Source: Opitutales bacterium
GTDB taxonomy: Bacteria; Verrucomicrobiota; Verrucomicrobiia; Opitutales; T3Sed10-336
Assembly (NCBI GenBank): GCA_007130045.1
Contig: SLTG01000021.1
Span: 355 to 64,354, forward strand
Reading direction: 5' to 3'
Length of the DNA stretch: 64,000 nucleotides
Part shown: positions 1 through 64,000 of the stretch, in pieces
How positions within the stretch are numbered: position 1 is the first letter of the stretch
Layout of the letters: each line of letters opens with the position of its first letter
Translations under genes and position numbers: made by a program
The notes under the pieces: model-generated
Databases searched by the model: none
Told to the model about the DNA's origin: nothing
The model's input: only the letters and a program-made list of their open reading frames with translations

Positions 1-1
1 C

Positions 2-571
2 CCGGATTTTTTCCCTTCTCCCGATTCGGCCCTCGCCGAGCTGAAGCTCTTTTCCGTCGGTCACGTAAAGTTGTACTGTCGAATTCTCCTCAACCGGCTG
101 CATGCGAAACGCATAAAACACGGACAGCGGATCAAACGTATTCGGCTTGATATCAATAGGATCGTCTTCCTTGCCGAAATTGGAATACAGCGCCTTGCCT
201 TCATCGAGATCGAAAGTCACCAGAATATCCCGCTCGTGCCGGCCTTCCCGCTGCTTCTTCCTGTATAGGGCCGACGCCCCCATGTCACTCGTTGCATACG
301 CGTCGATACGGTCGCGTACCTTGTAGATCCGGTCCACGAACGAGTTCGTCCTTACCGTGAGCGAAAAATGATACACTTCCTCGCCATTGAGCTCAGCCAT
401 GGGATGGACCTCGAGTATGGCGGTGCCGGCCGAAAAGACTCCCCACCGAAGGTTGAATGTGAGTTTCTCTCCCGGCTGAAACGGCGGGTTTGTGGAGGCG
501 TTGACGGAAGTCGCGGTCCAAAGCACCGTCAGCACGACTGCCGACAACAGGAAAAGGAATGGTTTTCTCAT
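2..571 (-). CDS. DUF3108-like secreted protein (3' end runs off the window)
   Basis: Not in the ORF track. Manual translation from ATG 571 gives MRKPFLFLLSAVVLTVLWTATSVNA (signal peptide), then PFQPGEKLTFNLRWGVFPAGTAILEV...VDRIYKVRDRIDAY...FDPLSVFYAFR, which is the typical DUF3108 pattern. Confidence 0.75.
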   Translation of the reverse strand, partial: MRKPFLFLLSAVVLTVLWTATSVNASTNPPFQPGEKLTFNLRWGVFSAGTAILEVHPMAELNGEEVYHFSLTVRTNSFVDRIYKVRDRIDAYATSDMGASALYRKKQREGRHERDILVTFDLDEGKALYSNFGKEDDPIDIKPNTFDPLSVFYAFRMQPVEENSTVQLYVTDGKELQLGEGRIGRREKIR

Positions 572-673
572 AAAAAATCGCTGGATTCTCTGTTCGGACA
601 ATGACACGGGAACAAAGCAAAGGTGTCTTCGAAAGAACGATTTCCGGAAAAAGAATTTGTCTGCGAAACAAAG

Positions 674-717
674 CTCGATAACGTGATAGCAAAGACTCGA
701 TAACGTGATAGCAAAGA
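674..717. repeat. Perfect 22-bp tandem duplication (CTCGATAACGTGATAGCAAAGA x2)
   Basis: Read directly at 674-695 and 696-717, in the intergenic region between divergent genes. Confidence 0.95.
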
Positions 718-752
718 ACGCGCAGCAACGCAAACCTTCAGCCTGAAACGTC

Positions 753-1235
753 ATGGGCCCGATCGAACTCATCCTTCAATTTCTGATTTTCACGATAATT
801 GCCGGTCTGGCCGGTGCCGCGGGCATGGACTTGGTCATGCACCTGATCTCGAAAAGCGGTTACAAACATGCGTCCATGACCCTTGCTCTCGGCAGTTTTT
901 TCACAAAATCGACTGAAACGGCGCAAGTCATCGGCTGGTTTATCCACGGAGTCGCCGGGGTCCTGTTCGCCATGGTTTACACGCTCCTGTTCATCGCGTT
1001 CGGCCTGGAAGCCGCCATCGCCTGCATGGCCGCCGGTCTGGGTATCGGCTTCCTTCACGGGATAGTGGTGAGCATCATGCTGGTTATGGTCGTCTCCGAA
1101 CATCATCCGATCGAATCGTTTCGAAATGCGGGGATCGAGGTGGGAGTCGCCCACCTTGCCGGCCATCTCGCCTACGGTGTTCTTGTCGGGCTGGTCATCG
1201 GGATCACCGGCTTTGTTGTCCGGGCTGCTGGATAA
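753..1235 (+). CDS. Small 4-TM integral membrane protein of unknown function
   Basis: Four hydrophobic segments with intramembrane His residues (GWFIHG, FLHG, AHLAGHLAYG). Confidence 0.75.
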   Translation: MGPIELILQFLIFTIIAGLAGAAGMDLVMHLISKSGYKHASMTLALGSFFTKSTETAQVIGWFIHGVAGVLFAMVYTLLFIAFGLEAAIACMAAGLGIGFLHGIVVSIMLVMVVSEHHPIESFRNAGIEVGVAHLAGHLAYGVLVGLVIGITGFVVRAAG

Positions 1236-1372
1236 GCCGGTGCGGGACGGCGGGCGGATATTTGACTCGATTACCCGCACTTCCGGTGTTTCGGAATTCC
1301 GGCAGACCGATTGCAGAACGGGCGAAACCATTGTATGTTCGCCGTCAGTATAACTTGTGTTTGCGTTCTTCA

Positions 1373-3295
1373 ATGCCTCTTTTTAAAGCCATAGTGGCCG
1401 CAGTCCTTGCCGTTTGTTGGGCTTTGACCGCGGCGGCAGAGGAGGTCAGGATCTGGACCGACCTCGAAGGCCGCACGATCGAAGCCCGGTTACTCTCCGC
1501 GGAAGGCGACGCGGTGACTATCCGCCGCACCGACGGACGCGTGTTTACCTTTTCAATCGAAAGACTGAGCCCCGAGGACCGAGCCTATGTCGAGGAACAA
1601 TCCGCGGCGTCTTTTCCCGCCATCGTCATGCATCGCCGCCCGTCGGAACAAACCATCCACGAGCTGATCCGCTTCGCAGACGAAGGAAGATGGAAAGCGG
1701 TTGCCGAGCGGCTTCGCAGCGAACTGATCAAAAATTATTCGGGGGCGTCTCCAGCTCCCCATATCCGCGACTGGTACCTGGTTTACCGGTGGATGGACCT
1801 GTTCCAGGACGAGCCGTTTCACCGCGAGCTTCAGCCGCGAGCCAACGCATTCGGCGAGGGCTGGCCCGAATCCCTCCGTCGATTCGCCGCATCCAACCGC
1901 GACTTTTCATCGGAGTTCTTTCGCCTCGTCTCTCCGGCCGACGACACCGGAGAGGTTTCCCGGATATTGAAGGAACTGTACGAGAACGATCCGGAAACGT
2001 TCCAATCCTACCGGGCTCTGGCGCTGGCGATTTCGGTTGTTTACGATCGTCAACCACCCGGCAGGTGGCCCCACCACCAGGTCTCCCGGGATCTGCTCCC
2101 GCGCCGGCTTCCCGACCCGACGGATGCCTTTGAGTTTTTCGTGCAGAGCCACCGCGGCGGACGCCTCCTCCTCAGTCCGCAGAGCCTGAGCGCCGAAGAG
2201 CTCCGCTTTACCGTCGACATCGTGGCACCCTTCGAAGAACTGAGGTGGGCGCAACAGCGGGTCCGCCAGGGAGTGCATGTTTTTGACCGGGTTTACTATT
2301 CGGTGGAATACGACGACAGCCGCTTCAGTCGCACCGTGGAAGAGATCCAATACCACTGGGAGCACTCGGATTACCGGCTCTCCACTATCTTGGAACGAGG
2401 CGGGATCTGCGTGGACCAGGCTTATTTCGCCACCCAGGCGGGAAAAGCGCGCGGGCTCCCGACCCTCTATTTTTCCGGAACCGGCAACGATGCCGGCCAC
2501 GCCTGGTTCGGTTACCTTCGCGGAACCACCGGAGGGTGGAACCTGGATGTCGGCCGCTATTTCCTGCAGGACGAATACGTAACCGGCCACGCGCTCGACC
2601 CCCAGACATGGGAACCGATAAGGGATCACGATATTTCCTTCATGCAGGAGCGCTTTCACAGCTCCGAAGTGTACCGCGATTCCCTCCTCCACAGCGATTT
2701 CGCCCGGGAGTTCCTCCTGATGGGCGACCACTCCCGGGCGCTTTCAATCGCCGAACGCGCTCTCGAGATCGAATCACGCAACCGCGACGCCTGGGACGTC
2801 GTCTTTCAGGTCAAGTGGGAAAGAGACGGGCCCGATGCCTACGAACAGGCGCGACGCGACGCCGCCGATGCGTTCTCCCGCTATCCCGACATTGAAGCCC
2901 ACCACATCAGTTGGCTCGCGGGCAGCCTTCTCGCGCGGAACGAACGCGAGACCGCGTTCGACGAACTTCAGCGAATCAGCCGAAAGAACCGAAGCGCCCG
3001 TCCGGACATCAGCCTCGCGCAAGCCGCGATATTCCTGCGGTTCAGTCGCGAAAACGACAGCCTCGAACAACAGATCGCCACCTACCGCCGGACCCTGTCG
3101 GATTTGGGAAATCACGCTCTAGGAATGGGTTTCTACAGGGAACTGGCTCGCCCTTTTTTCAACCATCTCTCCGGAAACGGACACGTCGACGCGGCACGGC
3201 GGATGATCGCACAGACCCGCCGCACCCTCAATCCTCCACAGGGATCGCCGCTGGACCGCGAGCTCAGAGATATGGCTGAACGCGTCAGCGGCTGA
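1373..3295 (+). CDS. Secreted protein with SHD1 domain, transglutaminase-like domain and TPR-like helical C-terminus
   Basis: ATG 1373 gives a signal peptide (MPLFKAIVAAVLAVCWALTAAA). SHD1 motif RIWTDLEGRTIEARL...ERLSPEDRAYV. Putative Cys-His-Asp triad GGICVDQA / GHAW / WNLD. Confidence 0.75.
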   Translation: MPLFKAIVAAVLAVCWALTAAAEEVRIWTDLEGRTIEARLLSAEGDAVTIRRTDGRVFTFSIERLSPEDRAYVEEQSAASFPAIVMHRRPSEQTIHELIRFADEGRWKAVAERLRSELIKNYSGASPAPHIRDWYLVYRWMDLFQDEPFHRELQPRANAFGEGWPESLRRFAASNRDFSSEFFRLVSPADDTGEVSRILKELYENDPETFQSYRALALAISVVYDRQPPGRWPHHQVSRDLLPRRLPDPTDAFEFFVQSHRGGRLLLSPQSLSAEELRFTVDIVAPFEELRWAQQRVRQGVHVFDRVYYSVEYDDSRFSRTVEEIQYHWEHSDYRLSTILERGGICVDQAYFATQAGKARGLPTLYFSGTGNDAGHAWFGYLRGTTGGWNLDVGRYFLQDEYVTGHALDPQTWEPIRDHDISFMQERFHSSEVYRDSLLHSDFAREFLLMGDHSRALSIAERALEIESRNRDAWDVVFQVKWERDGPDAYEQARRDAADAFSRYPDIEAHHISWLAGSLLARNERETAFDELQRISRKNRSARPDISLAQAAIFLRFSRENDSLEQQIATYRRTLSDLGNHALGMGFYRELARPFFNHLSGNGHVDAARRMIAQTRRTLNPPQGSPLDRELRDMAERVSG

Positions 3296-3386
3296 CCCGG
3301 ATTGTCCAAAAGGTCCTGAAACTTCTCCTGAATCCAATTCCGGAGTTGGAAATTCACGGAATTTTCGCGACTGTTTGTCCTTTTCA

Positions 3387-6300
3387 ATGGATGAAACTTA
3401 TCATGCGCCCATACGTCTCCGGGGTGTTCGTCAGAATAACCTGAACGCACTCGACCTCGACCTTCCGCGCGGAAAACTCATCGTCGTCACCGGCCTCAGC
3501 GGCACGGGAAAATCTTCGCTGGTGTTTGAAACGATCCACGCCGAAGGCCAGCGCCGTTACGTCGAGACCTTCAGTCCCTATACCCGGCAGTTCCTCGAAC
3601 TCCTCGACCGTCCCGACGTCGACAGCATCGAGAACATTCCCCCTTCCATTGCGATCGAGCAGAGCAACACGATCAAGACGTCCCGTTCGACGGTCGGGAC
3701 CATGACCGAACTCTGCGATTACTTCAAAATCTGGTTCAGCCGCGTCGCCGAACTTTTCGATCCGGATACCGGCGACAAAATCGACGACGAATCCGCCCCG
3801 GTCATCTGGAAGAAGGCCCGCAAACGGTTTTCCGATGAAACCGTCCTCCTCTGCTTCCCGATCGCCCGGCCTTCGTCGATATCCTGGAAGGAAATCTTCG
3901 AAAACCTCCTCCGCCAGGGCTACCGCCGGGCCGTATTCGACGAAAAGGTCGAAAAGATCGACGCGCTTCTCGAGCGCGCCGGATCGCTCGCCGGCAAATC
4001 GACCCCGCCCGCCGTCAACGTGATCCAGGACCGTCTCACCCTCAACTCAGGCGGCCGGAAACGTTTCCTTGAGGCGGCGGAAGCCGCCCTACATTTCGGG
4101 CAGGGCGAGCTCCGCCTTCTCTATGCAGGCGGCGGCGAGATCGCCCGATTCTCGACCGGACTCCGTTCGCTCGCCACGGGCAGAAAGTTTCGCGAAGCGA
4201 TTCCCGCCCTTTTTTCATTCAACTCGCCGCTCGGCGCGTGCCCGCGCTGCCGCGGATTCGGAAGAATCATTGAAATCGACTACAGGTTGGCCGTCCCCGA
4301 CCCAAAACTCAGCCTTTCCGAAGGCGCGATCAAACCGTGGCAGGGACAGGTTTACGGAGAATCGCAAAAGGATATGCTCCGTTTTGCGCGGAAAGCCCGC
4401 ATTCCAACCGACGTGCCCTACGAGGACCTTTCCGACGACCACCGGCGCCTCATCGAGTACGGCGAACCGGATTACGGCGTGAACGGAAAGGACTGGCCGG
4501 AAGCGTGGTATGGACTGAAGGGGTTCTTCGACTACCTCGAAACGAGAACCTACAAGATGCACGTGCGGGTGTTTCTTTCGCGCTACCGCGCCTACCGGAA
4601 ATGCCCGGATTGCCGAGGCTTTCGCCTGCAGCCCGAGTCGCTTTGCTGGCGCTGGAAAGGACAAACGCTTCCGGCGCTCTACCAACTCCCGGTCGGCGAA
4701 CTCCTTGAGCAACTCCGCAAGCACCATCGCCCGACCGGAAACCGGCAGGCGGATATCGCTTTTGACGCGATCCTGAACCGTCTCGGATACCTCGACCAGG
4801 TCGGCCTCGGCTACCTCACCCTGGATCGATCCTCGCGCACGCTTTCGGGCGGAGAGGTCGAACGCGTCAACCTGACCTCCTGTCTCGGCACTTCCCTGGT
4901 GGATACGCTCTTCGTCCTGGACGAGCCGTCGATCGGACTGCACTCGCGCGACATCGACCGGCTCATCGGAATCCTGCGCCGCCTGACCGCGCTGGGCAAC
5001 ACCGTCGTTGTCGTCGAACACGACGAAGCAATGATTCGGGCCGCCGACCATGTCCTTGAACTCGGGCCGGAGCCGGGAAGCAAGGGAGGGCGGCTGGTAT
5101 TCCAGGGCGGCCGCGACGAACTCCTCGCAAGCCCCGACAGCCTGACCGGCGCCTACCTGTCCGGCAGACGGGAAATCGCCCCGCCTTCCACTCGGCGTCC
5201 GACAAAACTCCCGGGCCGGAAAAGACAAGCAGGTGTCACCGATAAATGGATACGATTTCGAAACGCCCGTAAACACAACATTGAAACGCTCGACTTCGAT
5301 CTTCCACTGCGCCGGATGGTCTGCCTCAGCGGCGTCTCGGGCTCCGGAAAATCCACGCTCCTCGACAACATTATTTACCAGGGCATCCTCGCCGCCCGCG
5401 GACGCCTCGCCGACGATCCCGCCGAGATCGGGGAAATCGAAGGGATCGACCTCGTGAACGAAGTGGTCCTCGTCGATCAGTCTCCGGTCAGCCGGACCCC
5501 GCGTTCGAACCCCGCGCTCTACACCGGGGCATGGGACGGCATCCGGGAGTGTTTCGCATCCACCGGCACCGCCGTCGCACACGGGTTCACCGCGTCGAAC
5601 TTTTCCTTCAATGCCGGCGAGGGCCGCTGCGGAAACTGCCAGGGACTCGGTTACGAGCGGGTCGAGATGCAGTTTCTTTCCGATATCTACGTTCCCTGTT
5701 CCGTTTGTGACGGGAAACGTTTCAAAGAAGAGATCCTCGCCGTCAGGTACCAGGGAAAATCCATCGAAGAGGTCCTCCGAATGACCGTTGACGAAGCGGC
5801 GCTTTTCTTCGGCGAGAAACCGAAGATCCGTTTCGACTTGGAAAGTCTCCGGGAAGTCGGGCTCGGATACCTGACGCTCGGGCAGCCGCTGAATACGCTT
5901 TCCGGAGGCGAGTCGCAGCGGCTCAAACTCGTCAAATACCTGTCCGTTCTCGGAAGGGAAAAACGCCAACGAAGCGAAGAATTCAGTCCGGCCGGCGGCG
6001 CCCTTCTCCTTCTCGACGAACCCACCACCGGCCTCCATCGTCACGATATCAAACGCCTGATTTCGGTGCTCCAGGCGCTCGTCGATAAAGGGCACAGTCT
6101 AGTCGTGATCGAGCATCAGCTCGACGTTCTCAAATCCGCCGACTGGCTCTTCGAGATCGGTCCGGGCGCCGGACGGGAGGGCGGCGGACTCGTCGCCCAG
6201 GGAACGCCGGAAAAGATCGCCGCAGGTTCCTGCCCTTCGTCCGGGTTTCTCGCCCGGGCTCTTGCTCCCGTCGTACCCGTGCCGGTCCCGGCCGCCCGGA

Positions 6301-9155
6301 AAACCGCCGCGCGCAAGGTCGCCGAACCGGCCGCCACCTACGGGAAGCGCAAAGGGGCTCGTCAAAGGGTTTCGCCTGCTCCCTCAAAGTCCCGTACGCC
6401 CGACGGTCGTTCCGGCGACAACAACACTTTTATTCACCTGTCCGGCGCCCGCGAACACAACCTCAAGAACCTCGCTCTGGATATTCCCCATCGAAAGATG
6501 ACGGTCGTTACGGGCGTCTCGGGCTCCGGGAAATCGACACTGGCATTCGATATCATCTTCGCCGAAGGACAACGCCGTTTCATGGAGTCCATGTCCGCCT
6601 ACGCGCGCCAGTTCGTCGAACAACTTCCCCGTCCCGACATCGATAGGCTCGAGGGAATTCCACCCACTGTGGCGATCGAGCAGCGCGTCACGCGCGGAAA
6701 CCGAAAATCCACGGTCGCCACGGTCACCGAAGTCGCGCAGTACCTTCGCCTCCTCTACGCACGCATCGGCGTACAGCACAACCCCGCGACCGGCCGGGCG
6801 GTCATCTCCCAGTCCGAGGGCGCGCTGCTCGCGCGCCTTCGAAAGCTGACCCGGACTCCCGGCGGACGGCGGACCTCTCCTCTTTACCTTTGCGCCCCGT
6901 TGGTGCGAGGACGAAAAGGCCACCACGAACCTGTCGCGAACTGGATCGCCGAACACGGTTACGAACTGATGAGGGCCGACGGAAAGCTCGTTCGCGCGAG
7001 GGAGTTTCGTCGTCTCGATCGCTACCGCGAGCACGATATCGAAGTGGTCGTCACAGACTTGACCGCCGAGTCACGCCTCAAACGCCACAAAAACGCCCCC
7101 GCGCTCGGCGCGCGTCTCCGCGAAGCCCTCCGCCTCGGCAAGGGCGCCTGTTTCCTGCTTCGCGGCGACGGAACCATTCTCGCGTGGCTCTCCACCGCCC
7201 GCACCGATCCCGTCACCGGCGAATCGTTCCCCGAACTCGACCCGAAACATTTTTCGTTCAACTCCTCGCGCGGATGGTGCGAGACCTGCCGCGGTTACGG
7301 CCGCCTTTACAGCGACCTGCTGGATGCGGATGAAAGCCAGATCGAAGTCATCGAAGACGGCGCGATCTGCCCGGACTGTTTGGGCGAACGCCTCAACCCG
7401 GTCAGCCGCTCGGTCAAACTCTATTTCCGGGACAACACCGCGCGCTCCCTTCCCCAACTCCTGCAGTGCGGCGCCAACGAGCTGGTCAAAACCCTGCGAA
7501 ACCTCGACCTCGACCGGCGCGGCAAGCTGATCGTCCGCGATGTTCTGCCCCAGATCGAAGAACGGCTTCGGTTCCTCGGCGAAGTCGGTCTCGAGTACCT
7601 CAGTCTCGACCGTCCGGCGCACACTCTTTCCGGGGGCGAGGCCCAGCGCATTCGCCTGGCCGCCCAACTCGGCTCCAACCTCTGCGGGGTCCTCTATGTC
7701 CTCGATGAACCTTCGATCGGCCTGCATCCCAGGGACAACCGGCGGCTTCTCAAGTCTCTCGAAAACCTCAAGGACAAGGGAAACACGCTGCTGGTCGTCG
7801 AACACGATGAGGAAACCATGCGGGCCGCCGACGGGATCATCGATCTCGGCCCCGGCGCGGGCATCCGCGGCGGCGAGATCCTGGCTCACGAGGACCTCAC
7901 GCGACTGGCGAAAAACGACGCCTCGCTGACCGGAAGGTACCTGAGGAACGGGCTCGTCCATCCGCTTCGCGGCCGCTACCGGGAACTTCCTCCGGCGCGG
8001 CGTTCGGGAAGGCCTCTCGCCGAATCCGAGTGGCTCGTCCTGAAGAAACCCGCCCTGCGCAATCTCAAGGGCGACGATCTTCGCGTTCCCATCGGACGTC
8101 TGATAATGGCGTGCGGCGTTTCGGGCGCGGGCAAGTCCACCCTGCTCCGCGACCTTCTTCGTCCCCTGGTGCGGCATGCCGCAAAAAACGGTATTCCGCG
8201 GATGAAACCCGCCGATTTCGCCGGCGGAATCCCGGACGCTTCCGATGACAATTCGGGCTCGATCGACGGACGCTCCGTGTTTCGGGAACTGATCAACGGC
8301 GACCGTTTTCGCAAGGTGATCGAAGTCGATCAGGACCCCATCGGCAAAACGCCGAGGTCCACGCCGGCCACGTATCTCGGCGTGTTCGACATTATTCGCA
8401 AAGTTTACGCCACCCTTCCGGAATCAAAAATGCACGGTTATTCCCCGGGGAAATTCTCGTTCAACACCGCCGGCGGACGCTGCGAAACCTGCAAGGGGGC
8501 CGGACGCATCAAACTTGAAATGAACTTCCTTCCCGACAGCTACCTCGCCTGCGAGGACTGCAACGGGCGGCGTTACGGCGCCGAGCTGCTCGACATCGAA
8601 TGGAACGGCAAGTCGATCGCCGACGTTCTCGAAATGACCTTCGAGGAAGCCGCCCGCCACTTCGACTTCCACACTCAGATTCGGACCATGTGTCAGTTAA
8701 TGGTGGATACGGGACTCGGCTATCTCACCCTCGGCCAGAGCAGCCCGACCCTGTCCGGCGGGGAAGCGCAGCGTATGAAAATGGTGACCGAACTGATCAA
8801 GGGCGAAACGACGTTGACCACCCGCCGCCGCGACGCGGGAAAGGGAAACCTTTACATTCTCGAAGAACCGACGATCGGCCTGCACTTCGACGACTGCGAA
8901 AAACTGATCCACGTCCTGCACAGGCTCGTGGACCAAGGTCATACGGTCATCGTGATCGAACACAACGTCGATCTTCTCGCCGAAGCCGACTACCTGATCG
9001 AGATTGGTCCGGAAGGCGGCGATGGCGGCGGCCGCATTCTCTACCAGGGTCCGGTCCACGGCATCCTGGCCATCCCCCGCAGCCCGACCAAACCATTTCT
9101 GAAAACCAAACTGAAAAAGCTGCCGAAGAATAAGATTCGAAAAGAGAAACCATGA
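3387..9155 (+). CDS. uvrA: Excinuclease ABC subunit A, double-length (tandem-fused) form
   Basis: Four Walker A motifs ([16 protein letters not shown] x2, GVSGAGKS), four LSGGE signatures, UvrA motifs FSFNS / CxxCxG / AEGQRR, and a Pro/Ala/Lys-rich linker between the two halves. Confidence 0.95.
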
Positions 9156-9460
9156 AAGAACCTGACGGAAATTCCGATTCACCCGATCGGGGAATGATCC
9201 GGGCACTGAACGCGTCGCAGCCGTGGCGTTCCCGGACTGCGCCAGCAGTATCGACGATTACGGTGACGCTCATTCCGTCGCCATTCAGTTTTGTGGCGGA
9301 GAAAGATTCGAAAACCTGGCGGCGGGCGGTATCGCGTGCAAGTGAAACGATATGAAATGTGGTTCAACCGCGATAGTCGCTTACGCCGCGTGGTCCGCCA
9401 TGTGGACCCGCGGCTGGACAGGCTGGAGAAAGGGAGGCGGAATGGATGAGCAAAAACCAG

Positions 9461-10987
9461 TTAAATGTCAATTTGCCTGACCTCGGCATCCACAACCCAT
9501 AGGAGCGGCTGCCGAACCGGAAAGTTGCGGATGACTTCGTGAACGTTCGAGCTGGCGGGAAGTCCGCTCCAGGTATCTATGTAAGCATCATTTCCATACG
9601 CCAGCCCGGCGAAAAGCAAAGTCGGGTGACGCACCGGCCATTCGTCGTGATACATCACATCGGGCTCGTAGGGCCACTTGGACTTGTCTTCGATAAACGG
9701 ATAGATGAAATCCATCGCCGGTTTCATGCCGCGGCCGTCTTCGGTGGCAAACTCCCACAGGTTCTCTTCCGGGGTGGAAAGAAGTTGGGCCAGGACGCCG
9801 AGCAGGTCCCAGTTGAAAAGCGAATACCCGTAGGGCTTTGTACGACCGATCTCGCGCGGGAAGCTTCCATCTTCGGCCATTTGCCCGGGAATAATGATCT
9901 TCTTAAAACGCTCCCGGTACTCTTCAAGTTTCTTCTCGTCTCCAACCAGGTCGGCAAACGCCGCCGCCTGGAGGAGCCAGGCGGTGCTGTGATTGTTGGG
10001 ATGATCCCGCTCGTCGAGTCCATATTCGTGGGTGTTCAGCCAGTTGTGATAGCTTTCGAACCACTTTTTGACGCCGTCCCGGACGGCGTCCGAGATGGCT
10101 TCTTTCTCAATAAGGACCTTTGCAGCGCGGGCGACCTCCGCCAGATGGATTGTATCTATTATTCCGATACCCCGCCCCTCGACTCTCCCCGGTATGGCCT
10201 GAGAGTATTTCAGGCTGGGATTCATGCGGGTGCCCTCGTCGACAAACCAGGCTTCCAGGTGTTCGGCCGCGTGCTCGGAGTAGCGTTCGTTGTCCGTAAT
10301 GACGTAGGCTGCGACCAGGGCCGGGACGTGCAGGCTGAGTCTCCGCATCACCAGGCGGTGATTAACGAAATTGGCCGGATTGGTCCGCCCGTCACGGTGG
10401 ATATAGGGCAAGCCGTCCTCACTTTCCGGATCCGGCCACCAGTAGTCGCCCTCGGAATAATAATCGTGTTTGCCGCCCGCACTGCGTTCCGCGGGAAATG
10501 CGGTTATCGTAACCGGCGGCTCGAGAATATATCGATCGGCAGCCGCGAGCACATGAGGTTTCTCGAGATCGGTCAGGTTCGGAGTCGCTGATATGGCTCG
10601 GTTCGTATAAATGAGTTCGCGACCGGCAGTCGATTCGGCGGCATTGAAAAGCAGCTTTCGGAAATTTATGTTCTCAAAATCAGCCGGTCGTCCCATCGAG
10701 GTATAAATAGCGCGGCCGTTTTCCCCATAACGATGGATCCAGGCCAGGGATTCGTATATACCGATTTCCATGCCTTCCCCGAAAAGCAGGACCTGCGTGT
10801 TTGAGCCAAGCTCCGGGTTATGATATAATTTCCCGGAACATTTCCATTCGCTCACACCCTCCGGAATGGGGCGATCAATGGCACCTTCGGCGATGCCGAC
10901 ATCCACAGGCTCACCGTCGCAGTTTGCGAAGCTTAACAGAATCAAATAGAGAAAGGAAGTACAAGCAAACCGGATAATAGCTGACAT
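9461..10987 (-). CDS. Alginate lyase family protein with N-terminal partial ThuA-like segment
   Basis: SAGGKHDYYSEGDYWWPDP, YIHRDG.TNP, GIGIIDT, NNH catalytic motif and RTKPYGYSLFN. Residues about 30-125 resemble the C-terminal half of a ThuA domain. Confidence 0.85.
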   Translation of the reverse strand: MSAIIRFACTSFLYLILLSFANCDGEPVDVGIAEGAIDRPIPEGVSEWKCSGKLYHNPELGSNTQVLLFGEGMEIGIYESLAWIHRYGENGRAIYTSMGRPADFENINFRKLLFNAAESTAGRELIYTNRAISATPNLTDLEKPHVLAAADRYILEPPVTITAFPAERSAGGKHDYYSEGDYWWPDPESEDGLPYIHRDGRTNPANFVNHRLVMRRLSLHVPALVAAYVITDNERYSEHAAEHLEAWFVDEGTRMNPSLKYSQAIPGRVEGRGIGIIDTIHLAEVARAAKVLIEKEAISDAVRDGVKKWFESYHNWLNTHEYGLDERDHPNNHSTAWLLQAAAFADLVGDEKKLEEYRERFKKIIIPGQMAEDGSFPREIGRTKPYGYSLFNWDLLGVLAQLLSTPEENLWEFATEDGRGMKPAMDFIYPFIEDKSKWPYEPDVMYHDEWPVRHPTLLFAGLAYGNDAYIDTWSGLPASSNVHEVIRNFPVRQPLLWVVDAEVRQIDI

Positions 10988-11148
10988 GGAAAAATCAGTA
11001 ATAGAGATTACCGGATATCACAATCCTGATGGAAAACTTGCATTTCGGCATCGGGACTTTAACGGGCTTCGGCAACCGGGCGAATAGTCCGGCGCCCGAC
11101 GACCGGAACGGAAAAACCGTCGGAACCCATCCACCTCGGCGGCCATTC

Positions 11149-12180
11149 TCACGGTCTCCGCAGGTTATACTCGAACCTTTCGATGCTCGATAATTCGGGA
11201 CGGCCACCCCGGTTTCCGCTACCGGCGACTATATAGATATTATCGTCATGAACGATCGCCTGGGTGCCATGCCTGCCTCTTGCAAGAGGAGCCAGGGTTC
11301 GCCATTCATCTGATTCAAGATCATAGGCTTCCACTTCATCATGAGCAGTGGCGATTAATCCGCTTTCGCCTCCAATCACAATAAGGTGATTGTCCGCGAT
11401 AACCGTTGAGGTTCCCGCCCTGGGTGTAGGTAAATCGTGCGATTCGGGAAACGACTCCCACGAATCACTATCAATGTCGTAAACATCCACCTCCGGTCTG
11501 GTCAACTCGAACGTCTGGCCGGTGGCACGTGAGCTGTTCCTTCCTCCGGCACAATAAATCTTTCCATCCTTCATTGCGGCATGAAAATGATCACGGGCTC
11601 TTGGCGCATCGGCAAGAACGCTCCACTCTCCTGTAATGAAATCATACTGGTCAACCCATTTCACATGGTTGCCGCGGTGCCCATCGATAATCCCGCTTAT
11701 TATAATGGCTTTGTCACCATCAACCACTACACCCGCCGAAGACCTTCTTCTGTCCTCCGGAATTTCATCCCCTTCCTCCCAGCGATCTTCAGCAGGATCA
11801 TAAATCCAAATATGGCTCAATGGCCGTTCTCCGTCGGCTCGTCCGATCATTCCCATAAACGCATATATTTTGCCTTGATGCTCGACTGCCTGAAAATGAT
11901 GCAATTCAATCGGTGATCTCGCCCCTTCCGACCATTCCCTGGAAACGGGATCAAAGATATCAACCGGTTTGATACCCCGACCTCCCAATAAATAGAATTT
12001 CCCATTCACCTCAACAAAAGCATTCTCATGCCGAGCCGTGGGTTCTCCGTCGCAATCGATCTTTTCCCACATGCCCTGCACATTTACGATCAAGCCAGCC
12101 CAAACGAGAGCCGCGGTTAACACTATTACGCCGTTCGTTTTCATATACATATGCCTTTCATTCATTGAGACGGATTTCAA
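11149..12180 (-). CDS. Secreted Kelch-repeat beta-propeller protein (real start probably near 12144-12150)
   Basis: Repeated Kelch units (YLLGG, IYCAGG, IVIGG, YIVAG; YDxxxxxW) and an N-terminal signal peptide. Confidence 0.85.
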   Translation of the reverse strand: MKSVSMNERHMYMKTNGVIVLTAALVWAGLIVNVQGMWEKIDCDGEPTARHENAFVEVNGKFYLLGGRGIKPVDIFDPVSREWSEGARSPIELHHFQAVEHQGKIYAFMGMIGRADGERPLSHIWIYDPAEDRWEEGDEIPEDRRRSSAGVVVDGDKAIIISGIIDGHRGNHVKWVDQYDFITGEWSVLADAPRARDHFHAAMKDGKIYCAGGRNSSRATGQTFELTRPEVDVYDIDSDSWESFPESHDLPTPRAGTSTVIADNHLIVIGGESGLIATAHDEVEAYDLESDEWRTLAPLARGRHGTQAIVHDDNIYIVAGSGNRGGRPELSSIERFEYNLRRP

Positions 12181-12431
12181 CCTTCGGTTGCACGCCGAAA
12201 TATTATCGAATCCTCAGCGAAGATTTCCCCGGAAGCAAGGACTACTGTAGATTCTGACAAAGCAATGGTCAATTGTAAAAATATCCTTTTAAAAGCCTCT
12301 AATGAGGGGGATCAGGGGACGGGATGCTCTTTTCGAGGAATCTCCCGATCCCAAATTAGGGATTGCTCTCGAATGGAGAAACTTGATTTCATGAGGAGAA
12401 AGGGATTACCCGCCTGAGTGCAAGGCGAATT

Positions 12432-13667
12432 ATGGACAACAATGAATCAATCCGTCGCATCGTTGACGAGGTTTTAGCGAAAGTCGGAGGGCGGTCGAGC
12501 GGAGGCGGACGGGCATCCTCCTCGGCATTGGCCGCGGGGCGGAACACTCCCCTTACCGGGCGGGTCGTCCAGTTGGTCGCGCCGGAAAAGCTGGAGATCC
12601 GCGAATATCCCCTGCGAACGATTCGTCCCGATGAAATCCTGGTTAAAGTGGAGGCGTGCGGTATTTGCGGGACCGACATTCACTGTTATCGCTCGGATCC
12701 ATTCGGAATCGCTCCGGCAGTGCTCGGCCACGAGGGTACAGGCGTGGTTCTTGAGGTGGGGTCGGCGGTGAAAGCGGACAGTGTTGGGAAGCCGGTTCGT
12801 GTCGGTGATCGGATTGTCACGAGCGTCCTCGACACCTCGGAGGCCTGCATGATCGCGAAGTACAATCCGCTTAAGGCGAACCTTTGTGACGATCTCAAGG
12901 TGTACGGTCTGCTGCCGGACGAGCCGAACAATCATTTCAACGGATATTTCGGCGAATACCTCATAATCCGGCCGGAATCCTCCTATTTCGTGGTGAATGA
13001 CATGAGCGTGGACCTGCGGGTGCTGATCGAGCCTTCGGCCGTTGTTTGCCACGCTCTCGAACGGGCCAAGAATTCAGGTGTGAACATCAATTTTCGCACG
13101 CGAGTGATTGTCCAGGGCTGCGGCCCGATCGGATTATTGATGGTCGCCGTCCTCAAGACGAGCGGGATAAATAATATTATCGCGATCGACGGCAATTCCG
13201 GTCGCCTTGAGATTGCCCGTCAAATGGGGGCCGATGATACCTTGAATTATCATGCTTACGGCGGGATCGACGAATTGGCCGGCGCGGTATCCGATCTAAC
13301 CAAGGGGCTGGGAGCGCACTACGGATTCCAGGTGACCGGTGTGCCCTCGGCGTTCGCGGGCTTGTTCAAATGCATTCGCAGGGGTGGAGGGATCTGCGAA
13401 GTCGGACATTTCGTTGACGGCGGAGAATGCGGAATCAATCCCCATCATGACATTTGCCGAAAAGAAATCACCGTAACGGGAAGCTGGGTCTACAACCGCT
13501 TCGAATACCCGAACGCATACCACTTTCTCCAGCGCGCGGAACGTATTGGTATTCCGGTGACGAATCTTATTACTCATAAGTTTCCCCTTGACCGGATACA
13601 GGAAGCGTTTGACGTGAACCTTCGCCAGGAGGGCATCAAGGTCATGGTCGAGAATCCGCGAGCTTAA
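12432..13667 (+). CDS. Zn-dependent (MDR) alcohol dehydrogenase with N-terminal encapsulation-peptide-like helix
   Basis: Catalytic-Zn motif CGICGTD...LGHEG and Rossmann motif GCGPIG. N-terminal ESIRRIVDEVLAKV is followed by a Gly/Ser/Ala linker. Confidence 0.9.
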   Translation: MDNNESIRRIVDEVLAKVGGRSSGGGRASSSALAAGRNTPLTGRVVQLVAPEKLEIREYPLRTIRPDEILVKVEACGICGTDIHCYRSDPFGIAPAVLGHEGTGVVLEVGSAVKADSVGKPVRVGDRIVTSVLDTSEACMIAKYNPLKANLCDDLKVYGLLPDEPNNHFNGYFGEYLIIRPESSYFVVNDMSVDLRVLIEPSAVVCHALERAKNSGVNINFRTRVIVQGCGPIGLLMVAVLKTSGINNIIAIDGNSGRLEIARQMGADDTLNYHAYGGIDELAGAVSDLTKGLGAHYGFQVTGVPSAFAGLFKCIRRGGGICEVGHFVDGGECGINPHHDICRKEITVTGSWVYNRFEYPNAYHFLQRAERIGIPVTNLITHKFPLDRIQEAFDVNLRQEGIKVMVENPRA

Positions 13668-13930
13668 GCGCACCCTCTACACTGATGCTGGAAGGATCGC
13701 AGAAATTCGGACTTCGACGAGCTCAGTCCAGCCGCCGGCAAGCTTACAGTCCCGCCGGGGGAAATAAGCGAAGCGGGAGCGGCCCCAAAACCCGCGCAGG
13801 GGTGGTACTTTATATCAACAACTCATAAATTCCAATCTCACCAGCTTCCGTCCGGGAAGGGGTTGATTATCCGAGCGTGCGCTCTGTGATCCTCCCCCAA
13901 GGTCACCTGTCGCATGTTGGAGCGTGGAAT

Positions 13931-15748
13931 TCAGGTGGATTTTTTCTCTTCCTTGCGTTTGCCGACAAAGATGGTGATGTCGGCATCGCGTTGGCCGAGC
14001 AACTCCTGGGCTCTGCGCAATGCGTTTCGGGTCGAAAAAGTGGGGTTGCTTGGCTTGTCCATAAAGAAATTATCACGTCCCAGTTTTTCCAGCAAACCGG
14101 AGTTACGGAAAACCCGGTAAACTTCCCTGTGCGCGCCGGAAACCAGCAATTTGCAGCCATTGGCCTGCAACACATGCAGCAACTCCTCAATCGCAAGGGC
14201 ACAGGTGGCATCGAGATGGCGGGCATTTTTCAGTCGAAGAATAACAATCTTAAGATTTGGATCTAGAGTCGCATTAACGGCCTGTTCGACGAAAAGTTCC
14301 GTCGAGCCGAAAAACAGATCTCCCTCGGCGTGTAAAATCGAGATGCCGGGAGCCTTCTTACGTTCCGGATCATCAATCGCCGCCAATTGACCCTCGGGGG
14401 TGAATTCATATTCAATGAGTTCCGGTGAGCCAACCTTGCGCAGGAACAGAATAACCGAAGTGAAAACTCCGATGTAGATTGCGGTATCCAAGGTGAATAA
14501 CAAGCCTGACAACAGAGTTATCACAAAAACCACCGCATCAGCGTTCGTGGTGCGTATCGACACCCTGATCTGATGCCGGTTGAACAGTGAAAACGCCACC
14601 GCCAGCACCACTGCCGCCAAGGCTGCCATGGGGATGTAACTGATCAGAAATCCGACGGTGAAAAGCAACACCAGACAGAAACCTCCGCTGATGACAACGG
14701 AAACCGCCGTGCGTGCTCCACTGGCCCAGTTCAGGGCGGATCGGGTAATCGAACCGGAAGCATCCATGCCCCCGACAAGGCTATTGGCAAGATTGCCCAT
14801 GCCCATGCCAAACATCACCTGGTTCACATTGATCCGTTCGCCGGACCGGGAAGCTAGACTGCGCCCTACTGACGCCCCTTCCACGACCCCGAGAAAAGCG
14901 ACCGCAAAAGCAGGAGCAGCCAATCTGGCCACCAAATCCAGGTCGAATGGAATGGCAAAATATTCTATGGCATCCAGTGAAAAACCTGTCAGGTAGCGCA
15001 AATCCCAGCCCACCCAACTGAAATACAGAGCAATCAGGCTGGTGACAATCAGTGTAAGTGCCGCATCGGGCAGTTTGGGAACAAATCGCCGGAAAGCCAG
15101 CAATGTTACCAATGCGACGGCGCCCATGATTATTTCCGGGAGGCGCGTTTGATCAAGATTGGCCAATGTTCCACCGAGGATCGTGAAAAAAGTAGTGCCC
15201 TCTTCCAGACTGAAGCCAAGCAGGTTCTGGCTCTGGTTCACGACGATCAGCGCGGCGGCTGCGGTGATATAGGCGGTTACCACCGAGCGCGACACATAGT
15301 TGAGGACCAGTGAGAGGTTGGCGAGGGCACCGATAATCTGAAAACAGCCGACCATGAAAATGAACAGCGGCAGGGCAAAGATCCGTTGTTCCTCGGATAA
15401 TCCCGCCGCCACCATACCTGAGAACAGCAAAATCGCCGTGGAATTCCCCGGGCCCATCACCACCAGTCGCGATCCGGAGAAAGCCGCTGAAACAATGGCT
15501 CCCAGTCCAACGCTGAGCAGCCCATGTTGTGGATGAAGACCGGCAATTAGCGCAAAAGCTATCCCTTGCGGAAAACCAACCAGCGCGACATTGAAACCCG
15601 CCCGCAGGTCCGCGCGGGCCTGCTCGCGAGTGTAAGCGCGAAGGATGCGCCTGAGGGGGAGAAGTTCCAGCTTCCGCAAGCGAAAAGCATTGCCCAACCC
15701 GCGGAAAGCTTTCTCAAGGGAAGTCAGAAACACACCAGTTTTCTCCAA
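13931..15748 (-). CDS. SulP/SLC26 family anion transporter with STAS domain
   Basis: ADLRAGFNVALVGFPQGIAFALIAG, MGPGN, GSITRSALN and C-terminal STAS motif EGDLFFG...LDAT. Confidence 0.92.
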   Translation of the reverse strand: MEKTGVFLTSLEKAFRGLGNAFRLRKLELLPLRRILRAYTREQARADLRAGFNVALVGFPQGIAFALIAGLHPQHGLLSVGLGAIVSAAFSGSRLVVMGPGNSTAILLFSGMVAAGLSEEQRIFALPLFIFMVGCFQIIGALANLSLVLNYVSRSVVTAYITAAAALIVVNQSQNLLGFSLEEGTTFFTILGGTLANLDQTRLPEIIMGAVALVTLLAFRRFVPKLPDAALTLIVTSLIALYFSWVGWDLRYLTGFSLDAIEYFAIPFDLDLVARLAAPAFAVAFLGVVEGASVGRSLASRSGERINVNQVMFGMGMGNLANSLVGGMDASGSITRSALNWASGARTAVSVVISGGFCLVLLFTVGFLISYIPMAALAAVVLAVAFSLFNRHQIRVSIRTTNADAVVFVITLLSGLLFTLDTAIYIGVFTSVILFLRKVGSPELIEYEFTPEGQLAAIDDPERKKAPGISILHAEGDLFFGSTELFVEQAVNATLDPNLKIVILRLKNARHLDATCALAIEELLHVLQANGCKLLVSGAHREVYRVFRNSGLLEKLGRDNFFMDKPSNPTFSTRNALRRAQELLGQRDADITIFVGKRKEEKKST

Positions 15749-16127
15749 TTTGAATTGGTATGAAATCGCTCTTCAGGCGGCGCGGACACGCACCCGCCGG
15801 GAGCGGTCTGAAGATTGGCTTTCATGAGAAAACTGCAGCTTGTCTGAATCAGGATGTACGCGTCAAGCCGAACGTCAAGACGCCTTCCGGGCGATCCCGG
15901 GGCTGGTCCGCCGTATTTCCATTTTCCGATTCCGGCCGCGAAAACAGGGGGAATTTCAGAAAAACCTACGGCATGGGTTCATCCTGGTTGAGACAGGCTG
16001 GAATAAAACCGACAATATCCGAAGCATTCGGCGAGGATCCTTCGACTATCCTGTTGAAAAAGCTGAATGTGCGCGATCCGGATGCCGCCGAATACTCCCG
16101 AGCCCGTAAGCGTCACTGCGGTTTTGG

Positions 16128-17603
16128 TTATGCCCAGGAGCTGATCTTCAACCGGAGCTTTCCCCGGAAACCCTTCTTTGAACTCAAGGGAATAAACGTC
16201 CCCTTCGCGTCGCCTTCCGCCGCGCTGCCCGCGTTCTCGCCCCAGGAGTCGTCCGTAAGGTTGTAGCGGATATGCCATTCATCCCGGCGCGGCGTGGCGC
16301 GGACGGCCAGGGTATTCCGGAAAAGGTTCTCGCCCGGAATGTGACGGTTGAAAATGAGGAATCCATCGATCTCGTAACCGGTGGTCAGAACGCGCAAGTC
16401 GAGACTGAACATGAAACTTCGTCCGACAGTGATCTTCCGTGTATCCAGAAACGCGGAAAACAGCACGGGAGATCGCGGGGCGCTCAGGCCGGATTTCTCA
16501 GGCCGGAACAGATCGTCGAATTTCCTCAGCACCGCCGAAAAGGTCTCCGTGCGGCGTTCGGTCAGTTTGAAATTCACCGCGCCGCGGGGCGAAACGGTCG
16601 ATTCGAAGTAGTAAGAAGCCCGGACCCGCTTTCCCCGCTTGAATTCCTTCCGCACCGACGGCGGCAGCGGTATATCGTCGACCTCCAGCACCCCGTCCAC
16701 CCGGACGTTCCCGAAGAAGAACCTGGCCATGTTCTGATAACCCTCCTCCGAGTTCACGATCCCATAGGGACCGCTGTGGCTGCGATACGTGAACGCCCGC
16801 GGGGCGCCCCGGACCGCGGCGTTTTCAATCTTCACAAGACCGTCGCTCATTTCACGTGAAGCCCCCATTCCGGCCCCGTAGTCCTTGTGATTGGTACCGA
16901 TCAAACAGAAGAAGCGGTTCGGCTCGAACTTTCCGTCGAGGGAATCGACCCGTCCGTCCCTCGGCTTGAGCGCCAGATACTCGGCCATCCGGCCGCGATT
17001 GAAATTGTTAATGTCCCGGATTCCCAGGAATCCGGGAACATTGAGGCCGGCCATCTCGATGCCGTTGTGCGGGGTGGCGTAGGTGAACACCTTGTCCACC
17101 AGTTTCCTCGCCTCTTCGTCTCCGGCGTCCGGGTTCTGCAGGAAACAACGGCAGATCAGCCCGCCCATCGAATGGGCGGCGAGGTAAACCTTGAAAGCGG
17201 CCCGCGCATCCGGGTTCCGGCCGCAAACCTGGTCCCGTATCCGAAGAATCAATGCGCCGAGTCCCCTGGCGGCATCGATAACGGACGGGGCGCCGCCCTC
17301 CCCGAGCTCGCTGTCGGCCCGCTCGTAGTACCGGTAAATAACAATGCTTTTCGCCGGCAACCGGCCCTGCTTTTCCGCCCCGTTTTCGTAAATATCCTCG
17401 TATCCGCAGTCCTTCATCATTCGAACCAGCGGAGACTCGAAAATATGCCGGACCACTCCGCCTTCCCAATTCTGGCGGACCTTGGTGGAGCCGAGGTTGA
17501 AACCCATGTAGGGCGTGGCGACCGTCGCGTCGATTTCGGCCTGGGTCATGGCGTAACCGCGAACGTAAACGATGGGATAATAAGGATGTCGGATGATTTT
17601 CAT
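16128..17603 (-). CDS. Alpha/beta hydrolase (lipase/PGAP1-like)
   Basis: Nucleophile elbow [19 protein letters not shown] and SHSG. Start placed at ATG 17603 ([16 protein letters not shown]) because the longer ORF overlaps glyQS. Confidence 0.8.
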
Positions 17604-17778
17604 AACAGCGGCTTTTTCGGATTTGCCTGGGAGTCTGTCGGGCTTCGCCGACAGACTCCTAAAAGGCATCGCCCGACGCGATCCTAAATTCACGTCCGTC
17701 GCAAGGAGCGCAGCGCGAATGGAATACGGACTTGCGGGCTTGACCCGCCGCACGAAACGGACATTGGATGGTCTGTTT

Positions 17779-19284
<1,506 letters not shown>

Positions 19285-19801
19285 TAGACGCTTACCGGAT
19301 TGCGCGGGCCGAGCGCTCGCAAGCAAGCACGCCACAGGGGGAAACGTCGCGAATCAGGAACTTCCCTGAGGTCTAATTATTTCCGGTGGACTACACGGGA
19401 ACTCCGGCCCGGCCTCCGGCAGCGATTGCGGCGCAACCGGTTGCCCCCGCCTCACCGCCACCTGGGTCGCCCTCCTTCACCGAGTCAAAAGGAAGATTCA
19501 CAAATTTTTTATCCGCGATCCAATCATCCCCGCCGCCTTCAATCCCTTTCGTGAAGCCGACTCCCGGATATCGACACGGGGAAACCCCTAGGCGTAGGCG
19601 CCAAACACGCGTCACGCCTTTCACCTTGACCGGAAACCGTTTGTGTAGGAGGCTTTGAAGCCTATCAGATTAATTTCTAACGTTTTCCCGCACCGGTACG
19701 GCGCGGGATTTCACAAGAAACTTGACTTTGCAAAGGCGTTTGCTCCTTTCAAAACGGACACTTGTTTATAAGAATGCGGGACGTATTCCCAGCTCATAAA
19801 A

Positions 19802-20692
19802 ATGGCGCGTAAAATCAGCTTTCTCAACTACAAAGGGGGTGTCGGAAAAACCTCTCTGATCGTCAACCTGGCATCCTGCCTGGCCCTGGAGGGCAAGCGG
19901 GTTCTGCTCTTCGATTTCGACACCCAGTCCAATGCAAGTATTTGGCTGCTTCGCCTGGACCGCTGGAATCAGATCAACAGTTCCGGGGAAGGAGCCGTGT
20001 ATTCGATTTTCAATCCGGGCAACGCCACGATCGCGGACTGCCTGGTGCGCGACGTGATCGAGAGCAAGGACGGTGAAAAGCTCATTCCAGGTCTGGATCT
20101 GGTTCCCACGACTTTTAACCTCGTCGATCTCGAAAGCGATCTGGAAAGCGGAAATCCCGAACAGCCGCCCTACTCGATCTTCCACGAACAACTCGAAGAA
20201 CTGGAAGACCAATACGATTTCATCCTGTTCGATTGTCCTCCGAATATTCTTCGAGCGTCCCAATGCGGGGTTTACAGCAGCAATGAGATCTACGTCCCTT
20301 CGAACCCCGACGCCTTGAGCCTGGTGGGCTTCACCCTCCTTGTGGAGAAACTCCAGAAGTTCCATCGGGCTTCCGCGAGCTTCCGCAAGAGCGGCATGGG
20401 CGTCCCGGCGGAAATCCGCGGCATCATTTTCAATTCGATCAAGGGGAACGTGGACATCGAGGTTCCGAAGATTCGCATGCAGCTTCGGATGAACCAGTTC
20501 CGAAGCCAGCGAAAGGTATCCCCGCAGGCAAAGATTTTCAATACACAGATTCGCGATGCGAACATCGTGCGCCGCGCGGTGACACTCGGTTTGCCCGTGG
20601 TGCTGGTCGGAGATCAACGGAGAGAAGCCGACAGCGTCGTCACCGACTACCAGAACCTCGCCCGGGAACTGATCGAGCACGAACCGAATTAA
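19802..20692 (+). CDS. ParA/Soj/MinD-family ATPase (no adjacent parB)
   Basis: Deviant Walker A NYKGGVGKT, LFDFDTQSNAS and YDFILFDCPP. Confidence 0.92.
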   Translation: MARKISFLNYKGGVGKTSLIVNLASCLALEGKRVLLFDFDTQSNASIWLLRLDRWNQINSSGEGAVYSIFNPGNATIADCLVRDVIESKDGEKLIPGLDLVPTTFNLVDLESDLESGNPEQPPYSIFHEQLEELEDQYDFILFDCPPNILRASQCGVYSSNEIYVPSNPDALSLVGFTLLVEKLQKFHRASASFRKSGMGVPAEIRGIIFNSIKGNVDIEVPKIRMQLRMNQFRSQRKVSPQAKIFNTQIRDANIVRRAVTLGLPVVLVGDQRREADSVVTDYQNLARELIEHEPN

Positions 20693-20712
20693 TCCTTTCG
20701 CTCATACTTGCC

Positions 20713-21747
20713 ATGCCGGAATCAGAAGACAACAAACAGGAAAAATATACCTCGGCTCGCTGGGATAAACTCCGGGCCAGTTTCCAGAGTTCCATGCTCG
20801 TCGACACACGGCTCTCCAGTCTCGCCGAAAGTCTGGATACGGAGAAATGGCCGATGTCGGGGAAGGACGAAACGCCCGCCAAGTACATTGACCTGTCTTT
20901 CGAGGAATTGAGCGAGAGCGAGGAGATGCTCGACCGCCCGGAACGGATCAGGCTCCTGATGGACATCCTCGAAGGAACCCTCGCGTTCGATGATCCGTTT
21001 GGCGAGATGGTACAGCACGAGGAATCGCAGGCCGACGACGACAACGATGTCATCAAGAATCTCCGCCGTCTGCAGATCTCCCCGGATTTCCCCCTTTCAT
21101 TGACAAACCTGTCGAGGGAGTCACGCCAGCTTTGCAGGAACCAGGAGTTGCGCACCCTGAAGGAATTCGCCGAATTCTCGCAGAACATGGCGCAACACAT
21201 CGTCCTCGCCGGGGACTTCCGCAAACTCCTCAACGCACTCGCGCACATTGACGAAAAAACCATTGCCAACTATCTGCCGTACCGCCCGGGAAACAAAGGC
21301 CTCCACCTTCCCGAAGCAGTCGGATTCGCGGTGGGGCGGATCGAGACCGAAGAGCGCCTCGCGCTTTACCGGCGCTGCGGCGGACGTCTCGAAGACGACG
21401 AACGAGCGTTGGCCGAACGGGTTTCACAACAGAGGATAAAGGAGCTGGAACGGGAACTCGAAGCGAAAATCGAGGAAATGTTCACCTGGTTCGCCAGAGA
21501 AAAGGAAGACCTTAAATCAATGATCCATTACGGTCAGTCGCTCGATCGATTCTTTATGCCGATCAACGCGCCGGCCACCGAACTGATCGCTTCAAAGACG
21601 GTCGCCGGCCTGTTGAGAAAGGAAACCGGGCCGGTGCCGCGCACGGACGCTCCAACGGGCAAATCTCCGACGGCGGATTCCGGAGAGGAGAAAGGCGGAT
21701 TTCTTCAGGGAATCACCCGGTTCATACGCAGAATGCGCGACAGGTAG
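20713..21747 (+). CDS. Hypothetical protein with RNAP alpha-CTD/HhH-like segments
   Basis: Long ORF in an operon-like arrangement after the ParA gene. FPLSLTNLSRESRQLCRNQELRTLKEF resembles the alpha-CTD pattern; the domain call is tentative. Confidence 0.7.
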   Translation: MPESEDNKQEKYTSARWDKLRASFQSSMLVDTRLSSLAESLDTEKWPMSGKDETPAKYIDLSFEELSESEEMLDRPERIRLLMDILEGTLAFDDPFGEMVQHEESQADDDNDVIKNLRRLQISPDFPLSLTNLSRESRQLCRNQELRTLKEFAEFSQNMAQHIVLAGDFRKLLNALAHIDEKTIANYLPYRPGNKGLHLPEAVGFAVGRIETEERLALYRRCGGRLEDDERALAERVSQQRIKELERELEAKIEEMFTWFAREKEDLKSMIHYGQSLDRFFMPINAPATELIASKTVAGLLRKETGPVPRTDAPTGKSPTADSGEEKGGFLQGITRFIRRMRDR

Positions 21748-21792
21748 CCCCGAATTGCATTCGGGCTTTACCTTGTCCGATTTTCAAATACA

Positions 21793-22431
21793 ATGGCTCC
21801 CATGGAACACAGGCCACTGCCTCCATTAAGGAGAAAGCTCAGCCTTCCCAGTCTCGAAAGCTACTCGGCTGAGCTCTCACGGGAATCTCAGCGCTCGGTG
21901 GAATCCATTCGCTCGCTGATGCGCTCCTCCGCGGGCGAGGTCAAATCGTTTGACCAGGCGAACCTCGAGGAGCTTCAAGCGTCGTTGCTCGAACTTGAAG
22001 AAACCCTGGACGAACGGGAAAGGGCGCTCCAGGAAGCGGAAGCGCGGCTGGAGGAGAAAAAACGCGACATCTGGGAGACGGAAGCACTCATCAGCGCCAG
22101 GGAAAACCTCCTGTTAAGCAACGCACAGAACGCGTCCAAGGACAAGGGAGGACTCACCCCGGAGGCGAAAAAAGCCCTCGAAGACTGGCAGGCGGAACTG
22201 GACAAACAGGAAAAGGCGCTTCAGCAAGCCAAGGCATCGTTGAAAGAACGCGAGGCGTTCCTGGACAGCAGTGAAAACACTCTCATGGACAAGTTCCAGC
22301 AGCAGCAGGAAGAGGAAACCCAATTGGAACAGTTGAAAGAAGAGCTCGAATTGCGCCGTAAGGAGCTTGATCAAAAGGAAAAAATGCTCACCGAAAAGGA
22401 GAAAGCCGGTTACCCGGGCGGCGGCGAATAA
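21793..22431 (+). CDS. Coiled-coil protein
   Basis: E/Q/K/L-rich heptad pattern over most of its length. Confidence 0.8.
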   Translation: MAPMEHRPLPPLRRKLSLPSLESYSAELSRESQRSVESIRSLMRSSAGEVKSFDQANLEELQASLLELEETLDERERALQEAEARLEEKKRDIWETEALISARENLLLSNAQNASKDKGGLTPEAKKALEDWQAELDKQEKALQQAKASLKEREAFLDSSENTLMDKFQQQQEEETQLEQLKEELELRRKELDQKEKMLTEKEKAGYPGGGE

Positions 22432-22434
22432 GCC

Positions 22435-22866
22435 CTACCGCCCGTCGATCATTCGGATCCGGCGCTCGTGGCGCCCTCCTTCAAATTCGGTCGCGAGCCA
22501 GGCATCCACGACCTTCATCACGGTTTCGCGGTCAATGACCCGTTCTCCCAGCGACAGAACGTTTCCGTCGTTGTGCATTCGGTTGAGCCGCGCCACTTCC
22601 TCGTTCCAGCAAAGGCCGCAACGAATGCCGGGAATCCGGTTCGCGACGATCGCCTCGCCGTTGCCCGACCCGCCGAGCACGATACCGCGATCGTATTCCC
22701 CCGCAGCCACCGCTTCGGCCACCGGACGGACATAGACCGGATAGTCCACCGGTTCGGCCGAATAGGTCCCGAAATCCTTCACCTCGATTCCCTGATTCTC
22801 GAGGTGCTTCCTGATTATCTCCTTGTACGTGAATCCGGCGTGATCCGAACCGATGGCAATCTTCAT
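22435..22866 (-). CDS. rpiB: Ribose-5-phosphate isomerase B (Glu-base, GGSGNGE type)
   Basis: MKIAIGSDHAG, VDYP, LGGSGNGE, HNDGN and FEGGRHERRI. Confidence 0.93.
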   Translation of the reverse strand: MKIAIGSDHAGFTYKEIIRKHLENQGIEVKDFGTYSAEPVDYPVYVRPVAEAVAAGEYDRGIVLGGSGNGEAIVANRIPGIRCGLCWNEEVARLNRMHNDGNVLSLGERVIDRETVMKVVDAWLATEFEGGRHERRIRMIDGR

Positions 22867-23089
22867 AAGGAAGCCCATTAGAAACGATTACCCGGGCGCG
22901 CCAAGCAGAAAAAATTCCTCACCCCTGCAGCGGCGGATAATCGGTTTCCGCCTCGAAGAGTTCCAACGTCATCTTCCGTATCTCCGCGGGCGAACAGACC
23001 GTCGCGGCAAGCGGTTCAAACTTCGGCCGCCCGGTCGCGTAAAATTCCTTCCCACCCCGAGAAACGGCACGTCCGTCCAACCTGAAGGC

Positions 23090-23336
23090 CCGGTGTACGC
23101 GGCATCATCCCGCTCTCACGGGCCTGTAATCGACGATAACGGTCCCAGGGAGGAACAATCCGAGAAGGCCCTCGCCAAACTTCGTCCCGTCTTCGACCGG
23201 GAATTCGGGACGATAACCGCGGGCAACGCCTCGCACATTCCTTCGCGAATTGGCCCGCCGCAAGGGCCGGCGCGCGCTGGTTTCCCTGTGCGTCGGCGGA
23301 GGTCAGGGAGCCGCGCTCTGGCTGGAAAGGAGCTGA
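23090..23336 (+). pseudogene. Acetyl-CoA C-acyltransferase (thiolase, FadI/FadA-like) remnant
   Basis: One frame reads DNGPREEQSEKALAKLRPVFDREFGTITAGNAS (thiolase middle). A shifted frame from 23241 reads LRELARRKGRRALVSLCVGGGQGAALWLERS* (thiolase C-terminus). The N-terminus and the intervening part are absent. Confidence 0.85.
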
Positions 23337-23412
23337 TTCACCGCACGATTACAACCGCATTCGGTATTTCAGCCTGAATCATTCGTGAATAATCCAGGAT
23401 TCCAGGAACGTC

Positions 23413-25776
23413 ATGAAGGATAAAAACAACGAGCAGCCGGCCGCAAGCGCCGAAACCGCGAACGCGGCTCCCGAACCGACCCGATTCCGGCTGGAACGCC
23501 GGGAGGACGGGATCTGTATCGTCACTTTCGACCGTCCGGGTTCATCGGCCAACCTGCTCGACCGAACGGTCTTCAAAGAGCTCGGCCAGGTTCTCGACAC
23601 CCTTGGGGAAGACCGGGCGGTTCGCGGACTGGTATTCGCCACGGCCAAACCGTCGATCTTTATCGCGGGGGCCGACCTGAACGCGCTCTCCGAAGGCGTC
23701 CCCCGGGAGGAAGTCGAACGGTTGGTTGACGAGGGGCAGAGCGTGATGAATCGCATCGCCGGATTTCCGAAGGCCACGGCGGCCGCGATTCACGGGGCCT
23801 GCGCGGGCGGCGGCTTCGAACTCGCCCTCGCGTGCGACTGGCGCGTCGCCTCCGACGACCGCTCCACCCGAATCGGTCTGCCCGAAACGCAACTCGGCCT
23901 GATTCCGGCCTGGGGCGGCTGCACCCGCCTCACCCGGCTCGCCGGCCCCGCCTCCGCGGCCGACCTCATTCTGAACGGAAAGCTCCTCCCGGCGACGCAG
24001 GCTGCCGCGCGGGGGTTGATCGACGCCGTGTGTCCAAAGGAACACCTGATCAGCCTGGCCATCCGCAAGGTCCGCTCGGGCAGGAATCGAGCCGCCCTCC
24101 GCCCGGACGAACTCCTGCGCAGAGCGCAGGCGCCGGTCGTGAAAATCGTGGCGCGACGGAAACTCCGGCGCCGCGGCGGCGGACATTACCCGGCGCCCGC
24201 CCTGGCGCTTTCCGTAATCACCGACGGCGCCCTTCGCTCGAAACAGGAAAGTTTCCGACTTGAGAAGGAAGCGATCGCCCAGGCGGCGCTGACCGATGTA
24301 TCCAAAAACTTGATCCGAATATTCCTTCTCCGCGAAAAGGCGTCGAAAAAGACGGGCAAAGCCGCAGTGCCGTCGCGAATGGCGGTCATCGGCGCGGGCG
24401 TGATGGGATCCGGGATCGCCCATTGGTTTTCCTCCCGCGGATCGCGCGTGCTCCTCAACGACATCGGTCCCGACGAGGTCGACCGGGGAATGGCTGCCGT
24501 CGTGCGGCTCTACAGGAAGGGAGTCCAGCGGAGAATCTTTACCGATAACGAAATGCGCAGAGCGCTCGACCGGATCTCCCCAACGGCCGACCCGGCGCCT
24601 CTGACCCATACCGAACTCGTTATTGAGGCGGCGATGGAGGATCTGTCCGTAAAAAAGGATCTTTTCCGGCAGCTCGAAGCCCGCGCCGGACCGGATACGA
24701 TCCTCGCGACCAATACTTCCGCCCTTTCAATCGCCGGGATCGCCTCGGCGTGCCAACGCCCGGAACGGGTGATCGGGATTCATTTCTTCAATCCGGTTCA
24801 TCGGATGCCCCTGGTGGAAGTCGTGCCGGGAGAGAAGACCGATCCCGGCATCACGGACACAGTCCTCGACATCGTGAGAAGCGCCGGGAAAGTTCCGGTC
24901 GTGGTTGGAGACAATCCGGGGTTCCTCGTCAATCGGATTCTGATGCCGTACCTGGTGGAGGCCGTCCTTCTGTTTGAAGAAGGAATTCCGGTAAGCGGGA
25001 TCGACGCGGCGATGACGGGCTTCGGCATGCCGATGGGACCGCTCAGGCTCCTCGACGAGGTGGGAATCGACGTTGCGGGTCACGTGGCGAAAACCCTCGC
25101 CGACGCCTACCCGGACCGGATGCAGACGCCGGCCACACTGGATACGCTTATTGAGAAAAAACGCTTCGGAAAGAAGGCCGGAACCGGATTCTACGACCAC
25201 ACCGGCCGGCACGCGAAACCCAGCCGCGAAACCGGGCGGCTGCAACGGGTCCGTCACGGCGAAAACCTTTCCAGGGAAGCGATCGTCGAGCGGCTCGGCT
25301 TTGCCCTCATCAACGAGGCCGCCCGCTGCATCGACGATCCGCCCCCGGGCGCAAGGTTTCCCTCCGCCGGATCGCCCGGGGACGTCGACCTGGCGATGGT
25401 CCTGGGCACGGGCTTCGCCCCGTTTCGCGGCGGACCGTTGAGGTACGCGGATTCGCTCGGGATCGGCGCGATCGTCTCGCGCATGCGGACTCTCGAGAAA
25501 TCGGCGGGTGAACGCTTCGCTCCCTGCGGCCTCCTCGTGCCGCGGGAAAATATTCTGCTGGAGGAAGGGAAAGGGCTGAAGGTCGCCCTGACCACTCTCA
25601 ATACCGGTCGTCTTACCCTGCCGGCCGCCTGCGCCGGCCTCTCCAAGCGGTGCCTGGAGATCACGCGGAAGTGGGCCTCCGAACAAATGCTCGCTGCGAG
25701 CGCGAAACCGACCCGTCTCACGGCGCCGGTACCGCCTGACGCAGGACGTAATGAAAGGCGACTACCGCTGGATTGA
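23413..25776 (+). CDS. fadJ: Fatty-acid oxidation complex alpha subunit (FadJ/FadB-like) with chimeric C-terminus
   Basis: Hydratase motifs [17 protein letters not shown] and IGLPETQLG; dehydrogenase motifs GAGVMG, ATNTS, HFFNP and PMGP. After ERFAPCGLL (about 25536) the frame continues into acyl-CoA dehydrogenase sequence. Confidence 0.88.
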
Positions 25777-25801
25777 AGATGGAATTCTTGGCGACGGATG
25801 A
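25537..25801 (+). pseudogene. Acyl-CoA dehydrogenase fragments
   Basis: [32 protein letters not shown] is ACAD middle-domain sequence, in frame with fadJ. A second frame (25721-25801) reads [23 protein letters not shown], resembling a long-ACAD C-terminus. Confidence 0.8.
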
Positions 25802-25857
25802 AGCCGCGTCCGGCCGGCCTTTCTCCCGGAAGGCGAGCCGGACCCCTGCACCAACTC

Positions 25858-27123
25858 CTATAACCTGTTTTTCCTCGATATAATTTCGCCGGATGACAGA
25901 ACGATCTCGGCGGTCCATTCCCCTCTCATGTCTTCTACCAATACCGGATCCTGTCTCCAGTTATTGATCCAGAATACTGAAAAAGGTTCATCATAACAGG
26001 TATATATCAATTCATCATTTCTATAGAAATTCACATAGTTTATTGTCTCAGGATATAGGCTTGAAACCCTTAACCACCTCTTTCCTTCATATTCCATCCC
26101 AGGCTCAAATCCATGAAAATAAAACTGCTCTTCCCTGGGTATTTCGTCTAATTTTATCCCTATTCCCTGTGCCATTCTATGTGCGAAAAACCTGTCCTCG
26201 CCGTCCAGCACTCCCCATTTCACCGGAGGTTCTTGTTTTGTCATATTATTATAATACCCCCATGATGCATGCAGATTAAATGACACCTCCATGTTCCCGA
26301 TTGCCTGGGAATCTTCATTGCAAACCACAGGTTTACCCGGAGAAATTTCCCGTACCTTCTTAATTAAATTATAAAATTTCTGCCTGCTACAATTATTGCC
26401 ATGAATCAATATTACATCCGAAGCCCTTGTTACCTGCTCATTATAGCGACCTCCGGTGAGACTACAACCCACCGGCATCCCGCCGGATGCTTCTCTTGCA
26501 ATGTTTATCAAAACCGCCATCCCCTCATCTTCCATTGCTATTGGATGTGATCTAAATGCGTTATGTTCATTAGCAATTTCGATAATAACATTTGTACATT
26601 TTTGATCTTTTAGATATTTTGAAGCAGTTTTTACCGAGTTTACGACAGCAGTGGCATCTTTTATTCGACTGATCTGCATATGATAAAAGTAGCTAACGAT
26701 AACTACCATACCTTTTTCGTCGGCTGCTCTGATAATTCGTCCCAATCTGTCCAAGTATTTACTATCAATACTTAACCCATCATCGCTGAACGGGTTATTA
26801 TTAATGGTGTCATTGCTAATGGTAAAGCACGGCCCCCCACCCTGTAAACCTACTGTAAATGCCCGTAAGCCATACGAATACCATTCATCCAGTGATGCTA
26901 TTAAATTATCTGTGTTCTTATCCGGGTCATACTTTTTTACGCCAAATCGATTAAACCTGGAAATATCTTCTTTTTCATCAAATATTCCCTGTATGAATCT
27001 AGCGTTCATCAATAACCCATGAGACTGCTCTTTACTCCCGATAATTTCAGAATATGTCTTCTTCCCGTTAACAAGAAAATCCTCACCCTGTATTGATAAA
27101 ACCGTTTTTCCCATAATATTCAT
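25858..27123 (-). CDS. Putative clan-A (GH5-like) TIM-barrel glycoside hydrolase, AT-rich
   Basis: IEIANE acid/base-like motif, ILIHGN and PVVCNED nucleophile-like motif. Visibly much more AT-rich than its flanks. Confidence 0.7.
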   Translation of the reverse strand: MNIMGKTVLSIQGEDFLVNGKKTYSEIIGSKEQSHGLLMNARFIQGIFDEKEDISRFNRFGVKKYDPDKNTDNLIASLDEWYSYGLRAFTVGLQGGGPCFTISNDTINNNPFSDDGLSIDSKYLDRLGRIIRAADEKGMVVIVSYFYHMQISRIKDATAVVNSVKTASKYLKDQKCTNVIIEIANEHNAFRSHPIAMEDEGMAVLINIAREASGGMPVGCSLTGGRYNEQVTRASDVILIHGNNCSRQKFYNLIKKVREISPGKPVVCNEDSQAIGNMEVSFNLHASWGYYNNMTKQEPPVKWGVLDGEDRFFAHRMAQGIGIKLDEIPREEQFYFHGFEPGMEYEGKRWLRVSSLYPETINYVNFYRNDELIYTCYDEPFSVFWINNWRQDPVLVEDMRGEWTAEIVLSSGEIISRKNRL

Positions 27124-27422
27124 TCTCCCTTAATTAATATCATCTGTGAATTTTGCACTATTAAATTGATATAATAGTGACGAGAAATCGCTTTTCCGGC
27201 TGCGCGGACACGAGCCCGCTAAACCGACCTGAAAAAGCGCTTTCACCGGAAGGATGGTGGCAGAAGCAGCAATGATGCGTCAAGACCCCGTTTTGACAAT
27301 TGGCAACCAATCATGATTCTGCCGGCGGTATTTATAAGTTGCAAAGGCGATTACCATTAGCTTGAAGACGGGATACCTGTGCGCGGGGAGGACCAATCGA
27401 ACCTGTAATCGCGCGGAAAGAG

Positions 27423-28478
27423 TCAGCGCTTCAGCATATTTGCAAACGCATCCTTGTCGGAGGCTTTCATGTACGCTTCCTCGTTCGAAATCTTCCCGGC
27501 TTCGAGGCATTGTTTGATGGAGCTGTCCATGAGGCGCATGCCCCGGGACGAGCTGCTTTCAATGATGCTCCTGATGTCGCTGATTCGGCCGGTTCGGATC
27601 GTATTGGGGAGCGCTTCGTGCTTGAGAAGAATCTCGTGCACGGCGATTCGACCCTTCGGGACGCGTTTGCAGAGCAGTTGTGAAACGACACAGGCGAGAC
27701 TGTTGGCCAGCATGACGCGGATCTGCGCCTGCTCGTCCGCCGGAAAGGCGTCGATGATCCGGTCGACCGTCTTGGGGGCGTTGTTGGTGTGCAGCGTACC
27801 GATGACCAACATTCCCATCGAAGAGCAGTTGAGCGCCAGCTTGATCGTTTCAAGGTCGCGCATTTCTCCCACGAGCACAATGTCGGGGTCCGCGCGCATC
27901 GCTCCGCGTAACGCGTTGCCAAAGGAGGCGGTGTGGGATCCGACCTCGCGGTGAACGATCACACTGCGTTTGTTGGGATGCACGAACTCGATCGGATCCT
28001 CGATGGTGATAATGTGTTTTTGAAAATTCTCGTTGATGTGGTCGATCATCGCGGCGAGCGTCGTCGATTTGCCGCTCCCGGTGGGACCGGTGACAAGCAC
28101 AAGCCCCTCGTTGTAGGCGCAAACCTCCCGCAGGACGTCGGGCAATCCCAGTTTGTCGAAGGAGAGGATTTCGGCGGGAATCTGGCGGAAGACGGCGGCC
28201 TTGCCCCAGTGGTTGTAGAGATAACTTCCGCGAAATCGCGCCAGCCCGGGAATCTCGTAGGCGAAGTCCAGGTCCTGCCGGGCAAGATAATCGTTCCAGC
28301 GGTCGTCCGGACAGATTTCCCGCAGGAGCGCGGTCATCTCATCGGCGGAGACCGCCGTTTCATATAGGGGACGGATCGCGCCCGAGGCGCGGATTTTCGG
28401 AGGCGAGCCAATGGTGAGGTGAAGGTCGGAGCCGTCCGCATCCAGCATTGCCCGCAGGTATTCATCGATTCTGGCCAT
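27423..28478 (-). CDS. pilT: PilT/PilU family type IV pilus retraction ATPase
   Basis: SDLHL, GPTGSGKSTT, ITIEDPIE, DPDIVLVGEMRD and GTLHTN. Confidence 0.92.
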   Translation of the reverse strand: MARIDEYLRAMLDADGSDLHLTIGSPPKIRASGAIRPLYETAVSADEMTALLREICPDDRWNDYLARQDLDFAYEIPGLARFRGSYLYNHWGKAAVFRQIPAEILSFDKLGLPDVLREVCAYNEGLVLVTGPTGSGKSTTLAAMIDHINENFQKHIITIEDPIEFVHPNKRSVIVHREVGSHTASFGNALRGAMRADPDIVLVGEMRDLETIKLALNCSSMGMLVIGTLHTNNAPKTVDRIIDAFPADEQAQIRVMLANSLACVVSQLLCKRVPKGRIAVHEILLKHEALPNTIRTGRISDIRSIIESSSSRGMRLMDSSIKQCLEAGKISNEEAYMKASDKDAFANMLKR

Positions 28479-28481
28479 GAT

Positions 28482-29750
28482 CTATCGGTTTCGGGCGAAA
28501 AATCCGCGCTTTTTCGGTTCGGCCGGCTCCGGAGCGGGAGCCGGATTTCGGATCTCCCTGCCGGCAATCTCACTTCGGAGATTCGCCAGGGCGACATCAT
28601 CCGAAAGTTTTCCCTCGCGCCACAGTTCCAACACCGAGCTGTCCATCGTCATCATACCCTCCGCCTTGCCGGTCTCCATGACGTTGCCGAGTCCTTGTGT
28701 CTTGCCTTCGCGGATGAGGGCCGACACAGCGGGACTCCGGAGAAGGAGTTCGGTCGCGAGGACAAGTCCCCCTCCCCTTGCCGGAAGCAGACGCTGGCAG
28801 ATTATCCCGCGCAGGCTTTCCGCCACCATCGCCCGGATCTGAGGCTGCTGGGCGGGTGGAAAGACATCGAGCAACCGGTTCAATGTGGTCGCGGCATCGC
28901 TGGTGTGGATCGTTCCGATTACAAGGTGTCCGGTTTCCGACGCGCTGATAGCCATTTCGACCGTCTGGAGGTCACGCATTTCCCCGATCACAATGATATC
29001 GGGATCCTGCCGAAGCGCTCCTTTCAGCGCGCGATGAAAGGTCTCGGTGTGCTCACCGACGCCGCGCTGGGTGATCGCGCAACGATCGGGGTGGTGGACG
29101 AACTCGATCGGCTCCTCGACGGATATCAGATGGTCGTCGCGTGTCCGGTTGAGTTGCTGTACAAGGGAGGCCAGGGTTGTCGTCTTGCCCGAGCCCACGG
29201 GACCCGCAACAATAATCAGGCCGTTGTGGTAGGAAAGGAGCCTGTCGATCGTTTTCGCGCTGCGAAATCCCAGCTCCAAAAAGGATCGGATCTCGCGGGG
29301 AACGGTTCGATACGAGCCGGCAAGCCCGTCCTTATGCACCATGAGATTCGCGCGGTACCGCTCGCCTGTCGGAAACGGAAGCGCAAAATCAAGCTCCCGG
29401 TTCTGCTGAAAGTCGGCCCATTGCGATTCGGACAAAAGCGCGCGGTTCAGGCCTTCGGCCACCTCGGAGCCGAGCGGCTCGGAATCAAGATAGTGAACCT
29501 CCCGGTCGCGCCGCACAAACGGCCGCGCCCCGGCGCTCAGATGTACATCGCTCGCGCCGCCGGCCGCCGCGTGTCGAAGAATGGCGATCATCGCCTCCCG
29601 CCAAACACCGTCACCGGCTCCCCCCATCGCTGAAAAGTCGGGAAGTTCGGGAGTTGCCGATTCAACGAATACCGAGGTTTCGCCGGAACCGCCTCCAGGA
29701 GCGGCCATCTCGGCCGGCGGTTCAAGAGTGGATTGCGTGTTGGCGTACAT
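28482..29750 (-). CDS. PilT/PilU family ATPase with N-terminal extension
   Basis: ASDVHL, GPVGSGKTTT, EEPIE, ALRQDPDIIVIGEMRD, ETGHLVIGTIHT and AVSALIREG. Start codon uncertain. Confidence 0.9.
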   Translation of the reverse strand: MYANTQSTLEPPAEMAAPGGGSGETSVFVESATPELPDFSAMGGAGDGVWREAMIAILRHAAAGGASDVHLSAGARPFVRRDREVHYLDSEPLGSEVAEGLNRALLSESQWADFQQNRELDFALPFPTGERYRANLMVHKDGLAGSYRTVPREIRSFLELGFRSAKTIDRLLSYHNGLIIVAGPVGSGKTTTLASLVQQLNRTRDDHLISVEEPIEFVHHPDRCAITQRGVGEHTETFHRALKGALRQDPDIIVIGEMRDLQTVEMAISASETGHLVIGTIHTSDAATTLNRLLDVFPPAQQPQIRAMVAESLRGIICQRLLPARGGGLVLATELLLRSPAVSALIREGKTQGLGNVMETGKAEGMMTMDSSVLELWREGKLSDDVALANLRSEIAGREIRNPAPAPEPAEPKKRGFFARNR

Positions 29751-29930
29751 TCGTGGGAATAGAAAGGAGAATGCATGGGAGCGCAAGCAAAGATAGTGTA
29801 AAACCCTATTAAAATGTTAGCCATTCACCTCATTTACTCGCGTCAACCACGCCGCGGCGACAGTTCTCCCGGCCGAAAAACCCGTGGACGGCCGCAATTT
29901 CCCTTCCAACGCCCGGCCCCGTCAACGAGG

Positions 29931-30095
29931 GGCGGGCTGAAGGATACGCGTGTGGGATGGCGAAAATATGGGGAGTACCTGGAGTTTCTTGCTGCGGAGA
30001 AAGCGTCTCAGAGGGATTTGGTTTCTAAGAGGATTACTCGTGGGTGGTGCATGGGGACCAAAGAGTTCAAGACGGAAATGAGGAAGGAAGCCGAT
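29931..30095 (+). mobile_element. Fragment resembling the C-terminal part of an IS200-like/RAYT (Y1) transposase
   Basis: GGLKDTRVGWRKYGEYLEFLA...RGWCMGTKEFK resembles the RGWxLGxxxF region of verrucomicrobial Y1 transposases, recalled from memory. No HUH N-terminus is present. Confidence 0.55.
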
Positions 30096-30525
30096 CCGGA
30101 GGGGTTCATGCCGAACCAGGTAACAATTGAACTTGATTTGGTTGCCGATGGGCGATAAGGCTGTCGCAGAATGGTGAACAGAGACTTGACAGATAAGGCG
30201 GCACAATGCGGCTTATGAATCCCCGTTTTGAGTGACGCAAAATTTGCCGATATTCGGGAATCGTTTTAAGCTGTTTTCAACAAACCGACATAAAGCCATG
30301 AAAGCCGGATGCCATTTCCTTAGTCCGCCGATGGATTCGGTGGTTTCGCACTCATGGGCCTTTTCGGCCGGAGCATTGGCATTACTCGGAGTCAACCCTT
30401 CTCCTTCCGGGCGCCGGGACGATCCGTTCGTTTGCCGGCCCGGCGTGCCGCGTGGATTTTCGCGGCGCATTTCTCCTCCGTCCGGAGGATAATCTGTTCA
30501 ATACGGGACCTGAAAGGAGGTCGCG

Positions 30526-33500
30526 ATGAAAAGTCTACACGCCGAATGGTCCAAACACCTCGGCGGTCTCAGGCGATGGGCACGGCGGCGCTTGCAGTTC
30601 AGCCGGAAAATTCTGCGGAAGAGATTCCGGTTGCTTTGCCAAACATTCTTCCTTCGCACGTTGCTCCTTGCGATCTCCGTTTTCGTTTGCGGATCCGGAT
30701 TCGCCGACGAGGCGCCGAAATACAGCTATTACCACCAGGACGAACTGATCGTCCTCAAGCCGAGCCCGCGACTCATTGTGCTGCCGTCCGATGAAATCAC
30801 GATGAGCGAATTCCTCGGCGATCGCCGGATACATCGGGACAGACTGAGCGACTCGTCCGCCTTGCGGGAACGGGGAATCGCGGTCTACCGGATTCCGGTG
30901 TCGAAAGGGCAGACTCCGGAGCCTGCGATGAGCCCCGCGCTGATCGAAATTTTCATTCACAACACCGGGAAAGTCTCGCAACCGGTCTTCGAACAGGGAG
31001 CATCGGTTCTGATCCCCGCCGACGAAGTGATCGTCGGATTGGATGGCATCGCATCGCTCGATCAAGCCGTCGCGTTCCTGGGACCAAACATGGATAATCT
31101 CGGGATCGTCGCGATGCGCGCCCACCGTCCGAACACCTTCATTGTCACCATCCAACCCGCCGGCAACGGGCGAGCCTTCGACATCGCCCGCGCGTTATCG
31201 GCTCGCAAGGAGGTGACCTTCGCCGAACCGAACTTCATCGTGATTTCACGCAACGGTCTGTATTCTCCCGCGCCGGCCGCCCGCACAATCCCGACCGCAC
31301 GCCCCGTGCCGGAAGTTGCCGCCCTGCCGGCGGAAACGTGGCGCGAAACCGAAGCGCCATTCACGACGGTCACGACATCCGGAGCCGGCGCGGTCGAATG
31401 GGTGACCATCGCGAGCCTGGACTTCGAATCGCCCGATCTGCCCTACGGGTGGTCGTCCGTTTACTATTTGGGCGCCACTCCCGCCCACTGGGGTCGAACC
31501 TCCTACCGGGCGCGCAGCGGTTCCCACTCCCTATACTGCGCGGCCGGAGGATTCTTCGGGACCCCTGCCCCCGGTCCCGCACCCGCCAGCATGCACGCTT
31601 ATTTAATGAGCCCCTTCTTCAATTTTCAGGCATACCAGGAGGTGTACCTCGAGTTCTGGTTCTACGCGAAGAACGAGCAGTATCCGGACTCAAATCCCGA
31701 ACAGTTCTTCGATTACGCGGAAATCGAAATTATCGATTACGACACCGGGCGCACCGACAGCCGGATGCTGGTCTCGGGAGCCGGTGGCGACATGACGCTC
31801 GATCCGACCACCGAAAACGGCTGGCGCAGGGCGTTGATCCGCGTCGGGCCGGGTTTGCGCAAAAACGTGGTGTTCTTTTTCAACTTCATCACGGACTGGA
31901 GCGTGCAGACCGAGGGCGTTTACCTCGACGACATCCGCATCATCGGCACGACCAACGTCGACGCCTTTCCGGTCAGTAACGATACCTACAGCGCGCGCCA
32001 GTACGAACTGAGAAACTCCGGGCAGATCGCCGGGCTCGGAAATCGCACGAACGACATGAAGGTTCCGGAAGCGTGGGATCTCGTATCCGTCTCTCCCGAC
32101 ATCGTCGTCGCGGTGATCGACAGCGGGGTCGATCTCGGCCACCCCGACCTGAACCTGGTCACCGGCTACAACGCCGACGGAACGGTCGGCGGCGGACCCG
32201 ACGCAAACTACCCGGACGCCCACGGAACCGCCTGCGCCGGAAATGTCGGGGCGATCGGAAACAACAATGCCGGAGTGGTCGGGGTAGCTCCCGGGGTGAA
32301 GATCATGCCCATCAACAACGGCGGAGAAACCGCGACGATGGCAACCGCCCTGGACGTTGCCGTTCTGCGCGGCGCAAAGATTCTCAGCAACTCGTGGGGT
32401 TGGGTGGGTGCGCCTTCCACCGACATCACAAACGCGGTCAACGACGCCCTTTCCGCCGGGCGCATCGTTGTTTTCGCCGCCGGAAACGGACCGGACCGCG
32501 CGCCCTGGACTTACGAAGTCGCTTTTCCGGGAAGTTTGACGGGAAGCAGCGACGTCATCTCCGTCGGCGCGTCCAGTCCAACCGACGAGCACAAGTCCGC
32601 CTCCAGCAGTGACGGCGAGTTCGCCTGGGGCTCCAGCTATATCGGCGCCGGGCCCGACATCGTCGCTCCGGGTCCCTGGAGTTACACCACCGACATCCGC
32701 GGCGCCGCCGGCTACAACGACGGATCGAAACTCGCCGATCCCGCCTACAATCCCGCCTTCGGCGGAACGTCTTCCTCGGCCCCCAAGGTGTCGGGGATCG
32801 TCGCACTGATGCTTTCTGGCAATCCGCATCTGACGCCGGGACAGGTAAAATCGATCCTTGCATCGACGGCCGACGACATCGATGCTCCCGGACTCGACGA
32901 CAAGACCGGCGCGGGACGGGTGAATGCCTTCAAGGCGGTGCTGGCGGCTCAGGGAGGAAGCGTCCCCGAGGCGCCGGCGGCGCCCACAAACCTCACGGCC
33001 GCGGCGACCGCGACCGATCGGATCGACCTGGCGTGGACCGACAACGCGACAAACGAAGACGGCTTCCGGATTCAAATCCGAACCGGACTTGCGGGCGACT
33101 GGACGACGGACCCCGGTGTGTGGCCGGCAGACACGACCGGCGCAAGTATCCAAAATCTGGATTCATCGACACCGTATTTCTTCCGCGTGTATGCCTTTAA
33201 TTCAGCGGGTAATTCCGGCTTTTCGAACGAAGCGTCCGCAACGACCCCACCCGATGAAACCGGTCCGTCCAACGACCGTTTCGCCGGCGCCACCATAATT
33301 CACGGTCTGTCCGGCGCCGTATCCGCGACAAACACCGGCGCCTCGAGAGAGCCCGGCGAGCCCGATCACGCGAATGTGCCGGGAGGCGGTTCGGTCTGGT
33401 TCAGATGGACCTCTCCTTCACAAGGGGTCGCAAGCTTCGACACTTTCGGAAGCGATTTTGACACGGTTCTCGCCGTCTATACCGGCGACAATGTCGCCGC

Positions 33501-34287
33501 GCTCACATGGATTGCCTCGAACGACGACGCCGATTTGTCTCTTCAGAGCAAGGTCGAGTTTCAAGCCGTCAGAGACACCGTCTATCACATCGCCGTTGAC
33601 GGATACAGGGGCGCTTCTGGTCAAATCGCGCTCAACTGGGCACTCGTCGTGACGTCCGAACCGCCCGTCATCACCAGCCCGTTGACCGCCGCGGGCAACG
33701 TCGGCGTGCCGTTCCGCTATGAGATCATCGCAACAAACGATCCCCTCTTTCACGGGTGCGCCGGATTGCCCGAGGGTCTAACGGTTGACGAGACCACGGG
33801 CGTCATATCCGGGATACCGCGAAAAATGGGGATATTCGATGTTGCGCTCACAGCTTCGAACGAATCCGGTGAATGCGCCGAAACGCTCAAAGTCACGATC
33901 GCCGCAAGACCGTTCGATCTGTGGCGGGTCGAACATTTCGGCCCCGACGCCGGCGATCCGGAAAAGGGAGGAGCGTACGGCGACTACAACGGCGACGGAG
34001 TCGTGAACCTGATGAAATACGCGCTCGGCCACGACCCGGCAACCCGCACGCCGTTCGAGCCGCCGCACCTTGAGAAAGGGGCGATAGTCCTCACCTATAC
34101 CCGCCGCCGCGAACCAACCGATGTCGAGTACACCGTAAAAGTATCGGAGGATCTGCATTACTGGCACGACCCCGGAGCGGCGCTCGTTGAGAAAGTTCTC
34201 GAAGACGGCGAAATCCAGAAGATCGAGGCAGGAATCGCGACCGACCATCGCAGACTCTTCCTGCGCCTGGAAGTTCGGTTGCGGTGA
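30526..34287 (+). CDS. Secreted multidomain S8 (subtilisin-like) serine protease with FN3, PPC-like and Ig-like domains
   Basis: RBS AAGGAGG before ATG 30526. Catalytic motifs VAVIDSG, HGTACAG, FAAGN and GTSSSAP. FN3 segment APTNLTA...YFFRVYAFN, PPC-like GSDFDTVLAVY, He_PIG-like GLPEGLTVDETTGVISG and C-terminal DYNGDGVVNLMKYALG...FLRLEV. Confidence 0.93.
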   Translation: MKSLHAEWSKHLGGLRRWARRRLQFSRKILRKRFRLLCQTFFLRTLLLAISVFVCGSGFADEAPKYSYYHQDELIVLKPSPRLIVLPSDEITMSEFLGDRRIHRDRLSDSSALRERGIAVYRIPVSKGQTPEPAMSPALIEIFIHNTGKVSQPVFEQGASVLIPADEVIVGLDGIASLDQAVAFLGPNMDNLGIVAMRAHRPNTFIVTIQPAGNGRAFDIARALSARKEVTFAEPNFIVISRNGLYSPAPAARTIPTARPVPEVAALPAETWRETEAPFTTVTTSGAGAVEWVTIASLDFESPDLPYGWSSVYYLGATPAHWGRTSYRARSGSHSLYCAAGGFFGTPAPGPAPASMHAYLMSPFFNFQAYQEVYLEFWFYAKNEQYPDSNPEQFFDYAEIEIIDYDTGRTDSRMLVSGAGGDMTLDPTTENGWRRALIRVGPGLRKNVVFFFNFITDWSVQTEGVYLDDIRIIGTTNVDAFPVSNDTYSARQYELRNSGQIAGLGNRTNDMKVPEAWDLVSVSPDIVVAVIDSGVDLGHPDLNLVTGYNADGTVGGGPDANYPDAHGTACAGNVGAIGNNNAGVVGVAPGVKIMPINNGGETATMATALDVAVLRGAKILSNSWGWVGAPSTDITNAVNDALSAGRIVVFAAGNGPDRAPWTYEVAFPGSLTGSSDVISVGASSPTDEHKSASSSDGEFAWGSSYIGAGPDIVAPGPWSYTTDIRGAAGYNDGSKLADPAYNPAFGGTSSSAPKVSGIVALMLSGNPHLTPGQVKSILASTADDIDAPGLDDKTGAGRVNAFKAVLAAQGGSVPEAPAAPTNLTAAATATDRIDLAWTDNATNEDGFRIQIRTGLAGDWTTDPGVWPADTTGASIQNLDSSTPYFFRVYAFNSAGNSGFSNEASATTPPDETGPSNDRFAGATIIHGLSGAVSATNTGASREPGEPDHANVPGGGSVWFRWTSPSQGVASFDTFGSDFDTVLAVYTGDNVAALTWIASNDDADLSLQSKVEFQAVRDTVYHIAVDGYRGASGQIALNWALVVTSEPPVITSPLTAAGNVGVPFRYEIIATNDPLFHGCAGLPEGLTVDETTGVISGIPRKMGIFDVALTASNESGECAETLKVTIAARPFDLWRVEHFGPDAGDPEKGGAYGDYNGDGVVNLMKYALGHDPATRTPFEPPHLEKGAIVLTYTRRREPTDVEYTVKVSEDLHYWHDPGAALVEKVLEDGEIQKIEAGIATDHRRLFLRLEVRLR

Positions 34288-34406
34288 TTCCTCTGAAGAA
34301 CGTAACGCGCCGGCGTACCCGGGCACATGCCGCTGCCGCACGAAGCGCCCGCAGGCGGTCACGATGGAAGCTCCGGGGATAAACCCCGTCGCCAAAAAAA
34401 TACAGA

Positions 34407-34500
34407 CAACAACCAAATACCACCAACCGACACCAAACGCCCCACGACCCTCGCCCCACGACCCTCGCCCCACGACCCAACGAGCGCCAACCGCCAACCC
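34407..34500. repeat. 7/14-bp periodic tandem repeat tract (GCCCCACGACCCTC, nearly 3 copies at 34439-34478)
   Basis: Read directly. C/A-rich on the + strand, lying between convergent genes. Confidence 0.85.
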
Positions 34501-34516
34501 GGGGCAAGGCCCGTCC

Positions 34517-35356
34517 CTACCCCATCAACGCGGGACGGTTCGTCCGGTTGGTCACTTTCTTGCGGATCCACTCACCGAGGAAATCCAGTACCGTGACGAG
34601 GACCAGGATGAAAATCAGCACGGTGGCGAACCGGTCCCACATTCCGTAATCCTGGTAGAAAAAAAGCTGAACCCCGATCCCGCCCGCGCCGACGATTCCG
34701 ACGATCGCGGCGGAACGGATATTGTATTCGAGCATCCAGAGCGAATAACTCCAGACCAGCGGCTTCGCGTGGGGCCACATGCCGTGCTGAAACGCCTGCA
34801 ACGGATCGGCCCCGATCGCGCGAAGGCTCTTGGCAACCTCCACGTCGACCGATTCAAAGGCATCCGAAAAAAACTTTCCGAGATACCCCATGCTGTAGAA
34901 CGTCAGCGCCACCACCCCGGCAAGGCTGTTGGCGCCCACGACCGCAACCGCGATCAGCGCCCAGATCAGGCTCGGAACCGTTCGAATCATGTTCATGATC
35001 ATCCGCGCGACGATCACCAGCCACTTCGGCGAAACGGTCTGCGCCCCTGCGGCGGCGAGCGGGAAGGACAGGATCACCGCGAAGAACGTCGCCATCACCG
35101 CCATCTGAATCGTTTCCAGGAGCGCGAGAAGAGTCACTCCGACAACCTGCGCCGAGAAATCGGGGGGGAAGAAATTCCCCGCGAACCGGATAAAGTTGCC
35201 CAGGTAATCGAGGTCGCGCCCCGAGCCCTTGACGACCGGGCTGGAAAGAACGACCGCAACAAGAAAGATCAACAGCGAGACATTGAGCACATTGAGGCGC
35301 TCGTGCCATTTGAGTTCCGGGTACTCACCGGTGGGACGCGCGGCTGGATCGGTCAT
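34517..35356 (-). CDS. phnE: Phosphonate/phosphite ABC transporter permease
   Basis: ETIQMA, IRTVPSLIWAL, GKFFSDAFE and LEYNIRSAAIVGIVGAGGIG. Confidence 0.9.
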   Translation of the reverse strand: MTDPAARPTGEYPELKWHERLNVLNVSLLIFLVAVVLSSPVVKGSGRDLDYLGNFIRFAGNFFPPDFSAQVVGVTLLALLETIQMAVMATFFAVILSFPLAAAGAQTVSPKWLVIVARMIMNMIRTVPSLIWALIAVAVVGANSLAGVVALTFYSMGYLGKFFSDAFESVDVEVAKSLRAIGADPLQAFQHGMWPHAKPLVWSYSLWMLEYNIRSAAIVGIVGAGGIGVQLFFYQDYGMWDRFATVLIFILVLVTVLDFLGEWIRKKVTNRTNRPALMG

Positions 35357-35503
35357 CGGTTATCTGATCGCACCGAGCCGCGCGCACCGGTATCACGCCG
35401 CGTTCCGGCTTCCGGATCAACGCCCGCCGAATCGGTCGGCTCGCTCCGGGAATCAATTTGAATATCAGGCCGTCGCCCGTGAACTGCCCTGATCGAACCC
35501 ATT

Positions 35504-36289
35504 TCAACGAACGTCCCGAAGCCGCCACCCCTCGGGATTGAGGGGGTCGAGGCTCAGCGCCTTGTCGGCGAACCGGGCGACGAATTCAGGATTGTGAAGG
35601 ACGCAGAAGACCGAACGGCGGCGCACGCTTGCCTCCTGGCGGAGAATCCCCAGGACGCGCCCGGAAAAGTAGCCGTCGAGGTTGGAGACCGGTTCGTCGG
35701 CCAGAAAGAGTTCGGGTTGCTGAAAAAGCGCCCGGGCGATCGCGGTGCGCTGCTGCTCGCCGCCGGAGATTTCGACCGCCCAACGGTGAAGGTAACCGCC
35801 AAGGCCGAGATCATCCAGAATCGCATAGGCTTCACGCCTGTCCGACTTGGGAAATCCGAACAGCGTCCGCAAACCGGAATAGCGCCCCATCCGCCCGCAC
35901 AGGACGTTCGATAGAACGGTGTTGTTCGGCGTGAGCATGAAGTTCTGGAAGATGATCCCGGTACGGCGACGGAAATCCTGCGGTGCATGGAGGCAGCCCT
36001 CCGTGCACCGGTACTTCACCTCCCCTTCCGTCGGCTTCAGGATCCCCGCAAGACACGCCAGCAGACTGGACTTGCCGACACCGGAAGGCCCGACGACCGC
36101 CAGAAACGAGCCCCGCGGCACGTCGAGATCGAGATTGCGCACGAGCCAGCGGCCCCCGCGCCGGATCCCCAGATTGCGCACGCTCAGGTGCGGGGCTTCG
36201 TTCCCGGTCGCATCGGCCGCCTCTGCGGCCGCCTTCCGGTTGTCCGGCGAAGTCCCGCCGGAAACGTTCTTCGTGTTTAAGGTTACCAT
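35504..36289 (-). CDS. phnC: Phosphonate ABC transporter ATP-binding protein
   Basis: GPSGVGKS, NVLCGR, ISGGEQQR and LADEPVSNLD. Confidence 0.88.
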   Translation of the reverse strand: MVTLNTKNVSGGTSPDNRKAAAEAADATGNEAPHLSVRNLGIRRGGRWLVRNLDLDVPRGSFLAVVGPSGVGKSSLLACLAGILKPTEGEVKYRCTEGCLHAPQDFRRRTGIIFQNFMLTPNNTVLSNVLCGRMGRYSGLRTLFGFPKSDRREAYAILDDLGLGGYLHRWAVEISGGEQQRTAIARALFQQPELFLADEPVSNLDGYFSGRVLGILRQEASVRRRSVFCVLHNPEFVARFADKALSLDPLNPEGWRLRDVR

Positions 36290-36333
36290 GTCCTCTCAGG
36301 GTCGGCGGTTGCAGGAATGAATTCTCTTGAATC

Positions 36334-37248
36334 CTATCGAACCGGCATGCGGCGCGCCAGCGCCAGCGCCTCTTCAATACTGGCCAGGTGCTCTGCCGCA
36401 TCCACTTCAATGATACGCGAAGTGAAAACCCGGTCGCGCAATTCATGATGTTCTTCTTCATTCAGAGTCAGGAGCGCGTCGCGAAGCAGGGACTTGTCGT
36501 CATCCGACAACGCCGACCTCACCGCGATCACGTGAGTGGGCACCGGTCCCTGTTCGGCCATCATCCGCAGACGCGCACGCTGGTCGTCGTTTAAATGCCG
36601 GTCCTCTTCCAGCACGTAATAACTTACCGCTGCCGCTTCGGCGTCTCCATTCAGAACCCGGTTGACCGCGGAAACGTAGCCCGTTCCGTAAAAAACATTG
36701 CCCGTTCCGAAGAATCCTTCGGGTCCGGTCTCCTCGTCGATCAGCCCTCTGCGGTGAAGGTCCCAAAGCGGAATGACGTAGCCCGAAGTGCTGGTGCGGC
36801 TTGAAAACGCGACCGGCCGCCCCTCGAGATCCTCGACACTCCCGGAGCCGTTGTCCGCCAAGGTCACCCAGTAGCTGGTGTAATACGTTCTTCCCTCGAT
36901 CTCACCGGCCAGAAGAATTTCGGCCAGGTTTCGCTCCTTCGCGTGCGCCATTTCCGTGCCGCTCACGAAGGCGAGATCGATTGTCCCGTTGGCAAAGCCT
37001 TCCTGAATCACCGATCCGGACAGCGGCACGATAACCTCCACCGGAACTCCGATTCTCGAGGACAGATAGGCTTCCAGCGCCCTTGTCTCGCCGAGCATCT
37101 TGTCGGGATCCTTGTCCGGTTTGAGAGCGATCACCAGTCGGCTTTCCGAAAACGGCGAATCTCCGTCGACCCCGCCTTGCTGCGAACAGGCCGCCAAAAA
37201 GAACAACAGCGACACTCCGGTCGCCCCGAAAATGAAATTGAGTCTCAT
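36334..37248 (-). CDS. phnD: PhnD-family phosphate/phosphite/phosphonate-binding lipoprotein
   Basis: Lipobox LAAC after ATG 37248 and anion-binding motif SSRTSTSGY. Confidence 0.85.
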   Translation of the reverse strand: MRLNFIFGATGVSLLFFLAACSQQGGVDGDSPFSESRLVIALKPDKDPDKMLGETRALEAYLSSRIGVPVEVIVPLSGSVIQEGFANGTIDLAFVSGTEMAHAKERNLAEILLAGEIEGRTYYTSYWVTLADNGSGSVEDLEGRPVAFSSRTSTSGYVIPLWDLHRRGLIDEETGPEGFFGTGNVFYGTGYVSAVNRVLNGDAEAAAVSYYVLEEDRHLNDDQRARLRMMAEQGPVPTHVIAVRSALSDDDKSLLRDALLTLNEEEHHELRDRVFTSRIIEVDAAEHLASIEEALALARRMPVR

Positions 37249-37265
37249 GATTGAAATCACCTTTG

Positions 37266-38700
<1,435 letters not shown>

Positions 38701-38775
38701 ATAATTAATTCTCCCGAATGAGGTTGATCTTTGCGCGGTTAATCCCACAATGTAGAGTCAGCTTAGGCTTCGTTG

Positions 38776-39498
38776 ATGAGCGACTACGATCACGAAAACT
38801 TCTCCGAAGGCGATTGGGACGACAGGAGTGAACTTGCATGGAGCGAGTTCGACTGGGAACGGTACCTTTGTGAACAGGAGGACACCTTCCACCGGTACCT
38901 CGCGCTCTACGCAAAGTACCGGACCCGTCCGGACAGGCTGGACAAGGTGGCTTATCACATGGGCTGGGATTCGGGCGAGTGGGCCTCCGCCCACCCGCTC
39001 GGAGAGGATGAGGACTTTCCGGACGACGACCTGTTCGCCGGTTTGGCGGACGAACGGTTTGAGGACGATGACACGGAGGATCCGATGGATCCCTACACTC
39101 TCTACCGTCATCCGATCTTCGTCGCCACCAAGTCCCTTTATATGAGTCTGCACGAAACGTGGGAACGTTTGATCTCGAATCCGGCCAACCAACTGCATCC
39201 GCAACTGGTCAATTCCTACCAGAAATGTTTGCAACAGGGGGAAACGAATGCGATTTTTGCGATTCACGCACTGGACATGGGCGATTACACGCTTTGTGTC
39301 GCCCAGCTTAAACGCGCGCTGAGCGCGCTCAACAACTCCATTCATTTCCTGGAGGAGGTCTCGGGATCCAGGACCTACGCAACGTCGATTTATCAACAGG
39401 AAGCACTGACACAACTTTTCGACCTCAGAGAAATCTGGTTGAGAGTAATTAAATATTGCCGGGAAGAAGCCAATCGTCGCTATAACGAAGGCGACTGA
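38776..39498 (+). CDS. Hypothetical acidic, helical protein
   Basis: Clean 240-aa ORF with coding-like composition downstream of eno; no family recognised. Confidence 0.75.
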   Translation: MSDYDHENFSEGDWDDRSELAWSEFDWERYLCEQEDTFHRYLALYAKYRTRPDRLDKVAYHMGWDSGEWASAHPLGEDEDFPDDDLFAGLADERFEDDDTEDPMDPYTLYRHPIFVATKSLYMSLHETWERLISNPANQLHPQLVNSYQKCLQQGETNAIFAIHALDMGDYTLCVAQLKRALSALNNSIHFLEEVSGSRTYATSIYQQEALTQLFDLREIWLRVIKYCREEANRRYNEGD

Positions 39499-39530
39499 TT
39501 TCCGAACGCCACCAGCCCGTTCCTTTCGCC

Positions 39531-40352
39531 GTGATCAATACAGTTATGGCCTATAGGTTTGATTGCACCCTCAATCCGGGGCAATGCCGTGCCCGCCTCC
39601 AGGGATGGCAGCGTCGCGCCCTCCGCGGCGACTCCGAAGCGTTTGCCTCGCTCGCGGCGCCCTATCTCGATCTGATTACCGAATACCTGACTCTTTGCGG
39701 GGTTAAAGGGGAAGAGGAGCTCCGCGTGAAAATTCGGGACATTCTGCACGAGAACTGGAGACTGCTTCCTTTTGCCAACAAGGTCACCGAATTCGAGAGA
39801 CTGCTGGCCACGGTTCTTTTTTCGGTTCGCCTGACCGATAACGCCGCATCCTGTTCGAGCGTCATCGAGCCGCTGACCGGGCTCGACCCGCGAAGCAGGT
39901 TTGCTTTCCTCGCCCGCGATTTTGAAGACTGGGACTACGCCGCGACAGCAGCCACGCTGCGGATTACCCGGAAAGACCTGGATGAAATCCTTATTTCAGT
40001 GCGATGCCGCCTGCTCGGTGTGGACCTGCGAAGGCTCGACAAGCCGACCGTCGCATGCATCCGGAAGCTCTCGCTCGACTTCGACGGTCGCCGCTCCCGG
40101 CGCGAAAAAAAGAAGCTGTCATGCGAACTCGGACTACTTCCGGAAGCCCTGGACTTCAAGTCCCGGTGGCTCGACCTGCGGTGCCAACTGATTGAATTCC
40201 GGCAAGAAATCCGTCTGTCCGACGAGGATAAAGCGGAGCTGCTGGAGAATGTTGCCGGGGAACTGCAGTCCGTCGAAATGATTCGGGTCCCCTTCCTCGA
40301 ACGCTTTGTCAACCGCTTCACGGCGCGTCCGGCGTCGGTTACATCGCTCTGA
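39531..40352 (+). CDS. Degenerate ECF sigma-factor-like protein with C-terminal extension
   Basis: RALRGDSEAFASL (region 2 start) and LDPRSRFAFLARDFEDWDYAATAATLRI (region 4 pattern). Confidence 0.6.
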   Translation: MINTVMAYRFDCTLNPGQCRARLQGWQRRALRGDSEAFASLAAPYLDLITEYLTLCGVKGEEELRVKIRDILHENWRLLPFANKVTEFERLLATVLFSVRLTDNAASCSSVIEPLTGLDPRSRFAFLARDFEDWDYAATAATLRITRKDLDEILISVRCRLLGVDLRRLDKPTVACIRKLSLDFDGRRSRREKKKLSCELGLLPEALDFKSRWLDLRCQLIEFRQEIRLSDEDKAELLENVAGELQSVEMIRVPFLERFVNRFTARPASVTSL

Positions 40353-40558
40353 CCCCCAATATGCCCCGCCCGAACGCCCGTGACCGCATCCTCGACTGAA
40401 CGTCACACCTTCGTTGGCTGCCGAGGGCCGGATGCAGGCGTGTTTGACGTGATTTTTATTGTTCCTCAACGTGTTTGTTGAAGGCCAACGGCGCAGTCCG
40501 ATTTTGTCCAGTCCGTGCAAGGGGCGCTTGAGCCGCTTTGTGGTCGTGCGGGTACTGG

Positions 40559-41842
40559 TCATTCGATGGTGAATGAATGAAACAGAAGGCGGTTCACCTT
40601 CGGCGCTTCGAAAACAAAACACAAATCCTCACGCCGGGCGTTTCCCGGAAGGTCGATGGTCAGTCTCCGGACTCCCTCCCCGGAGATCGCACCTCTGCCT
40701 TGTCCAAGGAGGACGCCGGAGGGATTATGACGACGGACGGAAACAACGGTTTCGCCCGGATTGCCTTTGAATTTCAGAATTAACCTGCGGGCTGAAGCCG
40801 TCGGCACCTCCACACGAGGGAAGGTAACGAATCCGCCCGAAACCGCAGGTCTCACAACGACACTGCCATCGTCGTCCAGCTCTTTCTCCACTTGATCCGC
40901 TGCAAAGTAATGACCGGCTGTGACGGCATGCCGCCCTGGAAAGTATTGGCCCACTCCCCAGGTTTGTATCCAGATGGGATCAATGTCGCCGCCGGGCAGG
41001 TAGTGAACATAGCTAATCCATGAACTCCGGAAATACCGGTTCCCCGAATGACTCATATCGCAATAGGTGAAATAGGACTGGTTGTGCCAGTCAAAGAAAG
41101 ATCCATGGCGGCCCTGCGTCGGTCCGTGAGGCCACGTTGGTTGCCGCATTTTGAAATCAATTCGTTCCGCACAGAGAAAACTTCCTTTGCACTGGTAGGG
41201 CCCCATCAGAGTATGGGACACGGCGTAATAACACCCCCAGGAAAGATAATAGAGTCCATTCCTCCGATGAAGAAAAACTTTATCATCGGTCTTCCCCTTC
41301 CCGTAGGGACCTTCCGGATCCAGGATCTCCAATCTGCGTGGCGCTTCAGCAATCCCCGTCATGTCGTCAAGCAACGGAGCGATATAATAATCCCAAACGC
41401 CAAAGATGATGTAAATTCGACCATCGTCGTCCTTGAAGAGTGCGGGGTCGTAAACTTCCGTGGGAACGATGCCGTTCTTGAGAAAAGGCCCCTTAAGATA
41501 GTCCTTCCATGGGCCACCCGGACGCTCCCCCACGACAACTCCGATCTGACGACGATCCTCCTGGGGCACGACTTCGGAAAAGAACCAGTAGTAGCGCCCC
41601 TTGTGCTCGACCGCGTCAGTCGCCCAACAACCTTGTATCGGCTTGCCGATGTAGGTTTGCTCAGGCTTCAGAGTCGATTCCAACGACCAATCGAGAAGAT
41701 TGTCCGAAGACCAGACCTGCCAGTCCCGCATGTCAAAGCGAGTGTTGGCCCGATCAAAATCATGAGAGGCGTAAAGGTATGCGCGGTCCCGGAAAATGCG
41801 AATGTGAGGATCGGTAATTCCGGCGTCGGGCAAGTTCATCAA
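40559..41842 (-). CDS. GH43 family glycoside hydrolase with C-terminal CBM6-like domain
   Basis: ITDPHIRIF..RAYLYASHD, CWATDAV, YDPALFKDDDG.IY and YYLSW, followed by a C-terminal beta-sandwich. Confidence 0.85.
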   Translation of the reverse strand: MMNLPDAGITDPHIRIFRDRAYLYASHDFDRANTRFDMRDWQVWSSDNLLDWSLESTLKPEQTYIGKPIQGCWATDAVEHKGRYYWFFSEVVPQEDRRQIGVVVGERPGGPWKDYLKGPFLKNGIVPTEVYDPALFKDDDGRIYIIFGVWDYYIAPLLDDMTGIAEAPRRLEILDPEGPYGKGKTDDKVFLHRRNGLYYLSWGCYYAVSHTLMGPYQCKGSFLCAERIDFKMRQPTWPHGPTQGRHGSFFDWHNQSYFTYCDMSHSGNRYFRSSWISYVHYLPGGDIDPIWIQTWGVGQYFPGRHAVTAGHYFAADQVEKELDDDGSVVVRPAVSGGFVTFPRVEVPTASARRLILKFKGNPGETVVSVRRHNPSGVLLGQGRGAISGEGVRRLTIDLPGNARREDLCFVFEAPKVNRLLFHSFTIE

Positions 41843-41909
41843 GGACCAATGGATTGATAACAGTGGCTAATTCGGTTGAAGCGGAATTTCTTACTCTTTT
41901 ACAGATGGG

Positions 41910-43277
41910 TTATTTCGCGGCCTTCAACATCTCTTCCAGTCGCTTGCGCATCTCCTCGAGTTCCCTGGCATAAGCGGGGTTGTCCACTTGATTCGTCTTC
42001 TCCGTTGGGTCCACCTGCAAGTCGAAAAGCTGTTCGTAGTCCCACTCCGGCCAATAAGCGTATTTAAGGTCCCGGCGCACAACAGCCTGTGATGCGGGTA
42101 TGCGGTTCTTGTCAGTGATGGTTGGATGTTCATACAAGAATTCATCGCGCCAACCCGAAGGATCATCGACAAGGTAAAGCCGAGCCAGATCTTCGCCCTG
42201 GATCCCCTCGGGAACAGTCAGTCCGGCGGCGGCGAGAATGGTAGGCGCCAAGTCGATGTTCAACACCATTTCATCCCGCTTGATCCCACGTTCCTCCGCC
42301 GGCAAACGGGGGTCGTACACAATCAGGGGTACGCGGATGGACTCCTCATACGGATACCACTTATCAGCCAGCCCGCGATCGGCGTGAAAGTAACCATTGT
42401 CTCCCATGAAAATGATCAACGTGTTTTCGTACACCCCCTGATCTTTAAGCTCGGTGACGAGCCGGCCGACCGCTTCATCAAGCTCCGTGATCAAACGAAA
42501 GTAATTGGTCATGTATTCCTGGTATCGCTCCGGCGTATCAAAGCGCCAGTGGAAGCGGATGCGGCCCTCGTTGGACTCCTGGGAGAGAAATTCCGGCAGC
42601 GCTTCAAGATATGATGGGGCCATTTTCACCGACTCGGGTATCGTCACCCCTTCGTAGTATTTGGCGCTCCAATCCTGAGGCAGGTATTGCTCCGGCGCCC
42701 GGTCTTCAGCGTGGGGGGCAAAATAGGACAGGCTCAGGATAAACGGCTGACCGGTTGGGCGTTCTCTGAGAAACTCAAGCGAGTCCTGCGCGTTTCGCTC
42801 GGTGACGTGAATACGTTCTCCGTCGATTTCATACCAATGACGGCCATGATACGAACGGACGAAATCAAAGTCGTCTTCTCGAATGGAGCCGACATGATAT
42901 TTCCCCACAAACCCACTCCAATAACCGGCGGACCGCATGACCGCGGGATACGTCTCGGAAAACGCCTTCGGGGCAAGCTCCTTGCCGAACCGGTCGATCC
43001 CGTGCCGCGACATGTACTGGCCGGTTAGAATCGATGCCCGGCTGGTCATGCAGATGCTGGTGGTGACAAACGCATCGGTAAAATGCACGCCGGTTTCCGC
43101 GAGTCTATCCAGGTGTGGCGTGTGAATAAATTCGCTTCCCCCGGCGCCGAACGCGTCCCAACGCTGATCGTCCGAAACCAGGACCACGACATTCATCGCC
43201 TCGGAACTTGCTTTGCCGCCGCAAACGCACGCGGTTACAGCCGTTGCGAGCAGAGTGAGAGCAGACAGTTTCTTCAT
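41910..43277 (-). CDS. Sulfatase (S1, Cys-type)
   Basis: SDDQR, TPHLDRLA, SICMTSRASILTG, GKYH, APH, GDNG and YEESIRVPL. Confidence 0.93.
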   Translation of the reverse strand: MKKLSALTLLATAVTACVCGGKASSEAMNVVVLVSDDQRWDAFGAGGSEFIHTPHLDRLAETGVHFTDAFVTTSICMTSRASILTGQYMSRHGIDRFGKELAPKAFSETYPAVMRSAGYWSGFVGKYHVGSIREDDFDFVRSYHGRHWYEIDGERIHVTERNAQDSLEFLRERPTGQPFILSLSYFAPHAEDRAPEQYLPQDWSAKYYEGVTIPESVKMAPSYLEALPEFLSQESNEGRIRFHWRFDTPERYQEYMTNYFRLITELDEAVGRLVTELKDQGVYENTLIIFMGDNGYFHADRGLADKWYPYEESIRVPLIVYDPRLPAEERGIKRDEMVLNIDLAPTILAAAGLTVPEGIQGEDLARLYLVDDPSGWRDEFLYEHPTITDKNRIPASQAVVRRDLKYAYWPEWDYEQLFDLQVDPTEKTNQVDNPAYARELEEMRKRLEEMLKAAK

Positions 43278-43283
43278 GATTGA

Positions 43284-44681
43284 TTATTCTCCTTTTTCGT
43301 TCGGCATTTCCCCGTCCAACGGGAGCCAGGTGTCGATGCGGCGCGACAGATGCCTCACACGCTCCGGTTGTTCATCCGCGAGATTGTTCTTCTCGTGCGG
43401 ATCATCTTTTACATTGTACAATTCGATCCCCTCATGCACAGCAACAATCGAATCTCCGACGAAAACTTCAGGAGCAAGGCCGGGGTCGGGCAGGATCAGC
43501 TTCCAGTCCCCCTCGACAATCCACCGATAATAGAGTCCCTTGAGCGGTTCGTCGATCGGAGCCGGCATGTCGTGCCCGTATATGTCTCCAAACACAGCAT
43601 CTCTCTCCTCCACCGCCCTCCGATTCAGCAGATCGATTCCCTGCGAATCAGCCGATGGCTCCAGCCCCGCCGCCCGCAAAATCGTCGGTTTCAAGTCGAT
43701 GCTGCCGGCCAGGTTTTCCTCGTCCCTAAAGGGTTTCACCTTTCCCGTCCAGCGGACCATAATCGGCGTTCGCACGCCTCCTTCATGCGGACTGCGCTTC
43801 GATCGCGGAGCGTATCCCTCCTGTCGCCAATCCTCCGGCAGCCCCTCCATCTCCGGTGTGAGCTGGATCCACCCGTTGTCACAAACATAAAGAATGACGG
43901 TGTTGCCGCCCATCCCGTTCTCATCGATGTAATCGACCAACTGGCCACAAGTTTCATCGAACCACTCGACCATCGCATAATACCGGGCCAGTTCCATCGG
44001 CCTGCCCTCAAGCATATACTTATTCAGCAGGCGCTCCGGCGGGTTGTGTGGCGTGTGCGGCAGGAAGGGAGCGTACCAGACGAAAAAGGGCTTCTCCTCT
44101 CCCGCGGCATGCTCGATGAATTCAAAAATCGGCTCCATTCCATCCCGGCCAATCCTCAACCCCGCATCGCCATGCCGGGCTCCGCGGGCGGGATCGCCGT
44201 GTGTCATCCCGTGCGTGAACCCGCCGACGCTGTAATTGCCTTCCCACCACTTGCCTGACTGATGCGAAAGGTACCCCTCCTCCCCCAACCGCCGCGCGAT
44301 TGTCGGCAGTTCCGCCATGCGGTCAACATACGGCTGGTTCGCCTTCGGACGTCCACCCGAGGCGCGCCGCGCCTCAGGATCGGGGTCATTGCCCGTGATT
44401 CCGTGCTCGTGCGGATACATCCCCGTCGCGATCGACGCCAGCGACGGCCGGCACAGACTTGAGGGCACATAACCTCTCGTCATCAACAGGCTCTCCTCCG
44501 CCAACCGGTCCAGGTGCGGGGTTTGAATGTGCTCGTGACCCATAAAACCATAATGCCACCAGGACTGGTCATCGGAGATAATCAGCACGATATTCGGCCG
44601 ATCCGCGGCTTCCGCTTCGCTCACTAAGCCGAAGACGATCAAAAACGACAAGGAAACACCTGCACGGCAAAGGTTTATCAT
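43284..44681 (-). CDS. Sulfatase (S1, CxPSL variant)
   Basis: RPNIVLIISDDQ, LCRPSLASIATG, GKWWEG, PHTPH, CDNG and EGGVRTP. Start placed at ATG 44681 because it gives a signal peptide. Confidence 0.9.
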   Translation of the reverse strand: MINLCRAGVSLSFLIVFGLVSEAEAADRPNIVLIISDDQSWWHYGFMGHEHIQTPHLDRLAEESLLMTRGYVPSSLCRPSLASIATGMYPHEHGITGNDPDPEARRASGGRPKANQPYVDRMAELPTIARRLGEEGYLSHQSGKWWEGNYSVGGFTHGMTHGDPARGARHGDAGLRIGRDGMEPIFEFIEHAAGEEKPFFVWYAPFLPHTPHNPPERLLNKYMLEGRPMELARYYAMVEWFDETCGQLVDYIDENGMGGNTVILYVCDNGWIQLTPEMEGLPEDWRQEGYAPRSKRSPHEGGVRTPIMVRWTGKVKPFRDEENLAGSIDLKPTILRAAGLEPSADSQGIDLLNRRAVEERDAVFGDIYGHDMPAPIDEPLKGLYYRWIVEGDWKLILPDPGLAPEVFVGDSIVAVHEGIELYNVKDDPHEKNNLADEQPERVRHLSRRIDTWLPLDGEMPNEKGE

Positions 44682-45045
44682 AAAATCAGGTCTGTACAAG
44701 ACAGGCGTCATCAACAAAGTACTCCGAATAATTAACGATATGAGCGTTTCACTTCCCATTCATCAAATCGGCTAGTGAATCGCGCCATGCTTCCACATTC
44801 AAACAAATAACATACCCCTTCAGTCATTTCGCGGTATTTTCATTCACATCATCGGATTTTTCACTTCCAGTGTCTAATCTGAAATTTCATATTCACGCGC
44901 CATCGTGCCAGCCCTTCGCTGATTCACGGTCGACCGTCACGGTGGATACCGGTAAAAATCGCGGCAGTGGCACGGACTATTTCCATATGCCGTCATTCGA
45001 ATCGGGGCAATAAGGCGGGAATCATGGAACAGAAAGAATGTTGCA

Positions 45046-45075
45046 CTGTCCAAGCCTGTCCAAGCCTGTCCAAGC
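45046..45075. repeat. 10-bp direct repeat x3 (CTGTCCAAGC)
   Basis: Three perfect tandem copies in the divergent intergenic region upstream of the 45263 gene cluster. Confidence 0.95.
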
Positions 45076-45159
45076 CACCGTTTATTTTCATGTGCCGTCA
45101 TTCTGAATCCTGGATACCGGGCCGCAAAAAATCCCGTGTATCTCGGGGAATAATTCCTC

Positions 45160-45189
45160 TTGACTCGCTGCATCGGCCCTTTCTATCGT
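45160..45189 (+). promoter_or_regulatory. Candidate sigma70 promoter (TTGACT-N18-TATCGT)
   Basis: Near-consensus -35 and -10 elements about 75 bp upstream of ATG 45263. Confidence 0.35.
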
Positions 45190-45262
45190 CTATTCTGCGG
45201 CTGTCCTTAAAGTGAAAGTTGCCGGTAACCACGTTTAAGTTCGAAAATCCCGACCAGTTCTT

Positions 45263-46891
45263 ATGAAATTATCCTTTTGCACCGTCCTCTTGGCGATCGT
45301 CTGCGGCGCCCTGCTTTTCCATCCTTCCACGAAGGCATCCGCCGCCGTGGCCAGCCCCGATTACGAAAGGGAGAATTGGCCCGAAGTCCCCAAGCTGGTC
45401 TGGGCCAAGCCCGGTGAAAGCGGCGACTTCAACGATCCCGCAAACTGGCTGAAGAATGGGCAAGTATCCACTCGGGCGCCCGACCGCGACACGGATGTCG
45501 TCCTTCCTCCCGCACCGGGGCGATACCGCGTCAACGCCGGGCGCGATCGCGAAGTCCGCCATCTCACGGTCGGCGAAAACGCCGAGATTCGGGGCGTACA
45601 CCGCAATGAGCTGGAAATATGGGGCAATGCCTGGGTGAAGGATGGAGGCTGGGTGGAATACATCTCCATTCGTGGGCCGAAGAATACCTTTTTCCGGATG
45701 GACAGCGCCGAGTTTCCGACGAAGGAGAACGGCCTCACCTTTCTCGGCGGGCGATCCCGGACGTCCAAACCGCAGAGTCGTGGCCGGATCTCGCACAAAT
45801 TCGAGATCGCCAAATACGGCGATGGTTCGGTGGAGCTCATTGGCAACATCGGGGTTGGCGATGAGATCATGGTGCAGCACGGAAGAGCGATCATAAGCGG
45901 CGAGCTCCGCTGGTCGGGCGTAACCGACAAAGGCGCTATCGAGGTTTTCGACGGCGCGGTTCTCGAATTGCAGTCCGGCGCCACGATCGCGCCATTCCTA
46001 AGCAAGAACGGTAAAAACGTGTACAACGTCAACATCTACCGCGGCGGCATGCTTCAAGGGGGCTCGCCCGAACGCCCGCTGACCTCCGACGCCTACGTCC
46101 GGCTCGGCTACGGCTCCGACAACTCCGTGCAAGGCGAAAGCGGTCTCTTCGCCGCGCGAGGCTCGATTATCCGGGTCCACAGCAGCGATCCCGAAAACGC
46201 GCGGCTTGTCTTCCCCTCGATCACCGGCACGCCGGGATTCCACGACGGCGACGGCAATCTCCTCGCCGATACTGAAACTCCCGCCCGCGGCCCCGGCGGC
46301 ATCGTGCTCGACCTCGCCGGTGATGTCGATTTGCACGGAGCCTTCTTCGATTACGTCAGCGAGGGCGGAATTCGCCTTATTAACGCGGAAGTCCGCGACC
46401 AGTGGCGCGAGGTTGAATTTGGCGAGAATAACGCCGGTTCGCCCGACCGGCTGTTTGCCCAGCTCGAGGTGGATGCGGACGTCTATTATCATGAGCGGCT
46501 CGACGGCGCGAGCGAGTTCGCGCTGACGAGGAGGGCGCGGCAGACAATGGACGAGTTCATTCAACAACAGGATCCCTATCGGATCTCAGTCTCGCCCGAA
46601 TCCGTCCAAATGGGGGAAGCCTTTGATCCACACCGCGGTGGACGCACGTTCAAAAGGCCGGAGGCTGTCATCTTTAAAGACCCCATCGAGGTTTCCATCG
46701 AGGTCGAGGTTCCGGGAGCCGCGATCCACTACACAACCGACGGATCGGAAGTCTCACACGAGTCTCCCCGTTACACCGAACCGCTGCGGATCGAGCAAAC
46801 GACCCGCCTTAATGTCCGCGCTTACGCCGAAGGCAAATCCCCGAGCATGCCGGCCGCCTTCACTTATGTTTTCGAGGATGAAACCGATTAA
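45263..46891 (+). CDS. Secreted protein with C-terminal Fn3-associated/CHB_HEX_C-like domain
   Basis: Signal peptide, WAKPGESGDFNDPANW motif, a beta-rich body and C-terminal AAIHYTTDGSEV...YTEPLRIEQTTRLNVRAY. Confidence 0.8.
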   Translation: MKLSFCTVLLAIVCGALLFHPSTKASAAVASPDYERENWPEVPKLVWAKPGESGDFNDPANWLKNGQVSTRAPDRDTDVVLPPAPGRYRVNAGRDREVRHLTVGENAEIRGVHRNELEIWGNAWVKDGGWVEYISIRGPKNTFFRMDSAEFPTKENGLTFLGGRSRTSKPQSRGRISHKFEIAKYGDGSVELIGNIGVGDEIMVQHGRAIISGELRWSGVTDKGAIEVFDGAVLELQSGATIAPFLSKNGKNVYNVNIYRGGMLQGGSPERPLTSDAYVRLGYGSDNSVQGESGLFAARGSIIRVHSSDPENARLVFPSITGTPGFHDGDGNLLADTETPARGPGGIVLDLAGDVDLHGAFFDYVSEGGIRLINAEVRDQWREVEFGENNAGSPDRLFAQLEVDADVYYHERLDGASEFALTRRARQTMDEFIQQQDPYRISVSPESVQMGEAFDPHRGGRTFKRPEAVIFKDPIEVSIEVEVPGAAIHYTTDGSEVSHESPRYTEPLRIEQTTRLNVRAYAEGKSPSMPAAFTYVFEDETD

Positions 46892-46957
46892 TCCCTCGAT
46901 TCCTAAGCGACCGTGGCCTTGCCCGGATCGTTTCGCATACTTTGCGGGAGAATTCCA

Positions 46958-48967
46958 ATGACAACGAATGTTAGAACCGTCCTTTCCGTCCTGCTTTTTT
47001 CAGTGCTCGCGCATTTCCCGTTAAAGGCGGTAATCAACGTCGGCCTGCAGCCGGCAGACCTCTTCGAACGTTACGAAACCGTCCTTACCGGCGAAATCGA
47101 ACGGGTGGACGAGGAAGCCGGCGGCTTTTTCCTGCGGGTGACCGCGTTACACAAGGGCGAAACCCCGGAGGTCGGCGAGATCATCGAAATCTCGGCGGTA
47201 GACGCCATGGCAGAGGCTCTCGCGGACCAGGTGGACCCGATCGTCGACATCGCTCCCGGCAAGCCAGTCGCCGCCTTCGTCGGCATGCGCCAGCGCCGGG
47301 CCGAGGACCAGCTGCTCTTCTACGCCGGGGGCTTCTACCTCGGCACCCGGGTGTCGGATTCGCGATGGAACTGGACCGATGGAGACACTCAAATGACCGG
47401 CGTGGACGGCCAACCCGTGCCGACGATGGCCGGGACTTGGAACGGATCGACGCCTCAACTGAATCACATGCTTGAGGATTTGGCCCGCGGCGAAGCGTAT
47501 TTCCCCCGGCGCGGATACGCCGCGTTTAAGGAGGACATTCTGATCGACCAACTTGATGACACCGTGCGGGGCATCGCACTTTACGATCTATATGGCAATG
47601 GGCTTCCCGACATCTACGTCTCCTCGCCCGACGGCGATCGCGTGTACCTGCAGATGGCGCCGCTCGAATTTATCGACGCCACGGAATGGCTTGGCCTCGA
47701 GCAGGCAAGCGTGAGCATCGACGTTGCCGACTTTGATCTCGATGGCATCCCCGATTTGCTCGTCGGCGGCACCCTGCTCCGCGGCTCCGCCAACAGATCA
47801 GGGCAGCACGGCTTCACGCCCGTGGAGTCTTTCCCGCACGACGACGAGGAACGGGCCGCGCTCAAGGCCGCGGCGTTTATCGAAGCTGACGGGGACGGCT
47901 ACCCTGATGTCATCGTATCCCTCGAAGGAGGCGGTTTGCGTCTCTACCGCAATCCGGGCGAATCCGGCGGAGCTTTCACGGATATCACCGAGCATGCCGG
48001 CCTGGACCGGACGGAAGCCGGGGCCGGTGGCAACGGCTATTTCACGCTCGGCGATTGGACCGGGGACGGCCGAACCGATATCCACTACGCCGCCGGGCCA
48101 GGATTTCTGTTGATTCAGGATAGTGAGGGTCGCTTCGCGCCGCATCCGGACATGCCGGAATTGCGTTTCACGTCCGGCCCGGATGATGCACCCGGTCTGA
48201 CCGGCGCCGGCGCCTTCGCCCCGATCATCGGCTCCGGCCGGTTCGATCTCATCATCCCCGTGGCGAGCAGCTGGCATGTGATCGAGAATCGCAATGGCCA
48301 GCCGATCGACGTCACCGAGTACGGCAACGAGATCAACGAAGGTTCGTTTCTGCACCTTTCCACCGTCGCTTCGGACCTCACCCTGGATGGCAATGTGGAC
48401 ATCTATACGATCAGTCGCGCCCAGTACGGACACAACCGATTCATCATCAATCGCGGTTACGGCTCATTTATGCTCGCTACCGTGCATCGCGCTTACGACA
48501 AGATGTTCTCCGGTCCGTCGCAGGAACTGGGGGGCTGGGCTCTCGCGACCGGGGATGCCAATGGCGATGGGCAACCCGATATTCTGCTCGGCAACGAACA
48601 CGGACATGTGGTTCTCATTTTGAACGACACGCTGTCGTATCGAGAACCGGTGGAGCACCCGACCGACGACGTCGCGCGTATGCTCCAGGCAGGCGTACTC
48701 GCCGTCACGGTTGAAGGCCCGCGCGGCGTCGTCGGCGCCATCGTCCAGCTCGAAACTCCAGAGGGTGCCACAGTCGATATGCGGTTCATTGGTGGCAATA
48801 ACGCAGCCGGCAGCCGAGGCCCTGACGAGGCCATCTTCGGCGTGCGTAAGCCCGGCGACTACCTCGTTCGCGTGCGCTACGCCGACGGCCACGAACGCAC
48901 CTGGCCGGTGGAGATTTCGCCCGCAACCCAGGCGATCGCGCGCTTGACGGCAACTCGATCCGACTGA
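46958..48967 (+). CDS. FG-GAP/VCBS-repeat protein with ASPIC/UnbV-like C-terminus (CRTAC1-like)
   Basis: RBS GGGAG before ATG 46958 and a signal peptide. Repeated Ca-binding-type DxDxDGxxD motifs (DFDLDGIPD, EADGDGYPD, DWTGDGRTD, DLTLDGNVD, DANGDGQPD). C-terminal GVVGAIVQL...AIFGV...VRVRYADG. Confidence 0.85.
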   Translation: MTTNVRTVLSVLLFSVLAHFPLKAVINVGLQPADLFERYETVLTGEIERVDEEAGGFFLRVTALHKGETPEVGEIIEISAVDAMAEALADQVDPIVDIAPGKPVAAFVGMRQRRAEDQLLFYAGGFYLGTRVSDSRWNWTDGDTQMTGVDGQPVPTMAGTWNGSTPQLNHMLEDLARGEAYFPRRGYAAFKEDILIDQLDDTVRGIALYDLYGNGLPDIYVSSPDGDRVYLQMAPLEFIDATEWLGLEQASVSIDVADFDLDGIPDLLVGGTLLRGSANRSGQHGFTPVESFPHDDEERAALKAAAFIEADGDGYPDVIVSLEGGGLRLYRNPGESGGAFTDITEHAGLDRTEAGAGGNGYFTLGDWTGDGRTDIHYAAGPGFLLIQDSEGRFAPHPDMPELRFTSGPDDAPGLTGAGAFAPIIGSGRFDLIIPVASSWHVIENRNGQPIDVTEYGNEINEGSFLHLSTVASDLTLDGNVDIYTISRAQYGHNRFIINRGYGSFMLATVHRAYDKMFSGPSQELGGWALATGDANGDGQPDILLGNEHGHVVLILNDTLSYREPVEHPTDDVARMLQAGVLAVTVEGPRGVVGAIVQLETPEGATVDMRFIGGNNAAGSRGPDEAIFGVRKPGDYLVRVRYADGHERTWPVEISPATQAIARLTATRSD

Positions 48968-48973
48968 AATCCA

Positions 48974-50617
48974 ATGGTACCCGACATCACACCGCAGCTC
49001 GCGGTAGTTCCGATCCTCATCAACGCCGGTGCGGCGGCGCTGCCCGCCCTGATTGCGGGCGTAGCCAGTGTGGCCGCGCTCATCTTTAAGCCGCGCCAAC
49101 TCGTGCGCGCCTGTCGCCGGCATCCCGGTCGCGCTCTTGGCGTGTTGTTCGGAATCGCGGGGCTTACCGCCTTGATCGCATTCTGGCCGGCTGGTGATGC
49201 AACGGCTACAGGTACGGGGCGCCCGGCCACTTCCGCCAGCGCCTCCACCACCGATTGGACGCGTGTCGCGCTCGAAATCATCCGCGAGGAACAGCGCCGG
49301 CAATCCCGCGGACCCGCAGTGACGCAACAGGTTTCGGCTAACGCCGAAGGCGGCACGGTTGACGTCGCGACCAGCGACGTTGACGCCCAGCCCGCAATCT
49401 TCCGTGGCGGCATCGAACGCACGGGGTACGCCGGAGGTCCGGCACCCCTCGGCCTGCAACCGCTCTGGGAATACGAGGAGCCATTCGCGATGTTCCTCTC
49501 CTCGCCGATTGTTCATGCCGATCGGGTCTATGCCGCATGGACCCTGCTGGATCCGCCAAACAGCTATGGCGGCCTGATCGCTCTCGATGCCGCAACCGGT
49601 GACCTGCTCTGGGAGATCGACGAGCGCGACGACGGAGAACCCTTCGTAGGCATCTTCAGCTCCCCCGCGGTCAGTGCCGACGGCCGCTACGTCGTGATCG
49701 GCCAGGGTCTGCACTATGATGCGAACTGCGACTTGATCTGCGTTGACACACAGACGGGTGAAATCAAGTGGGTGGCGCCAACGCTCCTCCACCTCGAAAG
49801 TTCCCCGGCGATTTATGGCAACCTGGTGGTCATCGGCGCGGGCGCCATCGAAGTGGGCAGTGACCGCCAACCGGAGGGACATCCGGGGTACGTGTTGGCG
49901 GTGGATCTCGAAACGGGCCGCGAGGTTTGGCGGCACGACATCGCGGATCCCGAAAGTTCCCCCGCCGTGATCGACGGCATAGCCTATATCGGAAGCGGAT
50001 TCAACGGCAACGCCGTCGTCGCCCTCCGCACCGAGTCTGAAGATGCCTTGCAGGCCAGTGGAAAGGACCGTGAGCTCTGGCGGCGCGACACCCCCTATCC
50101 CGCCCTGGGCCCGATCACGATCGCTGGCAATCTCGTGCTTGCCGGCTGCGGGAATGGAGATTTCGTCTTTAGGGCGCAGAATCCCGCTGGCGCCGTGCTC
50201 GCCCTCGATCGCGATAACGGTGAGGTTCGCTGGGAAACCGCACTGCCCGATACGGTGCTTGGTGCCATTGCCGTGCGCGACAACCTTGCCATCTGCCCGG
50301 TGCGTAACGGCGAGGTCATCGCCCTTGATCTCGACGATGGTGCCATCGTCTGGCGCCAACGGATCAACGGCTCCGCCGCCATTCTCGGCGGTCCCGCGGT
50401 CACCGAGGATCTCGTTTACGCGGTCAGCCAGGATGGTTATCTCGCCATCCTGGAGTTGCAGGATGGCTCCGTGCTGGAAAGACACTATTTGAACTCCGAA
50501 AGGCGGCCGGGCACACTCGGGCTGTCGGTAAGCTCACCCTTCGTGAGCGACGGCCGCGTTTATATCGGCAGCGAAACCGGCGGCTTGCGCGCCTTCGACG
50601 GAAGCACGTCACGGTGA
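48974..50617 (+). CDS. Membrane-anchored PQQ-like (BamB-type) beta-propeller protein
   Basis: Two N-terminal hydrophobic segments, FRGGIERTG and repeated SSP..../ALDxxTGxxxW blades. Confidence 0.88.
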   Translation: MVPDITPQLAVVPILINAGAAALPALIAGVASVAALIFKPRQLVRACRRHPGRALGVLFGIAGLTALIAFWPAGDATATGTGRPATSASASTTDWTRVALEIIREEQRRQSRGPAVTQQVSANAEGGTVDVATSDVDAQPAIFRGGIERTGYAGGPAPLGLQPLWEYEEPFAMFLSSPIVHADRVYAAWTLLDPPNSYGGLIALDAATGDLLWEIDERDDGEPFVGIFSSPAVSADGRYVVIGQGLHYDANCDLICVDTQTGEIKWVAPTLLHLESSPAIYGNLVVIGAGAIEVGSDRQPEGHPGYVLAVDLETGREVWRHDIADPESSPAVIDGIAYIGSGFNGNAVVALRTESEDALQASGKDRELWRRDTPYPALGPITIAGNLVLAGCGNGDFVFRAQNPAGAVLALDRDNGEVRWETALPDTVLGAIAVRDNLAICPVRNGEVIALDLDDGAIVWRQRINGSAAILGGPAVTEDLVYAVSQDGYLAILELQDGSVLERHYLNSERRPGTLGLSVSSPFVSDGRVYIGSETGGLRAFDGSTSR

Positions 50618-53600
50618 TGAGCGATTCACCCTGGATTCTCCCGCTCACGTTGGCGCATGACGTGAGTTTGGTCGGCGGTAAAGCATCGAATCTCGCCCAA
50701 CTCATCAACTCCGGTCTCCCGGTTCCATCGGGGTTCGCCATTACCACCGCTTCCTTCCATGCGTGGTGCGATGCCGGAGACAATGGTATTCCAGAACCGG
50801 TCCGCGAAGCGATGATCGCCGCTTATCGCACGTTGGGCGGGCCGCAGGTCGCGGTGCGCTCTTCCGCGACAGCCGAGGATGGCAAGGAAGCCTCCATGGC
50901 TGGACAATACGAGACGATTCTCGGCGTGGAGGGCGAGGACGCGCTGTGCGCGGCGGTTTGTCGCTGCTGGCAGGCGTCCGACTCAGCCCGCGTCACGCAC
51001 TATCTCGCGAAGCATGCCCCCGGCATCGAGACGGTTTCGCTCGGACTTGTCGTTCAGCCCATGATTTCAGCCGATGCGGCGGGCGTGCTCTTCACGGCGA
51101 ATCCCCGCAATGGGCGCCGTAACGAGATGCTGCTTGAAGCCGCCTGGGGACTTGGCGAAGCTGTAGTGTCGGGGAAGGTCCAACCCGACGTTATCACACT
51201 GGATCACGACACCGGGCATGTGCTCGACGCGTCGATCGCGGAAAAGTCCGCGACATACGATCCCGCGACCGGCGAAATGAGCCCGCTTCCCCCTGAGCGG
51301 CGCTCGGTACCGGTCCTCGGCAGCGCCGATGTCGCGGCGCTTGCGCGTTGGGGCCGGCGCGTTGAAGATATCTTTGGCGAACCTCAGGACATCGAGTGGG
51401 CACTCCATCGTGGCCGCGTTTACCTCCTTCAATCTCGGCCCATCACCACGCTGGCGATTGCCGCGGCGCGTGAGGAGACACTGAACGAAACACGCGCCCG
51501 ACTGATTACCGCCCTCGAAACGGGACAGGGTCCTTGGATCGTGCATAACCTGGGCGAGACGGCGCCTCGGCCTACTCCGCTAACATGGACCGTTTTGCAG
51601 CGGTTCATGTCCGGGCAGGGTGGATACGGAAACCTCCAGCGCAAAGTGGGTTTCACTCCCGGTCCGTCCGTCGAGCGTGAAGGGTTCCTCGATCTGATCG
51701 GGGGGCAGATTTATATGGACGTTAGCCGCGGTCCCGAAATGTTCGGCGCAGGTTTTCCGTTTCACTACGATATCGAAAAGCTGCGGGCGGATCCGGATGC
51801 GGCAAATGGGCCGCCGACTCTGCCCGCGGGATCGATCGCGGCATTGTGGCGGGCAGGCCGGGTTTCCCGCTCGGTCGAACATCGCCTCGAAACGTATGCC
51901 GCCGATTTCGATCACCGGCTCGAAAGCGACATCATCCCGGCATTTGCAGCCTGGGTCGCGGAAGAGCGGAAGCGCGATCCGACGAAGCTCAGCCCGGCTG
52001 AATGGATCGATCTCTGGCGCATTCGCGAACAGCGGACCATGGACGACTTTGCTTCCAGCGCTCTGCTGCCGAGCGTGCTTTGCGTCTGGACGACGGACCG
52101 CTTTCGGCAATTCCTCGAGACCCGTTTTTGGGACGACGAGCCGGACGCCCTCCTGGCCACGCTCTCCGTCCCCGTCCGCCACGATTCCACTATCAAATCG
52201 AACTCAGGTTTGTGCGAGTTGGCCGAGGGCCGGAACAGCCTCGAAAACTGGCTGGGAGAGCATGGTCATCGTGCGCCGGAGGAGTTCGAACTCGCGACGC
52301 CCCGCTGGTCCGAACGGCCTGAAGCCATTGCCGGACTGGTTGAGCACATGCGCGGCCGCGAGGATCCGGCGATGCGGCATGACCAGCGCCAGCAAGCGGC
52401 GCGGGATTGTCTCGCCTCCCTTTCGCGGCGCCTCTCTTCCCGCGACTCCGCCACGCTCCAGACCCTGGCCGACCGGCTTTCGCGTTACCTGCCTTACCGC
52501 GAAGACGGGAAGCACCACCTGATGCTCGGCTATGGCCTGCTGCGCGATCTTGCCCTGGAAGCCGCGCGCCGTCTCGACCTCGACGCGGAGGTTTTCCTGC
52601 TTACGCCCGCGGAGATCGAGCACGCGCTTGAAACCGGCTACGCGCCTCACCACCTTATCAACGAGCGTCGCCTGCGCCGGGAAGCTGAGAAAGAGCTCGC
52701 ATTGCCGACACTGCTGACGCGCTTGGAAGTCGAGAATATAGGGGACCCGCCGCCCGTGGATTTCACTGTGGAACGATGGAAGTCAGTACCGCTCGCCGGA
52801 GGTCGCGGGAGTGGACCCGTGCGCATCCTGAACGCGCCGGATCAGATTGACGCGGGCGAGCGTGGCTTCGTCCTCGTTTGTGCCACAACCGACCCGGGAT
52901 GGACGCCGCTCTTCGCGAGCGCCGAGGCCGTTGTTGTGGAGCGTGGCGGCAGCTTGTCGCACGGCGCGGTCGTCGCGCGCGAAATGGGTGTGCCGGCCGT
53001 GACCTTGCCGGGAGCGACGCGGCTGTTGCGCGAGGGCGAAACGGTCACCGTCGATGGCCGGCATGGCTGGGTCGCACGCGGCGCCCCGCCTTCGTCCGCT
53101 TCTGACGAGGCTGGTGCAGCGGATGACGAGCCAATCCCCCGCGAACTCCAGCCACCGCCCCCCGGCGACGGCGAGGAGCAGGCCGCACGCTGGCGCCGTA
53201 TTGGTTTTTCCGTTTGGGGCGTGTTTCTTGCCGCCTTTTTCCTGCTCCCTGCGCCGTGGCTTCAGTACCCGGCAATCCAAACAGTGGACCTGCTCCTCTG
53301 GCCGCTGGTGGCCACCTGGGGCAAAGTGGCAACGGTCGCGATTCTCGCCGCGGTCACGGCCACTGTAATACTGGTCGGCCAGCGCGTGCTCAACGACCAT
53401 GCACGGCTCGTAATCGCCAAGCAGCGCTGGCAGCGACTGCAGGCCCGGGCCCGGACGTTGCCCGAGGACGCCCCGCGACGGAAACAACTGCTCGCCTGCG
53501 GCGCGGGAGTGCAGAAGCGCCTGACTCTCGCGGCGTTTACTCCCCTCGCCATCCTGCTGGGGCCGATGGTGCTTTCGTTCATGTGGCTTATGGAACGGAT

Positions 53601-54228
53601 CGATCCGCTCGCCTGGAATCCATCGCCCGGCAGCAGCGCCGCGATCGTGGCGCTGGTCGATGGCGACCATCTTGAGCCGCTGACCATCGAGCTTTCCGAC
53701 TCGTTGCAACTCGCCCCCCATAGCTCTTTCGAGCAACAGGTGCCGCCCGTGCGCGAAACCCTTGAAGCGCTTCGGCAGCGCTGGCAGGCCGCGCCCTCGG
53801 GCGACAACAGCTTGCCTTGGGATGTTCGCGCCGCCGCCAGGCGCACACGTGCCGAGTTGCTTGACGACTTGCGCTCCTTCCTTGCGCAGCCGGTGCCGCC
53901 GCAAACGGTTGCGTGGACTGTTGATCTCCCGGAGGAACGGGGACGGTTTCCTGTTGTGATCCGTACAAGCGGAATGGATCCCGTCCATTTCAACCTTCTC
54001 GCCGGGGACGCGGCTCCCCCTTCGCCACCCATCGCATTCACGAGCGAGTCAGCGCCTATCCGCGAACTCAGCGTCGAATACCGCGAAGCCCGCATTCAAG
54101 ATGACCGAGTGTTCGCGACTCCGTTTTCTCGTTTCGGATGGGCTTGGGACGTGGGCTGGCTCGGCGTCTATCTGCTCGTCTATCTCCCTGTCATGGTCGT
54201 CGTGCGGCGCGCGCTGCGACTGCCGTGA
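50617..54228 (+). CDS. PEP-utilising-family dikinase (rifampicin phosphotransferase/PigC architecture) fused to a DUF106/EMC3-like membrane domain
   Basis: ATP-grasp motifs VGGKASNL, VAVRSSATAED..EASMAGQYET, WGLGEAVVSG, PQDIEW and LQSRPITT. Central RPH-like domain (HGHRAPEEFELATPRWSE). Phospho-His domain TDPGWTPLF..GGSLSHGAVVARE. C-terminal TM/coiled-coil/TM...GWLGVYLLVYLP. The ATG overlaps the upstream stop (TGATG). Confidence 0.9.
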   Translation: MSDSPWILPLTLAHDVSLVGGKASNLAQLINSGLPVPSGFAITTASFHAWCDAGDNGIPEPVREAMIAAYRTLGGPQVAVRSSATAEDGKEASMAGQYETILGVEGEDALCAAVCRCWQASDSARVTHYLAKHAPGIETVSLGLVVQPMISADAAGVLFTANPRNGRRNEMLLEAAWGLGEAVVSGKVQPDVITLDHDTGHVLDASIAEKSATYDPATGEMSPLPPERRSVPVLGSADVAALARWGRRVEDIFGEPQDIEWALHRGRVYLLQSRPITTLAIAAAREETLNETRARLITALETGQGPWIVHNLGETAPRPTPLTWTVLQRFMSGQGGYGNLQRKVGFTPGPSVEREGFLDLIGGQIYMDVSRGPEMFGAGFPFHYDIEKLRADPDAANGPPTLPAGSIAALWRAGRVSRSVEHRLETYAADFDHRLESDIIPAFAAWVAEERKRDPTKLSPAEWIDLWRIREQRTMDDFASSALLPSVLCVWTTDRFRQFLETRFWDDEPDALLATLSVPVRHDSTIKSNSGLCELAEGRNSLENWLGEHGHRAPEEFELATPRWSERPEAIAGLVEHMRGREDPAMRHDQRQQAARDCLASLSRRLSSRDSATLQTLADRLSRYLPYREDGKHHLMLGYGLLRDLALEAARRLDLDAEVFLLTPAEIEHALETGYAPHHLINERRLRREAEKELALPTLLTRLEVENIGDPPPVDFTVERWKSVPLAGGRGSGPVRILNAPDQIDAGERGFVLVCATTDPGWTPLFASAEAVVVERGGSLSHGAVVAREMGVPAVTLPGATRLLREGETVTVDGRHGWVARGAPPSSASDEAGAADDEPIPRELQPPPPGDGEEQAARWRRIGFSVWGVFLAAFFLLPAPWLQYPAIQTVDLLLWPLVATWGKVATVAILAAVTATVILVGQRVLNDHARLVIAKQRWQRLQARARTLPEDAPRRKQLLACGAGVQKRLTLAAFTPLAILLGPMVLSFMWLMERIDPLAWNPSPGSSAAIVALVDGDHLEPLTIELSDSLQLAPHSSFEQQVPPVRETLEALRQRWQAAPSGDNSLPWDVRAAARRTRAELLDDLRSFLAQPVPPQTVAWTVDLPEERGRFPVVIRTSGMDPVHFNLLAGDAAPPSPPIAFTSESAPIRELSVEYREARIQDDRVFATPFSRFGWAWDVGWLGVYLLVYLPVMVVVRRALRLP

Positions 54229-54312
54229 AACCTCGCTCGCATCTGGATTCCCGCCGCTCTGTATTGTGCCGGCGCCGGATCCCAACTATCGTCCCCGGAA
54301 CCCACGAGCTTT

Positions 54313-55815
54313 TTAGCCTGATCTCCGAAATGCATAATCTCTAAGTCGCTTCCACCAACTGGTCCGGCTTCCCAGCGAAATGATGATTGCCAGCAGAAAG
54401 AGCAGCGCAAAGGGCCTGGTCATAAATGGCAGCAGCGACCCGTCATGAACCGTAAGGGCACGGCGCAGGTTCTCGTCGAGGAGGGGCCCAAGGATCAGCC
54501 CGAGAATCAGCGGAGCCGCGGGATATTTCATTTCGGTGAGCAGGTAATAAATCAGACCGATCCCCAGCATGATCCAGACGTCAAACAAGCTGAGGTTCAA
54601 CGAATAGGCCCCAATCACACAGAGAACGGCGATGATCGGCATAAATATCCCGCGCGGAATGCTGAGGGCCTTTGCCACCACTCGCGTCAGCAACAAACCC
54701 CACGCCGACATGATGCAGGCGGCCACCAGCAGCATGGCGCCGATCTGGTAGATGAACCCGGGTGACTCGACGGCAAGCATCGGGCCGGGTCTGATCCCGT
54801 GCAGCCACAGCGCGCCCAACAGTACGGCGGTCGGTGGACTGCCCGGCACGGCAAGTGTCAACAGCGGGATCAACGCTCCGCCAATGGCCGCATTGTTGCC
54901 GGTCTCAGCCGCCAGAACCCCTTCATAAGAACCTTTGCCAAACTCCTCCGGATGTTTGCTTAACTTCCGCGCCACCCCGTAAGACCCCCAACTCGCAATG
55001 TCCTCCCCTACTCCGGGAATCGCCCCGATGCTTGTGCCGACGGCTCCCGAACGGAGCGAGGCCGGAATCAGTTTCTTGAAGTCCTTCCAGGTGGGAAGGA
55101 TGCGTCCTGATTCAGCAATTACCACGTGCTTCGCATCCGGGGTTTTCATCGTCCGGATAATTTGCGGGATTCCGAAAACCCCAATCATAGCCGGCACCAG
55201 GGCTATTCCTGTCAACAGCATCGGCGTCTCAAAGGTGAACCGAGCGTATCCGTGGAGGGGATCGATACCGACCGTTGAGAGCAGAATTCCCAACACCCCG
55301 GCGATCCATCCCTTGATCGGCCAATCCTGCGAGGTAATCGAACCACAAATCAAAATGCCGAACAACGCGAGCAGAGAAAATTCCACGGCGGTGAATCGCA
55401 GGGCCAACCGGCTGATCCAGGGCGCCAATGCCATGAGAATAATCAGCCCGAAAATCGTCCCCATCAGAGATCCAACAGTCGCGTAGCCCTTGGCCCTCCC
55501 TCCTTCCCCTTTGAGCGCCAATGGATACCCATCCATAGCCGTGGCCGCTGCGGAAGCGGTGCCCGGTATGTTCAACATGATCGCCGTAAACGAACCGCCG
55601 TAAATAGCTCCCACGTAGATCCCCAGCAGAACAATCAACGCCGCCTGCGTATCCAGTCCGTAGGTCACTCCCGTCAACAACGCGATGGCCAGGGTTGCCG
55701 TCAAACCGGGAAGCGCTCCGACCAGGATCCCCAGTACCGTGGCTCCGGCGAAGATCAGCAACGTCATCGGCGTCAATAACGCCAGGACTTCTTTGAAGAA
55801 TGTTACGATCTCCAT
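54313..55815 (-). CDS. tctA: Tripartite tricarboxylate transporter large permease
   Basis: GALPGL, YGGS..AIMLNIPGT, DGYPLA, ETGNNA, PLLTLAVPGS and GIRPGP. Confidence 0.95.
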   Translation of the reverse strand: MEIVTFFKEVLALLTPMTLLIFAGATVLGILVGALPGLTATLAIALLTGVTYGLDTQAALIVLLGIYVGAIYGGSFTAIMLNIPGTASAAATAMDGYPLALKGEGGRAKGYATVGSLMGTIFGLIILMALAPWISRLALRFTAVEFSLLALFGILICGSITSQDWPIKGWIAGVLGILLSTVGIDPLHGYARFTFETPMLLTGIALVPAMIGVFGIPQIIRTMKTPDAKHVVIAESGRILPTWKDFKKLIPASLRSGAVGTSIGAIPGVGEDIASWGSYGVARKLSKHPEEFGKGSYEGVLAAETGNNAAIGGALIPLLTLAVPGSPPTAVLLGALWLHGIRPGPMLAVESPGFIYQIGAMLLVAACIMSAWGLLLTRVVAKALSIPRGIFMPIIAVLCVIGAYSLNLSLFDVWIMLGIGLIYYLLTEMKYPAAPLILGLILGPLLDENLRRALTVHDGSLLPFMTRPFALLFLLAIIISLGSRTSWWKRLRDYAFRRSG

Positions 55816-56298
55816 CTAAGGAAGGGGAATTCGCGCCAAATGTTCGAATACAATGCCAATGGCGGTGGAAACAATCGCCGAGATCGAAAGAATCTTCCAC
55901 CATGCCGTCGCCTTGAAGAGGAACATAAAGGCCACCAGAAATAAAAAACTGGCCAAAATGAAATGAACGCGCCCGAGCAACCCGAATACATAGACCATGA
56001 GAAGAAGGGCGGCCAGAGCGCTTCGTCCGGAAGCCGGATCGGCGATCGCTGCCTTCAGCCGCGAAAAATCCTCGTGCTTCCAGGCTCCTCCTTCCTGAAA
56101 AGCGTGGAATGAAAGAGCGCTGCCCAGCAAAAACAGGACGATCGCGGCGGCGGCGGGCACCAGCCCCGGAGCCGTGTACCACCCGTCACGTTGAACGACG
56201 CTCAAATCCCAGCCAAGCTTGAGGCTCAGCGCGAATGCCGCCAACCCCAACGCGGCCAGCATAATGCCTGTAATGAAATCCGCTTTGCGCAACCACAT
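55816..56298 (-). CDS. tctB: Tripartite tricarboxylate transporter small permease
   Basis: 4-5 TM segments, APGLVP and C-terminal FEHLARIPLP; abuts tctA. Confidence 0.85.
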   Translation of the reverse strand: MWLRKADFITGIMLAALGLAAFALSLKLGWDLSVVQRDGWYTAPGLVPAAAAIVLFLLGSALSFHAFQEGGAWKHEDFSRLKAAIADPASGRSALAALLLMVYVFGLLGRVHFILASFLFLVAFMFLFKATAWWKILSISAIVSTAIGIVFEHLARIPLP

Positions 56299-56315
56299 TG
56301 ATTTGTTCCGCGGAA

Positions 56316-57347
56316 TTACGGTCTGGCGATTCCATATCTCTCCGGCGAGTGCCGGGCAAGTTGCTCGTCGTATAGCAGCCAGGTCAGCCTGCTCTCTCTC
56401 TCGGCAAAAAGGGCGGACGCCTCCTCTCCCGAATAACCAAAAAGTTCGGAATGGCTCGCCTCGCCGAATTGTCTGATTTCATCCGAGTCCATGGCGCGCT
56501 TGAAGGCCCCCTCGATAGTCTCCAGAATTTCCGCAGGGGTATCCGCCGGCAAAGCGAACCCGATGTACTGGCGGAGCGGAAAATGATCCTTTAACTCAGG
56601 GAGCGGTCCGCTAATCGGCGGCAGTTCGCCGATTCCTTCGTATCGACGCGGCTCCGTCTCCATGACGGCAAGAGGGCGGAGGTGTCCGGACCGCAGGAGT
56701 TCGACCTGTTCGCCCAGACCGGTCAGGACTACATCCACTTCGCCGGATAGGGCCGCCACCTGCGACGGATGACTTCCCGGATAGGAAATCCAGCGGACCT
56801 GCAACCCGGCCGCCTTCGACATAACGAGGTATTGCTCGTGCCAGACGGTTCCGGGAAATGCCGAAGCCATTCGGATTTGGTTCGGCCGGTCGCGAATAGC
56901 CGCAATCAGCTCCTCCAATGTATGATAGGGAGAATCAGCCGGTACCGACAAAATTCCCGGAGTCCCGCAAATCAGGAAGTAGTGCCAGTCCCGCGAGGTG
57001 GTCGAGTGAGCGCCGAACACCGGCATGGCCAGAGCGCCCTCCGACATGCCAAACCAGGTATGTCCGTCACGCCGGGCATTCCATACATGATTCGCCGCCG
57101 AACCGCCCTGGGCTCCGGGTATGTTGAGCACGGATATGGTCGCGCCCAGTTCTCTTTCCATCACGTTCGCCATCGTTCGATTGGCCAAGTCCGTCGATCC
57201 GCCGGGCGAAGCAAACACGGCAACATTAATTGTTTTGCGCCCGGGCCATTCTCCGGCGTCCCGCCCGTTCGGTTCGGAATCGCATCCCCCGAGAAACAGG
57301 CCAATAAATAGGGTGGTTATTACAATGTAATGGGAGAGCGTTTTCAT
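56316..57347 (-). CDS. tctC: TTT substrate-binding lipoprotein (Bug/TctC)
   Basis: Lipobox LGGC, WPGRKTI..VFASPGGSTD, NIPGAQG, DGHT and ALSGEVD. Confidence 0.9.
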   Translation of the reverse strand: MKTLSHYIVITTLFIGLFLGGCDSEPNGRDAGEWPGRKTINVAVFASPGGSTDLANRTMANVMERELGATISVLNIPGAQGGSAANHVWNARRDGHTWFGMSEGALAMPVFGAHSTTSRDWHYFLICGTPGILSVPADSPYHTLEELIAAIRDRPNQIRMASAFPGTVWHEQYLVMSKAAGLQVRWISYPGSHPSQVAALSGEVDVVLTGLGEQVELLRSGHLRPLAVMETEPRRYEGIGELPPISGPLPELKDHFPLRQYIGFALPADTPAEILETIEGAFKRAMDSDEIRQFGEASHSELFGYSGEEASALFAERESRLTWLLYDEQLARHSPERYGIARP

Positions 57348-57542
57348 AGGTTCTGCATCGTATCGTAGTCTGGTTGAATTTCAAGAGGATGCGGGAATGC
57401 CCCGAACTCCTGTTGAAATCCTCGGGAGGATTTCCCGTGGTGGGTCAGTGTTTCATTGAGTGAGTGTCCGGTCAAGATGCTTCGATTCTCCGTTGGGTGA
57501 AAAAATCTGGCGTCTGCGGGCGTTGATGGTAGTCTTCTCGAC

Positions 57543-59561
57543 ATGGAAACCGGAAAAGCGACGAACGATTGGTGGGAGGGTCGCCCGTGGCGGTTGATCC
57601 AGACGAACCTGCGCGAGATTGACATGATCGACATTCGCGCCGATCAGGTCGTGCGGGACCTGGCGGACTTCCAGGCGACTGTGTTGATGATCAACACCGC
57701 GGGCATCATTGCGAGCTATCCGACACATCATCCGCTTCATTATCCGAGTCGGTTTCTACACGGCGACAGCCTGGAAGCGATCATTTCGGCCTGCCACGAC
57801 GCGGGGATCCGGGTGATCGCGCGGACCGACTTTTCAAAGGTGCGCAGGCCGCTGTTCGAGAAGCATCCCGAATGGGCCTACCGCACCCAGGGAGGCGAGG
57901 TCGTGGATTACAACGGGGATGTACACGTTTGCATCAACGGCGCCTACCAGCAGGAGGTTGCCCTGGAGATTATCAAAGAGCTGATCACTACTCTGCAAGT
58001 GGACGGCATCTTCATCAATATGGGCGGCTACCGGACGCGGGACTACAGCGGCAACGAGTACGGAATCTGCCACTGTGAGAGCTGCTTGCGAGAGTTTCGA
58101 AAAGCGTTCGGATCGGATTTGCCCTCATCGACCGATATCGAGGATCCGGTCTTCCGCAAGCACGGGATCTTCCGGCGCGAAACCGTGCGCGCGCACCGGG
58201 AGAAGGTGGGACGCCTGATCGAACGGTTGCGTCCGGACATGTGTATTGACAGTTACTTCGAAAGCGGGCGCGGGTTTATCCGGCGGGAGGCGAACACCGC
58301 CCTCGACCGCGCCCTGCCGCGCTGGCAGTACCACGCCTCCGAGAACACGCGGTGGGTCGTCGGCACGTATCCCGGCATGATCTCGTCGAACTCGACGGTG
58401 GACTTCATCGATTTTCCCACTCGGCACGTTGCGGTTTCGCCGCACCTCCAGAAACTCAGACTGGTACAATGCCTGGCGAACGGCGGCGCCCTTGACTACT
58501 ATCTGATCGGCCGGATTGACAATCACGAGGATCGATCCGGCTTCGAATCCGTCCGGGAGATATTCCACTACCATGCCGCCAACGAGTTCGCGTACCGCGA
58601 CCTCGTCCCTCGCGCCACAATCGCGCTACTGAAGGACGGTATGTGCGATTCGGATGAATACAGGGGCTGGTTTCGGTTGCTTGTCGAAGAGCATCACCTG
58701 TTTGACGTCATTCTCGCGGATGCCGTCGGCGAACGCGACCTTAGCCGGTATTCGTGTATCGTGCTTCCCGACACTCAGTGCCTTGGCGATGGTCTGGCCC
58801 GTGCCATCGATCGCTTCGTCGAACAGGGAGGATGCCTGGTCGCCACCGGGCGGAGCGGTTTCCGCGACGGGGATTTCGAGCCGCGGCCGGTTCCGGCGCT
58901 CGGATGCCGGGGGATGGCGGAAGCGCCTGAGATCGTTCCATCGATCCGCGGAGCGTACTTCCGCCTGGACGGGGAGGAGGGATTCCCCCGCTGTCGCGAC
59001 ACCCGGTTGCTGTTCGCGGACGATCTCTATGTAAACGGCGTGTACGAGGAGGGCTCTGTTCGTAGACTGCGGATGATCCCGCCGCAGCGATTCGGTCCAC
59101 CGGAGCGTTGCTATGCCGACGTGGAGGGGTTCGACCCCGGGTTTCTGACGCGTCCTTACGGGAAGGGTCGATGCATCTACCTCCCATGGCTGCCGGGGAA
59201 GCTCTACCATCGACAGGGATACCCGAACACCGGCCTGTTTATGGGCGACCTGCTGGAACGTGAAGCGAATCTGGAGCCGGTGGGCGGGGAAATTCCGCCA
59301 ATGGTCGAGGTGACCGTGCTCGACAAACGCGACGGCAGCGGATCGCTGATCCACCTTGTCAATCACTCGGGCCATTTCGGAGTCAGCTTCCACGCGCCCT
59401 TGCCAATACACGGCATAACGCTCAGGATTCCCTGGCCGGAGGCGCCCACCCTCGTGCGCAGTCTTCGAAGCGACGAGAAGATTCCCTTTGCTTGGGAAGA
59501 CGGTCGGCTTATCCTCACCGTTACGGAGTTGGGTGATTTCGAGGCGCTTTCTCTGAGCTGA
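57543..59561 (+). CDS. Putative glycoside hydrolase (GHL6/GH151-like TIM barrel plus beta-galactosidase trimerisation domain)
   Basis: RLIQTNLRE, ASYPT, ACHDAGIRVIARTDFS, HPEW, VDGIFIN, CHCESC Zn-type motif and LSRYSCIVLP...FVEQGG. Confidence 0.8.
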   Translation: METGKATNDWWEGRPWRLIQTNLREIDMIDIRADQVVRDLADFQATVLMINTAGIIASYPTHHPLHYPSRFLHGDSLEAIISACHDAGIRVIARTDFSKVRRPLFEKHPEWAYRTQGGEVVDYNGDVHVCINGAYQQEVALEIIKELITTLQVDGIFINMGGYRTRDYSGNEYGICHCESCLREFRKAFGSDLPSSTDIEDPVFRKHGIFRRETVRAHREKVGRLIERLRPDMCIDSYFESGRGFIRREANTALDRALPRWQYHASENTRWVVGTYPGMISSNSTVDFIDFPTRHVAVSPHLQKLRLVQCLANGGALDYYLIGRIDNHEDRSGFESVREIFHYHAANEFAYRDLVPRATIALLKDGMCDSDEYRGWFRLLVEEHHLFDVILADAVGERDLSRYSCIVLPDTQCLGDGLARAIDRFVEQGGCLVATGRSGFRDGDFEPRPVPALGCRGMAEAPEIVPSIRGAYFRLDGEEGFPRCRDTRLLFADDLYVNGVYEEGSVRRLRMIPPQRFGPPERCYADVEGFDPGFLTRPYGKGRCIYLPWLPGKLYHRQGYPNTGLFMGDLLEREANLEPVGGEIPPMVEVTVLDKRDGSGSLIHLVNHSGHFGVSFHAPLPIHGITLRIPWPEAPTLVRSLRSDEKIPFAWEDGRLILTVTELGDFEALSLS

Positions 59562-60070
59562 ATCCTCGATTATTCTCCTTGCATTCGTGTCGCGCGGGCC
59601 GGAACGTGAACCTCTCGACAACTCCCCCGCTGGGTGCGCCCCCTCTGCGCTCGAAAATCAGTCGTTGCCAAAAACCCGACTTGACTTTCCATGTCCGAAA
59701 ATGATTTCCTCGCGGAATCGCACTTTATGCAGCTCATCGTCGCGAAGTGAAAGCAAACCTGACCTCCCGGTTCATTATTCAGCCTTAATCCTTCCGCATT
59801 TATGAAGTCCCTCCTCCTTAACCTCCCGCTCGGCGGCGACCCCGCCAAAATGCAATCTTCCACCGGTATTTGAAAGCCCGGCAACTGCCATTGTTTTAAT
59901 GTCTGTTGCAATATTTGGCGCTTGCATGACGCTCAGTCCATCCTGATGCATTTTGCGTTGAAATTTCAAAAAGGAAGGGCAAGCTTGGTTTAGGGTACGA
60001 CGAATATGACCGGGGACTTGGGTGCATTTTTGTCAATCCTTGCTGTTCTCTGTTAAAATATAGGTAATTT

Positions 60071-60934
60071 ATGAATCTTGCATTAAACACGTTGGTTTAC
60101 GAAGTTGGAAACAAAGGACCACAAGAGTCATTGAAAAGTGCTGCTGATTTCGGGTTTAAGTATATAGAATATGCCGGAATTCGAAAAGGTAATCCCGCCA
60201 CTCTTACTGCACAGCAAAAAAAAGAAGTTATCAAGATTGCTCACGATAACGGACTGATCAGTTCGCAGATGCTTCTGGTTGCCACACAGGATACGGCGCA
60301 TCCCGAGAAGAAAAAAAGGGACGCGGTCCTTGACTATATGAAAGAGTGCGCGGACATGCAGTTGGAGCTGCGCGGGAAACAGGTTCTGGTATGCTGGGGG
60401 GGCGGCTTGTATGAGTCGGGTGTCCCCAAGGAACAGTCATGGATGTATATGGTGGAAAACATCCGGCGTTTTGGCGAATGGTGCATCGATAAGGATATAT
60501 TGGTGGGCATAGAACTGGATCCTCATGTCTACTTCATATGCAATAGCACGGGAAAACTGGCTCAAGCTATTGAAGATATCGCGCTTCCCAACGTTTATCC
60601 GAATGTCGATGTCGGCCATTTGGTGATTACGCGTGAAAGTCCCGAATCACTGGAAAAACTCTCGAACAGACTTCTGCATGTCCACTTAAGCGAAACAGAG
60701 TCATTTGCTCATACGAACAGTATTTTGGGAACAGGTTGCGTGGATTTCAAAGCCTACGTTGACAAACTTATCGACCTTGGGATAGAGGAGAACTGCAAAA
60801 AACATGGAGAACCCTGCGTGGCCGGTATAGAAATGGGCAGTGAAGCCAGTGGCGGTTTCGTGGAAGATCCTGACCGATGGGTAAAGGAGAGTCTTGGTTA
60901 TCTGCAAAAGATACTTCCAGACCTCGAAAAGTAA
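60071..60934 (+). CDS. Sugar phosphate isomerase/epimerase (xylose-isomerase-like TIM barrel, ketose 3-epimerase-like)
   Basis: Metal-ligand pattern GIELDP, NVDVGH, HVHLSE and GIE. AT-rich. Confidence 0.85.
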   Translation: MNLALNTLVYEVGNKGPQESLKSAADFGFKYIEYAGIRKGNPATLTAQQKKEVIKIAHDNGLISSQMLLVATQDTAHPEKKKRDAVLDYMKECADMQLELRGKQVLVCWGGGLYESGVPKEQSWMYMVENIRRFGEWCIDKDILVGIELDPHVYFICNSTGKLAQAIEDIALPNVYPNVDVGHLVITRESPESLEKLSNRLLHVHLSETESFAHTNSILGTGCVDFKAYVDKLIDLGIEENCKKHGEPCVAGIEMGSEASGGFVEDPDRWVKESLGYLQKILPDLEK

Positions 60935-60952
60935 ATCTCACATTGGACCATT

Positions 60953-61405
60953 ATGAAAATTGTAATTGATGCGGACGAAGTAGCGGTTGACCTGAAAAAG
61001 ACAATCATTGAACACTTGGAAAAGAAGGGCATTGAGGTTGTTGACCTTGAACATATCTCCAAACACCCCGGTGCGCACTATCCGGATGTCGGTTACAACC
61101 TGGCACTTAAGATTCAGTCCGGAGAATTTGAGAGAGGAATTTTGATGTGCGGCACGGGTCAGGGCGTCGCCATGATTGCCAACAAGGTGGAAGGCGTTTA
61201 CGCCGGAGCCTGCAATGATGTCTATTCAGCCGAGCGTATTCGCAAGAGTAATAATGCCCAAATATTGACCCTTGGATCTCGAGTGACGGGCCCCGAGTCA
61301 GCCAAGACGATTGTGGATGCCTGGCTCGAATCGGAGTTCCAGGGTGGAGGTTCACAGGAAAAGGTTGAGCAAATGCGGCGATTGGAGAATAAATCTTTCT
61401 CCTGA
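60953..61405 (+). CDS. RpiB/LacAB-family isomerase (DerI-like)
   Basis: HYPDV, GILMCGTGQG..MIANKV.GV, SNNAQILTLGSRV and FQGGGS..KV. Confidence 0.88.
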   Translation: MKIVIDADEVAVDLKKTIIEHLEKKGIEVVDLEHISKHPGAHYPDVGYNLALKIQSGEFERGILMCGTGQGVAMIANKVEGVYAGACNDVYSAERIRKSNNAQILTLGSRVTGPESAKTIVDAWLESEFQGGGSQEKVEQMRRLENKSFS

Positions 61406-61412
61406 TTCGCGT

Positions 61413-61436
61413 AAAATTCTCCGACGAGAATTTTTT
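61413..61436 (+). terminator. Stem-loop AAAATTCTC-CGAC-GAGAATTTT ending in a T run
   Basis: Perfect 9-bp inverted repeat just after the 61405 stop. The stem is AT-rich, so termination is probably weak. Confidence 0.45.
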
Positions 61437-61551
61437 CGATCTCAATCGCGGCAACGTAAATCCTTTAATAGCGGCACAAAAATACCGGAAATTTAATTAA
61501 CCAACGTAAAAATACGCCATTCCCGATACTTATTAATTACTAATTAAAAAA

Positions 61552-62559
61552 ATGAAAAAATTCATAAACAATCCGGCAAATGCTGTCGACGAAATGCTGC
61601 AGGGTTACCTGAAAGCACACCCAAATATTATTGCGGCAAAAGAAAATGACCGAGTTTTAATGGATAAAAGAGTGCCCATTAAAAATAAGGTTGGCATAGT
61701 GACGGGTGGCGGAAGCGGTCACAAACCCGCGTTTATCGGGTATATTGGAAGAAATATGGTGGATGCCGTAGCCGTGGGCGAAATATTTTCTTCTCCCCCG
61801 GGACAAATGTTTTATGATGCTATAAAGGCTGCTGATTCAGGAAAGGGAGTTGCCGTTTTATACGGAAATTATGCCGGCGATAACATGAATGTCGCCATAG
61901 CGATGGATATGGCGGAAAATGAGGGCATCCAGGTCGGAAAAGTCGTAGCAACTGACGACGTGCCCTCCGCCGCTAAAGAAAAAGTGGATCAGAGAAGAGG
62001 CGTAGCCGGTGAAATTCTCATGTGGAAAGTGGGAGGAGCAAAGGCTTCGATGGGCGCTTCTCTCGATGAAGTTATTTCGGTATCCAAAAAAGCCATAGAC
62101 AATACCCGAAGTATGGGAGTTGGCCTGAGTCCATGTATTATACCCGAGGTTGGACATCCAAACTTCACTATAGAGGAAGGGAAAATGGAAATTGGAATCG
62201 GCCATCATGGAGAACCGGGAATAGAAGTAATCGATCTGGAATCTGCTTCAGAAATTGCCCGGCGTATGTGTGATGTAATATTGCCGGATTTGCCATTTGA
62301 TAAAGGTGATGAGGTTGTCGTCCTGCTGTCAGGACTGGGGGCAACTCCAATGATGGAACTTTATATCCTTTTTAATGATATTGAAAAGATCTTGTCTGAA
62401 AAGGGAATATCAATCTTTGCTTCATATGTTGGAAATTACTTTTCTTCACTCGAAATGGCAGGGGCAACTCTTACCCTGATGAAATTGGACTACGAGTTAA
62501 AAGATTGCATCAGCTTAGAATCCGATTCCGTTGGGTTAACGCAATTCAATAAAGAATGA
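61552..62559 (+). CDS. dhaK: Dihydroxyacetone/erythrulose kinase DhaK subunit
   Basis: MKKFIN, GGGSGH.PAF.GYIG, GEIFSSP, NYAGD.MN, RRGVAG and GHHGEPG. Confidence 0.93.
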   Translation: MKKFINNPANAVDEMLQGYLKAHPNIIAAKENDRVLMDKRVPIKNKVGIVTGGGSGHKPAFIGYIGRNMVDAVAVGEIFSSPPGQMFYDAIKAADSGKGVAVLYGNYAGDNMNVAIAMDMAENEGIQVGKVVATDDVPSAAKEKVDQRRGVAGEILMWKVGGAKASMGASLDEVISVSKKAIDNTRSMGVGLSPCIIPEVGHPNFTIEEGKMEIGIGHHGEPGIEVIDLESASEIARRMCDVILPDLPFDKGDEVVVLLSGLGATPMMELYILFNDIEKILSEKGISIFASYVGNYFSSLEMAGATLTLMKLDYELKDCISLESDSVGLTQFNKE

Positions 62560-62565
62560 TATACA

Positions 62566-63234
62566 ATGAAAAGCTTTACGAACGACGAAGGTGCAAGGGT
62601 CATAGTCAACATGGTCAATGTCATACAAGATAATAAGGAGTATCTCAGCGATATTGATGGGAAAATTGGTGATGGCGATCACGGCATAAACATGAACAAA
62701 GGATTCACCCTCGCCAGGGAAGAATTAAATAACAACCCGGGAAACCTGTCACATGGTCTTGAGACTTTATCCAAAGTCCTGTCCCTTAAAATCGGCGGCA
62801 GCATGGGGCCTTTGTACGGATTCTTTTTCAAGGCAATGGGCCGTTCGATCGCTGAAAAGGAGAGTATCAAAGCGGACGATCTAAGGGAGATGCTAGATGC
62901 GGGACTGGGGGCCGTTCAGAAGACATCCAACGCACAAGTTGGTGACAAAACGTTGATGGACGTTTTGATCCCTTCGGTTGAAGCCTATAAAAAAAGTCTG
63001 AATGATGGAAATTCCTTCCATGCCGCCCTGGATGATTTGAAGGCCGCGGCTATCCAGGGAAAGGATTCCACGGAAAACATGGTGTCTCAAATTGGCCGCT
63101 CCAGCCGTTTGGGTGAACGGTCCAAGGGAGTAATTGACCCCGGTGCGGCTTCGTGTTGTCTGATTCTTTGTTCTATGGCTGAGACCGTTCAGGAGTTATT
63201 ACAAGAAAGCTCAGGCAAACGAAATCCAAATTGA
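62566..63234 (+). CDS. dhaL: Dihydroxyacetone kinase DhaL subunit
   Basis: IGDGDHGINM, GGSMGPLYG, GDKTLMD and GRSSRLGERS.G.IDPGA. Confidence 0.93.
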   Translation: MKSFTNDEGARVIVNMVNVIQDNKEYLSDIDGKIGDGDHGINMNKGFTLAREELNNNPGNLSHGLETLSKVLSLKIGGSMGPLYGFFFKAMGRSIAEKESIKADDLREMLDAGLGAVQKTSNAQVGDKTLMDVLIPSVEAYKKSLNDGNSFHAALDDLKAAAIQGKDSTENMVSQIGRSSRLGERSKGVIDPGAASCCLILCSMAETVQELLQESSGKRNPN

Positions 63235-63291
63235 TTCGGTGTGCCGGTTTCCATTGAAATTATTCAGGATATACTTCGGAGATTTTAACAG

Positions 63292-64000
63292 ATGATTGAC
63301 GTAAATAAAAGTAAAGAGCCCAAACAAGCGGTTATTATCGGGTTTTTAAGTAAAACACAGGACCGTTTTGCAGAATACCAGCAACCATTGTCCACCCGGG
63401 AAAGATTGGAGATAGTTACGAAAATTGATGGATTCAGCGGTGCCGAAATAGTCTACCCATATGAAACCGGGGATGCTTCCGAGACCAGACAATGGCTGAA
63501 GGAGCTCAATCTTGAGATTGCTGCTATAAACGTAAACATAAAAAAGGAAAAAGAATGGGTGGCGGGTGCTCTCAGCAGACCCCGAAAACAGATACGTGAT
63601 CGTGCCGTTGAAATGATCAGGAAATCAAAGGATTATGCAAAACAAATCGGAGCTCCACTTGTCACTTGCTGCCCGTTAAGTGACGGTTATGATTTGCTTT
63701 TTCAGGTTGACTACAAAAACGCCTGGAATTTTATGGTGGAAGCATTCGGTGAAGCTGCCGACTATCTGCCCGAAATCCCCCTTTTTATTGAACCAAAATA
63801 TTCTGAAACGCGGGTCCACTGTCAGGTGGATTCGACTTCCAAGGCTTTACTTTTACTCAAAGAAATTGATAATAAAAATACGGGCGTGACACTTGATATA
63901 GGACATTCACTCCAAAGCCAGGAGAACCCCGCTCAAATGCTCGCAACGATTTATGAGTCGGGATTTGATGCCTATATCCATACCAATGATAATGACACAA
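63292..64000 (+). CDS. Xylose-isomerase-like sugar isomerase (partial, runs off the window)
   Basis: Not in the ORF track. Manual translation from ATG 63292 gives ...QDRF...YPYE...SDGYDLLFQVDYKNAW...IEPKYSETR...GVTLDIGH...ENP...HTNDN. Confidence 0.85.
   Translation, partial: MIDVNKSKEPKQAVIIGFLSKTQDRFAEYQQPLSTRERLEIVTKIDGFSGAEIVYPYETGDASETRQWLKELNLEIAAINVNIKKEKEWVAGALSRPRKQIRDRAVEMIRKSKDYAKQIGAPLVTCCPLSDGYDLLFQVDYKNAWNFMVEAFGEAADYLPEIPLFIEPKYSETRVHCQVDSTSKALLLLKEIDNKNTGVTLDIGHSLQSQENPAQMLATIYESGFDAYIHTNDNDT

Follow-up and report, generated by a model that had tools for sequence, protein, structure and literature searches.

Rifampin phosphotransferase (RPH) of Listeria monocytogenes (5hv1/5hv2/5fbs, deposited as 'phosphoenolpyruvate synthase') and the other PRK06241-type dikinases, including PigC and RedH, are the closest described relatives of the enzyme analysed here. 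The chemistry of the RPH family, which we assume for our enzyme by analogy, is ATP + acceptor-OH -> AMP + Pi + acceptor-phosphate. The DUF106 proteins of the Oxa1 superfamily, represented by MJ0480/Ylp1 (5c8j) and related to EMC3, TMCO1 and GET1, are described in excerpts of one report as archaeal and eukaryotic, and MJ0480/Ylp1 is reported there to bind ribosome-nascent chains and to crosslink to a model substrate (PMC5868721). YidC is described, in an excerpt of another report, as an insertase and also as a lipid scramblase (PMC11997395). BamB (YfgL) is an eight-bladed propeller of the PQQ_2 type involved in outer-membrane protein assembly, and the phosphotransferase system sets a membrane part (EIIC) beside a phosphoryl-transfer enzyme (Enzyme I).

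Here, we analysed four genes, A to D, in a window of 64,000 nucleotides (the whole stretch of DNA studied). They form a conserved accessory module of PVC-group bacteria, of which we found no description in the literature and whose architecture is novel. The module consists of the following features:

45263..46891, + strand: gene A, secreted protein of 542 residues (ORF, translation, Pfam, AF2 model, structure search, orthologues in module loci)
46958..48967 (ATG 46958; alternative GTG 46913), + strand: gene B, secreted FG-GAP beta-propeller protein (ORF, Pfam, translation, orthologues)
48974..50617, + strand: gene C, inner-membrane-anchored BamB/PQQ_2-like beta-propeller (ORF, Pfam, translation, alignment, profile search)
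48998..49186, + strand: hairpin of C, residues 9-71, two membrane helices with a basic cytoplasmic loop (alignment A4)
50614..54228 (ATG 50617; alternative GTG 50614), + strand: gene D, dikinase-membrane fusion of 1204 residues (ORF, Pfam, NCBIfam, translation)
50614..51483, + strand: D residues 1-290, ATP-grasp nucleotide-binding domain, PPDK_N (Pfam, alignment to RPH, motifs)
51484..52833, + strand: D residues 291-740, central helical domain, family-specific and presumed to bind the substrate (profile alignment to RPH)
52834..53079, + strand: D residues 741-822, swivelling phospho-histidine domain, PEP-utilizers (Pfam, invariant H783)
53080..54225, + strand: D residues 823-1204, membrane module, TM0 plus a DUF106/Ylp1-type Oxa1-superfamily core (profiles A3 and A1, AF2 model, VIA)
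53614..54114, + strand: D residues about 1001-1167, periplasmic Ig-like beta-sandwich between TM2 and TM3 (AF2 model, VIA)

The four co-oriented genes of the original prediction were recovered as + strand ORFs with the same coordinates and junctions. Between the TAA of A (46889-46891) and the ATG of B (46958) lies a gap of 66 bp, and a GTG at 46913, upstream of this ATG, is in frame too. The gap between the TGA of B (48965-48967) and the ATG of C (48974) is 6 bp, and C and D overlap in a TGATG, in which the TGA of C (50615-50617) shares letters with the ATG of D at 50617, the GTG at 50614 being the alternative start. Contigs from an RNA library (99-100% identity) map to all four genes and one of them spans the B/C junction (48826-49029); such contigs cannot show that the genes are transcribed or share one transcript. 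As had been noted, the four-gene cluster contains no PKS, NRPS or transporter, and it is flanked by two sulfatases, a GH43, TctABC and a GHL6. The hint at a glycan that had been taken from these flanks was not supported: the flanking glycan genes are not conserved as neighbours in other loci.

The cytoplasmic part of D is a dikinase. Pfam places PPDK_N at residues 58-287 (E 2.3e-73) and PEP-utilizers at residues 749-818 (E 8.9e-21); both domains were found in 17/17 D homologues, among which the ATP-grasp motifs GGK, VRSS and DIEW and the histidine H783 are invariant. Judged on sequence, the enzyme part is intact. Among solved structures, Listeria RPH is its best match (E 7e-129; profile positions 13-284 and 532-821 aligned), and it has the same order of ATP-grasp, central and histidine domains. 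The ATP-grasp domain aligned to residues 24-331 of RPH (5hv2) and the second half of the central domain (profile positions 532-821) to RPH 572-875, while the first half (285-531), the counterpart of the drug-binding region of RPH, gave no alignment to RPH. D has the domain order, the catalytic histidine and the ATP-grasp motifs of the RPH/PRK06241-type dikinases but, unlike them, carries a 380-residue membrane module and is always paired with a membrane propeller. All 120 D homologues listed are fusions of about 1200 residues or fragments; the short ones are fragments truncated at the N-terminus, and the dikinase-membrane fusion is therefore universal in this set.

Four known functions were tried for D and rejected by NCBIfam or TIGRFAM score: Rph (NF041857; 319.5 bits against a cut-off of 999, E 5.5e-95), the prodigiosin ligase PigC (NF052631; 279.9 against 1300), RedH (NF052632; 301.6 against 1350) and pyruvate, water dikinase PpsA (TIGR01418; 268.6 against 739.75). 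Prodigiosin genes are absent from the flanks, and the C-terminal PEP/pyruvate-binding TIM barrel (PEP-utilizers_C) had no Pfam match in D.

Is D a resistance enzyme? As a membrane-tethered enzyme that inactivates xenobiotics or antibiotics, D would modify a membrane-partitioning toxin as RPH does, and the outer proteins would bind or sequester the toxin, with no transport involved. RPH as the closest solved relative, the E-value of the Rph model and the name 'rifampicin phosphotransferase', given by JGI to some homologues, are in line with this reading, and a sporadic, horizontally exchanged distribution would suit an accessory resistance trait. However, the Rph score is far under the equivalog cut-off, the region corresponding to the drug-binding region does not align, and three conserved extracytoplasmic proteins would be odd company for a drug kinase. 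We consider inactivation improbable.

The most informative feature of D is the DUF106 (Oxa1-superfamily) identity of its membrane domain, which the original prediction missed. Beyond residue 850, D contains four hydrophobic helices, the last two separated by about 180 residues and the last followed by a C-terminal tail of 7 residues. The positive charges put the ~180-residue loop opposite the kinase side of the membrane, which supports the predicted arrangement of a cytoplasmic kinase, a membrane domain and an extracytoplasmic loop. The last 380 residues match MJ0480 (5c8j; DUF106/YidC-like) with profile A3 (E 2.1e-9) and with a second, independent profile A1 (E 1.6e-6), and MJ0480 is the sole membrane-protein match of either profile. 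TM1, the coiled-coil hairpin, TM2 and TM3 align in the correct order, with LD..f.P (TM1), D..R (coil start), P......P.il.F.wl (TM2) and GWLG.Y (TM3) as common motifs. The AF2 model of the module (pLDDT 79) contains TM1, a cytoplasmic coiled coil, which is conserved, TM2, TM3 and a periplasmic Ig-like insert (helices 62-104, 107-125/132-141, 144-173 and 360-379, strands 186-345, in model numbering); it agrees with the charge distribution, and the predicted topology is equal to that of MJ0480/Ylp1.

In a structural comparison with VIA, the first of 48,161 chains was chain 8 of the multipass translocon 7tut (Z 8.1, rmsd 4.0, 135 residues), presumably TMCO1, and YidC (3wo7) reached Z 6.3 with 157 residues aligned, both within a Z range that the tool calls common for helical proteins and below its caution level for such folds. 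The Ig-like insert matched Ig-like domains of GH2 and alpha-2-macroglobulin (Z 6.3-7.0), and a Foldseek search with the membrane module returned no match. The Pfam family EMC3_TMCO1 (PF01956) matched one of seven D membrane domains (E 0.0058), 0/17 full-length D homologues at E <= 0.05 and nothing in the window's own genome; a JGI source had independently named one D homologue 'DUF106 family'. We regard it as strongly supported that the C-terminus of D is an archaeal-type Oxa1-superfamily (DUF106/Ylp1-like) three-helix module. It differs from MJ0480/Ylp1 in being bacterial and fused behind an 820-residue enzyme, in an extra N-terminal TM0 and in the periplasmic Ig-like insert, 165 residues long, that separates TM2 from TM3, and an insertase activity of D is only putative. 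In the literature, we did not find a DUF106 module fused to an ATP-consuming phosphotransferase. A housekeeping YidC is encoded elsewhere in the window's own genome, and the module of D is thus an additional one.

The neighbouring product C carries PQQ_2 (Pfam) behind two hydrophobic helices with an Arg/Lys-rich loop between them. Within this hairpin, V11, P13, N17, G19, A28, P40 and P51 are invariant in 19 orthologues (alignment A4); at the level of the alignment, such conservation of a membrane hairpin is unusual. The best natural solved relative of C is BamB (E 1.7e-20), and the 60 PDB matches listed are BamB, designed propellers and PQQ-type enzymes. C shares PQQ_2 repeats and an extracytoplasmic site with BamB but has an inner-membrane hairpin anchor instead of being a lipoprotein, and is linked genetically to D, not to BamA. 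Its assignment as BamB was rejected (TIGR03300; 101.5 bits against a cut-off of 285.2, no lipobox, the two-helix hairpin at the N-terminus), as were a PQQ-dependent dehydrogenase (TIGR03075; 63.1 against 480) and an EMC1-type propeller (Beta-prop_EMC1_N; 18.1 against 34, and no EMC1 among the 60 PDB matches listed). Complex prediction for C and D gave a score of 0.51, with 0.00 for the best control, at least 38% of contacts in agreement between runs and a partner pLDDT of at least 77. Of 80 solved complexes, 58 reach the mark for such scores, as do 2 of 110 mismatched pairs; those that reach it with a score of 0.60 or less are only 7 of the 80 and both of these mismatches. The models hint that C and D may be physically paired.

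The two remaining products are predicted to be exported. A starts with a signal-peptide-like segment in its translation, and its AF2 model (pLDDT 85.9) shows a right-handed parallel beta-helix (approximately residues 40-404) followed by a long helix and a pair of beta-sandwich domains, the second being CHB_HEX_C_1/Fn3_assoc (Pfam, residues 471-529); in VIA, it resembled beta-helix adhesins, lyases and tailspikes (Z 13-15). B has a similar N-terminal segment followed by FG-GAP_3 and FG-GAP (Pfam). The translations bear out the predicted topologies, i.e. two signal peptides, one N-terminal anchor and the dikinase loop. Two labels were not confirmed: ASPIC/UnbV for B, with no UnbV_ASPIC match at E <= 0.01 in Pfam, and 'trans-envelope', because no outer-membrane component was found.

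Do the four genes belong together? We fetched 33 loci, of which 24 were informative (21 complete and 3 contig-cut). In all 24 informative loci, which come from several phyla, C lies immediately 5' of D on the same strand. Ten loci show the order A-B-C-D, and 3 further loci have B-C-D up to the contig edge; A and B are rearranged yet nearby in 4 loci, and in several lineages the neighbourhood lacks them. Apart from the four genes, these neighbourhoods have no conserved member, and the flanking genes vary between loci. In one sample of 401 genomes of the phylum, the membrane module of D was found in 8, plus one weak match, and C orthologues (E <= 1e-60) in exactly these 8. Of the 8 genomes with D, 6 have B orthologues (E <= 1e-30) and 6 have the beta-helix part of A; among the other 393 genomes, B orthologues are absent and the beta-helix part of A occurs in one (G020). 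With the order kept in other phyla and this co-occurrence, the arrangement is far beyond chance; the module appears sporadic and horizontally exchanged.

The varying flanks and the neighbourhoods devoid of A and B would be expected if four unrelated genes without a joint function had become adjacent by accident. This reading is already contradicted by the constant C-D adjacency across phyla, the identical phyletic pattern of C and D, the confinement of B to D-bearing genomes and of the beta-helix part of A to these and G020, and the overlapping codons of C and D, and we judge it extremely improbable. A comparison of neighbourhoods had been set beforehand as the test of the original prediction, with a lack of co-occurrence as its refutation; the genes are syntenic and co-inherited, and the refutation therefore fails. 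A, whose membership had been doubted, does belong to the module: it is inherited together with B, and the two are found in genomes that carry C and D. Of the proposed complex with propeller partners, the part concerning C stands, as it is the obligate neighbour of D and the complex prediction leans the same way, but A and B are not always adjacent. On the whole, the conserved unit and the kinase topology of that reading were upheld, and its trans-envelope and ASPIC/UnbV parts were not. The roles it had listed (uptake or export, lipid or glycan modification, PigC-like condensation, detoxification) remain candidates.

In one lineage (L019), the ATP-grasp and histidine domains are both gone, whereas C, the central domain and the membrane module remain. 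The core can therefore do its work, whatever that is, in the absence of phosphotransfer. This variant, with its retained membrane module and C, would fit a dedicated post-translational machine for the insertion or assembly of membrane proteins, similar to EMC or GET, whose clients might be the hairpin of C (N-terminus outside) or envelope proteins on which the propellers act, and to which the dikinase would contribute energy or regulation. The same reading gains from the homology of the module to MJ0480/Ylp1, described in the excerpted report with nascent-chain binding (PMC5868721). The conserved cytoplasmic coiled coil, the obligate BamB-like partner and the additional nature of the module beside YidC also suit an insertase, but a sporadic (8/401) and apparently horizontally exchanged distribution is atypical of core biogenesis machinery, and the enzyme of 820 residues ahead of the module and the short tail behind it leave little space for ribosome docking. 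Moreover, C stays below the EMC1 threshold, with EMC1 missing from the PDB matches listed, and we know of no dikinase that energises membrane insertion. We regard an insertase as unlikely.

In three loci (L024, L036 and L043), an ECF sigma factor and a FecR-type anti-sigma factor with a CBM96 domain are encoded upstream. They would be compatible with receptor-type signalling, in which the propellers and the Ig-like insert sense a ligand and switch the dikinase onto a soluble cytoplasmic target, with the membrane module serving only as anchor and transmitter. The topology, with a large part outside and an enzyme inside, is that of a sensor, and proteins can be substrates of PEP-utilizer enzymes, as HPr is of Enzyme I. 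However, there is no conserved cytoplasmic partner or regulator among the neighbours, a plain anchor would not need the three DUF106 core helices and the coiled coil, all of which are retained, and the central domain of D is of the small-molecule-binding RPH type. We deem signalling improbable.

The best explanation, which we favour tentatively, is an inner-membrane C-D core with accessory A and B that carries out a phosphorylation-coupled transfer of an amphipathic or membrane-borne substrate. The core, i.e. the dikinase D with its Oxa1-like module and the propeller C on its hairpin, and the accessory pair A and B on the outer side of the inner membrane, are strongly supported. Most likely, the substrate would be phosphorylated and handed across the inner membrane. 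In the cytoplasm, H783 of D would take up the beta-phosphate of ATP and pass it on to a hydroxyl of the substrate held by the family-specific central domain. Beside this active site, the Oxa1-like module would offer a lipid-exposed hydrophilic groove through which the substrate or its polar head could cross or enter the inner membrane, and C, together with A and B if present, may capture or process it outside. The net effect would be group-translocation-like or a flip-and-trap transfer over the inner membrane.

Trapping by phosphorylation, the logic proposed for the module, is also that of the phosphotransferase system, with which D shares the PEP-utilizers-type phospho-histidine domain and a membrane part beside a phosphoryl-transfer enzyme. 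However, the expected phosphoryl donor of D is ATP via the ATP-grasp domain and not PEP, its membrane part is Oxa1-like and not EIIC, and the cluster and its flanks contain no HPr, EIIA, EIIB or EIIC. Oxa1-family proteins are known for protein insertion and not for the passage of small molecules, which weighs against the proposed transfer. The L019 lineage without kinase domains, the lineages missing A and B the weak PF01956 and structural matches and the weak complex score also count against it.

A bolder version, to which we give little credence, is a new class of energy-coupled membrane translocase and the first bacterial member of the DUF106 branch of Oxa1-type insertases, in which swivelling of the dikinase or phosphorylation of the cargo would drive insertion or flipping and the propeller on the far side would produce an EMC-like layout in PVC bacteria.

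In summary, the D family places in bacteria a fold that excerpts of the earlier report describe as archaeal and eukaryotic (PMC5868721), and it bears on the recruitment of Oxa1-type modules and their exchange among the domains of life. With four genes, present in at least one cultured strain, the module is a defined experimental target; Haloferula chungangensis CCUG 61920 (locus L038) is such a cultured carrier. If both halves of D cooperate, it would represent a new coupling of chemistry to membrane passage, and the RPH-type dikinases would gain a new class of substrate.

The four forward-strand open reading frames have exactly the positions given in the original prediction, and the two gaps and the one overlap between them recur as it described them:

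45263-46891, +: A, beta-helix protein; CHB_HEX_C_1/Fn3_assoc at the C-terminus (Pfam); TAA at 46889-46891, 66 bp before B
46958-48967, +: B, FG-GAP propeller; FG-GAP repeats (Pfam); ATG at 46958 (alternative start, in-frame GTG at 46913); TGA at 48965-48967, 6 bp before C
48974-50617, +: C, membrane propeller; PQQ_2 (Pfam); TGA at 50615-50617, sharing its A with the start of D
50617-54228, +: D, dikinase-membrane fusion; PPDK_N at residues 58-287 and PEP-utilizers at 749-818 (Pfam); ATG at 50617 (GTG at 50614 possible)

The ASPIC/UnbV label once attached to B is not confirmed: a Pfam search of B finds no UnbV_ASPIC domain. In translation, the N-termini of A and B resemble signal peptides, C begins with two hydrophobic helices flanking a basic loop, and D has four hydrophobic helices beyond residue 850, the last two separated by a long segment. 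Promoter-like sites (3 vs 2.0 +/- 1.5 in shuffles) and terminator-like sites (6 vs 8.7 in shuffles) are no more frequent than chance would give, and the gene junctions have none. An open frame of 673 aa antisense to C (48464-50485, -) exceeds C in length and, in DNA of 63-65% G+C, is most likely a shadow ORF.

Between 0.57 and 1.00 of the DNA's sampled words were found in each of seven metagenome runs from soda lakes, salt lakes or alkali sediments. An RNA library that shares its sample with a DNA run, and which may contain DNA and in which a contig is no proof of one transcript, has contigs of 99-100% identity on all four genes:

45482-46009: A
46965-47246 and 48600-48839: B
48826-49029: B/C junction
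49749-50113: C
52363-52554: D

Many bins of the stretch are uncovered in this library and uninformative. In DNA run X3, a 'joint' of 3455 bases was set aside as probably foreign, because one of its sides has just 21 letters.

Is this gene neighbourhood a common feature of the family? We aligned the C-terminal 380 residues of D, its membrane module, from seven genomes (profile A3) and scanned GTDB with one genome per species, which gave 33 loci. By record titles these belong to Verrucomicrobiota, Kiritimatiellota (Pontiellaceae, Kiritimatiellales), Lentisphaerota and, in many cases, Planctomycetota (Phycisphaerae, Tepidisphaerales, Thermoguttaceae, Brocadiaceae, Sedimentisphaerales). Two bins labelled as lying outside the Planctomycetes-Verrucomicrobia-type (PVC) bacteria also carry module fragments, L040 (Anaerolineales) and L048 (Bacillota), and may represent real transfer or binning error. 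Some of the loci are not independent: five are the same contigs as loci L013-L018, and L021/L022 and L049/L050 are near-identical pairs.

Using tblastn with the four window proteins, we found a full C gene directly upstream of D on the same strand in all 21 loci that include the start of D and 1.6 kb or more of the DNA before it, and in L034, L042 and L045 the contig ends within a C gene upstream of D; C therefore adjoins D in 24 of 24 informative loci, which answers the check that the original prediction set, whether the PQQ-like gene is a conserved neighbour of the dikinase homologues. Seven loci (L031, L039, L040, L044, L046, L047, L048) say nothing on C because D is cut at its 5' end, and L051 and L052 are tiny matches. 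The order A-B-C-D occurs in 10 loci (L020, L021, L023, L024, L027, L033, L035, L036, L038, L043), and B-C-D up to the contig edge in three (L022, L037, L041); L038 belongs to a cultured strain, Haloferula chungangensis CCUG 61920. Four have A and B close by but rearranged, either divergent and upstream (L026), downstream on the opposite strand (L040, L047) or downstream on the same strand (L042). A and B were absent by tblastn from the fetched stretch of L025, L028, L029, L030 and L032, B lying ~7 kb distant in L028 (as seen in L018), and L049 and L050 hold only a distant FG-GAP protein. Clustering every ORF of the surveyed loci gave no fifth conserved gene.

Co-occurrence was counted in one set of 401 genomes, sampled evenly from the phylum. 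The membrane module of D is present in eight (G000, G008, G035, G036, G104, G165, G281, G377), with a weak extra match in G350 (E 4.9e-4) within a 283-aa frame. C (its own profile, A4, E <= 1e-60) is found in exactly these eight genomes and in 0 of the 393 others; B (E <= 1e-30), scored on two candidates per genome and no more, in six of the eight and in 0/393. The beta-helix part of A occurs in six of the eight and in one D-less genome (G020, at a contig start), the other A matches in the sample touching the common C-terminal domain only; in G377, A and B lie together on a separate contig. The picture is thus one of two sub-modules, the conserved pair C-D and the linked pair A-B, that are in turn linked to each other. 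That A, B, C and D, sometimes rearranged or parted, have no joint function at all seems to us hardly credible.

A maximum-likelihood tree of 23 D proteins, from a quick search and rooted at the midpoint, interleaves the phyla, which points to horizontal exchange within the PVC group. The window's D clusters with Brocadiaceae, Phycisphaeraceae and two Verrucomicrobiota bins (SH-aLRT 96). The genome of the window (3.4-Mb assembly, 146 contigs, 96.7% complete) has nearest homologues bearing Opitutaceae names.

The cytoplasmic part of D is an intact dikinase of the rifampin phosphotransferase (RPH) type. The D profile A1, built from 17 sequences, matches the Listeria rifampin phosphotransferase 5hv2, deposited under the name 'phosphoenolpyruvate synthase', at E 7e-129 in two blocks: positions 13-284 cover the ATP-grasp domain, and 532-821 the latter half of the central domain together with the His domain. 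The GGK, VRSS and DIEW motifs and the catalytic H783 are invariant in D homologues. Since the NCBIfam scores of D fall far under every equivalog cut-off (Rph, PigC, RedH, PpsA), D is, by its sequence, a new subfamily with RPH architecture and the orthologue of no named enzyme. Public annotation calls it 'PEP/pyruvate-binding domain-containing protein', 'pyruvate, water dikinase' or 'rifampicin phosphotransferase'. The central domain (residues 290-740) recovers 296 proteins at E <= 1e-5, and the 120 listed are all ~1200-aa fusions or their fragments; the label PF27448 probably denotes this domain, judging by which fragments bear it (P0177, P0018). Besides D, genome G000 holds a second large PPDK_N open frame (G000:C47:1244-3382, locus L002; 712 aa or more in that locus), with 28% identity to the ATP-grasp part of D. 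For an enzyme of RPH architecture, membrane-tethered drug inactivation has to be weighed, and we regard it as unlikely. PADLOC matches none of the four proteins to a defence system.

The sole solved protein that A3 matches at E <= 0.001 is MJ0480 (5c8j, E 2.1e-9). A3 positions 59-163 align with chain residues 11-118, comprising TM1, a coiled coil and TM2, and a second, weak stretch pairs 344-370 with 170-196 (TM3, GWLG.Y), the order being preserved; the independent profile A1 also matches MJ0480 (E 1.6e-6). An excerpt of PMC5868721 describes MJ0480 as the archaeal DUF106 'YidC-like protein 1' and DUF106 as an archaeal and eukaryotic group including EMC3 and TMCO1. The AlphaFold model of D's membrane part (pLDDT 79.1, pTM 0.66) has helices at 30-55, 62-104, 107-125/132-141, 144-173 and 360-379 and a beta-sandwich at 186-345. 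Among 48,161 PDB representatives its best structural match by VIA is 7tut chain 8 of the multipass translocon (Z 8.1, rmsd 4.0, 135 residues), which we take to be TMCO1, followed by Bacillus YidC 3wo7 (Z 6.3), both Z values falling in the range that the search tool calls common; Foldseek against the PDB gives no match at E <= 0.001. The beta-sandwich resembles Ig-like domains of GH2 enzymes and alpha-2-macroglobulins (Z 6.3-7.0). One homologue is labelled 'uncharacterized membrane protein (DUF106 family)' in its JGI source. Pfam PF01956 was found in 0/17 D homologues, in 1/7 at E 0.0058 and not in the window's own genome; because it falls short of significance, the DUF106 assignment rests on the profile matches to MJ0480, and we consider true homology very likely. 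From the charge distribution, D is predicted to run from a kinase inside through TM0, a short outer loop, TM1, the coiled coil inside, TM2, the Ig-like domain outside and TM3 to a C-terminus inside.

Searching 1.84 billion representatives with the module gave 386 matches at E <= 0.001, of which 124 reached E <= 1e-30. A stand-alone module was not seen among the 150 listed, which are ~1200-aa proteins or shorter entries; five shorter entries checked, of eight matches scanned, begin inside the PPDK_N or PEP-utilizers domain and are thus truncated fragments. The top Atlas cluster (score 0.83, under the tool's trust level), labelled 'Fragment', was discarded, as it may consist of fragments of D's own family.

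A variant lineage (L019:2736-6934, genome G008) encodes a C-like propeller of 576 aa and then an 821-aa protein in which the central domain and DUF106-like module remain and neither PPDK_N nor PEP-utilizers finds a match. This kinase-less variant argues for a role of central domain, membrane module and C that does not depend on the kinase, more in keeping with transport or insertion than with signalling. To a dedicated insertase or assembly machine, which would accord with this, we give a small chance; a receptor-regulated dikinase, on the signalling side, has a smaller one still. The window's own genome encodes its housekeeping YidC elsewhere, and for insertases of this superfamily an EMC/Oxa1 swap is reported in the abstract of PMC8887752. 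Downstream in L019, on the opposite strand, lies a sigma-54 activator with PAS domains.

The closest natural solved protein to C is BamB (E 1.7e-20), although C scores under the BamB cut-offs; an EMC1-like reading was rejected on Pfam and PDB profile results. Conservation across 19 orthologues is unusually high in the first membrane helix and the loop (V11, P13, N17, G19, A28, P40 and P51 invariant), and after the second helix comes a DW..AL motif. Each blade of the propeller repeats the same motifs, which are therefore probably structural repeats, with no evident active site. The original prediction proposed to model the dikinase C-terminus with both propellers, and for C the complex prediction gives weak support: D's membrane module and full-length C score 0.51 (runs 0.51, 0.52, 0.44), the best of three controls 0.00. 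The mark that this score reaches is attained by 58/80 solved complexes and 2/110 mismatched pairs, yet at scores <=0.60 by just 7/80 solved complexes and both passing mismatches. At least 38% of contacts agree between runs, with partner pLDDT >=77 and no interface given.

The model of A (pLDDT 85.9) shows a right-handed beta-helix (~40-404), then a helix and two beta-sandwiches. Adhesin passengers, polysaccharide lyases, epimerases and phage tailspikes tie at Z 13-15 (VIA), and A is assigned to no enzyme class beyond a generic beta-helix. Foldseek against the PDB returned no match at E <= 0.001 for this second model, and B found no solved relative by sequence search.

The genes flanking the module in the window are:

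40559-44759, -: GH43 and two SGSH_C-domain sulfatases
54313-57347, -: complete TctC-TctB-TctA tripartite tricarboxylate transporter operon, converging on the end of D
57543-59561, +: GHL6/GH42-like protein

The GH43, sulfatase and GHL6 genes are typical glycan-degradation content of this bacterial group and not conserved with the module; nor is the TctABC operon conserved beside it in other loci. Just upstream of A, three loci (L024:250-2051, L036:452-2264 and L043:34-990) encode an ECF sigma factor together with a CBM96-bearing anti-sigma factor of the FecR type, which hints at cell-surface-signalling regulation in some lineages. A ~670-aa calcineurin-like phosphoesterase (Metallophos) without obvious signal peptide stands next to C-D in four loci, mostly ones without A and B nearby:

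L025:3770-5782
L028:1481-3508
L029:51-875
L033:11017-13116

Two near-identical loci from Lentisphaeria encode, close to C-D, a secreted protein of 322 aa that ends in an acylphosphatase domain (L049:8990-9958, L050:9367-10335), with a distant FG-GAP protein alongside. As hints to a phosphorylated intermediate, Metallophos (4 loci), acylphosphatase (2) and ECF/FecR (3) are too patchy.

On its cytoplasmic side the system thus has an intact dikinase of the RPH type, joined to an Oxa1-type module whose Ig-like insert lies outside, and it has extracytoplasmic partners. Enzymes of the dikinase family convert ATP to AMP, Pi and a phospho-acceptor. We infer that D may transfer phosphate to a hydroxyl on a substrate that is amphipathic or membrane-borne, that the Oxa1-like groove could, by analogy, be the path of this substrate to or from the active site, and that the outside proteins might capture or process it. 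YidC is described, in the abstract of PMC11997395, as both insertase and lipid scramblase. Phosphorylation of an amphipathic or membrane-borne substrate, its passage through the groove and outside capture, taken together, are our tentative preference, at somewhat less than an even chance; what probability the listed readings leave is reserved for something not thought of. Among the papers listed by our literature searches, one of which was poorly targeted, none describes a dikinase-DUF106 fusion or DUF106 in PVC bacteria. Every domain comes from a known superfamily; the whole system fits no described kind.

Follow-up and report, generated by a model that had tools for sequence, protein, structure and literature searches.

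A dikinase joined to a DUF106/Ylp1-like membrane domain in bacteria of the Planctomycetota/Verrucomicrobiota group

RPH and the PigC/RedH/HapC and HpeHI dikinases share a common domain order, in which an ATP-grasp domain is followed by a central acceptor domain and a C-terminal His swivel domain, and in the RPH/PigC-type enzymes the His lies in a GGxxSHGAxxARE motif. The sections of the literature drawn on here describe these related dikinases as soluble enzymes acting on small molecules (PMC4844700; PMC12167813). A second line of work concerns the membrane proteins of the DUF106 family, such as archaeal Ylp1/MJ0480 (PF01956 EMC3_TMCO1; PDB 5c8j). In the relevant parts of PMC5868721 and 10.1101/2020.12.20.422553, DUF106 is described as occurring in archaea and eukaryotes, and Ylp1, EMC3 and TMCO1 are presented as passive, energy-independent insertases, the former source describing members of the Ylp1 family as inserting membrane proteins. 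As far as the cited portion of PMC11047089 goes, Oxa1-type insertases are also able to scramble lipids via a hydrophilic groove.

Here we analysed a window of 64,000 nucleotides from an Opitutales bacterium (assembly GCA_007130045.1, contig SLTG01000021.1, positions 355 to 64,354), in which one gene appears to join both families. The initial annotation, which proposed this fusion, knew of no characterised protein of the kind, in agreement with our literature search, where neither a characterised protein with a dikinase-DUF106 fusion nor such an enzyme-coupled insertase-like machine was found. As far as architecture and homology are concerned, we hold with high confidence that the polypeptide is built in three layers, namely a cytoplasmic dikinase, a DUF106/Ylp1-like membrane core and a periplasmic Ig-like domain (Table 1).

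Table 1. Features of the fusion gene and of the gene upstream of it (positions in the window).
Feature	Residues	Position	Strand	Evidence
Partner gene, two N-terminal hydrophobic helices and PQQ-type beta-propeller	547 aa	48974..50617	+	Pfam PQQ_2 E 6.1e-38
Whole fusion ORF	1204 or 1203 aa	50614 (GTG) or 50617 (ATG)..54228, stop codon included	+	
ATP-grasp nucleotide-binding domain PPDK_N	58-287	50785..51474	+	Pfam PF01326 E 2.3e-73
Central, presumed acceptor-binding domain	288-748	51475..52857	+	phmmer (stretch 537-820); invariant residues
Phosphohistidine swivel domain PEP-utilizers	749-818	52858..53067	+	Pfam PF00391 E 8.9e-21
Cytoplasmic linker: variable acidic stretch, then conserved proline-rich motif PPPPG..ER	819-862	53068..53199	+	Alignment
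Extra helix TM0, cytoplasm to periplasm	863-881	53200..53256	+	Hydropathy; AF2 helix 15-40 of model
DUF106/Ylp1-like core, first part	884-996	53263..53601	+	Profile match to MJ0480 residues 7-118; hhalign
Periplasmic insert between TM2 and TM3	993-1178 (186 aa)	53590..54147	+	AF2 model; VIA-align; predicted complex
TM3, GWLxVYLLxYLP motif, then short basic tail	about 1179-1201	54148..54216	+	Hydropathy; weak HMM stretch to MJ0480 160-197

The fusion gene and its dikinase part

The reading frame given in the initial annotation, 50617-54228, was recovered, the sole correction being that it may start 3 nt earlier, at the GTG; the database copy of the protein (P0002) is 1203 aa long and fits the ATG start. 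All the elements that had been listed along this frame were found in their places by Pfam searches, Kyte-Doolittle hydropathy and an AlphaFold2 model.

In the first 830 aa, PF01326 (247.8 bits; cut-off 27) and PF00391 are the only Pfam domains, and the PEP-utilizers_C barrel (PEP/pyruvate TIM-barrel) was not found in the protein by the Pfam search. Because PPDK_N and PEP-utilizers are present without PEP-utilizers_C, the domains follow the RPH/PigC order, as had been proposed. The His of GGSLSHGAVVARE, residue 783, was also correctly placed at codon 52960-52962; it is invariant in 25/25 aligned homologs, and the GGxxSHGAxxARE motif is kept. Across the 25 homologs the ATP-grasp motifs show little or no variation, and invariant positions are numerous in the central domain, G334-G339, H552, R553, R629, E630 and K633 among them.

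The closest solved structures for the dikinase are 5hv2, 5fbs and 5hv1 (phmmer against PDB, E about 5e-73); we take 5fbs and 5hv1-3 to be Listeria RPH, deposited under the molecule name 'Phosphoenolpyruvate synthase'. With 5hv2/5fbs, phmmer aligned residues 59-281 and 537-820, and just the C-terminal part of the central domain, from residue 537, is thus covered, whereas residues 282-536 do not align to RPH. The NCBIfam models of RPH, RedH, PigC and PEP synthase match the dikinase part over three stretches, with scores far below every equivalog cut-off. We rejected on these grounds the rifamycin-inactivating phosphotransferases (NF041857, 319.5 vs 999 bits; NF000283, 211.3 vs 1700 bits), the prodigiosin ligase PigC and RedH (NF052631, 279.9 vs 1300; NF052632, 301.6 vs 1350) and, having also no PEP-utilizers_C match, PEP synthase (NF005057, 285.6 vs 598; TIGR01418, 268.6 vs 739.75). 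In the tree the fusion dikinase stands apart from the actinobacterial group, inside a PVC/Poribacteria clade. Unlike the RPH/PigC enzymes the fusion protein is membrane-integrated, and there are therefore no grounds for naming it a rifampin resistance enzyme.

The C-terminal membrane domain

When a profile of the C-terminal 367 aa was run against 177,635 PDB sequences (hmmsearch), MJ0480/Ylp1 was retrieved with E 5e-8 as the only match below E 0.5, the next ones lying at E 0.5 or worse. The same profile matched 34/34 archaeal DUF106 ORFs (E 2e-13 to 9e-4) and 0/184 other ORFs. Comparison of the C-terminal domain with DUF106 by hhalign gave 95.5% in local mode (113 columns) and 96.8% in global mode, where the alignment extends to template column 187 of 190; another comparison gave 94.4%. 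The assignment of this region to DUF106/Oxa1 in the initial annotation is thereby borne out. Of the three Pfam families named there as a check, PF01326 and PF00391 match, while PF01956 gave no match to the window's protein at E<=1, nor to the whole genome at E<=10. In four stand-alone relatives PF01956 is the sole Pfam match (E 1.3e-5 to 5e-4), with scores below the gathering score (20.3-25.5 vs 27.1 bits). In the JGI automatic annotation, 5/61 C-terminal fragments already carry the label 'DUF106 family'.

Hydropathy (Kyte-Doolittle windows >=1.5) identified four C-terminal hydrophobic segments, at 863-881, 905-923, 972-990 and 1179-1197. The first one, TM0, has no counterpart in the split stand-alone forms, whose N-terminus is free. 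The first part of the core comes next, with an amphipathic helix on the periplasmic side and then TM1 (905-923) and TM2 (972-990), which are joined by a basic coiled coil (927-971) in the cytoplasm. The TM1-TM2 loop (927-972) contains 11 K+R and 3 D+E, compared to 3 K+R in the C-tail and 1 in each presumed periplasmic loop. By the positive-inside rule, this charge bias agrees with the kinase and the coiled coil lying in the cytoplasm and the insert in the periplasm. In the AlphaFold2 model of residues 838-1204 (pLDDT 86.8, pTM 0.73) the helices come in the same order, and the model also shows the coiled coil as helical, a beta domain that bears a helical hairpin, and the final helix; together with hydropathy it agrees with the series of two TM helices, basic coiled coil, TM helix, insert of about 190 aa (186 aa in our analysis) and final TM helix that had been read from the sequence.

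The fusion shares with Ylp1/MJ0480 the motif LL(T/V)D(N/Q)xRL after TM1, P...(F/W)xW(L/M) in TM2 and (G/W)WLxxY in TM3, and by charge bias its core is N-out/C-in, in likeness to Ylp1, TMCO1 and EMC3. These DUF106 core motifs are kept, with at least 20 invariant positions, across phyla. It differs from Ylp1/MJ0480 in being preceded by an 860-aa enzyme and the extra helix and in carrying the Ig-like/helical insert, and from Ylp1, TMCO1 and EMC3 alike in being bacterial.

Structure comparison, proposed in the initial annotation, was made with VIA-align and Foldseek. With VIA-align and the window's domain as the query, 7tut_8 led the 48,161 chains (rmsd 4.1, 141 aligned), at a Z of 7.9 that lies in the range the tool rates middling for helical models, and B. 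halodurans YidC (3wo7_A) reached Z 6.4; Foldseek against the PDB returned no match at E<=0.001 for this domain or for a split relative. For the split relative 7tut_8 was again first in VIA-align (Z 10.9, rmsd 3.2, 143 aligned), and the top six also included YidC 3wo7_A (Z 8.2), the WRB/CAML entry 6so5_D (Z 7.5) and YidC 6y86_A (Z 7.4). PDB entry 7tut holds TMCO1, and from the entry content and the chain length its chain 8 is probably TMCO1. Bacterial YidC (PF02096 60KD_IMP) thus has the same superfamily fold as the membrane domain, and both have extra elements between the last two core helices; they differ at the sequence level, where a PDB search with the C-terminal profile (E<=10) retrieved no YidC. 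The genome encodes a separate canonical YidC (PF02096, E 1.9e-56) on contig C112.

The propeller partner and the spread of the module

The AlphaFold2 model shows the periplasmic insert as a beta sandwich of Ig-like type, into which a helical hairpin (about 1046-1091) is inserted, and in VIA-align model residues 165-321 matched GH2 C-terminal, macroglobulin and intimin Ig-like domains (Z about 7). The propeller gene ends with a TGA (50615-50617) that overlaps the start of the fusion gene, and such a gene lies directly upstream in 15/15 fusion loci having upstream DNA, the window counted. Prediction of the propeller/insert complex gave an ipSAE of 0.64 (runs 0.65, 0.64, 0.64), against a best value of 0.00 in three controls; this figure expresses model confidence, at a mark reached by 58/80 solved complexes and 2/110 mismatched pairs, and it was obtained with custom-built alignments, runs agreeing in at least 45% of contacts and a partner pLDDT of at least 78. 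Family-invariant residues lie in the predicted interface, W95 and A99 on the partner and R1047, L1050, L1086 and W1101 on the insert. The propeller is thus predicted to dock on the periplasmic insert of the fusion.

The eukaryotic EMC, with EMC3 and the lumenal beta-propellers of EMC1, likewise combines a DUF106-type core with a PQQ-like propeller on the non-cytoplasmic side. A specific relationship of the partner to EMC1 found no support, as Beta-prop_EMC1_N scored 18.1 bits against a cut-off of 34, beside 131 bits for the generic PQQ_2, and an EMC6/Elp1-like partner was not seen for the fusion module. The resemblance to the EMC may be convergent.

The first TM helix of the partner is unusually conserved, with V11, P13, N17, G19, A21, L23 and P24 invariant. 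This would suit a dedicated protein insertase or assembly chaperone, acting on the propeller's N-terminal hairpin or on another client, that the dikinase regulates or accompanies, and so would the homology to Ylp1, whose family inserts membrane proteins in the part of PMC5868721 considered here, and the retention of the basic cytoplasmic coiled coil, the family's element of client/ribosome contact. The confident predicted contacts with the partner are however periplasmic and not between membrane helices, the core has the 860-aa enzyme attached at its N-terminus, and a canonical YidC is already present. We know of no reason why an insertase would need a dikinase, which also weighs against this explanation. 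The module is moreover rare, as expected of an accessory function (6/201 and 5/201 sampled genomes, in two samples). We consider a dedicated insertase quite unlikely.

Beside the module, only the propeller gene and, in 6 loci, an FG-GAP repeat protein gene upstream of it are conserved; genes for lipid, polyprenol or natural-product functions show no such conservation. The FG-GAP gene, the predicted periplasmic partner and an architecture that spans cytoplasm, membrane and periplasm could also fit a transmembrane signalling or mechanical device, where a periplasmic ligand controls the dikinase or the swivel drives periplasmic work (FtsEX-/MacB-like mechanotransmission). We regard this explanation as very unlikely. 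Among the neighbours of the module, no gene for a response regulator, an HPr-like protein or another phospho-acceptor protein is conserved; force would pass poorly through three single helices and a linker that is long, flexible and, at 819-845, poorly conserved; and the strong conservation of the central acceptor-binding domain is what would be expected of a true substrate site.

The fusion is carried by bacteria of the Planctomycetota/Verrucomicrobiota group, and the fused dikinases form one clade with SH-like support of 100 (FastTree, 53 rows). The initial annotation had left room for a chimeric assembly, and the source assembly is indeed a draft genome in 146 contigs; in addition, at two loci (L005 and L009) the gene is broken into overlapping frames. 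This doubt, or the related one of a two-gene read-through, is answered by the fused state of 24/25 database homologs (1178-1285 aa), which come from independent assemblies (ncbi, ena, jgi and lgn sources), and of 16 genome loci, of which some lie on contigs 0.8-3.9 Mb long. Furthermore, GC content is even across the dikinase/membrane junction, and TM0 and the linker motif are conserved. We therefore regard an artefact as refuted, with practically no probability left to it.

In four Planctomycetota loci (L025, L123, L124 and L125) a soluble dikinase is directly followed by a separate DUF106-like gene. The conserved module thus consists of two genes in its fused form or of three genes in its split form. 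Dikinases of the sister clades pair with propeller proteins but lack a DUF106-like domain in their neighbourhood, and one of these genomes has none anywhere; the groove domain is therefore dispensable to the kinase-propeller pairing. This observation, and the soluble, small-molecule nature of the related dikinases (PMC4844700; PMC12167813, in the sections cited above), would be in line with a mere anchor or scaffold, functionless as a groove, that places a detoxifying or catabolic small-molecule dikinase by a periplasmic binding module. An anchor, however, would need neither the DUF106 motifs nor the invariant positions kept across phyla, and it would hardly explain why the DUF106-like gene is kept separate yet adjacent in the four split loci; we consider it distinctly unlikely.

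A proposed mechanism and its meaning

On balance we favour, as the best explanation of the whole, a three-layer protein with a coupled putative groove, and we consider it somewhat probable. By the mechanism of the RPH/PigC/HpeHI family, the ATP-grasp domain would load phosphate on His783 of the swivelling domain, which would carry it to an acceptor in the central domain, giving AMP, Pi and a phospho-product. TM0 would cross the membrane and lead into an archaeal-type YidC (Oxa1-superfamily) three-helix core, and the Ig-like periplasmic domain with its helical hairpin would bind the membrane-anchored PQQ beta-propeller from the upstream gene.

More tentatively, the acceptor could be hydrophobic or amphipathic and membrane-resident, with its polar or phosphorylated head held by the Oxa1-type groove or passed by it to the periplasmic module. 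As part of this tentative proposal, the domain would be an enzyme-coupled groove and not a general protein insertase, a role left to the canonical YidC kept in the same genome.

A further step, which we put forward as speculative and rather unlikely, is that the module might act as a chemically primed, substrate-specific flippase. A membrane acceptor (lipid, polyprenol or amphipathic hydroxyl) would be phosphorylated at the cytoplasmic face and its head slid to the Ig-like/propeller receiver. The Oxa1 superfamily would then have its first enzyme-coupled member, with a DUF106-type YidC native to, or long ago acquired by, PVC bacteria and paired with a lumen-side propeller as in EMC3-EMC1.

The results point to a bacterial lineage in which a clear homolog of the DUF106 branch is linked covalently to a phosphotransfer enzyme that consumes ATP or, at four loci, has its gene immediately behind that of the enzyme. 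Should the groove act on the substrate or product of the kinase, this would be a new coupling of cytoplasmic ATP chemistry to transmembrane transport and, if true, a natural example of the lipid handling by insertases that is described in the cited portion of PMC11047089. Should protein insertion be retained, the domain would be a second, specialised insertase next to YidC, associated with an enzyme. In both cases the protein would offer a bacterial model, open to experiment, of an Oxa1 domain of the archaeal/eukaryotic type, in which His783, the putative groove and the insert-propeller interface are defined targets toward the acceptor used by a large clade of RPH-like dikinases that awaits characterisation.

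The fusion gene and its dikinase part

The initial annotation had described the gene as an RPH/PigC-type dikinase joined to a C-terminal membrane domain, and this layout was borne out, with the dikinase domains, the histidine, the hydrophobic helices, the basic loop and the insert all found where it had placed them. GC content is even along the whole frame (0.63-0.67). Within residues 1-830, Pfam recognised PPDK_N and PEP-utilizers and no other domain, and the NCBIfam models for PEP synthase subfamilies, RPH, RedH and PigC matched in three stretches, all far under their cut-offs. The solved structures closest to the dikinase part, 5hv2, 5fbs and 5hv1 (E about 5e-73, aligned over 59-281 and 537-820), are deposited under the molecule name 'Phosphoenolpyruvate synthase'; we take them to be the Listeria rifampin phosphotransferase. 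The His of GGSLSHGAVVARE, residue 783 (codon 52960-52962), is invariant in 25 of 25 aligned homologs. PF27448 was present on all 25 homologs retrieved with the C-terminal query and, because fragments comprising the C-terminal part only have no Pfam call of any kind, we infer from this annotation pattern that PF27448 probably covers the central domain.

Opposite the propeller and fusion genes, the minus strand holds two open frames, 48464-50485 (673 aa) and 52783-53988 (401 aa). Similar antisense frames recur in GC-rich homologous loci and group together in an all-against-all comparison; we take the two frames to be non-coding shadows of the real genes.

Coordinates of the fusion gene, its domains, the propeller partner and related features at loci (L) on contigs of other genomes
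Feature	Position	Strand	Description
Fusion ORF	50614 (GTG) or adjacent ATG 50617 to stop codon 54226-54228	+	1204 or 1203 aa
PPDK_N ATP-grasp domain	residues 58-287	+	Pfam E 2.3e-73
PEP-utilizers swivel domain	residues 749-818	+	Pfam E 8.9e-21
Partner gene	48974-50617	+	547 aa; two N-terminal hydrophobic helices and PQQ-type beta-propeller
Split module	L025:1355-4802		soluble dikinase and 234-aa DUF106-like ORF
Split module	L123:7334-9476	-	soluble dikinase and DUF106-like ORF (284-307 aa across L123-L125)
Split module	L124:2696-6182		soluble dikinase and DUF106-like ORF (284-307 aa across L123-L125)
Split module	L125:4145-7619		soluble dikinase and DUF106-like ORF (284-307 aa across L123-L125)
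Sister propeller proteins	L015:5532-7892; L016:5261-7867; L018:484-2943		786-868 aa

The C-terminal membrane domain

The C-terminal part has four hydrophobic segments (TM0 to TM3, residues 863-881, 905-923, 972-990 and 1179-1197), a basic loop at 927-972 (11 K+R, 3 D+E) and, between TM2 and TM3, an insert of 186 aa. The proposed kinship with DUF106 was recovered by profile comparison, whereas the PF01956 model itself gave no match: in the C-terminal 374 aa, Pfam returned at E<=1 only Nitroreductase (0.11) and PilJ (0.55), both at chance level, NCBIfam returned no family, and a search of the whole source genome with PF01956 gave nothing at E<=10. The C-terminal regions of 16 genome homologs were aligned with that of the window's protein (A2), and a profile was built from the alignment. 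Against 177,635 distinct PDB sequences it matched the archaeal DUF106 protein MJ0480/Ylp1 (5c8j) with an E of 5e-8, the next matches being at E 0.5 or worse; the alignment takes in the N-terminal helix, TM1, coiled coil and TM2, and a second, weak stretch falls on the last helix. On a test set of 218 ORFs from 34 archaeal loci, each with a PF01956 gene, the same profile matched 34 of 34 DUF106 ORFs (E 2e-13 to 9e-4) and none of the 184 others. Hhalign comparison with DUF106 gave 95.5% locally (113 columns) and 96.8% globally (181 columns, as far as the last helix), and 94.4% in a separate run, so that the C-terminus is of the DUF106 type as had been claimed. A homolog search with A2 restricted to near lengths found none at E<=0.01 among 8000 scored candidates; this result was probably limited by candidate selection, since the single-sequence query P0033 then gave 61 C-terminal fragments.

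AlphaFold2 modelled residues 838-1204 confidently (pLDDT 86.8, pTM 0.73), and a stand-alone relative from locus L123 with a pLDDT of 73.6. The likeness to Oxa1-type folds expected from the initial annotation appeared in one of two structural comparisons. Foldseek matched neither model to a PDB entry at E<=0.001, and the evidence for the fold therefore rests on VIA-align, which in an exhaustive comparison ranked 7tut chain 8 first of 48,161 chains for the window's domain (Z 7.9, rmsd 4.1, 141 residues, covering model residues 60-367), with B. halodurans YidC at Z 6.4. For the L123 relative, 7tut chain 8 (Z 10.9, rmsd 3.2, 143 residues) exceeded the next match, YidC (Z 8.2), by 2.7 units, and the top six also included a WRB/CAML entry (Z 7.5) and a second YidC (Z 7.4). 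Entry 7tut contains TMCO1, to which chain 8 would correspond judging from its length. We assign the C-terminal domain to the DUF106 branch of the Oxa1 superfamily as a divergent member, with a TM2-TM3 insert that is modelled as an Ig-like beta-sandwich carrying a helical hairpin (model residues 165-321).

In agreement with the predicted membrane topology, the charge distribution follows the pattern of the DUF106 family. This fits an arrangement that puts the dikinase, the coiled coil and the C-terminal tail in the cytoplasm and the insert, like the short TM0-TM1 segment, in the periplasm; TM0 is what allows a cytoplasmic enzyme to precede an N-out core.

Distribution, phylogeny and split forms of the module

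Searching residues 840-1204 against a collection of 5.8 billion proteins retrieved 25 proteins. In 24 of them, which come from four sources and have names including Opitutaceae, both dikinase Pfam domains are present and the length is 1178-1285 aa. Among 80 kept loci, from contigs of one genome per species, the complete fusion is present in 16, from Planctomycetota, Verrucomicrobiota, Lentisphaerales and a single MAG with the label Anaerolineales. Homologs thus carry the fusion as well, and a chimeric assembly is ruled out by the even GC content, the 24 fused database homologs and the 16 fused genome loci. A profile search of 1.84 billion representatives gave 433 proteins at E<=0.001, the best 150 of which are full-length fusions or fragments of them. 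The dikinase-DUF106 module is rare: counting the source genome, 6 of the 201 genomes sampled from the window's phylum have it, as do 5 of 201 sampled Planctomycetota genomes.

A FastTree phylogeny (midpoint root, local SH-like support only) was calculated for 53 dikinase domains from ORFs with 650-1000 matched residues, a filter that removed 19 of 71 selected loci, mostly archaeal split matches. The 14 fused rows group in a single clade (SH-like 100), nested in a clade of 27 rows (100) together with soluble Planctomycetota and Poribacteria forms and apart from the actinobacterial group.

The contig labelled Anaerolineales (L001, from a MAG labelled Chloroflexota) has both the propeller gene and the fused gene, and its dikinase nests within the PVC clade, which points to mis-binning or recent transfer. 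At L005:453-4465 and L009:7971-11745 the fusion gene lies in two overlapping frames, which may be assembly frameshifts or pseudogenes. A divergent relative in the window's phylum (L122:1-2604, genome G053), an 867-aa frame starting with the locus and open at its 5' end, has the central domain joined directly to the membrane domain and lacks a recognisable PEP-utilizers His domain; its match to the A2 profile has an E of only 1.6e-20 (positions 2-289), and it may be a pseudo-enzyme or a differently wired variant.

In four Planctomycetota loci (L025, L123, L124 and L125) a soluble dikinase is immediately followed by a separate DUF106-like ORF. The sole Pfam match of these four ORFs is PF01956 (E 1.3e-5 to 5e-4; 20.3-25.5 bits, just below the cut-off of 27.1). 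The stand-alone proteins have TM1, the coiled coil, TM2 and a smaller beta insert, with TM3 in three of the four; they are without the helical hairpin of the insert and without TM0, the latter as predicted by the topology argument. The occurrence of the two modules as a fusion in one lineage and as neighbours in another is an argument for their acting together. The ORF at L025:4098-4802 shares 94% identity with the L123 protein but stops ahead of TM3, through which the L123 protein continues; a frameshift, a truncation or an assembly error may account for its early end.

The propeller partner and a possible role of the module

The TGA of the partner gene overlaps the start of the fusion gene, and a partner homolog lies directly upstream in all 15 loci with upstream DNA, the window included (L005 and L012 are cut on this side and are outside the count). 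Complex prediction with the partner (alignment A4) and the C-terminal domain (alignment A5) gave an ipSAE of 0.64 (runs 0.65, 0.64 and 0.64) versus a best value of 0.00 in three controls. In calibration, 58 of 80 solved complexes scored at least this high, as did 2 of 110 mismatched pairs; these counts hold only roughly here as custom alignments were used. At least 45% of the contacts agreed between runs, and partner pLDDT was at least 78. The confidently predicted contacts involve, on the partner, a conserved helix preceding the propeller (92-103, with invariant W95 and A99) and propeller loops and, on the insert, the helical hairpin and sheet edges (1044-1053, 1082-1089 and 1094-1102); among the residues of this putative interface, R1047, L1050, L1086 and W1101 do not vary across the 25-sequence alignment. 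The prediction is thus that the partner docks on the periplasmic insert. A specific relationship of the partner to EMC1 was rejected as evidence (18.1 versus 34 bits).

Just upstream of the propeller gene, the window encodes a 684-aa FG-GAP/VCBS-repeat protein with a signal-like N-terminus (46913-48967, plus strand). Such a protein precedes the propeller gene in six loci (window, L002, L004, L007, L023 and L024), whereas L003, L008 and L012 have a homologous ORF just after the fusion gene, and for L003 its FG-GAP identity was confirmed. The protein is a possible third component.

In Gemmataceae-type loci (L015, L016 and L018), the gene ahead of the soluble sister dikinase encodes a larger propeller protein that has a signal-like N-terminus, a ~200-aa domain, a block of 5-6 hydrophobic helices and a PQQ propeller. 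Within this block, the first helix resembles the conserved first helix of the partner (common AVVPxFV-like start). That the block is a hidden DUF106 was rejected by hhalign (0.7% versus A2, 0.2% versus the archaeal set), and in one genome with a soluble sister dikinase nothing DUF106-like was matched; the pairing of kinase and propeller is therefore older and does not depend on the groove domain.

The window's surroundings (40559-46891 and 54313-57347) encode a GH43 enzyme, two sulfatases and a CHB_HEX_C protein, typical polysaccharide-use genes, and downstream of the fusion gene, on the opposite strand, lies a divergent TctC-TctB-TctA tripartite tricarboxylate transporter. None of these genes is conserved alongside the module at other loci, nor are lipid, polyprenol or natural-product genes in the loci compared.

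In the available text of PMC5868721 and 10.1101/2020.12.20.422553, DUF106 is treated as archaeal and eukaryotic. A full-text literature search, with most subscription journals outside its coverage, found no description of a dikinase-insertase fusion or of a bacterial DUF106, in line with the initial statement that no characterised protein with this fusion is known. Automatic annotation already partly recognises the C-terminal domain: JGI labels 5 of the 61 C-terminal fragments 'uncharacterized membrane protein (DUF106 family)', and in the nearest ESM Atlas cluster (Planctomycetota; score 0.83, a lead only) 17% of members have PF01956. We therefore rate both domains as known, and the fusion, the insert and the propeller pairing as undescribed.

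As to function, the source genome encodes a canonical YidC, and the DUF106-like domain is therefore not the housekeeping insertase; it could still be a dedicated insertase or chaperone. The membrane domain might otherwise be a mere anchor, or the module a signalling or mechanical device. By analogy with the family chemistry of RPH (PMC4844700) and HpeHI (PMC12167813), ATP would load His783 and the phosphate would then pass to an acceptor held by the central domain. Both of these characterised relatives use hydroxyl-bearing small molecules, rifampin for RPH and hydroxyphenylethanones and related phenolics for HpeHI. In Oxa1-type insertases, lipids can scramble by way of a hydrophilic groove that is exposed to the lipid (PMC11047089). 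For these reasons we tentatively favour, as possible rather than probable, a module whose groove would present a membrane-resident amphipathic acceptor or product, or would move it across the membrane toward the periplasmic Ig-like/propeller module.
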